DNA of 64,000 bases from Clostridia bacterium (GCA_017625695.1 JAGAKI010000069.1:2228-66227), one strand, 5' to 3'. Numbered from the stretch's first letter, positions 1 through 64,000 are shown. A program made the numbers and translations. Notes: a model not told the origin generated them from the sequence alone.

Positions 1-391
1 TCTCGCTTGCACCAAAGGCAAGGAGCAAGTCCTTGTTCCAGTTAAGCAAAACTGCGGTCAGGATAACCGAAACAACAATCTGCAGACTAAAGCAGTTGCC
101 AAGTGTCTTTTCTGCAGATTTAATATCCTTTTCACCCATAAAGATAGACGCTCTCGGTGCACCGCCTGAGCTTACTAACGCCGCAAAAGCTGCAACAAGC
201 ATAATCAGGGGCATACACACACCAACACCTGTAAGTGCCATACTTCCGTCTCCGGGCATATGACCTATGTATATGCGGTCAACTATATTGTAAAGCATAT
301 TGATAAGCTGTGCCACAACTGTCGGAATAGACAGTCTGAACAAAAGCTTACCGATAGGCTCCGTCGCTAAAAATTCTTTTTTGTTATCCAT
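1..391 (-). CDS. MATE family efflux transporter, N-terminal part (gene continues past window start)
   Basis: Not in the ORF track because there is no stop in the window. Manual minus-strand translation from ATG 391..389 gives MDNKKEFLATEPIGKLLFRLSIPTVVAQLINMLYNIVDRIYIGHMPGDG..., a typical MATE N-terminus. AAAGGTG RBS upstream. Confidence 0.8.
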   Translation of the reverse strand, partial: MDNKKEFLATEPIGKLLFRLSIPTVVAQLINMLYNIVDRIYIGHMPGDGSMALTGVGVCMPLIMLVAAFAALVSSGGAPRASIFMGEKDIKSAEKTLGNCFSLQIVVSVILTAVLLNWNKDLLLAFGASE

Positions 392-498
392 TTCATAAAA
401 CACCTTTTTTCGTTTGTAATTCATTCAAGCACACTCAATTTGGCGAGAGTCTTGTTTGTCCTTGCTTTTTGACTAGTCAAGTACCTTTTCTTAACTTA

Positions 499-527
499 AT
501 TATACTACATTCCCTTAAAATTTTCAA
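499..527 (-). promoter_or_regulatory. sigma-A type promoter for the MATE gene (TTGAAA-17 nt-TATAAT on minus strand)
   Basis: Plus strand reads ATTATA(499-504)-17 nt-TTTCAA(522-527). The perfect 12-bp palindrome TTGACTAGTCAA (469-480) lies just downstream in the 5' UTR. Confidence 0.5.
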
Positions 528-737
528 TAACGCTGAAACACTTCGTCATATTTTTTAATATTTTTCTAGCACTTTTCTAGCGAAAACCAAAAAAATGCAT
601 CAAAAAGCGGCAATATGAAAATTTCAAGAACAGCAAAGGCTTTGAAGGGTTTCAACCCCTCAAAACCTTGATTTTACGCATATTTTATCGTCAGAACAGA
701 TCATCAGCTTCCTTATCTATCTGATAGAAAACGGTCA

Positions 738-771
738 TAAAAAAACGGTATCCGACGATACCGTTTTTTTA
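738..771. terminator. bidirectional intrinsic terminator hairpin
   Basis: ACGGTATC-cgac-GATACCGT stem flanked by an A-run and a T7 run. It lies downstream of hisD on the minus strand. Confidence 0.7.
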
Positions 772-942
772 TTGAATTGATGTAAGAATTTCATTCATAA
801 CGAAAATATGAATCAATCCTCAAAACGCGGAAAAATGGATGCAAAAAGCAGAAATCGAGAAGGCTTCGCCTTTTTCCCGACGGCGTACTGAGTGTACGCC
901 GAGGGCGAGATTCATGGTTTTTGCGCCATTTTTCAAGTTTCC

Positions 943-2238
943 TTATAAAGGACGTTTTCTTACCGCCATAGCATGTGCCGCAAAACCTTCCAACTCTGCA
1001 AAGTTTCCGGCTTTATCTTTTACGGAAACAAAACCGTCTTTGGTTACATAGCCAAAGGAAGAACGTTTCATAAAGTCTAATACGCCGACGGAGGAGTAGG
1101 TTTTTGCAAAGCCACCGGTGGGAAGAATAGCGTTGGGACCCATTAAGAAGTTACATAAAGTAACAGGAGTCCACTCACCCAAGAGAATTTCTCCGGCATT
1201 TTTAATCTGAGGAAGCACATCAAAGGGTTTTTCGCATAGCACTTCCATATGCTCGGGTGCATATTCGTTGACAAACGCAACAGACTGCTCAAAATTGTCG
1301 GTAATGATTGCACCGCCGTAGGTAGACAAATTGGTATTGATGAAGTTCTGACGCAGTTCGGGCAATTCTTTGATATATTCGATTGCCAATGCACAGACTT
1401 CATGCACAAAAGCTTCGTTGTGACATACCAGAAGTGCCGCAGAATCGGGACCGTGTTCCGCTTCAATCAACCAGTCTAATGCCGCTTTTTTGGGGTCGGT
1501 GGAATCGTCACATAAGATGATGGACTCGCTTGGCCCTGCGGGTAAACCGGTATCAATATAGTTTGCCAGCACACGTTTTGCCGCCGTAGCAAAGGCATTG
1601 CCGGGACCAATTACTTTTCTGGTTTTCGGAATGGATTCGGTACCGAATGCAACCGCTGCAATCGCCTGAATACCGCCAACCTTGAAGATTTCGGTAATCC
1701 CCAGCAGTTTTGCCGCAGTTAAAATGGCATCATCCACTTTCCCCTCTTTATTGGGAGGGGTTACCACTACGATTTTTTCTACCCCTGCAACCACTGCCGG
1801 AACCCCCAGCATCAGAAGAACGGAGGGAAAGCTTCCCTTACCGCCGGGAACATACAGGCATACACTTTCAATGGGAGTCGTCTTTTCCCCTGCTAAGATG
1901 CCTTTATCCACTTCGGTCATCCACATTTCTTCGGGTTTCTGTTTTTCGTGGAAATTTCGGATGTTGTGGTATGCATAAGTAATGGCTTCTTTGGAAGTTG
2001 CATCAATACGGTTGTATGCTTCCTCAATTTCTTCGGGAGTAACCTTCATGGTTTCAGATGTCAAAGCAATTTTGTCAAATTTTTCGGTGTATTTTAATAC
2101 TGCTTTGTCTCCGTTCTCTTTTACGTCCCAGGAAACTTCTTTCGCCACGTCCATATAAGCGGTGATATCAATTTCGGCACGTTTTAAAATAAACTCCTTC
2201 TTTTCGGGAGTGAGTTCGCTGTATTTATAAATATTCAT
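943..2238 (-). CDS. hisD: histidinol dehydrogenase
   Basis: 431-aa ORF with family-typical blocks (GPGNAFATAAKR, EAEHGPDSAALLV, YAPEHMEV). Confidence 0.95.
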   Translation of the reverse strand: MNIYKYSELTPEKKEFILKRAEIDITAYMDVAKEVSWDVKENGDKAVLKYTEKFDKIALTSETMKVTPEEIEEAYNRIDATSKEAITYAYHNIRNFHEKQKPEEMWMTEVDKGILAGEKTTPIESVCLYVPGGKGSFPSVLLMLGVPAVVAGVEKIVVVTPPNKEGKVDDAILTAAKLLGITEIFKVGGIQAIAAVAFGTESIPKTRKVIGPGNAFATAAKRVLANYIDTGLPAGPSESIILCDDSTDPKKAALDWLIEAEHGPDSAALLVCHNEAFVHEVCALAIEYIKELPELRQNFINTNLSTYGGAIITDNFEQSVAFVNEYAPEHMEVLCEKPFDVLPQIKNAGEILLGEWTPVTLCNFLMGPNAILPTGGFAKTYSSVGVLDFMKRSSFGYVTKDGFVSVKDKAGNFAELEGFAAHAMAVRKRPL

Positions 2239-2254
2239 AGAAACGCTCCTACCA

Positions 2255-2848
2255 TTAAACTTTCAGATTTCGGCTGCCGGGTTTTACCAGAGGCAGTTTG
2301 CCTTCTTTACAGATGGGACAGTTTTCAGGCTCAAAGGATTCTACTGCCATAGAAAGAACAGAATAATAAGGAACACCGAAATCAATCTGTCCGCCGGTTC
2401 TGTCTACAATAGAACCAACACCGCAAACGATACCGCCTGCTTCCTGAATCAATTTGATAACTTCTTTTACGGAACCGCCGGTGGTAACAACATCTTCCAC
2501 CACCAATACTTTCTGTCCTTTTTCCACACCGAAGCTGCGACGGAACGTCATTTCGCCATTTTCTCTTTCCGCAAAAATGTTAGGAACGTTCAAATGACGG
2601 GACACTTCATAAGACATCAGGATTGCACCGATTGCAGGTCCGCAAACGATATCGGGTTTATTTTCACCCAAACGGTCTGCCAGTTCTTTACAGAGCAGTT
2701 CAGACAATTTTGCATCTTTAAAAATTTTTGCACACTGTAAGTATCTGTCGGAATGACGACCGGAGGTCAGTAAAAAATGACCTTCCAAAAGAACGCCTGC
2801 TTCCTTTAACAGTTCCATTGCTTTTTCATTGGTAATCATAAGTTTCAA
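2255..2848 (-). CDS. pyrE: orotate phosphoribosyltransferase
   Basis: 197 aa with the PRTase PRPP-binding motif VLVVEDVVTTGGS. Confidence 0.9.
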   Translation of the reverse strand: MKLMITNEKAMELLKEAGVLLEGHFLLTSGRHSDRYLQCAKIFKDAKLSELLCKELADRLGENKPDIVCGPAIGAILMSYEVSRHLNVPNIFAERENGEMTFRRSFGVEKGQKVLVVEDVVTTGGSVKEVIKLIQEAGGIVCGVGSIVDRTGGQIDFGVPYYSVLSMAVESFEPENCPICKEGKLPLVKPGSRNLKV

Positions 2849-3055
2849 TCCTTTCTTTTATCCCACACAAATTGTGTTATTGATATAGTTTCGCCATTAT
2901 ACATACAACAATTCCATTTATTATAACACACATTTCCCAAAAATGCTATAGTTTTTTTAAAAATTTTACAATTTCTTGAAATTATAATAATTTGCTTGAT
3001 TTTTTCCCCTGGAGTATAGTATAATGGAAAAGCAAAAAAGGAAGGGGTGTTCCCT

Positions 3056-3505
3056 ATGAAATGTCCGTACTGCGGATTTTTAGAAAGTAAAGTAATTGAT
3101 TCCAGACGTCTGGAGGAAACCAACTCCATCAAACGGCGCCGGGAATGTTTATCTTGTGAAAAACGGTTTTCCACCTATGAACGGGTGGAATTGGCACCCC
3201 TGGTGGTGATTAAGAAAAACGGTGACCGGGAACAGTTCGACCGTCAGAAGCTTCTTCGGGGAATTATGCACGCCTGCGAAAAACGTCCGGTCTCCATTGA
3301 TATGATGGAAATGATGGTATCCGAAGTGGAAACCACCTTAAACAACGAACTGATGCAGGAAGTGGAAAGCGAACGTATCGGGGAGCTTGTGATGGATAAA
3401 CTAAAAGAAGTAGACGAAGTTGCTTATGTGCGTTTTGCTTCGGTCTACCGGCAGTTCCGTGATATCAACACCTTTATGGAAGAATTGCAAAAGCTACTGA
3501 AATAG
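3056..3505 (+). CDS. nrdR: transcriptional repressor NrdR
   Basis: Zinc ribbon MKCPYCG...CLSCEKRF followed by an ATP-cone. Start moved to ATG 3056, behind the GGAAGGGG RBS. Confidence 0.95.
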
Positions 3506-3529
3506 CGTTTTTGCGAAAGGAATCAATTT

Positions 3530-4594
3530 ATGAATCAGAAAAAAATTGCTGTGGGAATGAGCGGTGGTGTAGATTCTTCGGTTTGTGCCGTACTGCTCAA
3601 AGAAGCAGGCTACGATGTAGCAGGCATTACCATGCTTCTGCACGGTGGCTGTGAAGATGAAAAAGTCTGCGGCTCTTCTTCAGATATCGAAGATGCCAAA
3701 GCAGTTGCCGACCGTTTGGAAATCCCGTTATATATCTGCGACCAGACCAAAAACTTTGAAGCTCAGGTCATTGAACGGTTTGCAAAAAGCTATGAGCTTG
3801 CCCAAACGCCAAACCCCTGCATTCTGTGTAACCGCTATTTAAAATTTGATGCCATGCTGACAGAAGCACTCTCTCTGGGAATGGACGGAATTGCCACAGG
3901 TCATTATGCCCGTGTGGAATATGACAAAACGGCGGGACGTTATCTGTTAAAAAAAGCAATCGATGAAACCAAAGACCAGAGCTACGTGTTGTATTCTTTG
4001 ACTCAGCATCAATTGTCTCACACCTTATTTCCCCTGGGAAGGCTTGAAAAAGCGGATGTCAGAAAAATTGCTGAGGAAAAAGAGCTGAAAAACGCCCACA
4101 AAAAGGAAAGTCAGGACATCTGTTTTGTACCGGACGGTGACTATGCGGAATTTATCCGCCGTTATCGGGGAATTTCTTTTCCCGAGGGGAACTTTGTTGA
4201 TAAAGACGGAAACATCCTCGGAACCCACAAGGGCATTATTCACTACACCGTAGGTCAGAGAAAGGGGCTGGGGCTTTCATTTTCTTGCCCCATGTACGTC
4301 ATTTCCAAAAACTTAGAAACCAACACCGTAGTTTTGGGACCGATTGATGAACTGTATCAATCTACCTTCCGTGCTACGGATATCAATTTGATATCTTTGG
4401 ATAAAATTGAAGGCGAGCTTCAAGTTTCAGCTAAAATCCGATACAATCAGAAGGAACAGCCTGCCACTGTCAGACAAATTGATAAAAACACCATTGAAGT
4501 TACGTTTTTGGAGCCTCAGAAAGCCATCACCAAAGGACAGGCTGTTGTATTGTATGACGGTGACACCGTGGTGGGCGGAGGCACCATTTTATAG
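3530..4594 (+). CDS. mnmA: tRNA 2-thiouridine(34) synthase MnmA
   Basis: 354 aa with PP-loop SGGVDSS and the conserved NPCILCN block. Confidence 0.95.
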   Translation: MNQKKIAVGMSGGVDSSVCAVLLKEAGYDVAGITMLLHGGCEDEKVCGSSSDIEDAKAVADRLEIPLYICDQTKNFEAQVIERFAKSYELAQTPNPCILCNRYLKFDAMLTEALSLGMDGIATGHYARVEYDKTAGRYLLKKAIDETKDQSYVLYSLTQHQLSHTLFPLGRLEKADVRKIAEEKELKNAHKKESQDICFVPDGDYAEFIRRYRGISFPEGNFVDKDGNILGTHKGIIHYTVGQRKGLGLSFSCPMYVISKNLETNTVVLGPIDELYQSTFRATDINLISLDKIEGELQVSAKIRYNQKEQPATVRQIDKNTIEVTFLEPQKAITKGQAVVLYDGDTVVGGGTIL

Positions 4595-4629
4595 GATTTC
4601 TTATCACAAAAGAAAGGAAGAAACTACCC

Positions 4630-5046
4630 ATGAAATTTTTAAAAAAACTGTTCCCTGTGATTCTGGTTGCCGGCACTGTTGTTACGGTATCTGCACTGGC
4701 ATCAGGAGACGACCCGCTGATTTCCTTAAGCTACTTAAACGAAATTTTTATGCCCAAGGTAGAAACTAAAATCGCAGAAACTACCGTCTACTCCGTCATC
4801 ACCGTGGAAAAGGGAAAAACCTTTGTGGCAGGTGCAGGCTGTGAATTTATCGTAAGAAGTGGTTCGGCATCTGTCATTTCTTCCGCAAGCGGCGGCATCT
4901 GTGATACCACTGACGGTGTGGATTTATCCGGAGGAACCGTTGCTCCGAGCAATCATCTTTTGATTGCTCCCCGTGATGACGGAAGAGGCTTTTCGGCAAC
5001 TACTGACGTTATCTTAATGGTAAAAGGTTCTTATACCATCCGTTAA
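4630..5046 (+). CDS. hypothetical secreted protein
   Basis: 138 aa with an N-terminal signal-like segment MKFLKKLFPVILVAGTVVTVSALA. No family recognised. Confidence 0.55.
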   Translation: MKFLKKLFPVILVAGTVVTVSALASGDDPLISLSYLNEIFMPKVETKIAETTVYSVITVEKGKTFVAGAGCEFIVRSGSASVISSASGGICDTTDGVDLSGGTVAPSNHLLIAPRDDGRGFSATTDVILMVKGSYTIR

Positions 5047-5083
5047 CTCTAAAAAATTTCCAGATTTTTTTAGCAAAAATCAC

Positions 5084-5112
5084 TTGTAAAAATCATTGAT
5101 TGATGATACAAT
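5084..5112 (+). promoter_or_regulatory. candidate promoter TTGTAA-17 nt-TACAAT driving the 6S-like RNA
   Basis: Hexamers at 5084-5089 and 5107-5112 with 17-nt spacing. No CDS follows. Confidence 0.45.
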
Positions 5113-5118
5113 AATAAC

Positions 5119-5330
5119 ACACTTAAAGTGTGCAACGAAAAATCCTGCCGTTCACGTCAGCCGGGTATTTATTAGAACCAACACTTTTTATAAGGGAGCC
5201 AATCTCCTCTCGTCAATTGTAGGCCCACCGCCTTTACGGCCGTATGGGGAACGTGCGACTGAGGGTAAGCACCCACCTGCACATGCAGGTTTCTAATATT
5301 ATCTTGGGGCAACGGTCCGGCGGGTTTTTT
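5119..5330 (+). ncRNA. ssrS: candidate 6S RNA (SsrS-like)
   Basis: About 210-nt non-coding interval. The 5' segment AAAAATCCTGCCGTT...TATTAGAACC is complementary to the 3' segment GGTTTCTAATA...AACGGTCCGGCGGGTTTTTT, giving a long interrupted closing stem. The internal GTAAGCACCCACCTGC resembles my recollection of the CTTACACCCACCTAC stretch of B. subtilis 6S-1. It ends in a T-run. Confidence 0.5.
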
Positions 5331-5372
5331 ATTATTTTCTTGCTGCTTGAAAAAAGAATACAAGCCAAATAA

Positions 5373-5409
5373 AAGGCATAGGATCACTATAAAATCCTAT
5401 GCCTTTTTT
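5373..5409. terminator. bidirectional terminator hairpin (AAGGCATAGGA-loop-TCCTATGCCTT); copy 1 of a repeated element
   Basis: 11-bp perfect stem flanked by an A-run and a T-run. A near-identical hairpin is at 40656-40693. Confidence 0.7.
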
Positions 5410-5420
5410 GATAAAAAGGA

Positions 5421-5810
5421 TGCAGAATTTGAACATCGAACCCGAAGCTGTATATAGGATACTGCGAGTGGTGAAATTCACAGATTCTGCGCTTTTTTCT
5501 ATTCCCAAAGGCGCAGAGAAAAGGCTGCAGAATTTGAACATCGAATCCGAAGCTGTATATAGGATACCGAGAGTGGTGAGATTCACGAATTCTTCGCTTT
5601 TTTCTATTCCCAAAGGCGCAGAGAAAAGGCTGCAGAATTTGAACATCGAACCCGAAGCTGTATCTAGGATACTGCGAATGGTGAGATTCGCGAATTCTTC
5701 GCTTTTTTCCATTCCCAAAGGCGCAGAGAAAAGGATGCAGAATTTGAACATCGAACCCGAAGCTGTATATAGGATACTGCGAGTGGTGAGATTCGCGAAT
5801 TCTGCACCTT
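5421..5810. repeat. 105-bp tandem repeat, 3 full units plus a decaying 4th
   Basis: TGCAGAATTTGAACATCGAA recurs at 5421, 5526, 5631 and 5736, an exact 105-bp period. Units differ at only a few positions. Confidence 0.95.
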
Positions 5811-5830
5811 TTCTCAAGCCGTCACAGGTG

Positions 5831-6013
5831 CTACTCGTAGAGTGCCTCCTTCAACCTTTCTTCCATCCGTTTTATCACAAAACTTCCCCTGGCTTTCGGG
5901 GGTAAGGTTGGTTTTGGAGGTGTGAGGGCTTTTTTCCACTGTGTGACAAACTGACGGAATTGAAAGAGTTGAAACACTTGTAATAATATCAGAATCAATA
6001 GTAATACGGTCAT
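5831..6013 (-). CDS. small membrane protein (single N-terminal TM, basic Pro/Lys tail)
   Basis: 60 aa, MTVLLLILILLQVFQLF.... Its start overlaps the stop of the 597-aa gene as ATGA (6010-6013). Confidence 0.5.
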   Translation of the reverse strand: MTVLLLILILLQVFQLFQFRQFVTQWKKALTPPKPTLPPKARGSFVIKRMEERLKEALYE

Positions 6014-7803
6014 AGCTTATCTCTCTCCTTCCTGATGTGAAGATAGATATTTAAAATGGTCAGTTTTTTGGTATCCGCCGGATTGGCAGTTCCAAAAACC
6101 TCCAGTAAAAAGATGTTGCCCGATACCTTCCAGGGGAAAAAGGATTCCGAAAATTCACTGTCAAGATACCGGTATTTCCAGTTTGTATTCCCGTACATCA
6201 GATGATTGGTGTGCAGTAATTTTCCTTCCCGGGATTCCTTTTCCGAAGAAAGCTTCAGATAACAGTCAATCTCCCTGGGCATTCCCAACGCTTTAACCAC
6301 GACTTCCTCACAACGGGCAATTTCATTTTCTTTGACAGTTCCCAAAACCGGTGCTGTCATATGATACGAAATAGGAACGTCGGTATCGGTTTTTGGATCA
6401 TAATCGGTAGATACCCCACCGGCAAACGCCGTTACATACCTTCCGGACCCCATCAGAATATTCCCGTCGTAGTCTTCTGTCATACAACTGCAAGTAATTC
6501 CCTCATAACAAAGGAAGGCGGAAAGGTAAAAATTATACAGATACATGACGGAATCAATCACCAAATACAAAACACCGTTTTTGTAATAAGAAAACGCTGT
6601 TTTTTCAGGTTTTGGCAATCGGATTTTATCTCTGGACAAAAATTTGTACAAAGAACTGGAGGGTGAATACAACATCTGAACCGTCAGCATAGAAGAAGAA
6701 AAGTTCATCAATCCGCTTTCAGACAAAAAGCTGACACTTCCCGGCGTAGAACAAACCGTTTTTCCGTAAGGAGTACCGTCCGGCACACTTAACAGGGACC
6801 ATTGCCCGTCTTCGGTGGGGTCCGAGCCGACATAATGACTCCAACCGTATTCATATGCAACTACCACCGATTTTTCCACCACGGAAAGACCCGTAATTTT
6901 CCCCAGATGCAAATGCGGGTACAGCACATTTTCTTGGGAGTAAGTCTTCCAGTCATTGGGTTCACTGATATAAAGTGCCGTAGGATGGTCGGGATGTCCG
7001 CCTGCAAAATAGCGCATGGAAGCGGGATGCCACACAATGTAGGGACACCGGATTGCCAGTAATCCCGTTGCATCAGGTGTAGCTACTTTTTCAAAAACAT
7101 CTGATAAAGAATAACATTTTGTACGTTCAAATCCGGAATGACTGCAATAGAGTGTTCGCAGGTTCAGCTCAGCTTCCAACGCCTGTTTCTGTTTCATATG
7201 CAATAAATCGCCCAATTTCCCCAATTGCACAAACTGAGAGGTACCAAGCAAGTCACGGATGTTCTCACGAGTGGCATCGGTATGACTTTTCGCATAATAG
7301 AGAATGTTGGTTTCTTCATCCCAGATATTGGTGCCATATAAATCGGCAGGAAAATCTCCCGAAGTAGAATAATCCTCAGGCAAACGCTCAATCACCAGGT
7401 ATCCCTCCCAGGGATGCTCGACGATGAGGACACCGTCCACACGGCGGTAGATCGGCTTCAGCTGACAGATTGTTCCACCGTACAGAAAGGTAAAACCGTC
7501 GGTTACGGGAAGGACCTTAAAGTTGGTTGCAGTCATACTGAGATTGCACATGACGCCTGCCACCAGGATGTGCAGAGTGTTTTTGCATTGCACAAATAAG
7601 ATTTCGTGTCCTTTGGTGCTTAATGCCTTATGAATGTTGGTAACCTCCCCCGAAAAGGGACCGTATTTTCGTTGGGTACCGTCTCTGACGGTCAAACCGC
7701 CTCCCTCCACGTCCAGATTGGTCAAATCCAAAAGTTCGTTGGTTTTCATCAGATAGGGCGATTTCTGATTGACAATTCCCCCGGAAAAATCATAGTAATT
7801 CAA
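6010..7803 (-). CDS. phage virion-associated protein, aromatic/beta-rich (possible nozzle or tail-tubular-B-like)
   Basis: 597 aa with a TTG start 8 nt after GGAGG. Its position downstream of capsid and adaptor-like genes matches podovirus gene order. No motif recognised with certainty. Confidence 0.45.
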   Translation of the reverse strand: MNYYDFSGGIVNQKSPYLMKTNELLDLTNLDVEGGGLTVRDGTQRKYGPFSGEVTNIHKALSTKGHEILFVQCKNTLHILVAGVMCNLSMTATNFKVLPVTDGFTFLYGGTICQLKPIYRRVDGVLIVEHPWEGYLVIERLPEDYSTSGDFPADLYGTNIWDEETNILYYAKSHTDATRENIRDLLGTSQFVQLGKLGDLLHMKQKQALEAELNLRTLYCSHSGFERTKCYSLSDVFEKVATPDATGLLAIRCPYIVWHPASMRYFAGGHPDHPTALYISEPNDWKTYSQENVLYPHLHLGKITGLSVVEKSVVVAYEYGWSHYVGSDPTEDGQWSLLSVPDGTPYGKTVCSTPGSVSFLSESGLMNFSSSMLTVQMLYSPSSSLYKFLSRDKIRLPKPEKTAFSYYKNGVLYLVIDSVMYLYNFYLSAFLCYEGITCSCMTEDYDGNILMGSGRYVTAFAGGVSTDYDPKTDTDVPISYHMTAPVLGTVKENEIARCEEVVVKALGMPREIDCYLKLSSEKESREGKLLHTNHLMYGNTNWKYRYLDSEFSESFFPWKVSGNIFLLEVFGTANPADTKKLTILNIYLHIRKERDKL

Positions 7804-7815
7804 AACCGTTTCCTC

Positions 7816-8346
7816 CTATCTCCACTCCGGTGTTTCAATGGGTGTTGGTCGTTTTCTTTGTCTCTTTGCGATACTCTCGTGAATGGCAGTACAGTTTCCG
7901 TGAAACTCTTCAATCAGAGTATCTGCCAAACGGTTGGAGGGATCATCGGCACGAAGGACGGAAAATGCCACATATTTGCAAAGCTCCGAATCATATTCCG
8001 GAGCAACCGGGATAGGCTCTTCCGCCGATAGTTCTCCGGAAAATACGCTGTAATAATAGACCAGATAACTGCCCGGTTCTGAAAAAGAAAGCCCTCTCTC
8101 ATCACATTGGTAGTCAAAATAGCGATGCTTGTCCCGATAGATTTTGTAAATCCCCCTGTGTTTGGGTAAAGGATAGGGAATGTCCGTCTCGGTACACTCC
8201 ACCGAAAGGCATTTGATAGGACAGGCAGTATCATATTTGGCAAACATCAGCCGAAGTCCTTCCGTGAGATAAATTTTTGCAAGTGAAATATCCACCTGCT
8301 TTCCGATGAGGATGGATGCCACATCGGTTACTTCCTGTAAGGTCAT
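7816..8346 (-). CDS. phage head-tail adaptor-like protein (tentative)
   Basis: 176 aa with a strong AAGGAGGA RBS. The N-terminus MTLQEVTDVASIL resembles connector/adaptor family starts. Assignment rests mainly on position. Confidence 0.4.
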   Translation of the reverse strand: MTLQEVTDVASILIGKQVDISLAKIYLTEGLRLMFAKYDTACPIKCLSVECTETDIPYPLPKHRGIYKIYRDKHRYFDYQCDERGLSFSEPGSYLVYYYSVFSGELSAEEPIPVAPEYDSELCKYVAFSVLRADDPSNRLADTLIEEFHGNCTAIHESIAKRQRKRPTPIETPEWR

Positions 8347-8374
8347 GGTATATCCTCCTTATGTTTTGTTTCAT

Positions 8375-8770
8375 TTATATAAAACGCGTAGAATAGGCAT
8401 CCCGATCTACGGTGTCTTTGGATTCATGATGATTCAGATACGAAAGCACCTCTTTGGTTTTCACACAAGCTTCCTCAGGAATTTCCCGGTTTTTTTCTTC
8501 CAGTCTCCGGTTGTTTTGATCCATCTCGGAAATCAAGGTATCCAGGTTGGAAATTCTGGTTTTTTGGACCAGGTCCAGGGTTCTTGCATCCAGCTCCGGA
8601 TAGGGTACCGTCAAACAATAGGTGGTTCCTGCCTGCCCGCTGTGATGCACCTCGAAGGTCTTTTTTTCGTGATTTCTTACCACAAAATAATTGGAATCTA
8701 TTTCCCTGAGACGTTCAGGAATCCGATAAACATTAGTTAAGATAGGTGTAGTTTGAAACTGTTTTTGCAT
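8375..8770 (-). CDS. hypothetical phage-module protein
   Basis: 131 aa with RBS AGAGGAAG. Located directly after the post-capsid terminator. Confidence 0.5.
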   Translation of the reverse strand: MQKQFQTTPILTNVYRIPERLREIDSNYFVVRNHEKKTFEVHHSGQAGTTYCLTVPYPELDARTLDLVQKTRISNLDTLISEMDQNNRRLEEKNREIPEEACVKTKEVLSYLNHHESKDTVDRDAYSTRFI

Positions 8771-8785
8771 AGCTTCCTCTTTTTT

Positions 8786-8813
8786 GAAAAAGGGAGGAGA
8801 AAAGTCTCCTCCC
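8786..8813 (-). terminator. intrinsic terminator directly after the capsid gene
   Basis: On the minus strand, GGGAGGAG-acuuuu-CTCCTCCC followed by TTTTT. It lies 16 nt upstream of the next start codon. Confidence 0.6.
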
Positions 8814-8932
8814 TTCTGTTGATAGGGAAACGGGAAAAACTTTTAAACTGGCACACCGAACCATAAGCATACCAAGTGTCTGCCCGGTGATACGGTTTGT
8901 TTTCCGAAGCTTTTTCCCATTTCCTTTTTACA

Positions 8933-10081
8933 TTACACAGTAATTCCTGTGAGTCTTGCCTGACCGCCCGGGTGGTCACACATTAACTCGCCGTATTTGG
9001 CAAGCACAGCGGTCCAGGCAGGTTTTCCGGCAATCTGTTTTAAGATTTTGCCGTCATCATCCAGCCAATCCCAATCGGACAGAACGTGCATTGCAAACGA
9101 TTTGGAGTTCAACAAATCCATCGTGCCGTCAGGACAGTGACGGTCTGCAACCACGGGAATTCCACCAAAGGAAATTGCCTGGAAACCGCCCTCTAAGGTC
9201 AAGGGATCAATATTTCTTCTGGTTAATTCCAGATAAGACAGATAACTTCTTCTCACATCGTAGGAACAGGAAATATAGTCCACGGTGGAGCCGGCGGTTT
9301 CTTCCAGATAGTCGATGGCAGTCTGAATTTTCAAATCAGAAATTTCACCGGTATTTGCCGACAGATAGGGCATCATCCAGTAATTTTCCGCACGGTTCAC
9401 ACCGTAAAGAGTCTGAGTAGTATCGGAATTAAAAATGGCACCTAAGCCGGTGAGTTCCTTTCCGTAAGAATTCTGAACGGTTATCTTATCTCCCTCTGAC
9501 GCAGAGGTTGCCGAATCCAGTACCAGAACTTTTTCTGCACGGTTAATGGCAATAATTCGTTTGCCTTTTTCCGTATAGGAGGGACCGATGATATCGATAA
9601 TCATCCCTTCCATCAGATACTTAACCGAATCGACAAAAATCTGATTTGCTGCTGCTACCATAACGGTTGCAATCACACCGCTGCCGTCGGTAAATAAAGC
9701 TCTGGAATAGTTGAATTTGGCAGCTTCTAAGATGCCTTTCATTTCCTCAGTGAGTAAATCCACAAAGGAATTGGTGTTCAGACGTGATGCTTTCATGGCT
9801 TTATCGGAAATTTCGATTACTCCATACATATCTTTGGTGGTAGTCTCAAAATGAGTGTAGTTGTTGGAACCTGCTTTGGGCAAACTGCCGGAATCGGAAG
9901 AAAAACCGAAGCCGCCATTTAATGCATAGGGAGCAAGTCTTACCACCTTGTTACCGATGATGTTTTTGGAGGTTGTAACAATTTTGTTGTAAAAAGGGTT
10001 GGTGTTTGTGTTTAACTGGTTTCTTAAAACGTCCAGATAATAGCTTTTTAAAGCCACGTCTGCTGTGTTGGTAGTAATCAT
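8933..10081 (-). CDS. phage major capsid protein (HK97-fold type)
   Basis: 382 aa. Typical capsid-family layout (MYGVIEISDKAMKAS..., ...GGFQAISFGGIPVVADRHCPDGTMDLL...). It directly follows a scaffold-like gene. Confidence 0.8.
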   Translation of the reverse strand: MITTNTADVALKSYYLDVLRNQLNTNTNPFYNKIVTTSKNIIGNKVVRLAPYALNGGFGFSSDSGSLPKAGSNNYTHFETTTKDMYGVIEISDKAMKASRLNTNSFVDLLTEEMKGILEAAKFNYSRALFTDGSGVIATVMVAAANQIFVDSVKYLMEGMIIDIIGPSYTEKGKRIIAINRAEKVLVLDSATSASEGDKITVQNSYGKELTGLGAIFNSDTTQTLYGVNRAENYWMMPYLSANTGEISDLKIQTAIDYLEETAGSTVDYISCSYDVRRSYLSYLELTRRNIDPLTLEGGFQAISFGGIPVVADRHCPDGTMDLLNSKSFAMHVLSDWDWLDDDGKILKQIAGKPAWTAVLAKYGELMCDHPGGQARLTGITV

Positions 10082-10124
10082 AATTGCGAAGTCCTTTCTT
10101 TTCGTTACAGGTAAGAGATTTCTC

Positions 10125-10658
10125 TTACTGTTTTACCATCTGAAGAAACAAGTCTCCTGCTTCTTCAAAAGTTTTTGGTTTGGTGCCCGGAGTGGTATAA
10201 AACTCACCGCCTTGTCCGGCAATCATTGCCGGGGGCATCTGAGACAGACTGCTCGCATACTCACGATAGATGTGGGGCGGAGTTGTAAGCATCCGTTTGA
10301 CAAAGGTGAAGGCAGCCTGGTTATCCAAAGACAAAAGCTCAGGATTTTCGGTCAGATAAGAGATAAATTCGTAAGCCCGATCAGTTAAGGCGTGCTCCTG
10401 TAAGAATTGATCAAGGTCACTTTGGAATACTGCAGTTTCATCCGGGATAGCGGAATCCTTCAGGAGTTCACGTGCCTCTTTTAATTCTTCTCTGGTCTGG
10501 GAAATAAATTTTTCGCTTTCGCGATAGGCTTTTTCCAATTCGGAATAATCTTTGAATTTCCCGAGAATCAGAGGAGGTTCTCCCCCGTTCCCGTCCTGAT
10601 CGGTCTCAAGTGAAGGTTGGAGAGACTCCAACTGAGTTTCATTGGGATTATCAATCAT
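10125..10658 (-). CDS. phage capsid scaffolding protein (tentative)
   Basis: Start moved to ATG 10658 (MIDNPNETQLE) behind AGGAAGG. Acidic, helix-prone, with GKFKDYSELEKAYRESEKF, a pattern common in scaffolds. Located immediately upstream of the capsid gene. Confidence 0.6.
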   Translation of the reverse strand: MIDNPNETQLESLQPSLETDQDGNGGEPPLILGKFKDYSELEKAYRESEKFISQTREELKEARELLKDSAIPDETAVFQSDLDQFLQEHALTDRAYEFISYLTENPELLSLDNQAAFTFVKRMLTTPPHIYREYASSLSQMPPAMIAGQGGEFYTTPGTKPKTFEEAGDLFLQMVKQ

Positions 10659-10909
10659 TTTGGTTCCTTCCTTTCTGTATATCAAAATGTTTGCCGGAAT
10701 ACCGTTATCACTACCACATCCGGGACTTCTTGCGGCTTCCGTCTCACACAGTATGTCAAATTCCAACCCCTTTTACAAGTTCAACATTTTACCCGCTTTT
10801 TCGTCACATCAAAAGGCAGAAACACAAGAATCCCATTCCTATTTACCAAATAAACATTTTTCCCCCACCAATTCGGTAAATAAAAATACAGAAATTCGCC
10901 AAGAGTTTC

Positions 10910-10938
10910 TTGACAATAGAAGAAAAAAGTAGTATAAT
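10910..10938 (+). promoter_or_regulatory. consensus sigma-A promoter TTGACA-17 nt-TATAAT for serC-serA
   Basis: Exact hexamers at 10910-10915 and 10933-10938. Confidence 0.75.
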
Positions 10939-11031
10939 TGTTCTAATCATCCATCGGATATTGTTAAAATATAAACAATCCGTGGTGAAATGACATCAAA
11001 AAACTTGTGAAATCAGATTGGAGTACGGATT

Positions 11032-12114
11032 ATGAAAAGAGTTTATAATTTCAGTGCAGGCCCCTCTGCCCTGCCCGAAGAAGTATTGAAAAAAGCTGCT
11101 GACCAGATGTTGGATGCTTACGGTGCAGGAATGTCCGTTATGGAAATGAGCCATCGCTCCAAGGACTATCAGGCAATTATCGACCGTGCAGAAGAACTGT
11201 TCCGTGAACTGATGGGAATCCCCGAAGAATATGCAGTATTATTTCTGCAGGGCGGTGCATCCTCTCAGTTTGCTATGATTCCTTTAAATTTAATGACCAA
11301 AAACGGCAAAGGCGACTATGTCATCACCGGTCAATGGGCGAAAAAAGCTTATCAGGAAGGTGCACACTACGGAGATGCGTATCAGGTAGCATCTTCTGCC
11401 GATAAAACCTTCTCCTATATTCCCAAATTGGATCGCTCCATGTTCCGTCCCGATGCGGATTTTGTACATATCACCTTAAACAACACCATCTACGGAACCA
11501 AGTTCAACGAACTGCCCGATGTGGGTAATGTTCCTCTTATCGCAGATATTTCTTCCTGCATCCTGTCTGAAGAATTAGACGTAACCAAATTCGGTATGCT
11601 CTATGCAGGTGCACAGAAAAACATCGGTCCCGCAGGTCTCACCGTGGTGATCATCCGAAAAGACCTGATCGGTAATGCAATGGATATCTGCCCCATTATG
11701 TTCAACTACCAGACTCACTTAGATTCCGGTTCTATGTATAACACTCCCCCCACCTATGCAATCTATATCTGCAAACTGGTGCTGGAATGGTTAAAAGACT
11801 TGGGAGGCGTAGAAAAAATCCAGGAATTAAACTACAAAAAAGCAAAAATTCTCTATGATTATCTGGATTCTTCCGATTTCTTCACCGGAACGGTTGTAAA
11901 AGAAGACCGTTCCATTATGAACATTCCCTTCCTGTCTCCCTCCGATGAACTGAACAAAAAATTCATCGCAGAAGCAAAAGAAGCAGGCTTTGTTAATCTG
12001 GCAGGTCACCGTTCCGTGGGCGGTATGCGTGCAAGTATCTACAATGCAATGCCTGTAGAAGGTGTTCAGGCATTGGTTGACTTTATGAAGAAATTTGAAG
12101 CAGAAAACAAATAG
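11032..12114 (+). CDS. serC: phosphoserine aminotransferase
   Basis: 360 aa. N-terminus MKRVYNFSAGPSALPEEVL is typical of SerC. Confidence 0.95.
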   Translation: MKRVYNFSAGPSALPEEVLKKAADQMLDAYGAGMSVMEMSHRSKDYQAIIDRAEELFRELMGIPEEYAVLFLQGGASSQFAMIPLNLMTKNGKGDYVITGQWAKKAYQEGAHYGDAYQVASSADKTFSYIPKLDRSMFRPDADFVHITLNNTIYGTKFNELPDVGNVPLIADISSCILSEELDVTKFGMLYAGAQKNIGPAGLTVVIIRKDLIGNAMDICPIMFNYQTHLDSGSMYNTPPTYAIYICKLVLEWLKDLGGVEKIQELNYKKAKILYDYLDSSDFFTGTVVKEDRSIMNIPFLSPSDELNKKFIAEAKEAGFVNLAGHRSVGGMRASIYNAMPVEGVQALVDFMKKFEAENK

Positions 12115-12132
12115 AAAGGCGGCTTATGTGGT

Positions 12133-13287
12133 ATGAAAATCGCTACGTTAAACAAAATCTCCGATATCGGCTTAAATGAACTGAGACCCGCTTATGAAAT
12201 CAGCGATGATTTGAACGGTGCAGCAGGGATTTTAGTAAGAAGTGCAGCAATGCACGAAATAGAATTTGACAAAGAACTCCACGCCATTGCAAGAGCAGGT
12301 GCAGGGGTAAACAATATTCCCATTGACAGATGTGCTGATGAAGGGATTGTAGTATTCAACACTCCCGGTGCCAATGCGAACGCAGTAAAAGAACTGGTAA
12401 TCGCAGGTCTCTTAATGGCATCCCGTGATTTGCTCGGCGGCAATGCCTGGGCAAAAACCTTAACCGAAGACGTTGCCAAAGCTGTAGAAAAAGGAAAAGG
12501 TATGTTTGCAGGCTGTGAAATCGCCGGCAAAACCTTAGGCGTTATCGGTTTGGGTGCTATTGGTGCAAAAGTGGCTAACACCGCCCTGGATTTAGGGATG
12601 AAAGTAATCGGCTATGACCCTTTCATTTCTATCGACGGTGCCTGGAGAATTTCAAAAAACGTTGCTCATGCAACCGATTTAAAACAAATTTATGAAAACT
12701 GTGACTATATCACCATTCATGTACCTCTGACTCCTGATACCAAAGGTTTCATCAACAACGAAACCATCAGTCAGATGAAACAGGGCGTAGTCATCTTAAA
12801 CTACTCCAGAGCGGGACTGGTATCTGACGACGGCATCAAAGCAGGCCTCTCCAGCGGAAAAGTACGTCGCTATGTAACTGACTTCCCCGACGGCGATATT
12901 GCATCCTACCCGGGTGTTATCGCATTCCCCCACTTGGGTGCCTCCACCGAAGAATCTGAAGAAAACTGTGCTTATATGGCAGCGATTCAGTTAAAGGATT
13001 ACTTAGAAAACGGTAATATCAAAAATTCTGTCAACTATCCTGAAATGAACTGTGCAAGAATCCCCGGTCAGAAACGTGTGGTAGTGCTTCACAAAAACAT
13101 TCCCGCAATGCTGTCTCAGATTTCCGGTGAATTTTCCAAATTATCTTTAAACATTGATAATCTGCAAAACCGTTCCAAAAAAGAATACGCTTGCACCGTA
13201 TTGGATGTAGCAGGTGATATTCCTGCAGATACCGAAACAGCCTTAAAAGCGATTGACGGCGTAATCCGCGTTCGCATTTTAGACTAA
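12133..13287 (+). CDS. serA: D-3-phosphoglycerate dehydrogenase
   Basis: 384 aa with NAD-binding GVIGLGAIGAKVA and a C-terminal ACT-like segment. Adjacent to serC. Confidence 0.9.
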   Translation: MKIATLNKISDIGLNELRPAYEISDDLNGAAGILVRSAAMHEIEFDKELHAIARAGAGVNNIPIDRCADEGIVVFNTPGANANAVKELVIAGLLMASRDLLGGNAWAKTLTEDVAKAVEKGKGMFAGCEIAGKTLGVIGLGAIGAKVANTALDLGMKVIGYDPFISIDGAWRISKNVAHATDLKQIYENCDYITIHVPLTPDTKGFINNETISQMKQGVVILNYSRAGLVSDDGIKAGLSSGKVRRYVTDFPDGDIASYPGVIAFPHLGASTEESEENCAYMAAIQLKDYLENGNIKNSVNYPEMNCARIPGQKRVVVLHKNIPAMLSQISGEFSKLSLNIDNLQNRSKKEYACTVLDVAGDIPADTETALKAIDGVIRVRILD

Positions 13288-13353
13288 TATCCGGTCTGAT
13301 AAAAGGCGCATAACCTTTTCTCTGCACCTTAACTTGTGTAAACGAAACCAAAT

Positions 13354-13388
13354 AAAAAACAGTTATCCAATCGGATAACTGTTTTTTT
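13354..13388. terminator. intrinsic terminator after serA
   Basis: CAGTTATCC-aatc-GGATAACTG flanked by A6 and T7. Confidence 0.8.
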
Positions 13389-13399
13389 ACGGAAAAATA

Positions 13400-13428
13400 T
13401 TTACAAACGGAAAAACTTGTGTTATAAT
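13400..13428 (+). promoter_or_regulatory. promoter TTTACA-17 nt-TATAAT with upstream TG (extended -10)
   Basis: Hexamers at 13400-13405 and 13423-13428, with TGT immediately before TATAAT. Confidence 0.6.
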
Positions 13429-13432
13429 AATT

Positions 13433-13602
13433 CTGCGACATAAATTCAATATGATTCCTATTAAAGTGTGTATTTTTATACCTTTTTGTGTAAAAATGCA
13501 GGCTCTGTTTCAGCATGCTTTAATAGGATGAATGAATTTGTGTCGCAGCAAAAGGAGCTGTGCATTTTTCATGCGTGGCGTTCCAAACGCTACGCATTTT
13601 TT
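13433..13602 (+). promoter_or_regulatory. structured 5' leader with internal intrinsic terminator (attenuator or riboswitch-like, class unknown)
   Basis: 16-nt arms CTGCGACATAAATTCA (13433-13448) and TGAATTTGTGTCGCAG (13533-13548) are complementary at 15 of 16 positions. The terminator ATGCGTGGCGT-tccaa-ACGCTACGCAT plus T5 (13571-13602) sits 40 nt before the start codon. Confidence 0.5.
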
Positions 13603-13642
13603 ATGTCCGGCAATACACGAATGTCCCAAAGGAGGAAAAAAC

Positions 13643-14740
13643 ATGAAACAAAACATCAAAAGTCTGGTTTCCGGCATTGTCATCGGTTCTCTGTTAACCG
13701 GTGGAATCACCTTTGCAAAAACAGGAAACGAAACTCTGGAAGCCTGGTATTCCAACATCAAGCTCTATATCAACGGAACCCAGCTTACCCCAAAAGATGC
13801 CAATGGTAATCCGACAGAACCTTTCATCGTAAACGGAACCACCTATCTCCCCATCCGTGCCGTTGGAGAAGCCTTGGAAAAAGACGTGCGCTGGGACGGT
13901 ACCACCAACAGCGTCTACTTAACCGACAAAACACAACCCACACCCAAACCTACCGAAACCATCGAACCGGAAGAAACACCCCAACCGACTGTCACTCCCA
14001 CAGAAACACCCAAACCAACCGAATTGCCTGCCCCCACCGAATATTCCTACACCACCAAACAAATTCTGCAAATTTCCGGTTATCGGGAAAAAGCCATCAA
14101 AGGAGAAGTTACAACCGCCTGGGATTCCAACTCTGCCAATGCTGTTTTTCAGGCAAAAATGCGGTGCAACAACGGCGGACTGGCAGATTATGTTGACTGT
14201 GAAATCACACTGACAGAAGTAATTTCCACCAAAGATAACGGCTTCACCGGCTATTTTAACGTTTCTATGAATGATTCGATACGACACAAAAACATCAAAG
14301 GAACCGTTACCGTAGAAGGTACCAAGCTTTCCTTACATACCGAAGAATATGACTATAAACTGACAGCTATGCTTCCCCAATCAGAAGAACCTTCTAAAAC
14401 CGAGTCTGCCACATTTTACAGCCTCCAGGCCACTTCGTTTGACGGCAAAAAAGCAACCGGTCTCATCGGTCTGGATTTTTCACAAGACCCCTCCGCTCCC
14501 GATTTCAGCGGTACCTTTACCGCAGGAGAGCAAAGTTACACCTTGGAATTAAACGAACTCACCTCCGTTTCTGACAATCAGATGACAGGCGTTTTCTCCG
14601 TCATCTGTGACGGAGAACCCCTCGTAGACCAGGCAAACGGCACCATAAAAAACTTATCTGCTCCCTTAGGTGAGGTCATGGAGTTGACCATTGAAGACTT
14701 TGCCACCTTACAGCTTCGGGTCGTAGAAATCGGATATTAA
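13643..14740 (+). CDS. secreted copper-amine-oxidase N-terminal-domain (stalk-like) protein
   Basis: Start moved to ATG 13643 behind AAAGGAGG. Signal/TM segment MKQNIKSLVSGIVIGSLLTGG, a NGTTYLPIRAVGEALEKDVRWDG motif, and a Pro/Thr/Glu linker. Confidence 0.7.
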   Translation: MKQNIKSLVSGIVIGSLLTGGITFAKTGNETLEAWYSNIKLYINGTQLTPKDANGNPTEPFIVNGTTYLPIRAVGEALEKDVRWDGTTNSVYLTDKTQPTPKPTETIEPEETPQPTVTPTETPKPTELPAPTEYSYTTKQILQISGYREKAIKGEVTTAWDSNSANAVFQAKMRCNNGGLADYVDCEITLTEVISTKDNGFTGYFNVSMNDSIRHKNIKGTVTVEGTKLSLHTEEYDYKLTAMLPQSEEPSKTESATFYSLQATSFDGKKATGLIGLDFSQDPSAPDFSGTFTAGEQSYTLELNELTSVSDNQMTGVFSVICDGEPLVDQANGTIKNLSAPLGEVMELTIEDFATLQLRVVEIGY

Positions 14741-14767
14741 CAGTTTTTCACGCACGCATAACACCAT

Positions 14768-14803
14768 ACAACCACCGACCTTGCCGGTGGTTGTTTTCTT
14801 TTT
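14768..14803 (+). terminator. intrinsic terminator
   Basis: ACAACCACCG-accttgc-CGGTGGTTGT followed by a T-rich run. Confidence 0.75.
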
Positions 14804-14826
14804 CCATAGGAATTCGCCAAAAGTTC

Positions 14827-14855
14827 TTGATTTTTTCACAATCTTACGCTATAAT
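14827..14855 (+). promoter_or_regulatory. promoter TTGATT-17 nt-TATAAT
   Basis: Hexamers at 14827-14832 and 14850-14855, upstream of the DUF1385-prmC genes. Confidence 0.6.
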
Positions 14856-14925
14856 TACAGTAGGAATTTATAGGCTGTAAAACCATAGCCAAAAACGAAC
14901 TCTCCACAAGAAAGGAATTTGATAT

Positions 14926-15879
14926 ATGGAACAGAAAAAATGTACGCCTACCTCCATTGGCGGTCAGGCGGTAATCGAAGGGATTATGATGAAAGGTCCC
15001 AGCTGTATGGCAACCGCAATCCGGAAATCAGACGGCTCTATTTTAGTGGACAAACAGGAATCTTCTTCTTTTATCCGCAAATATAAATTAAACAAAATCC
15101 CGATTTTACGTGGATTTTTAGCATTTTTTGAATCCTTGTTCACCGGTGTAAAATGCCTGATGTTTTCTGCCAAAGAATGTGACCTGGAAGATAACTCCTA
15201 CGAAATGAGCAAAACCGAAAAATGGGTGATGGATAAATTCGGCGACCAGCTGTTTGACATTTTAATGTATGTTTCCGTCCTGATTTCTCTGGTGTTAGGG
15301 GTGGGTCTGTTTATGATTCTGCCCAAGCTGACGGTAGAATGGGTTTCCAAACTCATCGGCACCAACATCCACGAAAGCATTTCTGTGCTCATTGAAGGTG
15401 TCATCCGCATCACTTTATTTGTGATTTATATGCTCTTAATCTCCAAAATGAAAGATATCCATCGGGTATTCCAATACCACGGTGCAGAACACAAAACCAT
15501 TTTTGCTTACGAATACGGCGACGAATTAACTGTGGAAAACGTGAAAAAACATACCCGTTTCCATCCCCGTTGCGGTACCAGCTTTCTGGTGTTGGTAATG
15601 ATTGTATCCATCATTGTATTCTTCTTTGTGCCGGCAACCACTCTCTGGAGTAAAATTCTCTGGAGAATTGCTCTGCTTCCTGTAGTGGCAGGCATTTCTT
15701 ATGAACTTATCAAATACGCAGGAAAATGCTCCAATCCATTCACCAGAGCTTTATCCAAACCCGGTGTATGGCTGCAGCATTTCACCACCAAAGAACCGGA
15801 TGATTCCATGATTGAAGTAGCAATCGCTGCTTTGAAAGCAGTATTACCCGACGATGAAAACGAATCCACCAAATGGTAA
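14926..15879 (+). CDS. DUF1385 domain membrane protein
   Basis: 317 aa with the GGQAVIEGIMMKGP block and several TM segments. It is the conserved partner gene of prmC. Confidence 0.8.
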   Translation: MEQKKCTPTSIGGQAVIEGIMMKGPSCMATAIRKSDGSILVDKQESSSFIRKYKLNKIPILRGFLAFFESLFTGVKCLMFSAKECDLEDNSYEMSKTEKWVMDKFGDQLFDILMYVSVLISLVLGVGLFMILPKLTVEWVSKLIGTNIHESISVLIEGVIRITLFVIYMLLISKMKDIHRVFQYHGAEHKTIFAYEYGDELTVENVKKHTRFHPRCGTSFLVLVMIVSIIVFFFVPATTLWSKILWRIALLPVVAGISYELIKYAGKCSNPFTRALSKPGVWLQHFTTKEPDDSMIEVAIAALKAVLPDDENESTKW

Positions 15880-15886
15880 ATTCCCT

Positions 15887-16714
15887 ATGACAGTCAGAGA
15901 ATTATATGAACAGGGGATTTCTCTTCTTTCCGAACTTGAAACCCCAAAAACCGATGCCCGTGCTATTTTAGAGTATGTTCTGAATTTAGAATTCGGAAAA
16001 CTTCCCCTGATGTTCCCCGAAAATGCAACCGAAATTTCCGGAAAATACCTCAGCCTGATCAAAGAGCGGGCAAACAACAAACCCTTGTCCTATATCACAG
16101 GAAAAAAAGAGTTTTTCTCCCGTGACTTTCACGTGAGAGAAGGGGTTTTGATTCCCCGTCCCGAAACTGAAAATTTAGTTTCCGCAGTACTGGAACGGTT
16201 ACCGGACAAACCCGTCCGGATAGCAGATGTCTGTTCCGGTTCGGGTTGTATTGGTATCACCTTAGCCTTAGAATCAAGCAATCCGGTAGATTTATATGAA
16301 CTATCTCCCGAAGCCATTGCTGTTTCCCAAAAGAATGCCGAACAACTCAACGCAAACAAGATTCAAATATTTCAAACAGACATTCTGTCAGAAAGTTTAC
16401 GTGAAACCTATGATATCATAGTGTCCAACCCGCCATATATTCCCCTTTCGGATATGGACCTTCTGATGCCTGATGTAGTAGATTACGAACCCAAAATGGC
16501 ATTGACCGACGGTGGTGACGGACTGCTGTTTTACCGTCGCCTGGTTGTTTTGGCGGAAAAGCATCTTGCCGATGACGGCATTTTGGCAGTAGAAGTTGGC
16601 ATCAACCTGCACACCCCGGTGGCAGAACTGATGGCACCGTTGGGAAAGGTTGAAATCATTCCCGACTATTTTGGTGTGGAACGGGTTGTGCTTGTAAAAA
16701 AAGGAGCTTTTTAA
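15887..16714 (+). CDS. prmC: release factor glutamine N5-methyltransferase
   Basis: NPPY motif (VSNPPYIP) and SAM-binding DVCSGSGCIG. The start is ambiguous: 15854 in the track, but 15887 avoids overlap with the upstream gene. Confidence 0.85.
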   Translation: MTVRELYEQGISLLSELETPKTDARAILEYVLNLEFGKLPLMFPENATEISGKYLSLIKERANNKPLSYITGKKEFFSRDFHVREGVLIPRPETENLVSAVLERLPDKPVRIADVCSGSGCIGITLALESSNPVDLYELSPEAIAVSQKNAEQLNANKIQIFQTDILSESLRETYDIIVSNPPYIPLSDMDLLMPDVVDYEPKMALTDGGDGLLFYRRLVVLAEKHLADDGILAVEVGINLHTPVAELMAPLGKVEIIPDYFGVERVVLVKKGAF

Positions 16715-17250
16715 TGAAATTAACTGAAAAAACCATAGACAGCAAACTGCATTTTAAAGGCAGAGTCATCAATCTGAGAGAAGACACCGTAGAACTGGAA
16801 AACGGTTCTTTGGCAAGCCGTGAAATTGTGGAACATCCCGGTGGCGTCTGTGTCATCGGAATGGATGAGAATGGAAAAATTCCCATGGTCCGGCAATTCC
16901 GTGCTCCCTTTGGAAGAGTGCTGTTGGAAGTACCCGCCGGAAAATTAAATTACGGTGAAGACCATTTTGAGTGCGGCAAACGGGAATTTTTGGAAGAAAC
17001 CGGCTACGAAGCATCGGAATATGTCTATTTCGGTGCCTTATATCCGTCCGTCGGATTCCTGACCGAAACACTTCACATCTACTATGCCAAAGGTCTGACA
17101 AAAAAAGAACAGCATTTAGATGAAGATGAATTTTTAAATGTGGAATTTTTCACCTTGGACGAACTGCTCGACCTGGTGGAACAAAACGAAATCAAAGATG
17201 CCAAAACCGTAGTTGCCATCTTACGACTGGCACGGTTTTTATCCAAATAA
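16714..17250 (+). CDS. NUDIX hydrolase (ADP-ribose pyrophosphatase-like)
   Basis: Nudix box GKLNYGEDHFECGKREFLEETGY. Confidence 0.85.
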   Translation: MKLTEKTIDSKLHFKGRVINLREDTVELENGSLASREIVEHPGGVCVIGMDENGKIPMVRQFRAPFGRVLLEVPAGKLNYGEDHFECGKREFLEETGYEASEYVYFGALYPSVGFLTETLHIYYAKGLTKKEQHLDEDEFLNVEFFTLDELLDLVEQNEIKDAKTVVAILRLARFLSK

Positions 17251-17265
17251 AACGAGGTAAAAAAG

Positions 17266-18024
17266 ATGCTGACAAAACGTGTCATCCCTTGCCTGGACGT
17301 AGCAAACGGCAGAGTGGTAAAGGGCGTTAATTTTGTAAATTTAATCGATGCGGGTGACCCGGTGGAATGTGCCCGTGCTTACGACAAAGAAGGTGCTGAC
17401 GAACTGGTGTTTTTAGACATCACCGCATCTTCCGATCACAGAAAAACCACCGTAGATATGGTTCGTCAGGTAGCTGAAAATGTATTTATCCCATTTACCG
17501 TGGGCGGCGGCATCCGAAAAGCGGAGGATTTCCGGGAATTGCTGTTAGCCGGTGCCGACAAGGTTTCAGTCAACACTGCAGCCATCCATAATCCTACCCT
17601 GATTACCGAAGCTGCTGAAAAATTCGGTTCCCAATGTGTGGTAGTAGCCATTGATGCCAAACGCCGGGGAGACGGCGGTTTCAACATTTTCACCCACGGA
17701 GGCAGAAATGATACCGGTATTGATGCGATAGAATGGGCAATCCGTTGCGAACAACTGGGTGCAGGCGAAATTCTTCTGACCAGTATGGACGCAGACGGTA
17801 CGAAAGCAGGATACGATATTGAACTGACCCGTCTGATTTCCGACGAATTGAAAATCCCCGTGATTGCATCCGGAGGTGCCGGAGCACTTTCTCACTTTGC
17901 CGATGCTGTTACCAAGGGGCATGCTGATGCAGTATTGGCAGCCTCGCTGTTTCATTTTAAGGAACTGACCATCCGGGAAGTAAAAGAAGCAATGCGAAAA
18001 GAAAACATCCCTGTCAGATTATAA
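17266..18024 (+). CDS. hisF: imidazole glycerol phosphate synthase cyclase subunit
   Basis: 252 aa with the [12 protein letters not shown] start and the conserved GADKVS and SGGAG blocks. Confidence 0.95.
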
Positions 18025-18038
18025 CTTGTAGGATATAA

Positions 18039-18073
18039 CAGAAAAGAGCCTTCCGAAAGAAGGCTCTTTTCTG
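18039..18073. terminator. shared hairpin between convergent hisF and htrA
   Basis: CAGAAAAGAGCCTTC-cgaaa-GAAGGCTCTTTTCTG. Confidence 0.65.
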
Positions 18074-18136
18074 TTAGGAAATTTATTTAGGAGAAAGAGT
18101 TCCAAAAAATGAAATTCTCTTTCCGTAGAAGGGGCA

Positions 18137-19399
18137 TTAATTTACCTGAGTTGTAGGTTTTTCTTCCTGAAGTGTCAGTTTCACTTTGATGGTATCTTCA
18201 CCACGAATCACAGTTAACGTAACCGAATCGCCGGCTTTGTGTTTTTCTTTTTCTGTGTTCAGTTCATCAATGGTTTCGATTTTCACACCATCAATTTCGG
18301 TAATAACATCCGAAGTTTTAATACCGGCTTTTTCCGCTGCAGAATAGGGAGTCAGCTCCAGTACATAAACACCAACGGGAATTCCGTAGTATTCAGAATC
18401 CTGCTTGGTTACGTTTCTTCCTGCAATTCCAATTACAGGTCTGCCTTTGACATAACCACCGTTTTTCAAATCTTCAATAATGGGCTTCGCTTCATCAATC
18501 GGGATAGCAAATCCAATCCCCTCTACGCCGGAAGCAGACATTTTAACAGAGTTAATGCCAATGACTTCCCCATAGTTATTTACCAATGCACCGCCGGAAT
18601 TTCCGGGATTGATGGCAGCATCCGTCTGAATCAGATTAAACTTTCTGTCATCCACCGTAATGGAACGGTTCAAAGCACTGATGTAGCCACCGGTAACGCT
18701 GCCGGCAAGCTCATTCCCCAAAGGATTTCCGATGGCAACCGCAAGTTCCCCTACCTGAAGCTCAGAGGAATTTCCCAACGTCGCATAAGGGAAATTCAGT
18801 CCTTCCATTTTTAATACAGCCAAATCGGTACGGGCATCTGCACCCACCAGTTTTGCTTCAAATTCTTTCCCGTCACTTAACAGCACCTTAATTTCGGATG
18901 CCCCTTCAATTACGTGATTATTGGTTACCACATAACCGTCGGAGCTGATAATGATGCCGGAACCGGAACCATCCTGCATGGTGGGCATCCCAAAGAAATT
19001 CTGCATTGCAACCTTGGTATTGATTCCCACCACAGTGGGACCAACCTTACGGGCAATCTCCACAACGGAAAGCAACTGTTTATTTGCTACCTGAGTGGCA
19101 CCGCCCTGCTCTGCCGTCATGGACGGATTGGGAGGCACATTCAGAGAATAAGAAGAACCGGGCAATTTGGCAACCTCCCGTTCCACCAGTTTGGGAAGGG
19201 CAAAAAAGGACGCCACTGAAGTAGCACCCACGCCAATCACAAAGGCGAGCAGTACCGCCATCCCACGGTTTTTCTTCTTTTTGGAAGATTCCTGCACCAT
19301 AACGATGGGTTCTTCATAGGAAACTCTGTATAATGAATACTCATTCCCCGCTTGATTGGGAGAATTCTGATCTTGAAAATTAAAATTCTGATAATCCAT
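18137..19399 (-). CDS. htrA: HtrA/DegP-family serine protease (membrane anchored, one PDZ)
   Basis: 420 aa with an N-terminal TM segment, the trypsin-like GNSGGALVN serine motif and a C-terminal PDZ-like segment. Confidence 0.9.
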   Translation of the reverse strand: MDYQNFNFQDQNSPNQAGNEYSLYRVSYEEPIVMVQESSKKKKNRGMAVLLAFVIGVGATSVASFFALPKLVEREVAKLPGSSYSLNVPPNPSMTAEQGGATQVANKQLLSVVEIARKVGPTVVGINTKVAMQNFFGMPTMQDGSGSGIIISSDGYVVTNNHVIEGASEIKVLLSDGKEFEAKLVGADARTDLAVLKMEGLNFPYATLGNSSELQVGELAVAIGNPLGNELAGSVTGGYISALNRSITVDDRKFNLIQTDAAINPGNSGGALVNNYGEVIGINSVKMSASGVEGIGFAIPIDEAKPIIEDLKNGGYVKGRPVIGIAGRNVTKQDSEYYGIPVGVYVLELTPYSAAEKAGIKTSDVITEIDGVKIETIDELNTEKEKHKAGDSVTLTVIRGEDTIKVKLTLQEEKPTTQVN

Positions 19400-19449
19400 A
19401 ACAAACCTTCTTTCTACTTTGTTGTTGTGACCCTATCTTAACATCCGAT

Positions 19450-19466
19450 TGTGAAAACATTGTGAA
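19450..19466. promoter_or_regulatory. direct repeat TGTGAA-N5-TGTGAA (11-bp period) upstream of htrA; candidate OmpR-family response-regulator site
   Basis: TGTGAA at 19450 and 19461. A third, inverted copy (TTCACA) is at 19495-19500. Confidence 0.35.
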
Positions 19467-19660
19467 AATTAGTTGGATTTTTGGTGACGGCATTTTCACA
19501 CGTCTCCATTTCCCATATGAATTAGTATATCCTGTCTGTATCACCCTATGAATGTTTTTAAAAAATTATGAAAAGAATGAAAAAAACAAAAAAATTCTCA
19601 CAAACTACAAAAAACTGTGATAAACTGCCAACAATAACAAAAAAAGGAGACGATTTTCCC

Positions 19661-20077
19661 ATGCGAAGCTTTTTTTCCCGACTGCTTGGTTCCCTTGCTC
19701 GTTTTATGAACGGCAGATACGGCATTGACGGACTTTTTATGCCGATTGTAGTGACCTCTTGTGTGTGTACCCTGCTTTCTTCTTTCGGTGTCCTTTGGTT
19801 TTTCCGTCCCATCGGTACGCTGTTGCTTTTATACGCCCTGTTTCGTGCCTGCTCAAAAAATTACGATAAACGCCGTCAGGAACTGTACCGCTATCAGAAA
19901 TTTGCAACCGCCTTTTCCAAAAAAATCGGCTTTCTCCGTCAACAGTATCAGGATCGACACATCAGAAAATACTTCAAATGCCCCAGCTGTAAAACCCGTC
20001 TCTTTGTTCCCAAAGGGAAAGGAAAAATTCAGATTACCTGCCGTCAATGCGGACACAAGTTTATCAAAAAAACATAA
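19661..20077 (+). CDS. zinc-ribbon membrane protein, function unknown
   Basis: Start moved to ATG 19661 behind AAGGAGA. Hydrophobic segments, then CPSC...CRQC. Confidence 0.6.
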   Translation: MRSFFSRLLGSLARFMNGRYGIDGLFMPIVVTSCVCTLLSSFGVLWFFRPIGTLLLLYALFRACSKNYDKRRQELYRYQKFATAFSKKIGFLRQQYQDRHIRKYFKCPSCKTRLFVPKGKGKIQITCRQCGHKFIKKT

Positions 20078-20107
20078 AAAACGGAAAGCAGCTGCTTTCC
20101 GTTTTTT
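20076..20107 (+). terminator. intrinsic terminator
   Basis: ACGGAAAGC-agct-GCTTTCCGT followed by T5. Confidence 0.8.
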
Positions 20108-20397
20108 ATGTTTGGTTCAAAAGACTGTTTTCCATAGAAACACCCTAAAACAGACGATGCTGTTTCCAAACCTATCGTATTACAATCAAATAATACCATA
20201 ATTAATTTTTTGTCAAGAAAAGAGAGTCTTGTGTCACCCCTGACGTATAACAAATTGTACCCATGGGAAAAATAGAAAGAATCCATCCGGAATCTCTTGA
20301 CAAAAAAGAAAAAAAACAGTATACCATAATGAGCGAAATTTGCGTCGTATTTGGACGAAATAATAGCCGTAGGAAAAACGGCAGATTGGAGACGAGA

Positions 20398-22308
20398 ATG
20401 GAACAAAACAACAACTTTAAACCTTACATTCCCGCAGAAAAAGTCACTCCCGAAATTACCGTAACCTCCATTATTATGGGGATTTTACTGGCAGTTATTT
20501 TCGGTGCCGCAAACGCCTATTTAGGTCTTCGTGTCGGTATGACCGTATCTGCTTCTATCCCCGCAGCAGTTATTTCTATGGGTGTTATCCGCGTCTTGAT
20601 GCGGAAAAACTCCATTTTGGAAAGCAATGTGGTACAGACCATCGGTTCTGCCGGTGAATCGGTTGCCGCAGGTGCCATTTTCACCTTGCCTGCTCTGTTT
20701 TTATGGGCAGCAGAAGGAATCACACAAAAGCCCGGCATCATTGAAATCACTCTGATTGCATTAATCGGTGGGTTACTTGGGGTATTCTTTATGATTCCCT
20801 TACGTAACGCTCTCATTGTAAAAGAACACGGCGTTCTCCCCTATCCGGAGGGAACCGCTTGTGCTGAAGTGTTATTAGCCGGTGAAGAAGGCGGTGCCAA
20901 TGCCTCTACCGTATTTGCCGGAATGGGCTTTGCCGCACTCTTCAAACTGATTATCGATGGTTTGAAAGCTGTTCCCGGAGAAATTGCTTTCCGTGTAAAA
21001 GGCTTTGCCGGAGAAATTGGAACTCAGATTTACCCCGCAGTTATGAGCGTTGGATTTATCTGCGGTCCCCGAATTTCTTCCTATATGTTTGCCGGCGGTC
21101 TGGTAAGCTGGATGGTAATTATTCCGCTGATTGTTACCTTTGGCGAAAATATCGTGTTATATCCCGGCGTTACCACCATCGGGCAGATGTTCTCTGAAGG
21201 TGGTGCAAGTGCCATCTGGAGTTCTTACATCCGTTATATCGGTGCCGGTGCTTTAGCGGCAGGCGGTATCATCAGTTTAATCAAATCTCTGCCCTTAATC
21301 ATCCGTACTTTCCGTGATTCTGTTGCAAGCTTAAGTACCAAAAGCAGCAACAATCAGCTTCGTACCGAACGAGATATCCCCATGTCTGTCGTTCTAATTG
21401 TAATTGCAATTCTGACCTTAGCCGTATGGCTCATCCCCGCAATTCCCGTTTCCTTATTGGGTGCTGTAATTGTGGTTGTGTTCGGGTTCTTCTTTGCTGC
21501 AGTGTCCTCCCGTATGGTAGGTCTGGTGGGAAGCTCCAACAACCCCGTTTCCGGTATGGCGATTGCAACCTTGTTGATTGCCACTCTGATTTTAAAAGTG
21601 ACCGGTGAAGGCGGCGTAGCGGGAATGACCGCAGCCATCGCAATCGGTTCCATTATCTGTATCGTTGCAGCAATTGCCGGCGATACCTCTCAGGACTTGA
21701 AAACCGGTTATCTCTTAGGCTCAACCCCCAAAAAACAGCAGTACGGCGAAATCATCGGTGTTGTGGCATCCTCTCTGGCAATCGGCGGTACTCTGTATCT
21801 GTTAGACAGTGCCTGGGGCTTTGGTTCCGAACAGCTGGCAGCTCCTCAGGCAACCTTAATGAAAATGATTATCGAAGGGGTTATGAATGCACAGCTTCCC
21901 TGGAATTTAGTATTCATCGGCGTATTCATTGCAGTTGCAGTTGAATTTATCGGAATCCCCGTGTTACCCTTTGCAATTGGTGTATATCTGCCCGTTCACT
22001 TAAATGCCTGCATTATGGTAGGCGGTTTCATCCGTCTGTTTATGGATAAATCCAAAAAAGAAGAATCCAAAAAACAGGCAATGGTCAACGACGGTATTCT
22101 CTACTGCTCCGGTATGATTGCCGGGGAAGGTTTAGCCGGTATTCTGTTGGCACTTCTCGCAATCTTCCACGTGGATAAAGTCATTGATATCTCCGGTTTC
22201 TTAAACCTGCCTCCCGTTGTGGCAACCGTGTTAAGCTTAGTTCTCTTTGCAATCATCATTTGCACCGTGTTAAAATTCTCTGCATGGAGAAAACGCAAAC
22301 AGGGTTAA
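20398..22308 (+). CDS. OPT-family oligopeptide transporter
   Basis: Polytopic membrane protein. Start moved to MEQNNNFKPYIPAEK (ATG 20398). The block GAANAYLGLRVGMTVSASIPAAVISMG is typical of the OPT superfamily. Confidence 0.85.
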   Translation: MEQNNNFKPYIPAEKVTPEITVTSIIMGILLAVIFGAANAYLGLRVGMTVSASIPAAVISMGVIRVLMRKNSILESNVVQTIGSAGESVAAGAIFTLPALFLWAAEGITQKPGIIEITLIALIGGLLGVFFMIPLRNALIVKEHGVLPYPEGTACAEVLLAGEEGGANASTVFAGMGFAALFKLIIDGLKAVPGEIAFRVKGFAGEIGTQIYPAVMSVGFICGPRISSYMFAGGLVSWMVIIPLIVTFGENIVLYPGVTTIGQMFSEGGASAIWSSYIRYIGAGALAAGGIISLIKSLPLIIRTFRDSVASLSTKSSNNQLRTERDIPMSVVLIVIAILTLAVWLIPAIPVSLLGAVIVVVFGFFFAAVSSRMVGLVGSSNNPVSGMAIATLLIATLILKVTGEGGVAGMTAAIAIGSIICIVAAIAGDTSQDLKTGYLLGSTPKKQQYGEIIGVVASSLAIGGTLYLLDSAWGFGSEQLAAPQATLMKMIIEGVMNAQLPWNLVFIGVFIAVAVEFIGIPVLPFAIGVYLPVHLNACIMVGGFIRLFMDKSKKEESKKQAMVNDGILYCSGMIAGEGLAGILLALLAIFHVDKVIDISGFLNLPPVVATVLSLVLFAIIICTVLKFSAWRKRKQG

Positions 22309-22312
22309 GACT

Positions 22313-22660
22313 ATGAAAAAACAAACCAAAATTTCTAAAAACTATCTGGAAAAGATTCCCGCTATCCCGGAACATATCGGTTTTTCCACCGACGAAAATG
22401 GTATCGTTACCTTGGAAGTGGAAAATACGGGACTTATGAACCGCATTGCTCAGAAGATTTTTAGAAAACCGAAGATTTCCTATATTCACCTGGATGAATT
22501 GGGAAGTTTCATCTGGAATTTGATTGACGGCGAAACCACCATCACTATGATGGGAAGCCCCGTAAAAGAGCGTTTTGGCGAAACAGCAGAACCACTGTAT
22601 CCCAGAATGGCAAAATATTTTTCCATTCTGGAAAGTTACGGGTTTATCACTTTAAAATAG
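22313..22660 (+). CDS. PqqD-family (RRE-like) small protein
   Basis: 115 aa. HLDELGSFIWNLIDGETTI...LYPRMAKYFSILESYGFI matches the PqqD-like fold pattern. Confidence 0.65.
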   Translation: MKKQTKISKNYLEKIPAIPEHIGFSTDENGIVTLEVENTGLMNRIAQKIFRKPKISYIHLDELGSFIWNLIDGETTITMMGSPVKERFGETAEPLYPRMAKYFSILESYGFITLK

Positions 22661-22673
22661 ACTGGATAAAACA

Positions 22674-22707
22674 AAAACACCGCAAAGGTTACCTTTGCGG
22701 TGTTTTT
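22674..22707. terminator. bidirectional intrinsic terminator
   Basis: CACCGCAAAGG-tt-ACCTTTGCGGTG flanked by A5 and T5. Confidence 0.8.
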
Positions 22708-22711
22708 ATAT

Positions 22712-22921
22712 TCAGTTCATTTTATCTGTTAACCCTATAATATAATCTGCCGAAACATTGTATAATCGACATAAAATTGCCAAATCTTCAATCTTTAATT
22801 CTGCTCTGCCTGCCTCAATATGATTATAACCTTGTTGGGATTTATTTAAAACTTCTCCGATATATGCCTGCGTATAGTCATGGTCTTCCCGTAAGGCTCT
22901 CAGCCGTTCCCGATAGTTCAT
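22712..22921 (-). CDS. XRE-family helix-turn-helix transcriptional regulator
   Basis: About 69 aa HTH_3-type protein (YTQAYIGEVLNKSQQGYNHIEAG). Start set to ATG 22921, 8 nt after GGAGG. Confidence 0.85.
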   Translation of the reverse strand: MNYRERLRALREDHDYTQAYIGEVLNKSQQGYNHIEAGRAELKIEDLAILCRLYNVSADYIIGLTDKMN

Positions 22922-22963
22922 AACCATATCCTCCACAATTCAACTTTGGAAAAATTATATCAT

Positions 22964-23008
22964 ACTCATAAATTGAGTATTGACATTTACTCAAACATTG
23001 AGTATAAT
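22964..23008 (+). promoter_or_regulatory. consensus promoter TTGACA-17 nt-TATAAT overlapped by two ACTCA-N5-TGAGT palindromes (candidate XRE operators)
   Basis: Operator 1 at 22964-22978, operator 2 at 22989-23003. The -35 is at 22980-22985 and the -10 at 23003-23008. Confidence 0.6.
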
Positions 23009-23041
23009 GAATTTATCATTTATTCTACGGAGGGAAAATTT

Positions 23042-25345
23042 ATGAATATGAAAAGATTAAGTGTTACAAACCGGATCGTCGCTTTCAGCTTAATTTTTAT
23101 AATGTTATACGGATTGTTACCAAGCAAAAACGTATATGCATATACCGCAACAGTTACCTACAATAACGCTGTATCCAGTATTTCAGAAATTGATACCCGT
23201 ATCGACAATTTAATCGAAAAATATGTAGGCACCTATTGGACAACAAATGGGAAAGCCGCTGATTCCAGTGGCTCAACATCATTATCATATTACGGTATTC
23301 AATGTAATGGTTTTGCAAAATTAATTTTCAACGATCTATTTGACTGTGGTAGCATAGGAACCTATGATACAAATAAGTATTATTTTCCAAATACAACCGT
23401 TGCAACACTTGTTGAAAAAAAGTACAATATTTCGGAAACAGATTCCACAACAGTTAAAAATATTTTGTCAAAAGGCAAAAAAGGTGATTTTATACAAGTC
23501 AGAAGAAGAGGAAAAGACTATGGTCATTCTATGATTTTAGTTGATGCAGACGACAGTGGACTTTGGATTTTCGATTGTAACTCCGATGGAAAATGCAGTG
23601 TAAAATACTATTATCAAAGTTATAAAACATTTGCATCTAAAAACGTAGGTCTATCGCTCTACCATGCCAATAACTATCCTTTAGATAGTATTCCCACAAT
23701 CACAAGTGCTTACGGTGAGAGCCACTCCGAAATAAAAATCAAATGGAACAAAGTTCCGTCCGCTACAAAGTATGAAGTTAAGAGAAGAAAAGCCGGAACT
23801 TCAGATTACATCACGGTAACCGGTTCTGTAACCGATACCAGTTATACCGATACAGGATTGAATAAAAACCAACGGTATTTTTACAAAATAACTGCTTATA
23901 ACGGTTCTACCCCCTTAGGCACTTCAGACGGCGTAGGTGCATACACAAAATTTGACGCCCCCGATGTAGTTTCAGAAAGCAACACAAAATTAACAATCAG
24001 TTGGGATTCTGTTTCTATGGCAGAAAGCTACACCATCAAACGTAGACGGGCAGATGAAGAAGAATACAAAACCATAAAAACAGTCAACAGTTCCACTCGG
24101 ACCTATACCGACAGCAACTTAGATCCCGCCACACAATACCTCTATTTGATTCAGGCAAATTGCAATGTTGATGAAATCGAAATGGTTTCCAGATCAACAA
24201 TCGGAACTTGCTATACTATGATGAATATGCCCGTTGTCTCTTTAAACGATGATTCCTGTATAACCATTACCTGGGAAAAACCGAAGGATTTTACAGAAGG
24301 TAAACATAAGTTCCGCATTTACAGAAAGTTAGATACCGATGCAAGCTTCGCCAACAAAACACTTGCAGAAGTTACCAATGGCAATACTTACATTGATACT
24401 CAAACAGAACCGAATACCGTCTATCAGTACCGAATTGTAATGTTAGACACTTCCGATAACCGCTACACATATTCGAGTGTCGGAACAGGTTACTCTCTTA
24501 TGAATGCTCCTGCCATAACACTGACGGACAATTCAACATTGAAAATCAGCTGGGAAGCCCCCTCAGATCTTGATTTATCAAACCATACCTACCAGATATA
24601 CAGAAAATTACCTGATGAAGAAAGCTTTAAATACCATACTCTTGCATATGTGACCGGTCAAACCTATTACGAAGATTCCGACATTGACCCCAATCAGACG
24701 TATCAGTACCGAATCGTTTTGCTGGATCAAAAGGAAAATCGGTTGACCTATTCCAGCATCGGAACAGGATATTCTCTTATGAATGCACCTACCATAACAC
24801 AGACTGATAGTGAAACGTTAAAAATCAGCTGGAACGCTCCCCAAGGGGTTAATTCATCCAATCATACCTATCAGATATACAGAAAACTGCCTGAGGAAGA
24901 AAGCTTTAAATATCATACCCTTGCATATGTAACCGGTCAAACCCATTACGAAGATTCCAACATTGACCCCAATCAGATATATCAGTACAGAATTGTTTTG
25001 CTGGATCAAGAGAAGAATCGGTTAACCTATTCCGATATTGGTTCCGGTTGTGTCATCAAAAACACTGATGCATCTTCGGTTTCCAATGTCACCGTCAAAG
25101 AAAATACATATTTGGTAACAACATCCTTACAAAATATCCAGAATTCTTGTGATATCATTGTTTCCGGATATCAAAATAAAGAATTAGTTGATATTACCAG
25201 TGTTCCATATACCGAAGCCGGACACAGCACAACTCTGTATGGCACAATTGATGAAATTAAAGTTATGGTATGGGATAGTCTATCCACAATGTCTCCTCTA
25301 TGCGAAGCTGAGATAATTACTGAAAATAATTTCATTACAGAATAG
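23042..25345 (+). CDS. secreted NlpC/P60-like cysteine peptidase domain protein with about 8 FN3-type repeats
   Basis: Start moved to ATG 23042 (signal peptide MNMKRLSVTNRIVAFSLIFIMLYGLLPSKNVYA). Cys/His pair context YYGIQCNGFAKLIF ... GDFIQV..DYGHSMILV. Repeated about 90-aa units contain the W..V..A..Y.(I/V).R motif. Confidence 0.7.
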   Translation: MNMKRLSVTNRIVAFSLIFIMLYGLLPSKNVYAYTATVTYNNAVSSISEIDTRIDNLIEKYVGTYWTTNGKAADSSGSTSLSYYGIQCNGFAKLIFNDLFDCGSIGTYDTNKYYFPNTTVATLVEKKYNISETDSTTVKNILSKGKKGDFIQVRRRGKDYGHSMILVDADDSGLWIFDCNSDGKCSVKYYYQSYKTFASKNVGLSLYHANNYPLDSIPTITSAYGESHSEIKIKWNKVPSATKYEVKRRKAGTSDYITVTGSVTDTSYTDTGLNKNQRYFYKITAYNGSTPLGTSDGVGAYTKFDAPDVVSESNTKLTISWDSVSMAESYTIKRRRADEEEYKTIKTVNSSTRTYTDSNLDPATQYLYLIQANCNVDEIEMVSRSTIGTCYTMMNMPVVSLNDDSCITITWEKPKDFTEGKHKFRIYRKLDTDASFANKTLAEVTNGNTYIDTQTEPNTVYQYRIVMLDTSDNRYTYSSVGTGYSLMNAPAITLTDNSTLKISWEAPSDLDLSNHTYQIYRKLPDEESFKYHTLAYVTGQTYYEDSDIDPNQTYQYRIVLLDQKENRLTYSSIGTGYSLMNAPTITQTDSETLKISWNAPQGVNSSNHTYQIYRKLPEEESFKYHTLAYVTGQTHYEDSNIDPNQIYQYRIVLLDQEKNRLTYSDIGSGCVIKNTDASSVSNVTVKENTYLVTTSLQNIQNSCDIIVSGYQNKELVDITSVPYTEAGHSTTLYGTIDEIKVMVWDSLSTMSPLCEAEIITENNFITE
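24482..25039 (+). repeat. two near-identical 279-bp (93-aa) intragenic tandem units
   Basis: GGAACAGG(T/A)TA(C/T)TCTCTTATGAATGC recurs at 24482 and 24761. The units encode ...HTYQIYRKLP(D/E)EESFKYHTLAYVTGQT.... Confidence 0.9.
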
Positions 25346-25346
25346 C

Positions 25347-25385
25347 AAAACCACCGTAGAAACTGAGTTTCTACGGTGGTTTTTT
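25347..25385 (+). terminator. intrinsic terminator
   Basis: CCACCGTAGAAAC-tgag-TTTCTACGGTGG followed by T6. Confidence 0.85.
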
Positions 25386-25530
25386 ACGATAAAAGTTTTC
25401 TCTGTCAGGCGAAGAAAAACGGATGAAAATGGAAAAACCGAACACCCACCGGGTGATTATTATGCCATAAGCCGTACAAAGGTATGGCGAGTGATAAGGT
25501 TCATCCATTTTACGCTTTTTTTCAAGCCTC

Positions 25531-27252
25531 TTATTTTAACAAATCACGAATCGCTTTGTCATACTTATCTTTGTTTGCCAAAGCTTCTTCATTGGTTTTG
25601 CCCTTCGTCATAATATATGCCTTGATTTTGGGTTCCGTACCGGAAGGACGGAAGGAAAGCAAGGTTTTATCTTCTAATTCATAGCTTAATACATTGGAGG
25701 GCGGGAACGGCAATTCCGTTTCTTCGCCGGTCATAAGATTTTTGGTGGTAGCTACGCTGTAGTCATTTGCTAAAACGGTTTTCACCCCTGCAAATTCAGT
25801 AGGCACATTCGCACGAAGACCAGCCATTAAGCTCTTGATTTTTTCAATTCCTGCCATCCCTTCGTGGGTAATGGAAACCAGACCTTCCCGATAGTAGCCA
25901 TATTTTTCATACAATGCAGTCTGAACATCTTTTAAGGTCTTGCCCTGTTTCTTATAAAACGCTGCCGCTTCGCATAAAAGTAAGCAAGCATTAACAGCAT
26001 CTTTATCTCTTGCATGGGTACCGGATAAGAAGCCGTAGCTTTCTTCAAAACCAAACAGATAGGTATGCTTACCGGTTTCTTCAAACAGCTTAATTTGTTC
26101 CCCGATGAATTTAAAGCCGGTATATACATTGATTACTTCAATGGGATAATCCTTCTGGAATTCATAAATCATATTGGTGGTTACGATGGTTTTAATTACC
26201 GCACCGTTATCCGGAAGTGCATTTTTCGCTTTTAAGCCTTCCAAAATATAGTTCACAATCAGAACACCAATCTGATTTCCGTTTAAGATTTCATATTCGC
26301 CGGGTGCGGTTTTCAGAAGTATTCCTACACGGTCGGAGTCGGGGTCGGTACCGATAATGATGTCTGCATCTTCACGGTTTGCGTATTCTCTGGCAAGGGT
26401 GAAGCCTTCGGATTCTTCCGGATTGGGAGATTTTACAGTGGGGAATGCACCGTCGGGCAATTCCTGTTCTTTTACCACGGTAAGATGTTTCAGTCCCATT
26501 CTGCCCAGCACTTCTCTCACAGGAATGTTACCGGAACCGTGGAACGGAGTATATACGACTTTTAAATCGGTATCTTTTAAGGCATCGGGATTTACCGATA
26601 AATTCATAACTGCCCGGTAATATGCTTCATCCACCGATGCAGGCATCCATTCAATGCGTCCCGAAGCAAGTCCTTCTTCAAAGGGAATGGTTTTCACATC
26701 AGCAAAAATATCTACCTGCTTCATTTCCTGATATACTACATCTGCTTCTTCCGGCGGAAGCTGTCCGCCGTCGGACCAATAGGCCTTGTAGCCGTTGTAT
26801 TTGGCAGGGTTATGAGATGCAGTAATAACAATCCCTGCAGTAGTATTCATTTCACGGATAGCAAAGGACAGCATAGGAGTCGGACGAAGAGAGGGGAAAA
26901 TATAAACCTTGATACCATTTGCTGCCAGTACACTTGCTGCTTCTTTGGCAAACACATCAGAAAAATGACGGGAATCATATCCGATGGCAACTCCGTTGTC
27001 CATCGCTGCCTGTCCGTTTTTCACAATCAGATTGGCTAACCCCTGGGTTGCCTGACGAACAGTATACACATTCATGCCGTTGGTGCCTGCACGGATGATT
27101 CCGCGAATTCCCCCGGTCCCGAATTCCATCGTAGCAGAAAAACGTTCTAAAATTTCTGTTTCATCGTTGGCAATTGCCACAAGTTCTTCTTTTAATGTAG
27201 CATCTGACTCTGCAAACTTGAGCCATTTTTCATAAGTTTCATGTGCATTCAT
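25531..27252 (-). CDS. phosphoglucomutase/phosphomannomutase family protein
   Basis: 573 aa with the active-site loop TASHNPAKYNGYK. Confidence 0.9.
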   Translation of the reverse strand: MNAHETYEKWLKFAESDATLKEELVAIANDETEILERFSATMEFGTGGIRGIIRAGTNGMNVYTVRQATQGLANLIVKNGQAAMDNGVAIGYDSRHFSDVFAKEAASVLAANGIKVYIFPSLRPTPMLSFAIREMNTTAGIVITASHNPAKYNGYKAYWSDGGQLPPEEADVVYQEMKQVDIFADVKTIPFEEGLASGRIEWMPASVDEAYYRAVMNLSVNPDALKDTDLKVVYTPFHGSGNIPVREVLGRMGLKHLTVVKEQELPDGAFPTVKSPNPEESEGFTLAREYANREDADIIIGTDPDSDRVGILLKTAPGEYEILNGNQIGVLIVNYILEGLKAKNALPDNGAVIKTIVTTNMIYEFQKDYPIEVINVYTGFKFIGEQIKLFEETGKHTYLFGFEESYGFLSGTHARDKDAVNACLLLCEAAAFYKKQGKTLKDVQTALYEKYGYYREGLVSITHEGMAGIEKIKSLMAGLRANVPTEFAGVKTVLANDYSVATTKNLMTGEETELPFPPSNVLSYELEDKTLLSFRPSGTEPKIKAYIMTKGKTNEEALANKDKYDKAIRDLLK

Positions 27253-27282
27253 ACCGATAAACTCCTTTATATGTATTTTGGT

Positions 27283-27999
27283 TTATTTTCCTGCAGCACT
27301 CATGAGTGCCTGTACTTCATTGGGATTTAATTTCCGAATCCGACCAAGCTTTAAATTTCCAAGCTCCAACGGTCCGATTTGTACCCGCTTTAGTTCAATC
27401 ACGTGATGTCCCACAGCTTCAAACATCTTTCTGACCTGACGATTACGACCCTCCCGGATGGTAATTTCCACCACACATTTGTCTTTGAAAATTTCAGACA
27501 AAAACACTTTGGCAGGTGCGGTTTTTTTCTTATCAACCATAACCCCCCGCTTTAGTTTTTCGATGTTTTCTTCTTTCACAATACCATTCACCACAGCGAT
27601 ATATTTTTTTTCGATTTCATTTTTCGGATGCGTGATGGTATTGACAAATTCTCCGTCGTTGCTTAAAATCAGCAACCCCTCGGTGTGATAATCCAGTCTG
27701 CCGGCAGGATAAATCCGTTCTTTGATATCCTCCCCGATGAAATCCATCACACAGGGGCGGTCAAACTGGTCCTTAACGGTAGTCACATAGCCCACCGGTT
27801 TATTCATCATATAGTATACCTTTTTTTCAAAACCGCAAATTTCCTGCCCATCTACCTCAACCCGGTCATTTTCCTGTACCTGATAACCAAACTCGCTAAG
27901 AGTTTCGCCATTGACTTTTACCAGACCCTTTTCAATGAGTTCTTCAGCTTTCCGACGGGAGCAAATACCTGCTTCGGCAATATATTTTTGAATTCTCAA
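27283..27999 (-). CDS. rluB: rRNA pseudouridine synthase (RluB/RsuA family)
   Basis: S4 domain MRIQKYIAEAGICSRRKAEELI plus the catalytic AGRLDYHTEGLLILSND. Confidence 0.85.
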   Translation of the reverse strand: MRIQKYIAEAGICSRRKAEELIEKGLVKVNGETLSEFGYQVQENDRVEVDGQEICGFEKKVYYMMNKPVGYVTTVKDQFDRPCVMDFIGEDIKERIYPAGRLDYHTEGLLILSNDGEFVNTITHPKNEIEKKYIAVVNGIVKEENIEKLKRGVMVDKKKTAPAKVFLSEIFKDKCVVEITIREGRNRQVRKMFEAVGHHVIELKRVQIGPLELGNLKLGRIRKLNPNEVQALMSAAGK

Positions 28000-28004
28000 G
28001 GTTG

Positions 28005-28787
28005 TTAAGACTCCTTTTTCAAATAACTTTGATATAAGCTGATATGATCGTTCCAGTCATCCGAATCGTTTAAGGTCACGCAGATTAAATTCCGTTCTCC
28101 GTCCGATGCAAAAGACACCAGGGTGCGTCCCGCTTTTTTGGTATAGCCGGTTTTCACCCCACGGGTACGTTCATACATCCAGAGCAGCTTATTATGATTT
28201 TTTAAATATCGGGTATAGCCATCTTCCGATACAATATTTTTTTGTTTCGTGGCAACAATTTCGCAAAAGAGAGGGTTTTTCATAGCATAGGCAGTCAGCT
28301 TTGCCATATCCAGTGCAGTCACCCGATGGTTTTCCCCATCCAGACCTGAGGGATTTTCAAAATGAGAATCCGTAGCCTCCGAAAGACGGACGGTTTCATT
28401 CATTTCTTCCACAAATTCCTCATAGCCAAAATGGTGGGCAATGGCATTTGCCGCATCGTTGCCCGAATGTAGCATCATCCCGTAGATTAAATCCAGAAGC
28501 TTGATTTTCTCCCCTGCTTTTAAGTAAATGCTGGAGCCTTCCGTATTGGCGGCAGCAGCATTCACCGTTACCACATCTTCGGGATTTCCCAACCGCAGTG
28601 CAGTAATGGCTGTTACAATTTTGGTAATAGAGGCAGGAAGCATCCGGATTTCTTCGTTGTATCCGTAAATCATTTGTTTCGCATCCACATCATACAGACA
28701 GATAGCCTTTGCGGAATAGGAAAAGCTGTGGATATTGCCAAACAAAAGAATGAAAACAGAAACCACAGCCATAAAACGAAATTTCAC
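28005..28787 (-). CDS. dacB: D-alanyl-D-alanine carboxypeptidase (serine type)
   Basis: SxxK motif (ASITKI) and HSGND. Start moved to GTG 28787, 8 nt after GGGAGG, which gives the signal peptide (M)KFRFMAVVSVFILLFG. Confidence 0.8.
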   Translation of the reverse strand: MKFRFMAVVSVFILLFGNIHSFSYSAKAICLYDVDAKQMIYGYNEEIRMLPASITKIVTAITALRLGNPEDVVTVNAAAANTEGSSIYLKAGEKIKLLDLIYGMMLHSGNDAANAIAHHFGYEEFVEEMNETVRLSEATDSHFENPSGLDGENHRVTALDMAKLTAYAMKNPLFCEIVATKQKNIVSEDGYTRYLKNHNKLLWMYERTRGVKTGYTKKAGRTLVSFASDGERNLICVTLNDSDDWNDHISLYQSYLKKES

Positions 28788-28886
28788 AAAAAACGCCTCC
28801 CAAAAAGCAGCCGGATGCTGACAAGCCGACAGGTCTTTTTTCTTACACTCTATGAAATTCCAAAATGGCTTATGCAAAAATTTAAA

Positions 28887-29297
28887 CTATTCTATGATGA
28901 TTTCTTCTTCGGAAATCACAGTTTTAGATTCTTTTTTTTCAAATTTTTTCAAAACTTTTTCTACCAGGTCGGGCGCTAAGTCGATAATCTTATCCACGGT
29001 GCTGGTCTGATCTACCGGTAACATTCTGACCGAACCGTTGGAAACCACCAAAAAGGCAACCGGAGAAATGCTGACTCCGCCGCCTGCACCGCCGCCAAAA
29101 GACTGTTTTTCCACGTCGGTTTTTCCGTCACCAAAGTTGGAACCGCCGGCTCCGAACCCAAACGCCACACGGGAAATGGGAATCAATACCACGCCGTCTC
29201 CTGCCTGGATGGGTTCTCCGATGATGGTGTTTACATCCACCATACTTTTAATGTTTTTTAAGGCAGAGTCCATAAGACCTTCAATTGGATGTGCCAT
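28887..29297 (-). CDS. ytfJ: sporulation protein YtfJ (GerW family)
   Basis: 136 aa with IGEPIQAGDGVVLIPISRVAFGFGAGG. Confidence 0.8.
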   Translation of the reverse strand: MAHPIEGLMDSALKNIKSMVDVNTIIGEPIQAGDGVVLIPISRVAFGFGAGGSNFGDGKTDVEKQSFGGGAGGGVSISPVAFLVVSNGSVRMLPVDQTSTVDKIIDLAPDLVEKVLKKFEKKESKTVISEEEIIIE

Positions 29298-29312
29298 AAC
29301 ACAAACCTCCTT

Positions 29313-29864
29313 TTACTGTTTCCGATATTTTAAGAAAATGAGTGCTGCTTTTAATAAATATATAGGTTTTGTTTTTACAATCATCGCAAACTTCAGCTCA
29401 AAAACCAACTTGTCATATTCCAGCTGCAAATTGCGGTAAGGAGCCTTATCAAACGAAAAATAGTGCTGTAAAAAGCCTGTCACCATCCCGGCAAAGGCTT
29501 CCACCATTCCGTAACTCATTCCGGTGACTGCTGCATTGCCAAGTCCGAATTTCCCAACCACTCCCGTTTCATGAATGTGAATCTTACGAGAAAGGTAGGA
29601 AAGAGCTTTCTCCAGCGCCCCACGGATTCGGGTAAAATTGTTCCGCATTTCCAAAAACTTCTGCAAAACAGAATCCTGATTTTCTTCTTTGGCTTCCTCC
29701 GTTTTTTCTTTCTTTTGCAGAGGAATCTGAATGGTAATTTTTAAAACTCTGATTTTCACGGTCAGATTTTTTTCACTTACCGATAGTATAACCAAAAAGG
29801 GCGAAAATAACAATACCAAAATCAAAAAAATGAGTACCAATAAAACAATTCCTGCAATTATCAT
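29313..29864 (-). CDS. DUF2953-type membrane protein (YtfI-like)
   Basis: 183 aa with an N-terminal TM segment. Conserved position upstream of ytfJ. Confidence 0.55.
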   Translation of the reverse strand: MIIAGIVLLVLIFLILVLLFSPFLVILSVSEKNLTVKIRVLKITIQIPLQKKEKTEEAKEENQDSVLQKFLEMRNNFTRIRGALEKALSYLSRKIHIHETGVVGKFGLGNAAVTGMSYGMVEAFAGMVTGFLQHYFSFDKAPYRNLQLEYDKLVFELKFAMIVKTKPIYLLKAALIFLKYRKQ

Positions 29865-30454
29865 ACTACGGGTTCCTCCTCACGGACACTTTCCTCCAGG
29901 TCGGTAAACGTCAGATTGTCCGGTTCCTTCATATTATCAAATACTTTCAGTTCCAGTTTGGGAAGCTCATCTAAGCTTTCCAAGCCGAACACCCGTAAAA
30001 ATTCCGAGGTGGTACCGTACAACATGGGCCGTCCCGGTGCATCCAGTCTGCCCCGCTGTTCAATCAGTTCCCGTTCTAAAAGCCGTACAATGGAATTGTA
30101 GCTGTCCACACCACGAACTGCATCCACCATGGCTTTGGTCACCGGCTGATTGTAGGCAATGATAGAAACGGTTTCCAACTGAGACTGACTCAACCCCTTT
30201 TGTGCCTTGGTTTCCAATACTTTTGCAATGTAGGCATGATGCTCGCTTTTTGACACCATCTGTAGGGAATCGTTGAGCCTGATGACTTTCATTCCACGGG
30301 ATTTTTTATTAAAATCTTTCACAAACCTGTCTGCCAAGGTTAAAAACTCGTCCATCGACAGTTCTAAAACCTCTGCCAGTTTGCCATATTCCACGGGACT
30401 TCCCAACGCAAACAACACGCTTTCCAAAATCCCGAATCTTACTTCCTGTTCCAT
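29861..30454 (-). CDS. scpB: segregation and condensation protein B
   Basis: 197 aa with family-typical LETVSIIAYNQPVTK..V..RGV blocks. Follows scpA. Confidence 0.9.
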   Translation of the reverse strand: MEQEVRFGILESVLFALGSPVEYGKLAEVLELSMDEFLTLADRFVKDFNKKSRGMKVIRLNDSLQMVSKSEHHAYIAKVLETKAQKGLSQSQLETVSIIAYNQPVTKAMVDAVRGVDSYNSIVRLLERELIEQRGRLDAPGRPMLYGTTSEFLRVFGLESLDELPKLELKVFDNMKEPDNLTFTDLEESVREEEPVV

Positions 30455-30464
30455 ACTGATTTCC

Positions 30465-31178
30465 TTATCGGTTTATAATAAATTCATCGTTTTGATAGGT
30501 AATTTTCAACTTCTCTTCCTTCATCAAATCCAGTAGTGCCATAAAGGTAGCTGCCACCTGAGCACGGGTAGAACAAATCGCTAAAAAAGCATCCACCAAA
30601 GAAATGCCCGGCTTTTCTTTCACTGTAAGTAACAGCTTGTCTCCCATCAGGGCAACCGAAACCACTTCCCGTTCCACAATGCCGGAAAATACACCCTTAT
30701 CCGGGGGAAGCTTGGTTTCAATCCGCATTACTAACTCCTCTAATGCAGTCACCAGCTGTTCTTTGGGCAAATCCAGCTTGGTATAGCGAATCAGTCCTTT
30801 GATTTTTTCACCGGTTTTGGTAAAGGTATAGGCTCCCAAAGGCTCCCGTTGCTTTAAATATCCCGAAAGTTCCTTATACTGCTGATAATCCAGCAACTTT
30901 TGCATCAGTTCCCGACGGGGGTCATCTTCTTGCGTTTCTTCCTCTTTGGGCGGTGCGGGAAGCAACATTTTGGACTTGATATACAAAAGCTCCGACGCCA
31001 TGACAATAAACTCCGATGCAATTTCCATATTCAGGCTTTCCATTGCTTTCAAATAGGAAATATACTGTTCGGTGAGGGTGAAAATGGGAATATCATAAAT
31101 ATCGATTTTATGGGTTCTGATTAAATGAAGCAGAAGGTCCATCGGTCCTTCAAACTGCTCTAATTTTAATTCTATCAT
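30465..31178 (-). CDS. scpA: segregation and condensation protein A
   Basis: 237 aa with FEGPMDLLLHLIRTHKIDIYDIPI. Confidence 0.9.
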   Translation of the reverse strand: MIELKLEQFEGPMDLLLHLIRTHKIDIYDIPIFTLTEQYISYLKAMESLNMEIASEFIVMASELLYIKSKMLLPAPPKEEETQEDDPRRELMQKLLDYQQYKELSGYLKQREPLGAYTFTKTGEKIKGLIRYTKLDLPKEQLVTALEELVMRIETKLPPDKGVFSGIVEREVVSVALMGDKLLLTVKEKPGISLVDAFLAICSTRAQVAATFMALLDLMKEEKLKITYQNDEFIINR

Positions 31179-31179
31179 A

Positions 31180-31884
31180 TTATAACCCCATCACCTTGGA
31201 AACAATTCCAAAGAAGGCGTTGAAAATATTCTGAGAACCTCTGTTCAACAGAAGGTCAAAAGTGCCGTTATATACCAGCAGTAAAAAGATAATCATAATG
31301 TAGCGTTCATACTGCATCACTTTAAAATAATAACGGGTAGGCAAAAATGCAAACAGCACTCGGGAACCGTCCAGAGGAGGTACGGGAATCAGGTTAAACA
31401 CCGCCAAACGAATGTTATAAACCACCAAAAGCTGGAAAAATAGATTGAGGTATGTGCCAACATAAGGAATCTCAGTCTTTACGGAAAGCACCCATAAAAA
31501 CATTCCCACAAAAGCAATCACTAAATTGGTGACAGGTCCCATCAAAGCTGTAATCGCCATTCCCTTTTTGGGATCACGGAAATTGGCAGGATGAATCGGT
31601 ACCGGCTTTAGCAGAAGCACAAAGCCGACCCAAACCATAAGATCTGTTAAAAATCCCAACTGGGGAATCAGTTTTCCCAAAAGAATCCCGCCAAAAATCC
31701 ATCCGGCATAGGCAGGATTGATGTGACGAAACGGATTTAAGGTCAAACGTCTTTGATATTTTGCAGTATTGTCGCCCAGAAGCATGGCAGTATAGCCATG
31801 TGCAACCTCGTGGGGAAGCAGGGCAAACACTAAAATTACGATAATAAAAACGACCTCTATCAGCAGGTCTATGATGTTGTACAT
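31180..31884 (-). CDS. site-2 protease family (M50) membrane metalloprotease
   Basis: HEVAHG motif in the first TM region. Polytopic. Confidence 0.8.
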   Translation of the reverse strand: MYNIIDLLIEVVFIIVILVFALLPHEVAHGYTAMLLGDNTAKYQRRLTLNPFRHINPAYAGWIFGGILLGKLIPQLGFLTDLMVWVGFVLLLKPVPIHPANFRDPKKGMAITALMGPVTNLVIAFVGMFLWVLSVKTEIPYVGTYLNLFFQLLVVYNIRLAVFNLIPVPPLDGSRVLFAFLPTRYYFKVMQYERYIMIIFLLLVYNGTFDLLLNRGSQNIFNAFFGIVSKVMGL

Positions 31885-31974
31885 AACCGTAAAAAATTCC
31901 TTTCCGGCGAATAGAATCTACCTATCCTACAGTATAGCACATTCTTCTTTATTTTGCAACGGATTTTAGAAATT

Positions 31975-32688
31975 TTATTCAATCATATTGATTAAATCAT
32001 CCTTGACTTTGCCGGGTTCGGTTTCCAGATTGGTATAACTGTTGGGAACAGAGCCAACTACCACCGTTTCACTCATTGGAATTCTGGCAGTTACCTGTGT
32101 ACCAACCGACCGGTAATCCGGCATCAGAAGAGACAAATCCAGCGACACGGTAGCAATCATCTGATGACGGGTCTGATTAATGCCTGCATCGGAAAAATGA
32201 CTTTCCAAATCCACCAAAGTTCTGCCGTAAGGAATCAGACGAATGGGAAGTCTTGGCCCGTATGCCGACAAAAATTCCACACCCAGCAGACTTCCCGCCG
32301 GCACAAACACAGTGGTTTCTTCCGTTTGGGACAGCTTTTGCTGAATCCTGAGCGCCAGTTTTGCTTTGTAGCGGTTCATCTGTACCACATCCGGCACTAC
32401 CGCTGCAATCTGTCCATCCTCCGAAAGCTCCAAAGACACCAGTTTTGCATCGGCAAATTCGTCCTCTCCTGCTACTTCCATCACCGCAGAATGAAGAATT
32501 TCCTGTGCCAAACGGGATGCCTGTGCCTCTCCCAACTGTGTAAGCGTGGGTTGAAATACCTGAAAATAAATATAACCGCCATATCCCAAAATACACAAAA
32601 ACACAAGCAACAAAAACCAACGTGCCAAATGAACACATTGCAACCGATACCCGATTTTATTTGCCGTCCGCCGATATCCAAATCCCAT
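31975..32688 (-). CDS. yunB: sporulation protein YunB (tentative)
   Basis: 237 aa with an N-terminal TM segment. Size and overall pattern resemble YunB. Confidence 0.55.
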   Translation of the reverse strand: MGFGYRRTANKIGYRLQCVHLARWFLLLVFLCILGYGGYIYFQVFQPTLTQLGEAQASRLAQEILHSAVMEVAGEDEFADAKLVSLELSEDGQIAAVVPDVVQMNRYKAKLALRIQQKLSQTEETTVFVPAGSLLGVEFLSAYGPRLPIRLIPYGRTLVDLESHFSDAGINQTRHQMIATVSLDLSLLMPDYRSVGTQVTARIPMSETVVVGSVPNSYTNLETEPGKVKDDLINMIE

Positions 32689-32803
32689 TTTGCTCCCCCT
32701 CTTTCCCTCTTAATACTGTATGAGAACAAAAAAATTCTGATACTATTTCTCTAAAAACTCCCAACAGCAAGCTGCCAAAAAGCGTTCTCAAACAACCGAA
32801 CAG

Positions 32804-32843
32804 AAAAAGCCTTATCAAAACCGTGATTTTGATAAGGCTTTTT
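32804..32843 (-). terminator. intrinsic terminator after sigA
   Basis: AAGCCTTATCAAAA-loop-TTTTGATAAGGCTT with flanking A and T runs. Confidence 0.8.
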
Positions 32844-32883
32844 GGTTATGCATCATAGAATATAAAAGCAGAATTTCGAGAGT

Positions 32884-33972
32884 TTAGTCCAGATAATCTT
32901 TCAGTTTTTTACTTCTGGAGGGATGGCGGAGTTTTCTTAAAGCTTTTGCTTCAATCTGACGGATTCTTTCACGGGTTACGTTAAATTCTTTTCCCACTTC
33001 TTCCAACGTTCTCATTCTGCCGTCATCCAGACCGAAGCGGAGCTTTAAGACTCTGGATTCTCTGGGAGTTAAGGTGTCTAACACATTGGTCAGCTGTTCC
33101 CGCAGTAACATATAGGTAGCAGAATCTGCAGGTGCAGGAGCCGATTCATCCTGAATAAAGTCGCCCAGATGGCTGTCTTCTTCTTCCCCGATAGGAGTTT
33201 CCAAAGAAACGGGGTCCTGTGCAATCTTCTGAATTTCTCTGACTCTTTCCACGCTGGTGCCCAGTGCTTTTGCCAGTTCCTCGTGGGTAGGTTCTCTTCC
33301 CAGTTCCTGAAGTAACTGACGGGTCACACGGAGCAGTTTATTAATGGTTTCTACCATATGAACAGGAATACGGATGGTTCTTGCCTGATCCGCAATGGCA
33401 CGGGTAATAGACTGACGAATCCACCAGGTAGCATAAGTAGAAAATTTATAACCTTTACGGTAATCAAATTTTTCTACCGCTTTAATGAGACCTAAATTTC
33501 CTTCCTGAATCAAATCTAAAAACAGCATCCCACGACCAACATAACGTTTTGCAATGCTGACAACCAGACGCAGATTGGCTTCCGCTAACTGACGTTCTGC
33601 TTCTTCATCACCTTCTGCCATCCGTTCTGCCAGTTTCAATTCGTCTTCGGTGTGCAACAGCGGAACTTTCCCGATTTCTTTTAAATACATACGAACCGGG
33701 TCGTCGATGGAAATTCCTTCCGCATTCAGCACAATATTCATTTCTGTCTCGTCGGGAAATTCGATTTCTGCAGCATCTTCAAACTCTTCATCCCCAACGA
33801 TTTCAATGCCCATTTTTTCCAGACGTTCATAAATTTTTTCGATATCATTTACCGAAACGTCAATCTGATCCAGACGGACATTCAACTCGTTTAATGTAAT
33901 TTTTCCCTGTTTTTTTGCATAGTCAATCAGTTCCTTGATGACTTGCTTTTTACTTTCCACAATTTCAGACAT
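32884..33972 (-). CDS. sigA: RNA polymerase primary sigma factor
   Basis: 362 aa with regions 2-4 ([24 protein letters not shown], the [23 protein letters not shown]). Confidence 0.95.
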
Positions 33973-34005
33973 AATAACCTCTCATTTCCTAAGAATCCTG
34001 CTTTT

Positions 34006-35718
34006 TTAATTCTTATCATTCTTTTGTCGGAGTTTCTGAGTATATTCCAGAAGCTTTTGCATATCGTCCCGGTCATCCTCGGAGAATATCAGCGGTTCTG
34101 CCTCATTTTCCAATTTATTGATCAGAGAATCCAAATAAATAAAATAGTCTAAATAAGGCTCCCGTTCCATAAACATTTCGCTTGCCTGCTTGGCTTCGTC
34201 CGGCTCCAGCCGTTCTATCAGCATGGAAATATCCGGCTTTTTCATCTGGTCGGTAAATTCAGTAAAAATATGGTACAGCTTCTTGTGAAGCTCTTCCTTA
34301 AAATACTGAGGTTTTATTTTTTCCCGAATTTTCCCAAAATATGACGGATTTTCTACAATCAGCTTGACCAGCGACTGAGAAACGCTTTTTTTTCGGATAA
34401 ACGCCATTTCTGCCGCATCCACGGGTGTTTCAAACCTTCTCTTTTTCTGTGCCTGCTTGATTTGTGCCAGCACCGAATCATAACTGATATTCACAAGCTC
34501 TGCCACCTTTTTGGCATACACCTCAAGCTCTAACTTGTTGTGAATATTTTTCAAAATACCGACTGCTTTTTTGGTATATTCAATTCGTTCTTCATCATCC
34601 GAAAAGCCACCGGGCGGATAAATGGAAGAAAGTTCATAATCCACACCGCTTAACGCATTGCGGATAGCTTCTCCGTAAGCCTCCGGGCCGAATTTCTTAA
34701 TCAACTCGTCCGGGTCCTTGGCACCCGTTATTTTTAAAACTCTGACCTGGATGCCGTCTCTTTTCAAGATATCTACCGCTTTTTTGGTGGCTGCCTGACC
34801 GGCACCGTCACCATCAAAGGAGATAATCACTCGGCCGGTAAAGCGTTTTAACAATCGGGCATGGTCTTCACAAAACGCCGTCCCAAGCGATGCGACCGCA
34901 TTCTGAAAGCCCGCCTGATACAACGCAATGACGTCCATATAGCCTTCCGCCAATATCAGATAGTCTTCCGAAGTGTTTTTTGCCAGATGTAAGCTAAACA
35001 GATTCTGCCGTTTGGAAAATACGGGAGTTTCGCCGGTGTTTAAATACTTGGGCATCCCGTCTCCCATCACTCTTCCGCCAAAAGCTATGACATTGCCCCG
35101 TAAATCCATCACGGGGAACATAACACGATCCCGGAAGAAGTCAAAGATTTTGCCGTTTTTCTCAATGCAGAGTCCGCTTTTTACAATATCATAATCGGAA
35201 AAGCCGTTTTCTTTTAAGGTCCGATACATAAAGTCCCATCGGTTGGGAGCATATCCCAAGCCGTAGGTCTTGATGGTATCATCCGAAAGACCCCGTCCGC
35301 GAAGATACGAAAGTGCTTCTCTGCCTGCTTCGCTGATCAGCTGACGAAAATAGGTTCGTCCGGCAATTTTATTCATTTCCCGGATGTTGCGCTTTAAGCG
35401 GGTATAATCGCTGACCTCGTGCTTCTCCTCCGGAAGAGGAATCCCTGCACGCTGTGCCAGAAACTTGACTGCTTCCACAAAATCCAGGTTCTCCATTTGT
35501 TCGATAAAGTGAATCACGGTACCACCGGCACCGCACCCGAAGCAGTGATAGAGCTGCATTGCGGGATTCACAAAAAAGGAAGGCGTTTTTTCCGAGTGAA
35601 ACGGACAGAGTCCGAGATATCGGTTGCCGCTCCGACGAAGGCTCACATAGCCGGAAATAATATCCACAATATCATTTTTTTCTTTGACTTCCTGGAGATA
35701 CTCTTCTTCAAAGAACAA
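34006..35718 (-). CDS. dnaG: DNA primase
   Basis: 570 aa with zinc finger CPFHSEKTPSF...CFGC and TOPRIM EGYMDV. Upstream of sigA. Confidence 0.95.
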   Translation of the reverse strand: MFFEEEYLQEVKEKNDIVDIISGYVSLRRSGNRYLGLCPFHSEKTPSFFVNPAMQLYHCFGCGAGGTVIHFIEQMENLDFVEAVKFLAQRAGIPLPEEKHEVSDYTRLKRNIREMNKIAGRTYFRQLISEAGREALSYLRGRGLSDDTIKTYGLGYAPNRWDFMYRTLKENGFSDYDIVKSGLCIEKNGKIFDFFRDRVMFPVMDLRGNVIAFGGRVMGDGMPKYLNTGETPVFSKRQNLFSLHLAKNTSEDYLILAEGYMDVIALYQAGFQNAVASLGTAFCEDHARLLKRFTGRVIISFDGDGAGQAATKKAVDILKRDGIQVRVLKITGAKDPDELIKKFGPEAYGEAIRNALSGVDYELSSIYPPGGFSDDEERIEYTKKAVGILKNIHNKLELEVYAKKVAELVNISYDSVLAQIKQAQKKRRFETPVDAAEMAFIRKKSVSQSLVKLIVENPSYFGKIREKIKPQYFKEELHKKLYHIFTEFTDQMKKPDISMLIERLEPDEAKQASEMFMEREPYLDYFIYLDSLINKLENEAEPLIFSEDDRDDMQKLLEYTQKLRQKNDKN

Positions 35719-35913
35719 GCGGCCATCACGCTCCTTTCTTCCCCACGAAAATACCCCGCAAACGGGTTTTTAGGGGACTTCTATCAGTATATTTCGACAC
35801 GAATTGGAAATATCCTTTTTTTTCAGACAATTTTACATACTTTTACCCTCTCTTTTTGGGTTGAATCCGCCTGTTTGTAACAAAGATGAAACAGAAATTT
35901 ATTGGTAATTCTC

Positions 35914-35942
35914 TTGAATTTCCCCAAAGACTGTGCTATACT
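35914..35942 (+). promoter_or_regulatory. promoter TTGAAT-17 nt-TATACT with TGc extended -10
   Basis: Hexamers at 35914-35919 and 35937-35942, upstream of the PBP gene. Confidence 0.5.
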
Positions 35943-36040
35943 GAAGAAAATAATGGGGGATGCTGTCCCCATCGTATTTTTTGACTTTCCCAGTAACCAT
36001 CGAATAATTCTCAACGTTTTTTTTAAAATGAGGTGATTCC

Positions 36041-38323
36041 TTGAAAAAAAGCAGAAAAAATCTAACCTTCGGCAAACTGTTCTGGACAGCCTTAAAAGCA
36101 ATTTTTAAAGTTTTGATTCCCGTGGCTTTCTTTGTGGGAATTGCATTGGTAATTTTTATCATTGCGGCGGCAGAACCCATTGATGTGGATGATTTGCGCC
36201 TGGATTTAACCAGTAGCATCTGTTATTTAAACGAAGACGGAAAGGTCATGGAATTTGAAACAATTTCCGGCTCGACCAACCGTTTCTGGGTGGAATATGA
36301 TAAGGTTCCCCAACATATGAAGGATGCTTTCATCTCCATTGAAGATGAGCGTTTCCTTTCCCACAAGGGGTTTGACATCAAGCGTACCACCAAAGCAGTA
36401 TTTGACTATTTCCGGGTAGGCTCCAAAGCACAGGGCGGAAGTACCATCACCCAACAGCTGGTGAAAAACCTTACCAATAACCAGAAGCGTACCCCCATCC
36501 GTAAAATCCAGGAAATCTGGATTGCCTACCAGCTGGAACGGCAGTTGACCAAGGACCAGATTTTAGAACTCTATATGAACACCATCTATCTGGCGCAAGG
36601 GGTAAACGGTGTACAAACCGCTTCTCAGCTGTACTTTGACAAAGACGTTTCTGAACTGAGTCTGGCACAGTGTGCCTCCATTGCGGGTATCACCCAGTAC
36701 CCCAGTTACTATGACCCTTTCCTGCAACCGGAAAACAACAAAAACAAACAGGAAGTTGTCCTCAGAAAAATGCTGGAATTGGGCAAAATTTCCCAGGAAG
36801 AACACGACCAGGCTGTAGCAGAAAAACTGGACTTTAAAAAAGGCAATATGAAAGTCACGGTTTCCTCCCAGTCCTATATGGCAGAAACCGTAATCTCCGA
36901 CGCCATTGATTTATTGGTCAATGAAAAAGGCATTTCCGAAACCATTGCCAAAAAGAAAATCTTATCCGGCGGTTATCAGATTATTTCTACCGTAGATCCC
37001 AAGGTTCAGGCCGCCATCGACAAAGTATTTAAAGATCCCTCCAATTTCCCCTCCTCTCCCTACAGCGAATATCCTCAGGGTGCTATCGTGGTCATGGACC
37101 CTCAGACCGGTCATATCAAAGGTCTGTATGGCGGAATTGGTCCCAAACCCGGTTTATATTCCTTAAACCGTGCCATCGCAACCACCCGCCAGCCCGGTTC
37201 CTGTATCAAACCAATTGCAGTTTATGCACCGGCAGTAGAAGAAGGTCTCATCACTCCCAACACCCTCTATACCGACCAGAAGGTTTCCTACGGAAGCTGG
37301 AGCCCCAAAAACTATTACAGTGGTTTTCGCGGCTCTATGACGGTACAGCAGGCAGTTGCCCAGTCAGTCAACACCATCCCGGTGCAAATTCTGGATTCTC
37401 TGGGCGTGGACAAGTCCTATAAATTTTTGAAAAACAAAATGCATATTTCCAGCCTGGTGGAAGAAGACAAAGGTCTGGCAGCATTGGCACTCGGCGGCAT
37501 GACCAACGGAATCTCCGTAAAAGAAATAACTGCAGCCTATGCTACGTTCGGCAACAACGGTGTCTATACCGAACCGGTTACCATTTTGGAAATCCGTGAC
37601 AGCTACGGAAAACCCGTGGTTAAAGTGACCCCGGAAACCACAGTGGCAATGAGCGAAAAAACAGCTTCTGCAATGCATCAGATGCTTTGTAGTGTTATCA
37701 ACTACGGTACCGGTACTGCCGCCCGGATTTCCGGCGTTCAGGCAGGTGGAAAAACAGGGACCACCGATGAAGACAAAGACCGTTGGTTTGTGGGATACAC
37801 TCCCAACTATGTGGCAGCGGTATGGTACGGATTTGATACCCCGAAAGGAATGGATTATGTCAGCGGAAATCCGGCATTAAACGCCTGGAAAAAAGTGATT
37901 GGTCCTCTGATGGAAACTGCGCCAGAACGGGAATATACCACCAAATCCACCGGAAAATACTACTACTCAGAACCCAAACCGGATACAGATGATGTAAAAG
38001 TCAGCGTTTGCAGTTTTTCGGGACTCTTACCCGTTCAGTATTGCTACGATACCAAAACCGTAACGGTATCCAGTTTCCCACCCGATCAGCAACCTACGCT
38101 GTACTGTTCGGAAGAAATCCACTTGAATCCGGATGCAAATTCCGGCGAAGTCACCACTCCCGATGAATCTGGAAATTCCGGTACAGTTCCCCCGGTTTCG
38201 GGTGAGCCAACTGCTCCCACCGAACCCATAGCTACGCCGATGGCAGAACCCACGGATGCACCTGTAACAGATCCCGTAACCCCACCCGTTTCAGACCCGG
38301 CAGTGGTAGCTCCGGCAGCATAA
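36041..38323 (+). CDS. class A penicillin-binding protein (transglycosylase/transpeptidase) with Pro/Thr-rich tail
   Basis: 760 aa, TTG start after AGGTGA. Motifs EDERFLSHKGFD, GGSTITQQL, SCIKP (SxxK) and KTGTT. Confidence 0.9.
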   Translation: MKKSRKNLTFGKLFWTALKAIFKVLIPVAFFVGIALVIFIIAAAEPIDVDDLRLDLTSSICYLNEDGKVMEFETISGSTNRFWVEYDKVPQHMKDAFISIEDERFLSHKGFDIKRTTKAVFDYFRVGSKAQGGSTITQQLVKNLTNNQKRTPIRKIQEIWIAYQLERQLTKDQILELYMNTIYLAQGVNGVQTASQLYFDKDVSELSLAQCASIAGITQYPSYYDPFLQPENNKNKQEVVLRKMLELGKISQEEHDQAVAEKLDFKKGNMKVTVSSQSYMAETVISDAIDLLVNEKGISETIAKKKILSGGYQIISTVDPKVQAAIDKVFKDPSNFPSSPYSEYPQGAIVVMDPQTGHIKGLYGGIGPKPGLYSLNRAIATTRQPGSCIKPIAVYAPAVEEGLITPNTLYTDQKVSYGSWSPKNYYSGFRGSMTVQQAVAQSVNTIPVQILDSLGVDKSYKFLKNKMHISSLVEEDKGLAALALGGMTNGISVKEITAAYATFGNNGVYTEPVTILEIRDSYGKPVVKVTPETTVAMSEKTASAMHQMLCSVINYGTGTAARISGVQAGGKTGTTDEDKDRWFVGYTPNYVAAVWYGFDTPKGMDYVSGNPALNAWKKVIGPLMETAPEREYTTKSTGKYYYSEPKPDTDDVKVSVCSFSGLLPVQYCYDTKTVTVSSFPPDQQPTLYCSEEIHLNPDANSGEVTTPDESGNSGTVPPVSGEPTAPTEPIATPMAEPTDAPVTDPVTPPVSDPAVVAPAA

Positions 38324-38339
38324 AAATTACAGAAGATAC

Positions 38340-38379
38340 AAAAAAGGCTGTGAATTTTACTGATTCACAGCCTTTTTTT
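38340..38379. terminator. bidirectional terminator between PBP gene and def
   Basis: GGCTGTGAAT-loop-ATTCACAGCC flanked by A6 and T7. Confidence 0.8.
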
Positions 38380-38791
38380 AAATCAGAATTCCGTTGCAAT
38401 GATCAATCTCGTGCTGGATAATCTGTGCCGTCCATCCCTCAAAGGTTTGCAAACGTTTTTTGCCATCCTGAGTCTGATACTCTACCTTGATTTTTTTGTA
38501 CCGTTTGGCAAGACGAGGACCGCCCAATAAGGACAGACACCCCTCCTGGGTATCATAGGCCCCCTCCTGCTTGATAATTTCGGGATTGAACATCACCTGA
38601 TAGCCTTTGTCCGACAAAAAACAGATGATCCGCTTGGATTCTCCAATCATATTGGCCGCCATTCCTACACATTCCTCTGAATGTGCCGTAATGGTATCCA
38701 CTAAATCTTTGGCAATGTGTGCATCCTCCTTGGTTGCCGGTTGGGAAGGCTTTGCTAAAAACAAGGGGTCGTGCATCAATTCTCGTATCAT
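38378..38791 (-). CDS. def: peptide deformylase
   Basis: 137 aa with GMAANMIG, EGCLS and HEIDH motifs. Confidence 0.9.
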   Translation of the reverse strand: MIRELMHDPLFLAKPSQPATKEDAHIAKDLVDTITAHSEECVGMAANMIGESKRIICFLSDKGYQVMFNPEIIKQEGAYDTQEGCLSLLGGPRLAKRYKKIKVEYQTQDGKKRLQTFEGWTAQIIQHEIDHCNGILI

Positions 38792-38794
38792 AAA

Positions 38795-39100
38795 TTACTC
38801 CTTTTCTGCTTCCACATAAAAGCTGACGGGACGGAAGCCGTCATTACAGGAAATCATGGCAGAATATGGATTTTTCATCCAACCGTCATAGAAATTCCCG
38901 CCACCTGAAGCCAGCGTTTTGACAAAGGGTTTCATACTTTCCCAGGCACTTTCGCACAGTCCTTCCGGTTTCTGTGCGTTCACACTGACAAAGGTCTGTC
39001 CGACCATAACATCACAAGCATGCTCAATGGGATTTTCATATAGTTTCATCAAATCCGGATATTCACTTTTTCTTATCACAGTAATTGTAACAGTTTTCAT
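38795..39100 (-). CDS. TIGR04076-like small Cys-containing protein
   Basis: Start moved to ATG 39100 (MKTVTITVIRKSEYPDL...), which overlaps the upstream stop by 1 nt (TAATG). Family assignment is from memory of this sequence pattern. Confidence 0.5.
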   Translation of the reverse strand: MKTVTITVIRKSEYPDLMKLYENPIEHACDVMVGQTFVSVNAQKPEGLCESAWESMKPFVKTLASGGGNFYDGWMKNPYSAMISCNDGFRPVSFYVEAEKE

Positions 39101-39648
39101 TATAATTTCACGTCCTTCAGTCGTTGCTTCAAACGTTTCCAGTCGGGACAGACTGTTTCCAGTTGTGCATAAAACGTTTGCGAATGGTTCGGCACCAGAA
39201 AATGGGTCCATTCGTGCCACACCACGTAGCTGATACATTCATAAGGGGCATAGCAAAGATTTTTGTTAAACGTCAGAATTCCCTGCTTCGGTCGGCAATT
39301 TCCCCATTGGGAGGTCATTTTCCGGAATTTGATTTGGGGATAGGAAATCCCCTTTTCCCGATAATAGGGATAAATCGCTTCGCATAGTCCTTTCACCAAG
39401 CGAATCAGTTCCGCTTCCGAATACTGTGCCACCGCTTCACCGCCGTGTTCCCACGTTTTTAGATGCTTCATAATCCAATCCGACTTCTCTGCCACAAAAG
39501 AAGAAATTTCCGACTCCTGACATCTCGGATGAGCAGAAACCCAGACTCTTCCATCATTTTCCAGATGTAAAATCAGATGTTTGACCGATTTTCTCCGAAT
39601 CTCATACGAAAGTGAGGTTCCATCCGGCAATAACAATGTTTTTTCCAT
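39100..39648 (-). CDS. YgjP/DUF45-type (M48-like) metal-dependent hydrolase
   Basis: 182 aa with HEWTHFLVPNHS (HExxH). Confidence 0.8.
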   Translation of the reverse strand: MEKTLLLPDGTSLSYEIRRKSVKHLILHLENDGRVWVSAHPRCQESEISSFVAEKSDWIMKHLKTWEHGGEAVAQYSEAELIRLVKGLCEAIYPYYREKGISYPQIKFRKMTSQWGNCRPKQGILTFNKNLCYAPYECISYVVWHEWTHFLVPNHSQTFYAQLETVCPDWKRLKQRLKDVKL

Positions 39649-39657
39649 ACCGACTCC

Positions 39658-40278
39658 TCAATTTTCACCGGATTTTACCACACAGATTCCGTAAATGACT
39701 CCGATGACGGTGTAAGGAATCAAAAGCAGAAGGCAAACAATCGCCGCAATGGGCGGTAAGAAAATACTGATCAGAAACAAAACGCCCATGATTGCCGTTT
39801 CATATCCCAAAAAACGGTTGATTTTTCTTGCTTTAGCGGTATCTATTTGATAATGCTTCACGTAATCCAGTTTTGGCAGATAATTTCCGGTAACCAATAG
39901 GATTCCACCTACCAGCAGGGACGCTGTCATCCGGATATCAATCTTCCAGCTAAGTCCGTATCCCAGGGTTACAAAGTAGAGTACCACAGTAATCACCGGG
40001 AGTATCCACTTACTGACCCACTCGACTTTTTTCTGTTCTCCTCTTGTTTTGGATTGCAAATCAACTGCCACACAGGCAACAGCCTGAAACAATCCCATCA
40101 GACACGGCAATCCATATACCACAAAGCCTTTGGGGGCAAAATGATCGGGTTCTCCATTAAAATTAAAATGAATCGCCATAGTTTCGGGCAGACGTTCCCA
40201 CCACACAACCCCCAAAAGAATGGGCAACAAACAAATCAGAACGGTAATCAAAAGAATTCTAAATCGAATCGTTTTCAT
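39658..40278 (-). CDS. SdpI/DUF1648-family membrane protein
   Basis: 206 aa and polytopic. Overlaps and follows an ArsR/SdpR-type regulator gene. Confidence 0.7.
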   Translation of the reverse strand: MKTIRFRILLITVLICLLPILLGVVWWERLPETMAIHFNFNGEPDHFAPKGFVVYGLPCLMGLFQAVACVAVDLQSKTRGEQKKVEWVSKWILPVITVVLYFVTLGYGLSWKIDIRMTASLLVGGILLVTGNYLPKLDYVKHYQIDTAKARKINRFLGYETAIMGVLFLISIFLPPIAAIVCLLLLIPYTVIGVIYGICVVKSGEN

Positions 40279-40544
40279 TCTTTTTTTCCTCCCAAAGTAT
40301 AAATCCAGGTAATCACTTCTTCAAATACCGATGTGTTCAGATAATAATAGATATAATTTTTATACTTTTCTTCCGCAATCAAATCTGCCGCTTTCAGTTT
40401 GGATAAATGATACGACACCGTCGCTCCCGTCAGTTGAAACTGCTCGCCGATTTCCCCTGCAGACTTTTTTCCGCTTTTTAATAAATTTAAAATATCTCTG
40501 CGGACCGGGTCGGAGATTGCTTTCAAGGTTTCATTCATTCCCAT
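40275..40544 (-). CDS. ArsR/SdpR-family autorepressor
   Basis: 89 aa. LKAISDPVRRDILNLL...GEIGEQFQLTGATVSYHLSKL is a winged HTH. Confidence 0.85.
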   Translation of the reverse strand: MGMNETLKAISDPVRRDILNLLKSGKKSAGEIGEQFQLTGATVSYHLSKLKAADLIAEEKYKNYIYYYLNTSVFEEVITWIYTLGGKKE

Positions 40545-40655
40545 AGAAGGTTTCTCCTCATCTTTTTCGATGTTTTTCTAAATAGATTGTAACACAGATT
40601 CCGCAGCCTGTCAATAGCTATTTCGATTTTCTTCTAAATAGGTTAAAATTACCGG

Positions 40656-40693
40656 TGAAAAAGGCATAGGATATGCTATAAATCCTATGCCTT
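40656..40693 (-). terminator. terminator hairpin, copy 2 of the AAGGCATAGGA/TCCTATGCCTT element
   Basis: Same 11-bp stem and similar loop as 5373-5409. T5 follows on the minus strand, downstream of the NifX-like gene. Confidence 0.7.
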
Positions 40694-40721
40694 GTTACAT
40701 TTATGTGCTATCAATAGCCGT

Positions 40722-41120
40722 TTAGTGACAACTGTGGCTGCCGCAACCGTGATCCCCGCAAGTATGTCCTTCTCCATGATGATGTCCGTGATGATTACAT
40801 GTTACATCAGGACGATAGGCCAGCTTTCCGTCAAGATAAGCCTGTACTGCTTCATCGCAGTTGCCTGTCACACCGCCGAACAACTGAATTCCTGCATCAT
40901 GCAGTGCAACTTGCGCACCGCCGCCGATACCTCCGCAGATTAACACCTCTACGTCGAATTCCGCTAACAGGCGGGAAAGAGCACCGTGACCGCTGCCGCC
41001 GGTAGAAACCACCCGGGAAGTAAGGATTTTTCCATCTTCAATTTCATAAATTTTAAAAAACTCGGTATGACCGAAATGCTGAAAAATCATTTCGTTTTCA
41101 TAAGTTACTGCAAGTTTCAA
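40722..41120 (-). CDS. NifB/NifX-family (dinitrogenase FeMo-cofactor-binding fold) protein with His/Cys-rich tail
   Basis: 132 aa. MKLAVTYENEMIFQHFGHTEFFKIYEIEDGKI... plus the C-terminal NHHGHHHGEGHTCGDHGCGSHSCH. Confidence 0.8.
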   Translation of the reverse strand: MKLAVTYENEMIFQHFGHTEFFKIYEIEDGKILTSRVVSTGGSGHGALSRLLAEFDVEVLICGGIGGGAQVALHDAGIQLFGGVTGNCDEAVQAYLDGKLAYRPDVTCNHHGHHHGEGHTCGDHGCGSHSCH

Positions 41121-41196
41121 ATGATAACATTCCTCTCTATATCAATTTCAATATTCACAGTATACCACTTTTTTATAAGGATGTAAAGGGATTTTC

Positions 41197-41225
41197 TTGC
41201 TTTTTTTGAAAAAACGTGCTATACT
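41197..41225 (+). promoter_or_regulatory. promoter TTGCTT-17 nt-TATACT with TGc extended -10
   Basis: Hexamers at 41197-41202 and 41220-41225. Confidence 0.5.
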
Positions 41226-41258
41226 ATTGTTCATAAAAAACGAAAGGAGGAACAGTAG

Positions 41259-42128
41259 ATGCTTTCAGGAGAAGTTGCTCTACTACAATGGCTGGAACAG
41301 TTTCGTACACCATTTTGGAATGTATTTTGGGAAACCGTGACCCTGTTGGGAGAAGACACTGTTTTCATTTTTTTGATTGCCGCCTTGTACTTCCTTCGCG
41401 ATAAAAAACTGGCATACCGCATTTCTTTTTTAGCTGTCACCTCTTTAGGATTGAACGGAATTCTAAAAAATACCTTACAAATTCCCCGTCCTTTTGCCGA
41501 AGGAGAGATTACCGGAATTCGTGCTGAAACAGCAACCGGATATTCCTTTCCCAGCGGGCATACCCAGAATTTCACCACATGGAGCGTGGCATTGGCAGAC
41601 ACTAAAAAGCAAAAAAAATGGCTGATTCTTGCCATTGTTCTATCCGTCGGAGTAGCTTTTTCTCGCCTGTTTTTAGGGGTACACTATCCCAGCGATGTCA
41701 TCGCAGCTTTGCTGCTTGGAATCGGGATTTCCCTGCTTGGCAACCGGCTGTATGATATCATCGAAAATAAGAACAGATTATACCTTGGCATCTTTCTGCT
41801 CTTAACTCCGTTTTTCCTTTGGTTTTTATCTGTCCCAAATCCCTTATTTGAAGATTTCTTCAAATGCTACGGGATGATGGGCGGATTTCTGATATCTGTA
41901 AGAATCGAACAAAAACACGGACAATTCAGAGAAGATGTTTCCTTCCTGTTCCGCCTTTGCCGGATGATTGTAGGAGTTGCTGTCGCACTTTTCTTAAAAG
42001 CGTTACTTTCCGCCTGTTCTCCCAACGAAGTGCACCTGGCACTTTTATGGGACAGCTTGCGGTATTTTCTGTTGGTTTTGATCATTTTCGGGGGATATCC
42101 CGTTTTTTTAAACAAATGTAAACTGTAG
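41259..42128 (+). CDS. PAP2-family membrane phosphatase
   Basis: Motifs KNTLQIPRP, PSGHT and SRLFLGVHYPSDV. Confidence 0.85.
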   Translation: MLSGEVALLQWLEQFRTPFWNVFWETVTLLGEDTVFIFLIAALYFLRDKKLAYRISFLAVTSLGLNGILKNTLQIPRPFAEGEITGIRAETATGYSFPSGHTQNFTTWSVALADTKKQKKWLILAIVLSVGVAFSRLFLGVHYPSDVIAALLLGIGISLLGNRLYDIIENKNRLYLGIFLLLTPFFLWFLSVPNPLFEDFFKCYGMMGGFLISVRIEQKHGQFREDVSFLFRLCRMIVGVAVALFLKALLSACSPNEVHLALLWDSLRYFLLVLIIFGGYPVFLNKCKL

Positions 42129-42141
42129 AGGAGATGTTACC

Positions 42142-42660
42142 ATGAATTTTTATGAACTGGCAAAAAGCCGTTATTCCGTGAGAAGTTTTAAGGATGAGAA
42201 AATCTCGAAAGAAACCATAAACAAAATCTTAGCCTATGGGCATCTGGCTCCCACAGGCTGTAATTTGCAACCACAGCGAATTTTGGTGTTAAACGAAGAA
42301 GAATCTCTCGCCAAACTGAAAGAATGTACCAGAAGCCATTTTGACGCACCTCTGGCGATGCTTGTCTGCTATCACAAGGAGGAAGGGTGGACTCGTCGGT
42401 ATGATGGTGCAAAATCGGCACCCGTAGACTGCTCCATTGTTACCACTCATTTGATGTTAGGCGCCTGGGAAATGGGAATCGGCTCCTGTTGGGTGATGAG
42501 CTTTGACCCGCAGAAAATGAAAGAAAATTTCAACATCCCCAAAGAACTGGACCCTGTGGCACTGTTGGTGATGGGTTACCCTGCAGAGGACAGTGTTCCC
42601 AATCCTCTGCACAATCAGTTCCGCCCTTTAGAAGAAATTGTATCTTACGAAGCATTTTAA
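42142..42660 (+). CDS. nitroreductase family protein
   Basis: 172 aa with RYSVRSF near the N-terminus and typical nitroreductase length. Confidence 0.8.
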   Translation: MNFYELAKSRYSVRSFKDEKISKETINKILAYGHLAPTGCNLQPQRILVLNEEESLAKLKECTRSHFDAPLAMLVCYHKEEGWTRRYDGAKSAPVDCSIVTTHLMLGAWEMGIGSCWVMSFDPQKMKENFNIPKELDPVALLVMGYPAEDSVPNPLHNQFRPLEEIVSYEAF

Positions 42661-42722
42661 TGGTTAATATTACGAAACAGCACCCCAAAAGTGATTCAAC
42701 TTTTGGGGTGCTTTGTTTTGCG

Positions 42723-43658
42723 TTATTTTACAGGAACAAACTGATATTCGGTTACGGTTGCCGCAGGATAGAAAGGAGTACCGTTCAGATAGGTCAGAAC
42801 CAAACTTCCGTCTTTCACATCCCAGCGGTAAATACCGTCCACATCTGTGTGAAGCCCCGTAGCGCCAGGCATTTTGGAATCCTGCGTGCTACCGCCAAAC
42901 TCCATGCGAATTCTACCATCAGATATTACCATCCAATGTCCATGGTATGAACCGGTCATTGTTTCACCTTGGAAGGAATACTCTACTCCGTCAGGCGAAA
43001 TGGATAATTTCAAATCAACAACATCACCGTTGAATTCAGAAACCTTACAAACCCAATCTCCGTAAAAATCCCACTCAACCGTAGGATCCCAACCATTAAA
43101 CTGTGCCATCAGCTCATAGGGAGAAAATTCATAAATCTTTTGTTCAGAATTATCCATAGTTCCGTTCTGCAAAGAAAGACAGGGAACAAATTCTGTCACT
43201 GCATCTCCGCTTTTTGCTACAATCATCAGATTTGGCGTAATGTCGCTGATATTGCCACGAACGAGAATCGGTTGCCCGTTTTTCACGGTGATCAGTTGCT
43301 CACCCTTTTGCAAAACGGATTCCGAAGACATTTCTGCTTTATACACACTCAAAGTAACATGTTCGTCGGCGGGAATCACACAATAAAGCTCATTTCCTTC
43401 GTTCTGTATAAACGACTTTTCGGGAATCTCCTGAAGGAACGGATAGTTTTTTACGTATTCCTGTCCGTCAATAAAATTCTGTACTGCGTCATAATCGCCT
43501 TCCACAGTACCAAGATAAGCCACACCGAACGGTTTTTCGGAACCCTGAATCTGATTTCTGATATCAATAAAGTAGGGATTATGATCCAAAGATGCACCGC
43601 AAGCAGTCAATAAACATAAGCACAACAAGATGCAAAACAGTTTTTTCATCTTTCTCAT
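42723..43658 (-). CDS. lipoprotein, function unknown
   Basis: Start moved to ATG 43658. MRKMKKLFCILLCLCLLTAC carries a lipobox (LTAC). Confidence 0.65.
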   Translation of the reverse strand: MRKMKKLFCILLCLCLLTACGASLDHNPYFIDIRNQIQGSEKPFGVAYLGTVEGDYDAVQNFIDGQEYVKNYPFLQEIPEKSFIQNEGNELYCVIPADEHVTLSVYKAEMSSESVLQKGEQLITVKNGQPILVRGNISDITPNLMIVAKSGDAVTEFVPCLSLQNGTMDNSEQKIYEFSPYELMAQFNGWDPTVEWDFYGDWVCKVSEFNGDVVDLKLSISPDGVEYSFQGETMTGSYHGHWMVISDGRIRMEFGGSTQDSKMPGATGLHTDVDGIYRWDVKDGSLVLTYLNGTPFYPAATVTEYQFVPVK

Positions 43659-43773
43659 AGAATTTTCTCCTTTTTTCTTGTTCGCAGACAAGTATACCAC
43701 AAAATGCGATATTTGTAAAGACATTTCCACAAAAAAACGGCATCTTTTTAGATGCCGTTTTTCATAGTTACTT

Positions 43774-45957
43774 TTAGTATTTTTTCCAGAATTTCATGGA
43801 ATTTTCACATGCTTTTTTCAAATCGCCACTGGGTTTGGTCCGGTAATTTTCGGTAGACAGGGTAAATACATAATCTTGTTCGGTGAAGCTGATATTGGGT
43901 TCCAATCCCTGGTTTTCTCTACCGAAATGTAAAGACAGCCAGGTGAAGTAAGCCATCCAACGCTTTTTATAGTAACCGGAGAGCATACCGTCATATTCAC
44001 GGAATGCATAGTCTCTTAAACGGAACCGTCCGGGTTTACCGCACCAGAGCGTCATCATATTTTTCACGTTATATTCAAAGATTCTCTTTTCGGTATCGTT
44101 TCTGCCGTAGTCTCTTGCACGCTGAATCCATGCACCGAGTAAGGTATGTTCGTTGGTACGAACAACAGCTTCCTGCAGGTCATAGAGTTTTAAGAAACGT
44201 CGTGCTTCTTTTTCAAACTGAGCACGTTTGCCACCTTTATACGCGTTTTTCATTGCTTCAATGATTTCCCAACCGTAATCGGCATTTGCCTGACGGCAGA
44301 GTTCCATCAAATCGAAGCGATAACATTCGTTATCTTTTAATTTATCATATTCTTTCAACATCAGCTGAGTTGCTTTCTGCAGAATTTCAATGGGATACGG
44401 ACTTCCGCCCCGTGATTCAAACCAACCAACGGTACGAACGTTGATGTTGGGGCAGGTACACAGGGAAGAAGATTTACTTGCATTGTATGCAAAACCTTTC
44501 CACAGAGTGTAGATATTTTCAATGACCAGATCATAGGCTTCTTTGATATTTTCGTTGTAGTAACCGTATCTTGCTTTGAAGAACCGTTCCACAAAATCAT
44601 CCTGCTGCAACGGTTTTTCACGGATGGTGTTAGACGCCAGTACATCATAGATGATTTCGTCGGTTTCGATCCCTTCCATTGCCATACCGATACCAACCAT
44701 CATATCGTTTAAAGAACCGGGCTGCTGCAATTCAAAAGGCTGATTCAAAAACTCGGGAATATTACCGGTAAATCTCTGCACGCCACCGAAGTTACCAATC
44801 TGCATATACATATAAGGATAATCACCAAACAGTTCTTTTGCAGTATTTACTACACGGTCGCCGGACAGCAGACCGATTAATACTTCTTCGTGTTTTAACA
44901 CGTTCAGCAATTCCTGTCTGGGATTCCCAACCCAGCCCTGATAGAACCATACATTACCGTCGGAATATTTTTTCATAGTTTCGATATTGGTTTTGGAATA
45001 TTCCGCAATATCAATACCGTCAGTAATACCGCCTTCGTGGAAGGGGTCACCGCCATAGTAGTGAATTTCACCGAAATGTTCTTTGGATTTTCTGTAATAA
45101 ATTTCCGCCATTTTTTCATACAAAGGATCATGCACATCAATCAACGGAGGACGATCACCCTTTTGTGCCAGATTCCAGGTACCCTGTGCATAAATTTTAG
45201 CATTCGGATATTTATCACAGATATTGTTGGGCACTTTTCCGTAGAATGCAGGACGAATCACATCACCGCCAAAATCACGGAGACGTTCGGTCATTTTATT
45301 TGCCAGCATCTTCTGGTCTTCGTACCACCATGCGGGAATATCCCCACCAAATTCGCTGATGTTACCCATAATCTGCCAGGGAAGCATACCTGCTCCGCAG
45401 ATATCGTCATTGGCTTCCTGTGCGGTATAGCCAATTTCCATCAGCATATCTCTCCATACAATTTCGTGACCCAACTGGTTTAACACCAGGTTAATCCCTG
45501 CCAATAACATCCAGTCAATCAATTTTTCATACTGTTCCCATTTCCAATAAATGCAAGTGTAAACATAGGTACAGTAATTCATAAAGTAACGATATAAAAA
45601 TACTGATTTATTTTCAATCACTTCACCAACCACAGGCGGTTTTTTCGGCAAAGCTTTCACATCCTGGGTAATGGGACCGAAAAATACGTGACATTTTTCT
45701 TTCAAATAGGTATTAAACGCAACGGCAGCCGCAACACCGGAGGTTGCTTCAATTACAATCTTACCGTCTTTGTCATACATCTTATATTGATCCATACCGG
45801 TTTTTTCTTCCGCAATCTGTTTGATTACAAAATTCTTACGATAAGTTTTGGAACCAGTAACACGTTCAATCAAATCCAGCACAGCTTCTTCTTTTAAAGT
45901 AGTGCCGAGGTTTTGTTTTTTGACGTTTGCAATTTTGTCGAAAACTTTTTTATCCAT
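43774..45957 (-). CDS. alpha-N-acetylglucosaminidase (GH89, NAGLU-like), no signal peptide
   Basis: Start moved to ATG 45957 behind AGAGAGG. Long collinear resemblance to my recollection of human NAGLU blocks (MVGIGMAMEGIETDEIIY, LLGAWIQRARDYG, MTLWCGKPG...RDYAFREYDGMLSGYYKKRW). Confidence 0.85.
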   Translation of the reverse strand: MDKKVFDKIANVKKQNLGTTLKEEAVLDLIERVTGSKTYRKNFVIKQIAEEKTGMDQYKMYDKDGKIVIEATSGVAAAVAFNTYLKEKCHVFFGPITQDVKALPKKPPVVGEVIENKSVFLYRYFMNYCTYVYTCIYWKWEQYEKLIDWMLLAGINLVLNQLGHEIVWRDMLMEIGYTAQEANDDICGAGMLPWQIMGNISEFGGDIPAWWYEDQKMLANKMTERLRDFGGDVIRPAFYGKVPNNICDKYPNAKIYAQGTWNLAQKGDRPPLIDVHDPLYEKMAEIYYRKSKEHFGEIHYYGGDPFHEGGITDGIDIAEYSKTNIETMKKYSDGNVWFYQGWVGNPRQELLNVLKHEEVLIGLLSGDRVVNTAKELFGDYPYMYMQIGNFGGVQRFTGNIPEFLNQPFELQQPGSLNDMMVGIGMAMEGIETDEIIYDVLASNTIREKPLQQDDFVERFFKARYGYYNENIKEAYDLVIENIYTLWKGFAYNASKSSSLCTCPNINVRTVGWFESRGGSPYPIEILQKATQLMLKEYDKLKDNECYRFDLMELCRQANADYGWEIIEAMKNAYKGGKRAQFEKEARRFLKLYDLQEAVVRTNEHTLLGAWIQRARDYGRNDTEKRIFEYNVKNMMTLWCGKPGRFRLRDYAFREYDGMLSGYYKKRWMAYFTWLSLHFGRENQGLEPNISFTEQDYVFTLSTENYRTKPSGDLKKACENSMKFWKKY

Positions 45958-46113
45958 AACAAGTACCTCTCTTTGCTCCCTATATTGACAGAGCATATTT
46001 GGTTTCATTATAAAGGAAAATACAGAATTTGTAAACCTGAATTTTTGCTTTTCATACCTTGGAAAATATGCTGATTATATCAGCTTTCCGATTCGGTAAC
46101 ATGATACGGATAC

Positions 46114-46150
46114 AAAAAAGCAGAGAGAATTGCTTCTCTCCGCTTTTTTT
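46114..46150. terminator. terminator hairpin downstream of the 930-aa gene
   Basis: GAGAGAA-ttgc-TTCTCTC extended stem, flanked by A6 and T7. Confidence 0.65.
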
Positions 46151-46160
46151 GCATCAATAA

Positions 46161-48953
46161 TTAGTCAACCATTTCAACAAAGATAGAGTTTACGTTCATA
46201 TTTCTGTTGAAGTAAATGGTAGAACCGGCAATTAAGTCCGCTTCGGTTAAAGATACATATTCTACTTTACCATTTTTGAATCTAATGCCTGTAACCTGAC
46301 AGTTGTTACCAATGTGGTAAGCTGCACCGTCATCCAGGAACAGTCTGTAGTCAGTTATCTTTTTCAGAGTACCGATTAAATATCCGGGCATAATGTTCTG
46401 ATGCCACTGTTCGATGGTCATATCAGAACCGTCGGAGCTCTTGGGATATTCTTCCACACCGGTGATATAAATTTCGTTGTTGCAGAACAGTGCACCATCC
46501 ATGAATTCTACCTTCATACCTACTTCCAGTTTATCGGGAGCAGGTTCGTTAGAAGGTCTGTGGTGAGTAACAGTCCAGGAAGGATCAATCGCAATAGAAT
46601 CTAATTCCCATTCGATATCGCCACTGTCTAACACCACTTCATAGTAGTTCTTATCTGCTTCAGCATCATATCTTAAGGTAATGGAATCGATGGTAGCATC
46701 TCTATCACCCTGGTGACGGCGAACCTTATCGGTATTACCGTATAAGAACCAGAAGCTGGGAGTAGATGCGTTGGGTTCTGCAAACATTGCAATATTAACT
46801 CTTAAGGTATCGCTGCTCATATTGAAGGTACCGTGTGCTAATAATTCATTATAAGATTTTTCCATAACACCTAACTGACCATCAATGTTGGTTAAAACGA
46901 CAAATCTTTCGTTACGAATGTAGAACAACTGAGTGGAAGCTAAGCTGCTGCCGATACCGGTAGTAATACCATTGGTAGTGGTAGTAGGTAAGTAAATTGC
47001 ACGATAATCACCGATAAAGTGGTCTAAGGGAATGTTAATTGCAGGCAGACAAGGAACAGTCTGAGTCACAATTTCCTTAGTAGTAGAATCCATATAGCTT
47101 ACATCATGTTCTTCACCGAATAAGAGATAGTAATCAGGTTCAGAAATCTGAGTGATTACACCTTCGTCGTTAACAGTAAACTTAAAGAGCTTATCAGTTG
47201 CATTCATCTTGTCGCTCCATCTCATTGCATTTGCTGCAATGCTGGATGCGGAAGAGAACACGGTAGTGATATCGCTTACCGGAGTTGCCGGATTGTCAAT
47301 GAGTTTAGAAGCCGGGAAATCTACAGGCAGAGTAACAACCGCTTCTTCTACATCAGGGTAAATTTTCTGAACTTTAATTTTGATATCCTCAAAGCCCTTC
47401 TGGGAAGAACCTACGATATAAGCAGTAAACTCATTTTTCGCATTCAGTTCACCGTTTGCTTTGATGTAACGAACGTTGCCGAAGATATCTACATAAGCCA
47501 TAATCTGTGTTTCATAGATACGATCGAAGTTATTTTCTACATAATCTGTACCGTTTTCGGAAACATAAATATCTTCTTTGGTGGGATAGAAATGTCTACC
47601 GATTTCAATTTCGTTATCCGCCATACTTCCGAAATTGCCGGCAATTGTTTTTTCGGAAACTACGATTACCAACAGATCATCACTCTGATAATAGTAGAAT
47701 AAACTTCCGGGTTTGATCTGAGTACGGTCTGTGCTTCTGCCATCGATGATAACCATAATGTCATCATATTCACCGACTCTTTTCAGTCTGCCGGCAGATT
47801 CACCTTTTACGTAAGCAACAAAACTGTTGTTCACTTCAGTTACCATACCTGCTTCCTGAAGATTCCAGGTTTCGATAAAGGTAACTTTGTTATTGATTAA
47901 TACGATTTTTGCATATTTTCCGGCTAATTTTACAGGAGTTCTTACGATTTCACCGTTGTAACTTACTTTTGCACCCGCTGCAATTCTGTATTCTTCTTCA
48001 TCACGTTTGAGTTCAATGTTATCAACCAGATTCAGTGCATAAGCATTGTTCGGATTGGTATCATTGTTTACGCTGTAAATTACATCGTAGAATACTTCTA
48101 CATTGGTCTGGGGAGTAATGTAGATAATCATACCATCTTTATCTGCCCAAAGTTCAACGGGAATATTGTAGTAGAAGTTCAGGTCCACTTTACCGTTGGT
48201 CAAAAAGTCATAATCGTTACCAACAGTCAGCAGTTCCGGATTTGCACCGGAAACATTTTTGGTAATGTTTACTTTTGCACTCTGTTTCTGATTGTTTACT
48301 TCAATAATAGAACCGTAGTAACGGGAAATTCCGAAATACTGAGACAGTACAGTCTTTTTATTACCGGAATCTTCCAGATTTGCAGTACCGTTACTATCAT
48401 AGCTATAGTTAAATTCGGTAATATCTGCAGTTAACAGATTGTAAATTAATTTACGGAACTGTTTCACGGTAACAGTATCATAAGTGCTAACAGCAACATC
48501 TTTGTACAGACGCAGCTCGGTTACGGTTTTCATATTACCTGCTTCGCCGCCGCCATTTACAGCTGCAATGGTTTCATAAGACAGTAATTTAATTACTGCA
48601 GCGTTGAAATCATGGAAGCTGATGGGGTCGTTGGGGCAGAACATATTGCCTTCGCTAGGTAAGAAACCGTTGATGGTTGCATAGTAGACATAACCGGAGT
48701 ATTCGTCATCAGCCGGAACATCCACATAAGCAGTTTCTCTGGGTTCCATTTCTTCGTTGCTTAAAATACTGGAAATGGTGTATGCAAATTCTTTACGAGT
48801 TACTAAATTGTCGGAATCTGCAGAACAAGATAATGGCATAATGCTGAAGTTGGAAATGACTTCACTTACGCCGGACGAAGCTGCAGAAACAATCTGGAAG
48901 GAGCCAAGAATCAGCGCCAGAACCAGAAATAAAATTGTACCTTTTCTCATCAT
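46161..48953 (-). CDS. large secreted protein with degenerate N-terminal SLH-like repeats; remainder unknown, beta-rich
   Basis: 930 aa with signal peptide MMRKGTILFLVLALILGSFQIVSA. SLH-like VTRKEFAYTISSIL / YVDVPADDEYSGYVYYATINGFL. Its start overlaps the upstream stop as ATGA. Confidence 0.65.
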   Translation of the reverse strand: MMRKGTILFLVLALILGSFQIVSAASSGVSEVISNFSIMPLSCSADSDNLVTRKEFAYTISSILSNEEMEPRETAYVDVPADDEYSGYVYYATINGFLPSEGNMFCPNDPISFHDFNAAVIKLLSYETIAAVNGGGEAGNMKTVTELRLYKDVAVSTYDTVTVKQFRKLIYNLLTADITEFNYSYDSNGTANLEDSGNKKTVLSQYFGISRYYGSIIEVNNQKQSAKVNITKNVSGANPELLTVGNDYDFLTNGKVDLNFYYNIPVELWADKDGMIIYITPQTNVEVFYDVIYSVNNDTNPNNAYALNLVDNIELKRDEEEYRIAAGAKVSYNGEIVRTPVKLAGKYAKIVLINNKVTFIETWNLQEAGMVTEVNNSFVAYVKGESAGRLKRVGEYDDIMVIIDGRSTDRTQIKPGSLFYYYQSDDLLVIVVSEKTIAGNFGSMADNEIEIGRHFYPTKEDIYVSENGTDYVENNFDRIYETQIMAYVDIFGNVRYIKANGELNAKNEFTAYIVGSSQKGFEDIKIKVQKIYPDVEEAVVTLPVDFPASKLIDNPATPVSDITTVFSSASSIAANAMRWSDKMNATDKLFKFTVNDEGVITQISEPDYYLLFGEEHDVSYMDSTTKEIVTQTVPCLPAINIPLDHFIGDYRAIYLPTTTTNGITTGIGSSLASTQLFYIRNERFVVLTNIDGQLGVMEKSYNELLAHGTFNMSSDTLRVNIAMFAEPNASTPSFWFLYGNTDKVRRHQGDRDATIDSITLRYDAEADKNYYEVVLDSGDIEWELDSIAIDPSWTVTHHRPSNEPAPDKLEVGMKVEFMDGALFCNNEIYITGVEEYPKSSDGSDMTIEQWHQNIMPGYLIGTLKKITDYRLFLDDGAAYHIGNNCQVTGIRFKNGKVEYVSLTEADLIAGSTIYFNRNMNVNSIFVEMVD

Positions 48954-51900
48954 ATACCTAACACCTCCATCATAACATAAATTACTTTTGCGGTCTGTGC
49001 TCTGGTTGCGTTTGCGATAGGAGCAAAGGTGTTTTCGCCCATACCATTAATAACGCCAACTTTTTCTAATGATAAAACAGCTGCTTTTGCATAATCTGCA
49101 ATGGCATCAGCATCTGCAAATTCTGCTTTACCTTCAGCAAGGGTAATACCTAATCTCTGGAAGGTTCTGTAAACCATAACAGCTAAATCCTGACGGGTAA
49201 TCTGCTGACCTAAGCCAAAGGTTCCATCCGGATTTCCTTTGATAATGCCTAAATTCTGAGCAGTTGCAATGTAAGAGGTTGCCCAATGGTCTTCAGCTAC
49301 ATCGGTCAGATTGGATACTGCTTTTGCATCGTGTGAACCAATTGCAGTTACAATCATTTTTACAACTTCTTCACGGGTGATATTGTCCATCGGACGGAAT
49401 TTTCTTTCGTCGTTTTTGGAAACGATGCCTTTACCAACTAAGGTATGAACCATATCTTTAGCCCAGGAAGCTTCTTCCATATCGTCGAAGAAATAGCCGG
49501 ACTGTTTATCGTCTTCTTCTTCCACTTTTTCCTTCGGAGGAGCAACATATCCGCCACCGCCGGAGCTGCCGGAAGGTCTGCTTGCAGGTTTCTCAGGTTT
49601 CTGACGAATGGTTGCAGTAATGCTGCCACCGGTTACTGAGATGGGTAAATCAACAAAAATTTTATTGTTCTGTTCATCTTTCAGACCGGTATCAAAAGTA
49701 TAAATAACAGATGCTTCTACATCAATGTCATGAGTTCCGATCACAGATGCCTGCAGAGCGATTTTACCAACTTCATCGTAGGAAATGGTTTCATCATATG
49801 CAAAGCCGATGGTGAAGGTTGCAGTATCTCCGTCGATAACAACTTCGTTGGAAATTGCATCTTCTGCTACTGCTTCTGCGTTTTCAAGCAGGTCTGCTTC
49901 TTCAGTAGTTACGACTACTTCAATTGCTTTTACTTTGGTCTGTGCATTCTGGAAGTCAACCGGAATTGCAATTTCACCTGCATAGTATGCAGAGGTAATT
50001 GCGTCAGAAAGGTCCAGACTGGTAGGAGTGATACCGTTGGTTTCTAAAATCCATGCATCCAGTAAGGTTGCAATTCTTTCTAAGAACGCTTCTTCAGAAG
50101 TGCTGGGACCGTTTGTTCTGGTATCTTCTGCAATTTTATCAGAGAAAGAAGTTTTCTTAGTGTCGGTGTTTACTAAGTTTAATTTGTCGGAAGCGATACC
50201 GATTAACTCACAAGCATCCGCTTGATTTAAGAAGTTGGATTTAATGTAAGAACCGGTAGTTGCCTGGTTCATCTGTTCTAATTTCAGCATTTTGCCATAG
50301 AAAGGAGCAACCTCTCTCACAGCTGCAAAATCTTTTCCTTCAAAGTGAGCTAAGAATAAGTCTTCATTTGCTAAGCTGTCGCAATCTGCTGCATAATCAG
50401 GAACTAATAAAACTTCGCCGTATTCTTCAAAGATAGCATATACAGCATCGGAAGTGGTTGCATCTTCAAATAAGCCGATAATTCTTAATTCTTCTTCTTC
50501 CGATACATAACTTACAACTGCGGGTGTAGTTGCACCATATTCAGTGGTAACAGTGTAAGTGTAAGCACCTGCAGCTGTACCGTCTGCGATGTTGAATTCT
50601 ACAGTAAATGCACCGTCATCACCGGAGATTACAGTTTCAACTTCGTCACCTTCAGGAGAGGTAACAGTTACAGTTCTGCCTTTGATACCGTGACCGGTAG
50701 AACCCAATGCGGTACCTTTGATGGTTACCGCTTCACGGTAAGATTCCACTTCGGAAACAACAACAGCATCGATTCCTTCATCAGCGGAATCATCACCGGT
50801 AGTGAAGGTATAGGTTCTGTCATCCAATGCTTCTGCATCGTTGATACCCTGTAAATTGGTAACTTCTAACAGATATTCAGTGCCGTAAGACAGAGTTTCC
50901 AAGAAAGAAACAATGACTTTGGTTCCGTCAACATCAACTGCAACAGGAATTTCAGCACCGTCTGCGGTTAAGGTAGCTTCTACACCTGCCATCATAGTGT
51001 CGTTGAAGGTAATGGTTAAGTTATCGGTACCTCTTGTAACAGTTTCACCGTCAACGAAAGATTCGCTTTCAACGCCGGTTGCGTAAGGAGATACGTATTC
51101 CACTTTTACCCAAGCTAAACTGTAGTTAGAGAAACCATCTAAGGTTAAAGTATATTCGCCTTCCGTTAAGGAGAAGATACCAATTTCGCTGTAACCGTAG
51201 GTAGTTACTTCTACATCCACATCATTTTCTTTCACGGTTTTGGTAATTCTGGATACGGTTGCAGTTTTCACATCGTCGCCAAAATCAGCAGAAACAGTGG
51301 AAGAGCCTTCGGTAATACCCATTACGGAAACTTTGTATTTACCGTCTGCCGGAATATTTACGGGGAAAGTCAGGGGTGTGTTGCTTACATCAGCCTGATT
51401 GTAACCGTCATTAAAAATAACGGTTAAATCCCCGATTTCATTTGCGGATGCGATAGGAGCCACTAAAGCTGCTACGGTAGCATCTACAGATTCATCCAAG
51501 GTTAAAGTCATGGTTCTGAAGTTTACATATGAGGTAGATTTGTGATCTACATACACATAGTTGGTGCCTTCTTCCAAATAAATGTAACCTAAGTTAGTTG
51601 CATTTACAAAAGTATTCTGGTTCGCAGTTTTGGGTAAATCAGTTTCTAAAATACTCTTTTCGGTACGAACATAGAATTTTGCGCTGGGGGTTGCACCAAC
51701 AGAAGCATCCACATCAACAGAATAGTATCCTGCAGTGTCTGCGGTAACTTCAAATCTTACCCATTCACCTGCTTTCATATTCAAAGAAGCACGACTTATA
51801 GGGTTAGACCATACATCCAGGGGAGCGTAGGCTCTGTTGTTGTTTGTGGTACTGTCCAATGATCCAGATGTGGTGTCAAAGTACAGTTCACCTTGTCTGT

Positions 51901-52042
51901 TGGCCAGGGAGCCATAAGTCAATAAGTCCGTATATGATACGGTAATGGTTGTGTCGGTTGCAAAAGCGGGAATTACAAAATTCACTGCCATAACAACCAA
52001 GGTGAGTGCTGTTGAAAGCACTCGTTTCAAATTACGGTTCAT
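48950..52042 (-). CDS. S-layer-type protein: CBM-like modules, Ig-like domains, helical module, three C-terminal SLH domains
   Basis: About 1030 aa. Start set to ATG 52042, 6-7 nt after AAGGAGGA. Signal peptide ...VIPAFA. The C-terminus has three SLH repeats (FDDMEEASWAKDMVHTLVGKGIV.., LTDVAEDHWATSYIATAQNLGII.., FADADAIADYAKAAVLSLEKVGVI..). Confidence 0.8.
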   Translation of the reverse strand: MNRNLKRVLSTALTLVVMAVNFVIPAFATDTTITVSYTDLLTYGSLANRQGELYFDTTSGSLDSTTNNNRAYAPLDVWSNPISRASLNMKAGEWVRFEVTADTAGYYSVDVDASVGATPSAKFYVRTEKSILETDLPKTANQNTFVNATNLGYIYLEEGTNYVYVDHKSTSYVNFRTMTLTLDESVDATVAALVAPIASANEIGDLTVIFNDGYNQADVSNTPLTFPVNIPADGKYKVSVMGITEGSSTVSADFGDDVKTATVSRITKTVKENDVDVEVTTYGYSEIGIFSLTEGEYTLTLDGFSNYSLAWVKVEYVSPYATGVESESFVDGETVTRGTDNLTITFNDTMMAGVEATLTADGAEIPVAVDVDGTKVIVSFLETLSYGTEYLLEVTNLQGINDAEALDDRTYTFTTGDDSADEGIDAVVVSEVESYREAVTIKGTALGSTGHGIKGRTVTVTSPEGDEVETVISGDDGAFTVEFNIADGTAAGAYTYTVTTEYGATTPAVVSYVSEEEELRIIGLFEDATTSDAVYAIFEEYGEVLLVPDYAADCDSLANEDLFLAHFEGKDFAAVREVAPFYGKMLKLEQMNQATTGSYIKSNFLNQADACELIGIASDKLNLVNTDTKKTSFSDKIAEDTRTNGPSTSEEAFLERIATLLDAWILETNGITPTSLDLSDAITSAYYAGEIAIPVDFQNAQTKVKAIEVVVTTEEADLLENAEAVAEDAISNEVVIDGDTATFTIGFAYDETISYDEVGKIALQASVIGTHDIDVEASVIYTFDTGLKDEQNNKIFVDLPISVTGGSITATIRQKPEKPASRPSGSSGGGGYVAPPKEKVEEEDDKQSGYFFDDMEEASWAKDMVHTLVGKGIVSKNDERKFRPMDNITREEVVKMIVTAIGSHDAKAVSNLTDVAEDHWATSYIATAQNLGIIKGNPDGTFGLGQQITRQDLAVMVYRTFQRLGITLAEGKAEFADADAIADYAKAAVLSLEKVGVINGMGENTFAPIANATRAQTAKVIYVMMEVLGI

Positions 52043-52258
52043 AAGCAATCCTCCTTATCTTTTTGCTTGTAATTTGAGATATATAATAAATTTTTATTAG
52101 CAAAATCAGCAATATATAGAAATATAAAATATTTATTTTCAAATTCGGGGTTTCCCGGGCAGAACCTGCATGGGTTCTGCCCGAAAAACATTTGGTAATC
52201 AAATCAATCCTAAGAGGTCATATGCCTTCTTCGTAAGGTTTACTCACAAAGTAAGGAC

Positions 52259-55200
52259 TTAGTCCTGGGGAACATCCAGCATACGCATGGTTCTCCAAGT
52301 GGGATAGGTATCAATGTCTTCTAATCTGGTCTTATCTTCCAGGCCTGCTTCTGCCATAATTTTCTGTGCGGTGGTGTCGTAGCTGGATACTCTGTAGTTG
52401 TTACCTTGCAGAGCAACTTCATTGGTGTTGGTTGCGTTAGATCCATAAATCCTAGCGGGGTTACGACCATCAGTATGATTGTAGCCGGCAAAACAGTTAT
52501 TGATATTTACATACTGTCTTGCAAAGAACCAATAATCGGTGGTGGTAGTATAAGCTTCGGTTACTACGTTATCACAAACGAAAGTGTATCCGGTTCCCTG
52601 GTCGAAGTAGATACCGGGAGCTTTGACCTGACCCGGGTCGATGACATAGTTATCGTTAATCTGAGTGCCTCGGAGATTACCTAAGGTGTAGATATGAGCA
52701 CCGTCACCCATGGTCTGCATTACATCATCAATTTTGTTGTAGGAAATGATGTGGTTACCGCAGTCTGCAGGATCATCATATCCCCAACCCCAACCGATAA
52801 CGATACCGGAATAAGAGGTATCTTTAATATCGTTGTGGTGAATGTTGGCATTGCCCACATAATACACAGAAATTGCGGTTAAGCCCTGGAATTCCTGAGC
52901 AGTACGACGGAAGATGTTGTTATCCACTTCGATGTTCTGGCAACGTTCGGTAGTAGAGGATGCGGCGTTACCGTCTCTGTAGTCACCAAGTACCACGCCG
53001 GTACCGGCAAGATCGTGGAAGTAGCTTCCTGTAATTTGAGAATTGGAAACGCCTTCTTCTAAAATGATGGCGCTGGAGCCCATAGAACCGAATTCACAAT
53101 TCTTAAATACTAAAGAATCTGCATAATTTACCCAAATCTGACCGGGGAAAATGTGGGAACCGTAATAGGTTTCAGAACCAAGTCTCCATTCTTCGGTCTG
53201 GTTGAAGGCTGCACCTTTTACGGTGATATCATCATAACCGCCGTAACGGAATGCGATGCCGTCAAATTCCAGATTGGTTACCTTGTTAGCGGAACCAATA
53301 CCGGTAATGCTCATCATACGGTCAGTGGTTGCACACCAGGTTTCAATGGTGTTCATATCTTCCTGAGCATAGGGGTAATAGTACATTTTGCGAGTTTCTT
53401 TATCGAAGTAGAATTCACCGGGCTGATCCAACAGCAGGAGAGAGTTTTCTAAATAGAAACCTGAACCTGCGGTAGGAGTAATGGTAGAGGTGTGTAATCC
53501 ATCGATACAGAATGCATTGTAGTAAGGATAGGTAGTGTAAATGGATACATTGCCGTTGGTGCTGTTGTATTCAATACTGTCAATGGGGAAACGATGGTTT
53601 GCCCACTGCAGGCTGAATACAATTTGCATTCTGGACTGCTGGGTGGCAGTCTGCTGATCCAATCCTTGGGGGAAATCAGCATTTCCATAGCTGGAAACCA
53701 GAATACCATCCGCTACATGAGCATCGTTTTTCGGTTCAGCAGGAGAAATCTCTACGCCTCTGTACCAACCATCGCTTCTTGCCATGGTTGCCTGATATCC
53801 GTTTACAAACAAGGCTCTGGTTTCACGGGTGGTAGTAGAAGCTACCCAGTAATTTTCACCGTCTACCTTAGTCCATTTACCGGTCAGGTCTTCCCCGCCG
53901 GAAATCACAGGTTTGTTATCGGGATCTTCTGCACGAATGATTACTTTGTGTCCGTTTTTACCGCCCATGGTGGGATCAATTTCGATAGCAACGGAACTTT
54001 TGTAAGTACCGGGAGCAACATTAACGATAATGTCGCCGGTCATATCATTGTTGATGGTTTTTACAATTTTTAATGCATTTGCCAGGTTGTTTACGGGAGC
54101 TTCCTTGGTACCTGCATTGGTAGATTTACCGCCGGTGGAAACATAAATTTCACGGTAAGGCGTTGCGTAAACATCTTTTGCGTAGGGCTTCGCATCATCC
54201 ATATGGGAGAATGTCAGCACTTTTAAAGTGCAGCCCGCACCAAGATTGGTAAAGCTTGCAGTTGCAACATCACCTTCGCGGGTTAATGCGCTGATGGCAA
54301 CTAATTTGTTACCGTTATATACTGCAGCAACCATAGATGTATCGGACGGAATATGCATGCAGTTTGCACTTACATAAGCAGTGCCTGCAGGCAGAGCATC
54401 CACTTCCTGACCGGAAGAATCCTTCACAATAACAGTAGGATCTACGATACATTCGTTGTATGCTTCCAGCATTTCGGCTGCAGTTTCGTATTTCTGTGCC
54501 ACCATCTTCCAGAAGGACATGGGAGCATATACATGGTTTACGGTATCTGCATTCACGTCGATATTGGCTGCTTCACCGTATTGTTCCAGAAGGTCAAATG
54601 CACCTTCTGCAGTGGTAACATTTTCAAAATCATGAATCAGATGGTAAGCCATGGAGTTGGTATCTTCCAAAACAATAGAATCAAAGTAGAAGCTATCGCA
54701 GTAGAATACGAATTTTAAGGTATGGGTACCTGCAGTCAGGTAGAGCTGTGCCACTTCTTCCTGCAGATATGCCCAAGCGGAATCGGTTCTGTCATTCTGG
54801 AAATGCATGGTTAAGTAATCCACAAAAACATCATCCACATAAAGGTCGAAGTTTACATCTTTCCAAGCCGCACCAACCAGATTCAGATTGTAAATGGTGT
54901 CTTCGGAAACTTCTACGGTGTAGCTTGCAATGGATTCGCTCTTAATCGCTAACACATCTTTACCGTTGTAGGTAGCAACATTACCTGCTGTTTCCGCTTC
55001 AATTACGGTGTATAAGTTGGTGTTAGAAACATCGGGAAGTTCCGGAACGGGAGTTGCGGTAGGAGCGGAAGAAGAGCTTCCGGTATCCACCTTTAAGTTT
55101 TGTAAGTTCATCTGGGGACCCCATACTTCGTGGTCTGCCAGACTGTCTTCCCCGTCAGTCATAGAGAGACGCAACGCCGTTAAGGTTGCGATGGAGGAAC

Positions 55201-58000
55201 CTGTATTTTTAATGGTAATCAGGTTAGCCCCTTCTCTTACATACAAAAATTCCATATCCTGCTGGTCGGCATCTGCCCAACAGAAGGAACCGCTGGTTGC
55301 AGGTTTTAAAATTTCTGCATAGAAGCCGGTATCAGAGGTAATTGCAAAGGTGTTTTCTGCAGTGTCTAAAACACCAATGTAGGGATATACGATACCTGCA
55401 CCGTCTGCGGACATGGTTAATTCATAGGTAACAGCTGCGCCGGGAGACAGGTTTACAAAGTTACCGGTATCATTGGTACCGGTCTGATAGGTACCGTCTG
55501 CTTCCACAAAGTTGTGAATATCAGCAACAGAAACGTGCTGTTCACCGTATGCGGTAAATGCAGTTTCAATTTTAGACATATAGGTCATGCCATAACCGTC
55601 TAAAGCAGTAAAGGTAATGTCAGCGGATAAATCAGAGGTGCTCAGTTTATTCACACCTTTGATCATAAACAAATATTTTACAGTACCGCTGCCGGATAAG
55701 GTTGCGGTGGAACCGTTTTCGTTGATTAAAGTAACGGCTCTGTCGGATGCCACACGGTAGATACCTGCGTTTTCAGCAGTGTAGGTAATGGTGCCAACCG
55801 GTGCATAGGTGGGAACCGGAGGCGGAGTGGGTTCAGGCAATTCAACCGCAATGGTTTTTAAGCTTGCTAAGTTCACCTGGGGACCCCATACTGCGTGGTC
55901 TTTGATTGCGGTTTCTGCAGTTTGAGACAGACGCAAAGAAGCAATGGTTGCAGTATTGGAACCGGTATTGGTAATGGTGATTTGGTTTGCACCTTCTCTT
56001 ACATACAAAAATTCCATATCCTGCTGAGCGGAACCGTCTGCCCAGCAAGTACTCTGCCAACCGGTAGCATCTTTGGTAACCTCTGCATAGAAACCGGTAT
56101 CGGAAGTCAGTTCAAAGGTATGCTGATAGCTATCCTGAACATTGATATAAGGATAAACAATCCCTGCACCGGAAGCACTCACGGTTGCAGTTAAGGTTGC
56201 GGATTCGCCGGCACCAAGATACAGCGTACCGTTCGTTGTTTGTGTGTGACTTTCCGCGTAACAAACAGATTGGGTAACAATCTGATCCATATATGCTAAA
56301 CCATTGCCTTCTAAGTTTGTGAAGGTTAGGGTTGCATCAGTGTTAGTGGTTTCAATTTTATTTACACCTGCAATTAAGTAGATGTATTTGGTTTCGCCTG
56401 CCGCTAGCGTTACGGTAGAACCGGTTTCGTTCGTCAAAGTAACCGCTTTGTCGCTCGTTACCTGATGAACACCTGCATAAAGGGCATTGTAGGTAACAAT
56501 GTCGGCCGCAGGAGTCGGTTCGGGGGTGGGCGTCGGATCGGGTTCTGCCACATAGGGAACAACCTTCAAAGATGCCATATTCATCTGGTCTTTCCAGTAA
56601 TCCGCTTCTGCTAAAACGCCGGTGGTACAAATTTTAACAGCGTACAAGCTAACAGAGGAAGTACCAATATTTTCAATGGTGATTTCCTGTTCACCGTCTC
56701 TTACATAGAGCATTTCAGGATCCTGACGGCCTGCATCTGCCCATGCAGAAGAACTATAGTTAGCAGCAAAATAAATGTCTGCATAGTAGCCGGTATCGGT
56801 GGTCACTCTTACAGTGTTGCCTGCACCGGATGCAGGAGCAATGTAGGGATACACCAAACCTGCATTGATTACATTCGGAGTGTAGGTTGCGGTGTATTTC
56901 TGACCGGGATCCAACGTTACATTGGCAAAGCCGGCAATGGTATCGCCGGTATCGCCGGGAAGAATGGGCTCTTCGGTCATCGTAACTTCGCTGATGTAAT
57001 CTAAACCGTTGCCATCTAATTCGGTTACGGTTAAGGTGATAGTAGTATCAGTGGTTTCAATAATGTTTTCACCTGCGATCAGGTAGAAGTAATCGGTAGC
57101 ACCTGCTGCTAAAGTAACGGTGTGACCGGTTTCGTTGGTCAAGGTTACCGCTTTGTCGCTCGTTACCTGATACACACCTGCATAAGGAGCAGTATAGGTG
57201 ATGGTGGGAGTGGGTTCGGGAGTTGCTTCGGGTTCTGCCACATACGGAACCACTTTCAGAGATGCCATATTCATCTGGTCTTTCCAGTAATTCGCTTCCG
57301 CTAAAACGCCGGTCGTACGAATGCCAACAGAATACAGCGTAACAGAGGAATTACCAATATTTTCAATGGTAATTTCCTGTGCGCCGTCTCTTACATAGAG
57401 CATTTCAGGATCCTGACGGGCTGCATCTGCCCATGCGGAAGAGCTGTAGTTGTAATCCAGATAAACATCTGCATAGTAACCGGTATCTGTGGTTACTCTA
57501 ACAGTGTTGCCTGCACCAACAGCAGGAGCAATGTAGGGATATACCAAACCTGCACTAATTACATTCGGAGTGTAGGTTGCAGTGTATTTCTGACCGGGAG
57601 CTAAAGTCACGTTACTAAAGCCGGCAACGGTATCACCGGTATCGCCGGGAAGAATAGGCTCATTGGTCATTGTAACTTGGCTGATGGAATCCAAACCGTT
57701 TCCGTCTAATGCGGTAAAGGTCAGGTTTGCGGATGCACTGCTTTTGGTAAGATTGTTGTTGCCTTGAATCAGGTAGAAGTAATCACTAATACCTGCTTTT
57801 AAGGTAACGGTATGCCCGGTTTCGTTGGTCAAGGTAACTGCTTTATCAGAAGTTACCTGATACACACCTGCATAAGGTGCATCGGTGTACGAGATGATTT
57901 CACTTGCTGCTGCAGTCATTGGTATCAACGCTACCAATAGGCTGCTCATCATGGTGCAAACCACAAGGAATGAAAGTAGTTTTTTAAAGCTTGTTTGCAT
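52259..58000 (-). CDS. giant secreted protein: 4 x about 230-aa CBM-like repeats + CBM-like module + helical module + Ig-like + right-handed beta-helix C-terminal domain (paralog 1)
   Basis: 1913 aa with RBS AAGGAGGG and signal peptide ...LIPMTAAAS. Beta-helix-type repeats with HHNDI, GWGWG and VDNNIFRR blocks. Confidence 0.8.
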   Translation of the reverse strand: MQTSFKKLLSFLVVCTMMSSLLVALIPMTAAASEIISYTDAPYAGVYQVTSDKAVTLTNETGHTVTLKAGISDYFYLIQGNNNLTKSSASANLTFTALDGNGLDSISQVTMTNEPILPGDTGDTVAGFSNVTLAPGQKYTATYTPNVISAGLVYPYIAPAVGAGNTVRVTTDTGYYADVYLDYNYSSSAWADAARQDPEMLYVRDGAQEITIENIGNSSVTLYSVGIRTTGVLAEANYWKDQMNMASLKVVPYVAEPEATPEPTPTITYTAPYAGVYQVTSDKAVTLTNETGHTVTLAAGATDYFYLIAGENIIETTDTTITLTVTELDGNGLDYISEVTMTEEPILPGDTGDTIAGFANVTLDPGQKYTATYTPNVINAGLVYPYIAPASGAGNTVRVTTDTGYYADIYFAANYSSSAWADAGRQDPEMLYVRDGEQEITIENIGTSSVSLYAVKICTTGVLAEADYWKDQMNMASLKVVPYVAEPDPTPTPEPTPAADIVTYNALYAGVHQVTSDKAVTLTNETGSTVTLAAGETKYIYLIAGVNKIETTNTDATLTFTNLEGNGLAYMDQIVTQSVCYAESHTQTTNGTLYLGAGESATLTATVSASGAGIVYPYINVQDSYQHTFELTSDTGFYAEVTKDATGWQSTCWADGSAQQDMEFLYVREGANQITITNTGSNTATIASLRLSQTAETAIKDHAVWGPQVNLASLKTIAVELPEPTPPPVPTYAPVGTITYTAENAGIYRVASDRAVTLINENGSTATLSGSGTVKYLFMIKGVNKLSTSDLSADITFTALDGYGMTYMSKIETAFTAYGEQHVSVADIHNFVEADGTYQTGTNDTGNFVNLSPGAAVTYELTMSADGAGIVYPYIGVLDTAENTFAITSDTGFYAEILKPATSGSFCWADADQQDMEFLYVREGANLITIKNTGSSIATLTALRLSMTDGEDSLADHEVWGPQMNLQNLKVDTGSSSSAPTATPVPELPDVSNTNLYTVIEAETAGNVATYNGKDVLAIKSESIASYTVEVSEDTIYNLNLVGAAWKDVNFDLYVDDVFVDYLTMHFQNDRTDSAWAYLQEEVAQLYLTAGTHTLKFVFYCDSFYFDSIVLEDTNSMAYHLIHDFENVTTAEGAFDLLEQYGEAANIDVNADTVNHVYAPMSFWKMVAQKYETAAEMLEAYNECIVDPTVIVKDSSGQEVDALPAGTAYVSANCMHIPSDTSMVAAVYNGNKLVAISALTREGDVATASFTNLGAGCTLKVLTFSHMDDAKPYAKDVYATPYREIYVSTGGKSTNAGTKEAPVNNLANALKIVKTINNDMTGDIIVNVAPGTYKSSVAIEIDPTMGGKNGHKVIIRAEDPDNKPVISGGEDLTGKWTKVDGENYWVASTTTRETRALFVNGYQATMARSDGWYRGVEISPAEPKNDAHVADGILVSSYGNADFPQGLDQQTATQQSRMQIVFSLQWANHRFPIDSIEYNSTNGNVSIYTTYPYYNAFCIDGLHTSTITPTAGSGFYLENSLLLLDQPGEFYFDKETRKMYYYPYAQEDMNTIETWCATTDRMMSITGIGSANKVTNLEFDGIAFRYGGYDDITVKGAAFNQTEEWRLGSETYYGSHIFPGQIWVNYADSLVFKNCEFGSMGSSAIILEEGVSNSQITGSYFHDLAGTGVVLGDYRDGNAASSTTERCQNIEVDNNIFRRTAQEFQGLTAISVYYVGNANIHHNDIKDTSYSGIVIGWGWGYDDPADCGNHIISYNKIDDVMQTMGDGAHIYTLGNLRGTQINDNYVIDPGQVKAPGIYFDQGTGYTFVCDNVVTEAYTTTTDYWFFARQYVNINNCFAGYNHTDGRNPARIYGSNATNTNEVALQGNNYRVSSYDTTAQKIMAEAGLEDKTRLEDIDTYPTWRTMRMLDVPQD
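55076..57898 (-). repeat. intragenic array of four about 230-245-aa repeats; units 1-2 nearly identical
   Basis: YAGVYQVTSDKAVTLTNETGHTVTL recurs at aa 43 and 273 (manual count). Nucleotide blocks around 57230-57320 and 56540-56630 are almost the same. Confidence 0.85.
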
Positions 58001-58061
58001 GTTTTGAACCCTCCTTAAGATGTAAAAACACAGTAGATTGCGCGGGGTTTTATTTTTTTGT

Positions 58062-58097
58062 TTCCGGAATATGCCAATTCTTTGGCATATTCCGGAA
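58062..58097. other. perfect 16-bp inverted repeat hairpin between paralogs 1 and 2
   Basis: TTCCGGAATATGCCAA-ttct-TTGGCATATTCCGGAA. T-runs flank it on the plus strand only. Confidence 0.8.
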
Positions 58098-58111
58098 TAT
58101 TTTTATTGCAA

Positions 58112-61100
58112 TTATTCGTCTGCGGGAACGTCCAGCATACGCATGGTTCTCCAGGACGGATAGTAATCCACGTTCTGAAGTTCCGTCTGATTGTCAACAC
58201 CTGCTTCAGACATAATTCTCTGTGCAGATAAAGACCAGCTGGTAACATTTACGTTATTGTTTTCCATGGTCACAGCATTGCTTGCGAAACCGTAAGAACC
58301 GTTTGCAGAAGGCATCGGACCGTCAGTGTGGTTATAAGAACCGTAACAGTCTGCAATGTCAACATATCTTCTTGCAAACAACCAACGGTCGTCGGAAGCT
58401 TTTGCATCGGTGAACACGTTATCGCTGAAGTACAGATCCTGAGTTGCCTGGTCAAGGTACAGACCGCTCTTTAACAGATTACCCGGGTCGATAAAGTAGT
58501 TATCGTTAATCTGGTTGTAGCCCTGCAAACCAACGGTGTAGATATGAGAACCATCATTCATAGTCTGCATTACATCTTCAATCTTATTGTAAGCCACAAC
58601 GTTGTTTCCGCAATCGTCGGGTAATGCTGCACCCCAGCCCCAACCAACGGAAATACCGGTGTAGGGCATATCTGCGATGTCATTGTGATGAACTTTGGAA
58701 TCACCGGTGTAGTACATTGCTATTGCGGTGGTACCTAAGAATTCCTGTGCACAACGGCGGAAGATGTTGTTGTCTACTTCAATATGGGTAGAACGCTGTT
58801 TATCGGTAGACATATTCACATCGTGTAAGAAGTTTCCGACTACAACACCGGTACCGGAAATATCGTGGAAGGAGCTTCCGGTTACACGGCAGTTGGTGTC
58901 CCCTTCTTCAAAGAGAACTGCACTGGAGCCTAAGTTTGCAAATTCACAGTTTTTAAATACTACGCTATCAGCATAGTTTAAGGTAACCTGTGCAGGGAAC
59001 ATATAGCTTCCGTACCAGATTTCGCCGCCTAAACGGAGTTCGTCTGCCTGGTTGAAAGCTGCACCGTTGGTGGTAGCATCATCATAAGCACCGTGCTGGA
59101 AGGAAATACCGTCAAATTCGATGTTTGATACCTTGTTGGTAGCGCTAACACCGGTAATAGTCATCAGACCATCGGTTACTGCACAGAAGGTTTCTGCAGT
59201 GTTCATGTTTTCTTCCGGATAAGGATAGTAATACATCTTACGATTGGTTTTATCGAAGAAGAATTCACCGGGTTCATCTAAAAGATCCATAGAGTTTTCT
59301 AAGTAGAAGGAACCGGTAGGCTGAATGGTAGTGGTGGTAGCATCATCATTTAAGAAGATGTGGTATCTGGGGAACGGAATGTATACATATGCGTATTCAT
59401 AACCGTAGTAATCAGCATAGACTACTTTTTCCACAGGGAAACGATGGTTTGCCCAGTTTTTCTGGAATACTACCTGAAGTCTGGTATCGTCAGCTAAGGT
59501 TCTGGGGAAGTCGGTATCCCACTGTTCAATATTAACCAGGAAGCCGTCTGCAACATGCACATCATTTACCGGACTTTCGGGAGTAATGACATCATCAGCA
59601 ATATACCAGCCGCTGCTTCGTGCCATAGTTGCCTGATAGCCGTTTACATATAATGCTCTGGTTTCACGGGTGGTGGTAGATGCTACCCAGTAATCTTCGC
59701 CGGAAACCTTAGACCATTTACCGGTTAAGGGTTCCCCACCGGATAAAATGGGACGGTTGTTGGGATCCTCTGCTTTGATGATAACTTTGTAACCGTTCAT
59801 ACCGCCCATGTTCTGGTCAATTGCGATGGTGGTATTGCTGCGGTAGGTACCGGGAGCAATGTGCACCACGATATCGCCGGTCATGGTGGTATTGTATGCT
59901 TTAACCTTGGTTAATGCCTGAGCGAGGGTTGCCACGGGAGTTTCCGGAGTCAGACCGTCGTTGGAGGATTTACCGGTCGTTGCTACATAAATATCTTTAT
60001 AAACACCAACAGAATAGTAGGGTTTTGCTTCTTCCATATCGGAGAACACCATAATTTTTACCTGGCTCTGGGTGGTTAAACCGGTTAAGGTACAGGTAAC
60101 GGTGGTGGAGGTGCTCTTTAAGGTGTTTAAGTTGCCTGCCATTTTGCTTCCCTGATATTCTGCCACAACAATGGTAGAATTTGCAGGCATATTGGAGGTG
60201 TTGATAATCAGTCTTGCAGTGCCGGTAGGTAAGCTGCTTACCGGAGTGTTGGAAGAATTGTATAACTTCACAGTGGGGCTGGAAGCCTCGGTGGAAATGA
60301 TGGAGTTATAAGTGGAAAGCATATCATCTAAAGATTCAAAATCCTTGCCAACCATGGGCCAGAAGGACATCTGGGGATAGAAGATATTTGCAGTATCATT
60401 TACCACGTTGATGCCAAGCAGGGAGCCATATTCCACTAAAAGATTGTATGCTTCCTGAGAGGTGGTGGCATCTTTGAAGCCATATAACAGGTGATAGGTT
60501 CTGCTGCTGGTGTTTTCCAGACGGAAATCATCAAAGTAGAACACATCACAGAAATAGGTAAACTGAAGGGTATGAGTACCTGCAGTTAAATTCATGGAGT
60601 AGATTTTTTCAGTCTGCAGCGGATAGGAATCTTCTTTATGCAGATTGAAATGCATGGTTTCGTAAGACAAATAGGTTTCGTCAACGGTGATGTCTACGGA
60701 AACGTCTTTCCATGCAGCACCTCTTAAATACAGGTTATACACACCGGTATCAGGAACGGTAATGGTATAAGTAGAGGTGGATTCGTTGGTAGCGGTAATA
60801 ACTGTCGCACCGCCGTGAGATCCCTGAGTGGTACCGCTCTGAGAGGTGTAGCTTTCTGCTTCGGTAATAATCATATATTCAGAATCGGTGATGTTGGGAG
60901 TTGCAGTGGGAGTGGGAGTTACCACAGGTTCTGCCGGCATGGAAGATACCGGTTTTACAAAGCTGATATAAGACATGGAGTCATATCCGGTGGCATTTAA
61001 ATAACCGTAATCTATGGTAGATAAAATCACCGAATTAGCACCAATATTTTTTAAGGTAAAGGTATTTGCACCTTCGGTAAAGTACATGGGCTGGTCAATC

Positions 61101-62710
61101 TGAACACCATCCTGATTGGTCCAGCCGGTGGCGGTCAGATTAAAGTCCGCATAGTAATCACCTGCGATCATACGAACGGTGGTGGGACTGCTGATAGAAG
61201 CAACTTCCAGCTGAACACCGTAAACACCGCTGTAAGGTGCGTTGAAAGTGTAAGTTCCCCATTCACCGTTCGCCATGGTGAAACTATCGCCGTTGATATG
61301 GTTGCTCTGTGCGTAATATTCACCGCTGAAGCTGGTTGCGGGCACTTCACCGCTGTAACCGCCAAATGCAGGTTCTAATTTTACGTTACCAATCCAGGTG
61401 GTTACCTGAGTGGGAGTAGAAGTGGGAGTAGGAGTTGCGGTAGGAGTAGCAGTAGGTGCTACGGTAGGAGTCGGAGTTGCGGTGGGAGTTGCAGTAGGTG
61501 CCACGGTAGGAGTCGGAGTCGGGGTGGGAGCAACTGCAAATTTTACAAATTCCAGATAATCCAGAGTTTTGTCTGCACCGGAAGCATCCAGTCTTCCGAA
61601 GTCGATGGAAGAAACGGTTGCATTGTAATCACCGCGTAATTCTAATTTAAAGGTGTTAGTGCCTTCTTTTAAGTAGATAGGCTGGTCCTGTAAACAACCG
61701 GAGCTCCATCCCATGGTGGTCACGGCATATTCTGCACCGTATCCATCTTCAGTGGTCACATACCAGTTTACGGGAGTACCGTTGGACCATTCGGTGCGGA
61801 TCTGCATTGCATACACACCGGTATAAGGCATATCCACAGTGATATATGCCCAGTCCCCTTTTACCATGGTAAAGGCACCGTTTGCAGCAAAGGGAGCACC
61901 GGAGGTTGCCTGATAGTCAGTACCTGCAACAGCAGCATCACCGTTACGGATTGCACCTTTAATGTTTTCCACGGTAGAAGTATAACCGTTTTTATAAGTC
62001 TCCGGCAAATCCCCATAGGCACCGGGCCAGGTTAAGGGAGCCTCGGTGGGAGTGGGAGTTTCGGTAGGTTCGGGAGTTTCAGTCGGTTCCGGAGTTGCGG
62101 TAGGTTCCGGTAAATCAGCAGTCTGTTTTACCAGAGGCAGGAAATCCAAAGAAGATTCTGCGCCCTGAGCATCCAGACGGCCTAAGTCCCAAGCACCTAA
62201 CATCGCATTGCCGGGACCAATACATTCAATGGTAATGATATTGGTACCTTCCTCCAGATAGAGGGGCTGGTCCTGTAAACAACCGGAGCTCCAGCTGGTG
62301 TCGGTAATGCTGTAGTCTGCATAGTAGCCATGTTCGGTGGTTACACGGTAGCCGGTAGAAGAACCGCTATACCAGTCGGTGCGAAGCTGGAATGCATACA
62401 CGCCGGTATAGGGCACTGTGAGTTCATATTTGCCCCAGTTCCCCACAACCATAACGAACTCGCCGTTGGCGCCAAAGGGAGAGGATGAGGTTGCAACATA
62501 GTCGGTGCCGGCTACGGAAGATCCGTCAGCACCGCTTTTGGTAAAAGTAGTCATAGCGTAATGTTCGCCCACATAACCGTTGGTATAACCGGCTAAATCG
62601 CCGAATTTACCGGTCCAGGTGGGAGCCGCACTTACGGGGAATGTCATCATACTGCCAATCATCGCAATCAGCAGGCAGATAGATAGCAGCTTTCTGAATT
62701 CGATTTTCAA
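58112..62710 (-). CDS. giant secreted protein: 3 x about 170-190-aa CBM-like repeats with PT linkers + shared central and beta-helix modules (paralog 2)
   Basis: Start moved to TTG 62710, 7 nt after AAGGAGGA, giving the signal peptide (M)KIEFRKLLSICLLIAMIGSMMTFPVSA. The C-terminal about 630 aa is collinear with paralog 1. Confidence 0.8.
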   Translation of the reverse strand: MKIEFRKLLSICLLIAMIGSMMTFPVSAAPTWTGKFGDLAGYTNGYVGEHYAMTTFTKSGADGSSVAGTDYVATSSSPFGANGEFVMVVGNWGKYELTVPYTGVYAFQLRTDWYSGSSTGYRVTTEHGYYADYSITDTSWSSGCLQDQPLYLEEGTNIITIECIGPGNAMLGAWDLGRLDAQGAESSLDFLPLVKQTADLPEPTATPEPTETPEPTETPTPTEAPLTWPGAYGDLPETYKNGYTSTVENIKGAIRNGDAAVAGTDYQATSGAPFAANGAFTMVKGDWAYITVDMPYTGVYAMQIRTEWSNGTPVNWYVTTEDGYGAEYAVTTMGWSSGCLQDQPIYLKEGTNTFKLELRGDYNATVSSIDFGRLDASGADKTLDYLEFVKFAVAPTPTPTPTVAPTATPTATPTPTVAPTATPTATPTPTSTPTQVTTWIGNVKLEPAFGGYSGEVPATSFSGEYYAQSNHINGDSFTMANGEWGTYTFNAPYSGVYGVQLEVASISSPTTVRMIAGDYYADFNLTATGWTNQDGVQIDQPMYFTEGANTFTLKNIGANSVILSTIDYGYLNATGYDSMSYISFVKPVSSMPAEPVVTPTPTATPNITDSEYMIITEAESYTSQSGTTQGSHGGATVITATNESTSTYTITVPDTGVYNLYLRGAAWKDVSVDITVDETYLSYETMHFNLHKEDSYPLQTEKIYSMNLTAGTHTLQFTYFCDVFYFDDFRLENTSSRTYHLLYGFKDATTSQEAYNLLVEYGSLLGINVVNDTANIFYPQMSFWPMVGKDFESLDDMLSTYNSIISTEASSPTVKLYNSSNTPVSSLPTGTARLIINTSNMPANSTIVVAEYQGSKMAGNLNTLKSTSTTVTCTLTGLTTQSQVKIMVFSDMEEAKPYYSVGVYKDIYVATTGKSSNDGLTPETPVATLAQALTKVKAYNTTMTGDIVVHIAPGTYRSNTTIAIDQNMGGMNGYKVIIKAEDPNNRPILSGGEPLTGKWSKVSGEDYWVASTTTRETRALYVNGYQATMARSSGWYIADDVITPESPVNDVHVADGFLVNIEQWDTDFPRTLADDTRLQVVFQKNWANHRFPVEKVVYADYYGYEYAYVYIPFPRYHIFLNDDATTTTIQPTGSFYLENSMDLLDEPGEFFFDKTNRKMYYYPYPEENMNTAETFCAVTDGLMTITGVSATNKVSNIEFDGISFQHGAYDDATTNGAAFNQADELRLGGEIWYGSYMFPAQVTLNYADSVVFKNCEFANLGSSAVLFEEGDTNCRVTGSSFHDISGTGVVVGNFLHDVNMSTDKQRSTHIEVDNNIFRRCAQEFLGTTAIAMYYTGDSKVHHNDIADMPYTGISVGWGWGAALPDDCGNNVVAYNKIEDVMQTMNDGSHIYTVGLQGYNQINDNYFIDPGNLLKSGLYLDQATQDLYFSDNVFTDAKASDDRWLFARRYVDIADCYGSYNHTDGPMPSANGSYGFASNAVTMENNNVNVTSWSLSAQRIMSEAGVDNQTELQNVDYYPSWRTMRMLDVPADE
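60944..62626 (-). repeat. intragenic array of three diverged CBM-like repeats separated by Pro/Thr linkers
   Basis: Recurring PYTGVYA(F/M)Q(L/I)RT..., SSGCLQDQP(L/I)YL(E/K)EGTN and GRLDA(Q/S)GA blocks. Confidence 0.8.
61430..61513 (-). repeat. 42-bp x 2 tandem duplication inside the PT linker
   Basis: GGAGTTGCGGT(A/G)GGAGT(A/T)GCAGTAGGTGC(T/C)ACGGTAGGAGTC occurs twice back to back, encoding PTVAPTATPTATPT x 2. Confidence 0.9.
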
Positions 62711-62788
62711 TGATAAGTCCTCCTTCAAACGATAATCGTTTGTATTTTATATGCCGGACAAAGATTAGCAGGTCCGGACAGTTCAGTA

Positions 62789-64000
62789 CTAATCAATAAT
62801 TGCATCTGCAGGAAGGTTAAACATGGGAAGAGTACGCCAGGAAGGATAGTAACTCACGTCTGCTACTCTGGTCTTGTCTTCTACACCTGCTTCTGCCATA
62901 ATTCTCTGCGCTGTCGTTTTCCAGGATGTCTGATTGATATAGTTGGTTGCGTAGGTTACACCGGAGGTATCCAAGGGGAAGGTAGCGAATGATTTGGGAT
63001 TACCACCATCAGTATGGTTATATGCGACATAGTTATCATTTAAGTTGACACGTCTTCTTGCAAAGAGCCAAAAGTCACCAGACTGATTTGCCTGCTGTAT
63101 CACGTTGTCAGTCATAGAAATATAACCGGTTGCTTCGTCAAAGTAAACACCGCCACGACGATAATTACCCGGATCAATTAAGTAGTTGTCGTTTAAGTGC
63201 ATGTTCTTCTGGTCGCCTAAAGTGTAAATCTGTGCACCGTCGTCTAACACCTGACAAACCTCTTCAATCTTATTGTAGGAAACAATGTGATTGCCGGTGT
63301 CGTTAGGTTCATAGTAACCCCAGCCCCAACCGATGGAAATACCGGTGTAAGGCAGATATTTGATATCGTTGTGATGAACGTTTGCAGAATCCACATAGTA
63401 AACTGCAACTGCAGGCAGATTCATAAATTCCTGCGCCACACGGCGGAAAATGTTGTTTCCGATTTCAATGTTCTTACAACGGACACCGCCGCCGTAGTTA
63501 CTGTTGTGCAAGTAGTTGGAAACGGAGACGCCTCCGCCGGAGATATCGCGGAAATCACAATTGATAACCTTGGAGTTGGTAACACCTTCCACCAGATACA
63601 TTGCGCTGGAGCCAAGCTCTGCAAATTCACAACCGTCAAACACCAAGGAATCTGCGTAGCTTGCTACAATCTGTGCATGCATCAAATGCTGAGAATAACC
63701 GGTTTCGGTACCGCGGCGGAGTTCGTCTGCCTGATTGTATGCTGCACCATAGGTGGTGGCTTCATCCCAGGCACCGTGACGGAAAGAAACATTCTTAAAT
63801 TCCAGATTTTCCACACGGTTGGAGATATTAGCACCCTGAATGTTCAATAAACCGTCGGTTACTGCACAGTAGGTTTCTGCAGTGGTCATATCCTCATTGG
63901 CATAAGGATAATAATACATTTTGCGGTTGGCTTTGTCAAAATAGAATTCGCCGGGTCTGTCTAAGAGCGCCATTGCGTTTTCCAAGTAGAAGCCTCTGCC
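62789..64000 (-). CDS. beta-helix C-terminal domain of a third paralog (5' part outside window)
   Basis: The reading frame stays open to the window edge (...GRGFYLENAMALLDRPGEFYFDKANRKMYYYPY...). Collinear with the C-terminal 400 aa of paralogs 1 and 2. Confidence 0.8.
   Translation of the reverse strand, partial: GRGFYLENAMALLDRPGEFYFDKANRKMYYYPYANEDMTTAETYCAVTDGLLNIQGANISNRVENLEFKNVSFRHGAWDEATTYGAAYNQADELRRGTETGYSQHLMHAQIVASYADSLVFDGCEFAELGSSAMYLVEGVTNSKVINCDFRDISGGGVSVSNYLHNSNYGGGVRCKNIEIGNNIFRRVAQEFMNLPAVAVYYVDSANVHHNDIKYLPYTGISIGWGWGYYEPNDTGNHIVSYNKIEEVCQVLDDGAQIYTLGDQKNMHLNDNYLIDPGNYRRGGVYFDEATGYISMTDNVIQQANQSGDFWLFARRRVNLNDNYVAYNHTDGGNPKSFATFPLDTSGVTYATNYINQTSWKTTAQRIMAEAGVEDKTRVADVSYYPSWRTLPMFNLPADAIID

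What the first reader, a model, noticed from the sequence alone, without database searches (positions are those of the whole stretch)
52259..64000. Three tandem giant paralogs share a beta-helix 'business end' but carry swapped N-terminal CBM-like arrays
Three consecutive minus-strand genes end in the same C-terminal module of about 630 aa.
- Shared blocks: (D/E)IYV(S/A)T(G/T)GKS(T/S)N...(A/T)PV, WVASTTTRETRAL(F/Y)VNGYQATMARS, PGEF(Y/F)FDK..RKMYYYPY, (V/I)(D/G)NNIFRR, HHNDI, (I/V)GWGWG, YN(K)I(D/E)(D/E)V, DG(A/S)(H/Q)IYT. The repeat pattern is typical of a right-handed parallel beta-helix (pectate-lyase fold).
- Paralogs 1 and 2 also share a central CBM-like module (..EAE.. / LTAGTHTL(K/Q)F.(F/Y)(Y/F)CD.FYFD), a helical module and an Ig-like module.
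- Their N-termini differ completely: four repeats of about 230 aa in one, three unrelated repeats of about 180 aa with PT linkers in the other.
- I found no SLH, LPXTG, dockerin or other recognised anchor, and could not assign the beta-helix to a named GH or PL family by eye.
This looks like a diversifying family in which one catalytic or binding scaffold is re-targeted by exchangeable binding arrays. It is my best candidate for an undescribed enzyme or adhesin family in this window.
Basis: partly seen in the sequence, partly recalled or inferred. Interest (0 to 1): 0.85.

Follow-up and report, generated by a model that had tools for sequence, protein, structure and literature searches.

The report
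Tandem GH141 glycosidases with CBM arrays
Three neighbouring giant genes of an uncultured ruminant-gut Clostridia bacterium encode secreted sugar-cleaving enzymes of the already known family GH141, each carrying a different string of related carbohydrate-binding-type modules, so this is an unusual new example of a known enzyme family, not a new family.

Summary
Three consecutive minus-strand genes (1913 aa, 1532 aa, and a third cut by the window end, 1667 aa in the source contig) share a C-terminal beta-helix module. That module is not unassignable: it is glycoside hydrolase family GH141. It passes both relevant Pfam cut-offs, matches the founding enzyme BT1002 (PDB 5mqp) at E=1.7e-39 over nearly its full length, and keeps both catalytic Asp residues and the active-site Gln. 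The shared region is about 930 aa (CBM6, a putative helical module, a putative Ig-like module, GH141), not 630. The N-terminal arrays are not unrelated. All contain one ~130-aa beta-sandwich module ("B") with no Pfam model and a CBM6/CBM35-like predicted fold; the arrays grew by internal duplication. In the 1913-aa protein each B carries an extra ~90-aa subdomain. The gene order recurs in other ruminant-gut genomes, with the repeats as conserved as the catalytic module, so they are not hypervariable. The cluster is larger than reported: two upstream B-array proteins without a catalytic domain, then an SLH-anchored protein sharing modules, a 930-aa unknown protein and a cytoplasmic GH89. Elsewhere B is fused to alkaline phosphatases and GDSL esterases. 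The substrate is unknown. Verdict: new members of a known kind, moderate interest.

The parts
52259..58000 (-). Paralog 1 (p1), 1913 aa. It equals NCBI MBO5409115.1, 'right-handed parallel beta-helix repeat-containing protein [Clostridia bacterium]'. It is a secreted multimodular GH141 enzyme.
   Evidence: ORF and translation. AAGGAGG lies 8 nt before the ATG. Exact cluster look-up. Pfam GH141_M and Beta_helix.
57902..58000 (-). p1 signal peptide (aa 1-33, ...MTAAA|SE)
   Evidence: Read directly from the sequence: a basic n-region, a hydrophobic core and an AxA site. No signal-peptide predictor was available.
55031..57901 (-). p1 N-terminal array of four A+B repeats (aa 34-258, 259-497, 498-737, 738-990). 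Each repeat is a ~90-aa A subdomain plus a ~133-aa B module, joined by short Pro/Thr linkers.
   Evidence: Segment BLAST, alignment A1 and B HMM hits at E 1e-52 to 1e-58. The AF2 model of repeat 1 has pLDDT 84.3 and pTM 0.83 and is almost all-beta.
54611..55030 (-). p1 central CBM6-type module (aa 991-1130)
   Evidence: Pfam CBM_6 gives E=1.6e-4 and 22.4 bits over profile positions 14-122 of 125, below the 28.9-bit cut-off. The equivalent module of a p2-type GH141 protein (P0080; its 90%-identity cluster includes MBE7019163.1) passes the cut-off at 33 bits.
54161..54610 (-). p1 putative helical module (aa 1131-1205) and putative Ig-like module (aa 1206-1280). Both are shared with p2, p3 and the upstream non-catalytic proteins.
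   Evidence: Conserved between paralogs at 31-41% identity. No Pfam or PDB sequence match. The fold labels are by eye only and were not modelled.
52262..54160 (-). p1 GH141 catalytic module (aa 1281-1913). The candidate catalytic residues are D1766 (codon 52703-52705) and D1800 (52601-52603). The active-site Gln is Q1601 (53198-53200).
   Evidence: phmmer against PDB 5mqp BT1002, E=1.7e-39. Pfam hits. D486, D520 and Q321 of the module are invariant in 19 GH141 homologues including BT1002. The roles of BT1002 D523 and D564 are from the literature.
58062..58097 (.). Perfect 16-bp-stem palindromic hairpin in the 111-nt p2-p1 spacer
   Evidence: On the coding (minus) strand it is followed by an A-rich tract, not a U-tract. 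It may be an mRNA-stabilising or weak terminator element. Function was not tested.
58112..62710 (-). Paralog 2 (p2), 1532 aa from TTG 62710. It has a signal peptide, three B-type repeats, CBM6-type, putative helical and putative Ig-like modules, and GH141. The candidate catalytic residues are D1392 and D1426 in ORF numbering from 62728 (codons 58553-58555 and 58451-58453).
   Evidence: RBS; the exact 1532-aa gene call is on 5 contigs.
60893..62623 (-). p2 array of three B-type repeats (62111-62623, 61541-62017, 60893-61396) separated by Pro/Thr linkers
   Evidence: B HMM at E 4e-50, 8e-47 and 1e-45. The linkers appear as short DNA tandem repeats at 61408-61530 and 62043-62110. The AF2 model of repeat 1 has pLDDT 59.5, and its PDB fold hits are CBM6/35/36/61.
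58115..60004 (-). p2 GH141 catalytic module
   Evidence: Pfam Beta_helix 39.5 bits and GH141_M 33.5 bits. It is 58% identical to the p1 module.
62789..64000 (-). Paralog 3 (p3), last 403 aa only. This covers most of the GH141 module, with candidate catalytic Asp codons at 63239-63241 and 63137-63139. The full protein is 1667 aa in the source contig.
   Evidence: The window fragment is identical to L001:209-5212 residues 1266-1667. Full architecture: signal peptide, a CBM35-like module (sub-threshold, E=2.8e-3), three B repeats, then the shared ~930 aa.
48950..52042 (-). Downstream SLH-anchored surface protein (1030 aa). Its N-terminal module is homologous to the first module of p3, and it also has a B-like module, Big_5 and three SLH repeats.
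   Evidence: Pfam SLH E=8.9e-27 and Big_5. B HMM E=1.7e-6 at about aa 86-191. BLAST to p3 residues 1-165 gives 30% identity, E=5e-12.
46161..48953 (-). 930-aa secreted protein with no family match. Its start overlaps the stop of the SLH gene by 4 nt.
   Evidence: It is conserved in position in L004 and L005 but only 46-66% identical.
43774..45957 (-). GH89 alpha-N-acetylglucosaminidase homologue (727-aa gene call) without a signal peptide
   Evidence: Pfam NAGLU_N, NAGLU and NAGLU_C, E down to 3e-83. N-terminus read. Syntenic and 88-90% identical in L004 and L005.

Best explanation
The three genes are tandem paralogs encoding secreted, multimodular glycoside hydrolases of CAZy family GH141. 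They belong to an uncultured spore-forming Clostridia (Oscillospiraceae-like) bacterium of the ruminant gut.

Shown:
- Each protein has a Sec-type signal peptide and an N-terminal array of 3-4 beta-sandwich modules of one family ('B', CBM6/CBM35-like in predicted fold) joined by Pro/Thr linkers.
- A conserved ~930-aa block follows: a CBM6-type module, a putative helical module, a putative Ig-like module and a GH141 beta-helix catalytic module.
- The catalytic module keeps the two Asp residues and the Gln of the BT1002 active site.

Inferred:
- The GH141 module hydrolyses a glycosidic bond in a complex polysaccharide through the conserved Asp pair.
- The arrays give multivalent binding that holds the enzyme on an insoluble glycan or a surface. 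Differences between arrays would give the three enzymes different targeting.
- The arrays arose by internal duplication of a shared ancestral module, not by acquisition of unrelated modules.
- The genes belong to a conserved cluster of at least 8 genes: two non-catalytic B-array proteins, the three GH141 enzymes, an SLH-anchored protein sharing modules, a 930-aa unknown protein and a cytoplasmic GH89. This looks like a Gram-positive surface glycan-degradation locus.

The substrate is not determined. The active-site residues resemble BT1002 and Xyn141E (pectin side chain, xylan), not the sulfated-fucan endo-fucanase branch.
For: GH141 membership:
- Pfam GH141_M (35.4, 33.5 and 32.9 bits against a cut-off of 27) and Beta_helix are above cut-off in all three proteins.
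- phmmer against BT1002 gives E=1.7e-39 over query 4-532 and chain 26-581.
- D486, D520 and Q321 of the module are invariant across 19 homologues including BT1002. BT1002 D523 and D564 are essential for activity.
- 60 homologues carry GH141 Pfam domains, many with CBM6, CBM35, ricin, discoidin or SLH.

The B module:
- B modules are homologous across paralogs.
- The B-only model's PDB hits are almost all CBM6, CBM35, CBM36 or CBM61 (prob 1.0, TMt 0.45-0.57).
- The B profile hits residues 427-531 of CITase 5x7g at E=6e-5.
- The central module passes the CBM_6 cut-off in a p2-type homologue.

Secretion and context:
- Signal peptides and ribosome-binding sites were read.
- The locus is syntenic in the L004 (roe deer rectum MAG) and L005 MAGs. 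Repeats there are 55-90% and GH141 82-89% identical to the window copies.
- The cluster extension is shown, and module sharing with the SLH protein.
Against: - No enzymatic or binding data exist for these proteins or any close relative.
- GH141 specificity cannot be read from sequence. Known activities are an alpha-L-fucosidase acting on an RG-II side chain, an endo-xylanase and endo-fucanases.
- The B module fails the Pfam CBM_6 and CBM_35 models. hhalign of B against the central CBM6-type module is not significant.
- The B-only model is of low confidence (pLDDT 59.5), and the fold matches have modest TM-scores.
- B occurs on alkaline phosphatases, which is unusual for a substrate-targeting CBM and fits a surface-retention role at least as well.
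- The adjacent GH89 lacks a signal peptide, and its link to the GH141 enzymes rests on synteny only.
Confidence: 0.8

Rival explanations
1. The enzymes are GH141 hydrolases, but the N-terminal B arrays are not substrate-targeting CBMs. Instead they retain the proteins at the cell surface. They would bind the producer's own wall polysaccharide or S-layer, or partner proteins such as the neighbouring SLH protein. This would replace the missing SLH, LPXTG or dockerin anchor.
For: - p1-p3 and the upstream array proteins have no recognised anchor.
- The same module is fused to alkaline phosphatases and GDSL esterases. The common need of such enzymes is retention near the cell.
- None of the 36 B-bearing representatives has an SLH domain at E<=1e-5, as expected if B substitutes for one.
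- An SLH-anchored protein sharing the B-like, first-module and putative helical regions is encoded next door.
Against: - The fold and remote sequence matches are to soluble-glycan-binding CBM6 and CBM35 modules.
- Copies within one array are strongly diverged (18-58% identical). This fits distinct ligand preferences better than a uniform wall anchor.
- GDSL/SGNH esterases and GH141 are both polysaccharide-active, so co-occurrence is also explained by a shared plant or host glycan target.
- There is no direct evidence for binding to the producer's own cell wall.
Confidence: 0.25
2. The proteins are non-enzymatic adhesins or structural surface proteins. The beta-helix would be a binding scaffold, as the first reader proposed as an alternative.
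For: - The proteins are very large, repetitive and secreted.
- Two upstream paralogs have the arrays plus the CBM-like, putative helical and putative Ig-like modules but no catalytic domain. A purely binding role therefore exists within the cluster.
- The best Foldseek match of the A+B repeat is a Bacteroides surface glycan-binding protein (7kwb, E=1.4e-4).
Against: - Both catalytic Asp residues and the active-site Gln are invariant in all three paralogs and across distant GH141 homologues.
- The GH141 module is the best-conserved part between paralogs (56-58%) and among orthologues (82-89%).
- Every characterised GH141 is an enzyme.
Confidence: 0.05
3. The beta-helix module belongs to a new, undescribed GH or PL family that merely shares the pectate-lyase-like fold.
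For: - Identity to BT1002 is only ~29%.
- The close subfamily (>50% identity) is a small group from metagenomes.
Against: - Sequence-level homology to BT1002 is far beyond fold resemblance (E=1.7e-39 over ~530 residues).
- The family-specific GH141_M insertion domain is present above its cut-off.
- The catalytic residues are conserved.
- The two first-characterised GH141 members share only 20.7% identity with each other, so 29% lies well inside the family.
Confidence: 0.03

Closest known systems
BT1002 (BT_1002), Bacteroides thetaiotaomicron; founding GH141 enzyme; PDB 5mqp
   Same: - The right-handed beta-helix catalytic domain and the inserted beta-sandwich (GH141_M) match at E=1.7e-39 over ~530 residues.
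- The Asp pair (D523, D564) and Q336 equivalents are conserved.
   Different: - BT1002 is a ~620-aa single-module enzyme of a Gram-negative RG-II utilisation locus. The present proteins are 1532-1913 aa with N-terminal module arrays and come from a Gram-positive-type Clostridia.
- Identity is only ~29%.
- The present modules have ~100 extra C-terminal residues beyond the aligned region.
- Whether the specificity is the same is unknown.
Xyn141E (Cthe_2195), Acetivibrio thermocellus; GH141 endo-xylanase
   Same: - It is a Firmicutes GH141 joined to a CBM6.
- It is encoded in a cluster with other modular polysaccharide-active enzymes.
- The catalytic Asp pair is conserved.
   Different: - The order is GH141, then CBM6, then dockerin, with the binding and anchoring modules C-terminal and assembly into a cellulosome. 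Here the arrays are N-terminal and there is no dockerin.
Wf141_1/2/4, Wenyingzhuangia fucanilytica; GH141 endo-fucanases (PMC12786026)
   Same: The family and fold are the same, and several GH141 genes lie in one degradation cluster.
   Different: The residues reported as typical of the fucanase branch are absent. These are Trp at the BT1002-Q336 position and Arg two residues before the second catalytic Asp. Here they are Gln and Tyr, as in BT1002 and Xyn141E.
CBM35 / CBM6 carbohydrate-binding modules (for example the CBM35 inserted in cycloisomaltooligosaccharide glucanotransferase 5x7g, or the CBM6 of CtXyl5A 5la2)
   Same: - The B module is a beta-sandwich of similar size.
- Its best PDB fold matches are CBM6 and CBM35.
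- The B profile hits 5x7g residues 427-531 at E=6e-5.
- The central module matches Pfam CBM_6.
   Different: - B is not detected by Pfam CBM_6, CBM_35 or CBM_35_2.
- B is a small, distinct sequence family: 37 representatives at E<=1e-10 among 1.84 billion.
- In p1 it is fused to an extra ~90-aa subdomain.
- Its ligand is unknown.
Surface glycan-binding proteins (SGBPs) of Bacteroidota polysaccharide utilisation loci
   Same: - Non-catalytic multi-domain beta-sandwich proteins are encoded beside the glycosidases (the upstream 1141-aa and 1450-aa proteins).
- The top Foldseek hit of the A+B repeat is SGBP-B 7kwb.
   Different: - There is no lipoprotein anchor and no SusC/D system.
- The organism is Gram-positive-type.
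- The similarity is weak (TM ~0.3) and only functional by analogy.

Membership tests
CAZy GH141 | Significant sequence similarity to a characterised family member across the catalytic domain | tested here: met
   phmmer against BT1002 (5mqp) gives E=1.7e-39 and 139 bits, covering query 4-532 of 633 and chain 26-581 of 624.
CAZy GH141 | Right-handed parallel beta-helix with the family-specific inserted beta-sandwich (Pfam GH141_M) | tested here: met
   GH141_M scores 35.4, 33.5 and 32.9 bits (cut-off 27). Beta_helix scores 31.3, 39.5 and 27.6 bits (cut-off 25.9). These are for p1, p2 and the p3 fragment.
CAZy GH141 | Conserved catalytic Asp pair (BT1002 D523 and D564; Xyn141E D540 and D577) | tested here: met
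   The pair aligns with p1 D1766 and D1800, and the equivalent Asp is present in p2 and p3. Both are invariant in a 19-sequence alignment that includes BT1002.
CAZy GH141 | Glycoside hydrolase activity | not testable with these tools
   Needs recombinant protein and substrate screening.
CAZy GH141 | Assignment by the curated CAZy, dbCAN or CUPP models, including subfamily | not tested
   No dbCAN or CUPP tool was available. Pfam and PDB comparisons were used instead.
GH141 endo-fucanase branch (CUPP GH141*6) | Trp at the BT1002-Q336 position and Arg close to the second catalytic Asp (xRxDx), with an electropositive cleft | tested here: not met
   The position is Gln in all three paralogs (invariant Q321). 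The residue two before the second Asp is Tyr (YFD, YLD, YFD). Electrostatics were not modelled.
CBM6 (central module) | Match to the family model over its full length | tested here: inconclusive
   The p1 copy gives Pfam CBM_6 E=1.6e-4 and 22.4 bits, below the 28.9-bit cut-off, over profile positions 14-122 of 125. The equivalent module of the p2-type homologue P0080 scores 33 bits, above the cut-off, over positions 1-124 of 125.
CBM35 / CBM6 superfamily (repeated B module) | Match to the family sequence models | tested here: not met
   B repeats give no Pfam CBM_6, CBM_35 or CBM_35_2 hit even at E<=10. hhalign against the central CBM6-type module gives a probability of 1.4%.
CBM35 / CBM6 superfamily (repeated B module) | Beta-sandwich fold of the CBM6/35 type and remote homology to a solved member | tested here: inconclusive
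   The Foldseek top 50 hits are dominated by CBM6, CBM35, CBM36 and CBM61 (prob 1.0, TMt 0.45-0.57), but the model's pLDDT is only 59.5. The B profile hits 5x7g residues 427-531 at E=6e-5. That this region is the enzyme's CBM35 is my recollection and was not checked.
CBM35 / CBM6 superfamily (repeated B module) | Carbohydrate binding | not testable with these tools
   Needs binding assays.
Known Gram-positive surface anchors or cellulosome components (SLH, dockerin, LPXTG, CWB2, LysM) | Presence of the anchor domain in p1-p3 | tested here: not met
   No such Pfam hit at E<=0.1 in p1, p2 or the p3 fragment. SLH is present only in the neighbouring 1030-aa protein. The N-terminal ~1260 aa of p3, outside the window, were not scanned as a whole protein.

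The most novel reading that the evidence does not exclude
The B module would define a new, lineage-restricted branch or family of CBM35-like modules. The whole cluster of at least 8 genes would then be a previously undescribed Gram-positive surface glycan-capture and degradation system. Its parts would be two non-catalytic B-array proteins, three GH141 enzymes, an SLH-anchored protein sharing the modules and a 930-aa unknown protein. In this reading, anchor-less enzymes and binding proteins are organised at the cell surface through the shared B or putative helical modules, as a functional analogue of SGBPs and PULs or of cellulosomes but without cohesin-dockerin pairs. The GH141 modules would carry a specificity not yet known in the family.
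Probability: 0.2. Interest if true: 0.6.

Novelty: new member of a known kind. Interest (0 to 1): 0.3.

Why it matters
- GH141 has more than a thousand sequences, but the only characterised members I found are BT1002, Xyn141E and the Wenyingzhuangia endo-fucanases, covering three very different activities. A clade expanded to at least four copies in one ruminant-gut genome is a reasonable target for finding a further specificity relevant to fibre or host-glycan breakdown in the ruminant hindgut. A 2023 review stated that reported GH141 numbers do not exceed two genes per genome.
- The repeated B module escapes Pfam. It is found on GH141, alkaline phosphatase and GDSL esterase proteins and on large proteins with no recognisable catalytic domain. 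Defining its ligand would annotate a set of otherwise 'dark' giant proteins.
- None of this changes current concepts. It is an addition to a known family with a known design principle, a catalytic module plus CBM arrays.

Tried and rejected
- First look-up of p2 from an ATG-start guess (window:58112-62650) found nothing. The recorded gene starts at TTG 62710.
- Word-indexed homology search with the repeat alignment returned only 8 short N-terminal fragments of orthologues. The exhaustive HMMER scan was needed to see the family.
- Foldseek with the two-subdomain A+B model gave only weak, mixed beta-sandwich or cupin hits with TM ~0.3. This was not used for a family assignment.
- hhalign of B against the central CBM6-type module was not significant. 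I therefore do not claim sequence-level homology between them.
- The putative helical and Ig-like region has no PDB or Pfam match. The fold labels remain unverified.
- NCBIfam gave nothing useful.
- The literature has nothing on PDB 9rx2, the second-best PDB hit, titled 'parallel beta-helix repeat protein'.
- The promoter and terminator scan found no more sites than in shuffled sequence. The operon structure is therefore undetermined.
- Hypervariable or 'diversifying' arrays were considered and rejected. Orthologue identity of the repeats is comparable to that of the catalytic module.
- The weak SPP1_Dit, Cupin and Fn3 Pfam hits in the p1 repeats are partial and below cut-off, so I treated them as noise. 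The A-type region does score above the SPP1_Dit cut-off in two other proteins (P0098, P0088), but only over about 44 profile positions.

Full report
**What is in the sequence.**
The region holds three consecutive minus-strand ORFs:
- p1, 52259-58000, 1913 aa.
- p2, 58112-62728. The most likely start is TTG at 62710, 8 nt after AAGGAGG, which gives the 1532-aa product that is recorded on five contigs.
- p3, which runs off the window. Only its last 403 aa are visible.

The exact p1 protein is on record on 7 metagenomic contigs and as NCBI MBO5409115.1, 'MAG: right-handed parallel beta-helix repeat-containing protein [Clostridia bacterium]'. The source contig (ENA ERZ28654447, label XIEF21, scaffold_351, 94 kb) gives full-length p3 at 1667 aa. 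All three proteins begin with a typical Sec signal peptide, read directly from the sequence. Each gene has its own AAGGAGG ribosome-binding site.

**The beta-helix module is GH141.**
- Pfam finds the family-specific GH141_M insertion domain and the Beta_helix region above their curated cut-offs in all three proteins.
- The last 633 aa of p1 match the founding GH141 enzyme BT1002 (PDB 5mqp) at E=1.7e-39, covering query 4-532 and chain 26-581 of 624.
- BT1002 D523 and D564 are reported as essential for activity, and the equivalent residues are conserved in the xylanase Xyn141E. After correcting the +5 offset of the PDB chain index, they align with p1 D1766 and D1800.
- These Asp residues, and the Gln equivalent to BT1002 Q336, are invariant in an alignment of 19 homologues that includes BT1002.
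- The residues described for the endo-fucanase branch are absent. These are Trp at the Gln position and Arg two residues before the second Asp. Here they are Gln and Tyr.
- The two first-characterised GH141 enzymes share only 20.7% identity. The ~29% identity to BT1002 therefore lies comfortably within the family.

The 'purely structural adhesin' alternative is disfavoured by the conserved catalytic residues.

**Anatomy of the rest.**
Segment-wise BLAST shows that the region common to all three paralogs is about 930 aa, not 630. It comprises:
- A CBM6-type module. The p1 copy scores 22.4 bits against Pfam CBM_6, below the cut-off but over the full profile length. The equivalent module of the p2-type homologue P0080 passes at 33 bits.
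- A ~75-aa putatively helical stretch and a ~75-aa putatively Ig-like stretch. Neither matches any family, and neither was modelled.
- The GH141 module.

The N-terminal arrays are as follows:
- p1 has four repeats (aa 34-258, 259-497, 498-737, 738-990).
- p2 has three repeats, at about aa 36-206, 238-396 and 445-612 in ORF numbering.
- p3 has a sub-threshold CBM35-like first module followed by three repeats.

Contrary to the finding, these repeats are homologous:
- p1 segments hit p2 and p3 repeats at E 1e-4 to 2e-11.
- A joint alignment has invariant Gly, Trp, Asp and Tyr columns.
- An HMM of the ~133-aa core ('B') detects every in-window copy at E<=1e-45.

In p1 each B module is preceded by an extra ~90-aa 'A' subdomain.

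The pairwise identities show how the arrays formed:
- p1 clade: 38-87%.
- p2/p3 clade: 31-54%, with p3 repeats 2 and 3 at 98%.
- Between the two clades: 18-28%.

This pattern indicates growth by internal tandem duplication and divergence, not insertion of unrelated modules.

**What the B module is.**
- The AF2 model of p1 repeat 1 (A+B) is confident (pLDDT 84.3, pTM 0.83) and almost all-beta. Its PDB fold matches are weak and mixed. The best is the Bacteroides surface glycan-binding protein SGBP-B, and CBM6- and CBM35-containing enzymes also appear.
- A B-only model (p2 repeat 1) is of lower confidence (pLDDT 59.5). Its PDB matches are almost exclusively CBM6, CBM35, CBM36 and CBM61 modules (prob 1.0, TMt 0.45-0.57).
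- A profile of the seven in-window B modules hits residues 427-531 of cycloisomaltooligosaccharide glucanotransferase 5x7g at E=6e-5. From memory, this is that enzyme's inserted CBM35.
- Pfam CBM models do not detect B, and hhalign against the central CBM6-type module is not significant.

I therefore call B a divergent CBM6/CBM35-superfamily-like module. Family membership is unproven and the ligand is unknown.

**Distribution and partners.**
An exhaustive HMMER scan of 1.84 billion representative proteins finds 90 proteins with B at E<=1e-3 and 37 at E<=1e-10. Among 36 of the best:
- 6 carry GH141.
- 4 carry an alkaline phosphatase domain.
- 4 carry a GDSL/SGNH esterase domain.
- 2 carry CBM6.
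- None has SLH.
- Most have no recognisable catalytic domain.

B is thus a small, portable module family. One further GH141+B protein (MBO5408568.1, 1224 aa) appears to come from the same MAG as p1, judging from the neighbouring accession series and identical organism label. It lies next to a gene with a fucose-isomerase C-terminal domain and AraC- and MarR-type regulators. This is a weak hint towards fucose-type sugars for that paralog.

**Genomic context.**
The gene order p3-p2-p1-SLH protein-930-aa protein-GH89 recurs in two other MAGs, L004 (roe deer rectum) and L005. Per-domain orthologue identities are:
- Repeats: 55-90%, median about 84%.
- GH141 module: 82-89%.
- GH89: 88-90%.
- SLH protein and 930-aa protein: only 46-66%.

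The arrays are therefore stable in number and show no general acceleration, although single repeats fall to 55-65% in L005. The fast-evolving components are the SLH protein and its translationally coupled partner.

Upstream of p3 the source contig encodes a 1141-aa and a 1450-aa secreted protein. Both are made of B modules plus a C-terminal CBM-like, putative helical and putative Ig-like block, and both end where the GH141 module would begin. The SLH protein shares the first module of p3 (30% identity, E=5e-12) and contains a B-like module at E=1.7e-6. The GH89 has no signal peptide.

**Interpretation.**
The best-supported reading (about 0.8) is a tandem trio of secreted multimodular GH141 glycosidases. 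Their CBM-type arrays provide multivalent attachment, and they sit in a larger conserved surface glycan-degradation cluster of an uncultured ruminant-gut Clostridia.
- Shown: family membership, conserved catalytic residues, module homology and duplication history, synteny, and the partner-domain census.
- Inferred: catalysis, glycan binding by B, co-function of the cluster, and the habitat.

The habitat inference rests on the record title of L004 and on the XIEF21 label, which I take to be the Xie et al. ruminant GI-tract MAG study.

The fusions to alkaline phosphatases and the absence of any other anchor suggest this. A non-enzymatic adhesin and a new GH or PL family are both unlikely.

**Novelty and score.**
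This is a new set of members of a known family, with the familiar 'catalytic module plus CBM array' design. The unusual points are:
- The size and number of the arrays.
- At least four GH141 genes in one genome.
- Catalytic-domain-less paralogs next door.
- A Pfam-invisible CBM35-like module that is also fused to phosphatases.

These are of moderate interest to CAZyme specialists. Interest is 0.3.

Noticed in passing
L008:1142-4567 and L008:1-916 (source contig, upstream of p3; outside the window): Two further large secreted proteins (1141 aa and 1450 aa) have no Pfam hit. They consist of B-type modules plus a CBM-like, putative helical and putative Ig-like C-terminal block, and they end where the GH141 module would start. 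They are catalytic-domain-less paralogs of the three enzymes.
   Followed up: partly
window 48950-52042 (-) and 46161-48953 (-): The SLH-anchored protein and the 930-aa unknown protein have a 4-nt start/stop overlap. They are only 46-66% identical to their orthologues in L004 and L005, whereas the flanking GH141 and GH89 genes are 82-90% identical. These two are the fast-evolving parts of the cluster, possibly because they are surface-exposed.
   Followed up: partly
window 43774-45957 (-): A GH89 (NAGLU-type alpha-N-acetylglucosaminidase) without a signal peptide is conserved in synteny with the cluster. It hints at an alpha-GlcNAc-containing oligosaccharide being imported, but the link is unproven.
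   Followed up: no
window 58062-58097: A perfect 16-bp-stem palindromic hairpin lies between p2 and p1. A second GC-rich hairpin follows the p1 stop at about 52158-52187. Neither has a clear U-tract on the coding strand.
   Followed up: no
proteins P0081, P0082, P0088, P0089 (loci L013, L014): B-module arrays are fused to alkaline phosphatase domains, and in P0082 also to a GDSL esterase (2191 aa). P0082 comes from the same XIEF21 metagenome series (L013) and from another ENA metagenome (L014); the sources of the other three were not looked up beyond 'ENA'. This is an unusual combination of a phosphatase with CBM-like arrays.
   Followed up: partly
L011:8795-12469 and neighbours: A fourth GH141+B protein (MBO5408568.1) lies beside a gene with a fucose-isomerase C-terminal domain, a xylose-isomerase-like TIM-barrel gene and AraC- and MarR-type regulators. 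I take it to be from the same MAG as p1, from the accession series. CotJ spore-coat genes nearby suggest a spore former.
   Followed up: no
window 5139-5330 (+): A 6S RNA (SsrS) gene matches Rfam RF00013 at 83.2 bits, full length. There are no tRNA genes in the window.
   Followed up: no
window 42723-43658 (-): A 311-aa predicted lipoprotein (lipobox LLTAC) with no family match lies directly downstream of the GH89 gene. It is conserved in position in the related contigs L001 and L002.
   Followed up: no
L001:1442-2425 (p3 repeats 2 and 3, outside the window): Two adjacent B repeats, including their Pro/Thr linkers, are 94-99% identical at the protein level. This is either a very recent duplication or a possible assembly collapse or expansion point.
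   Followed up: no
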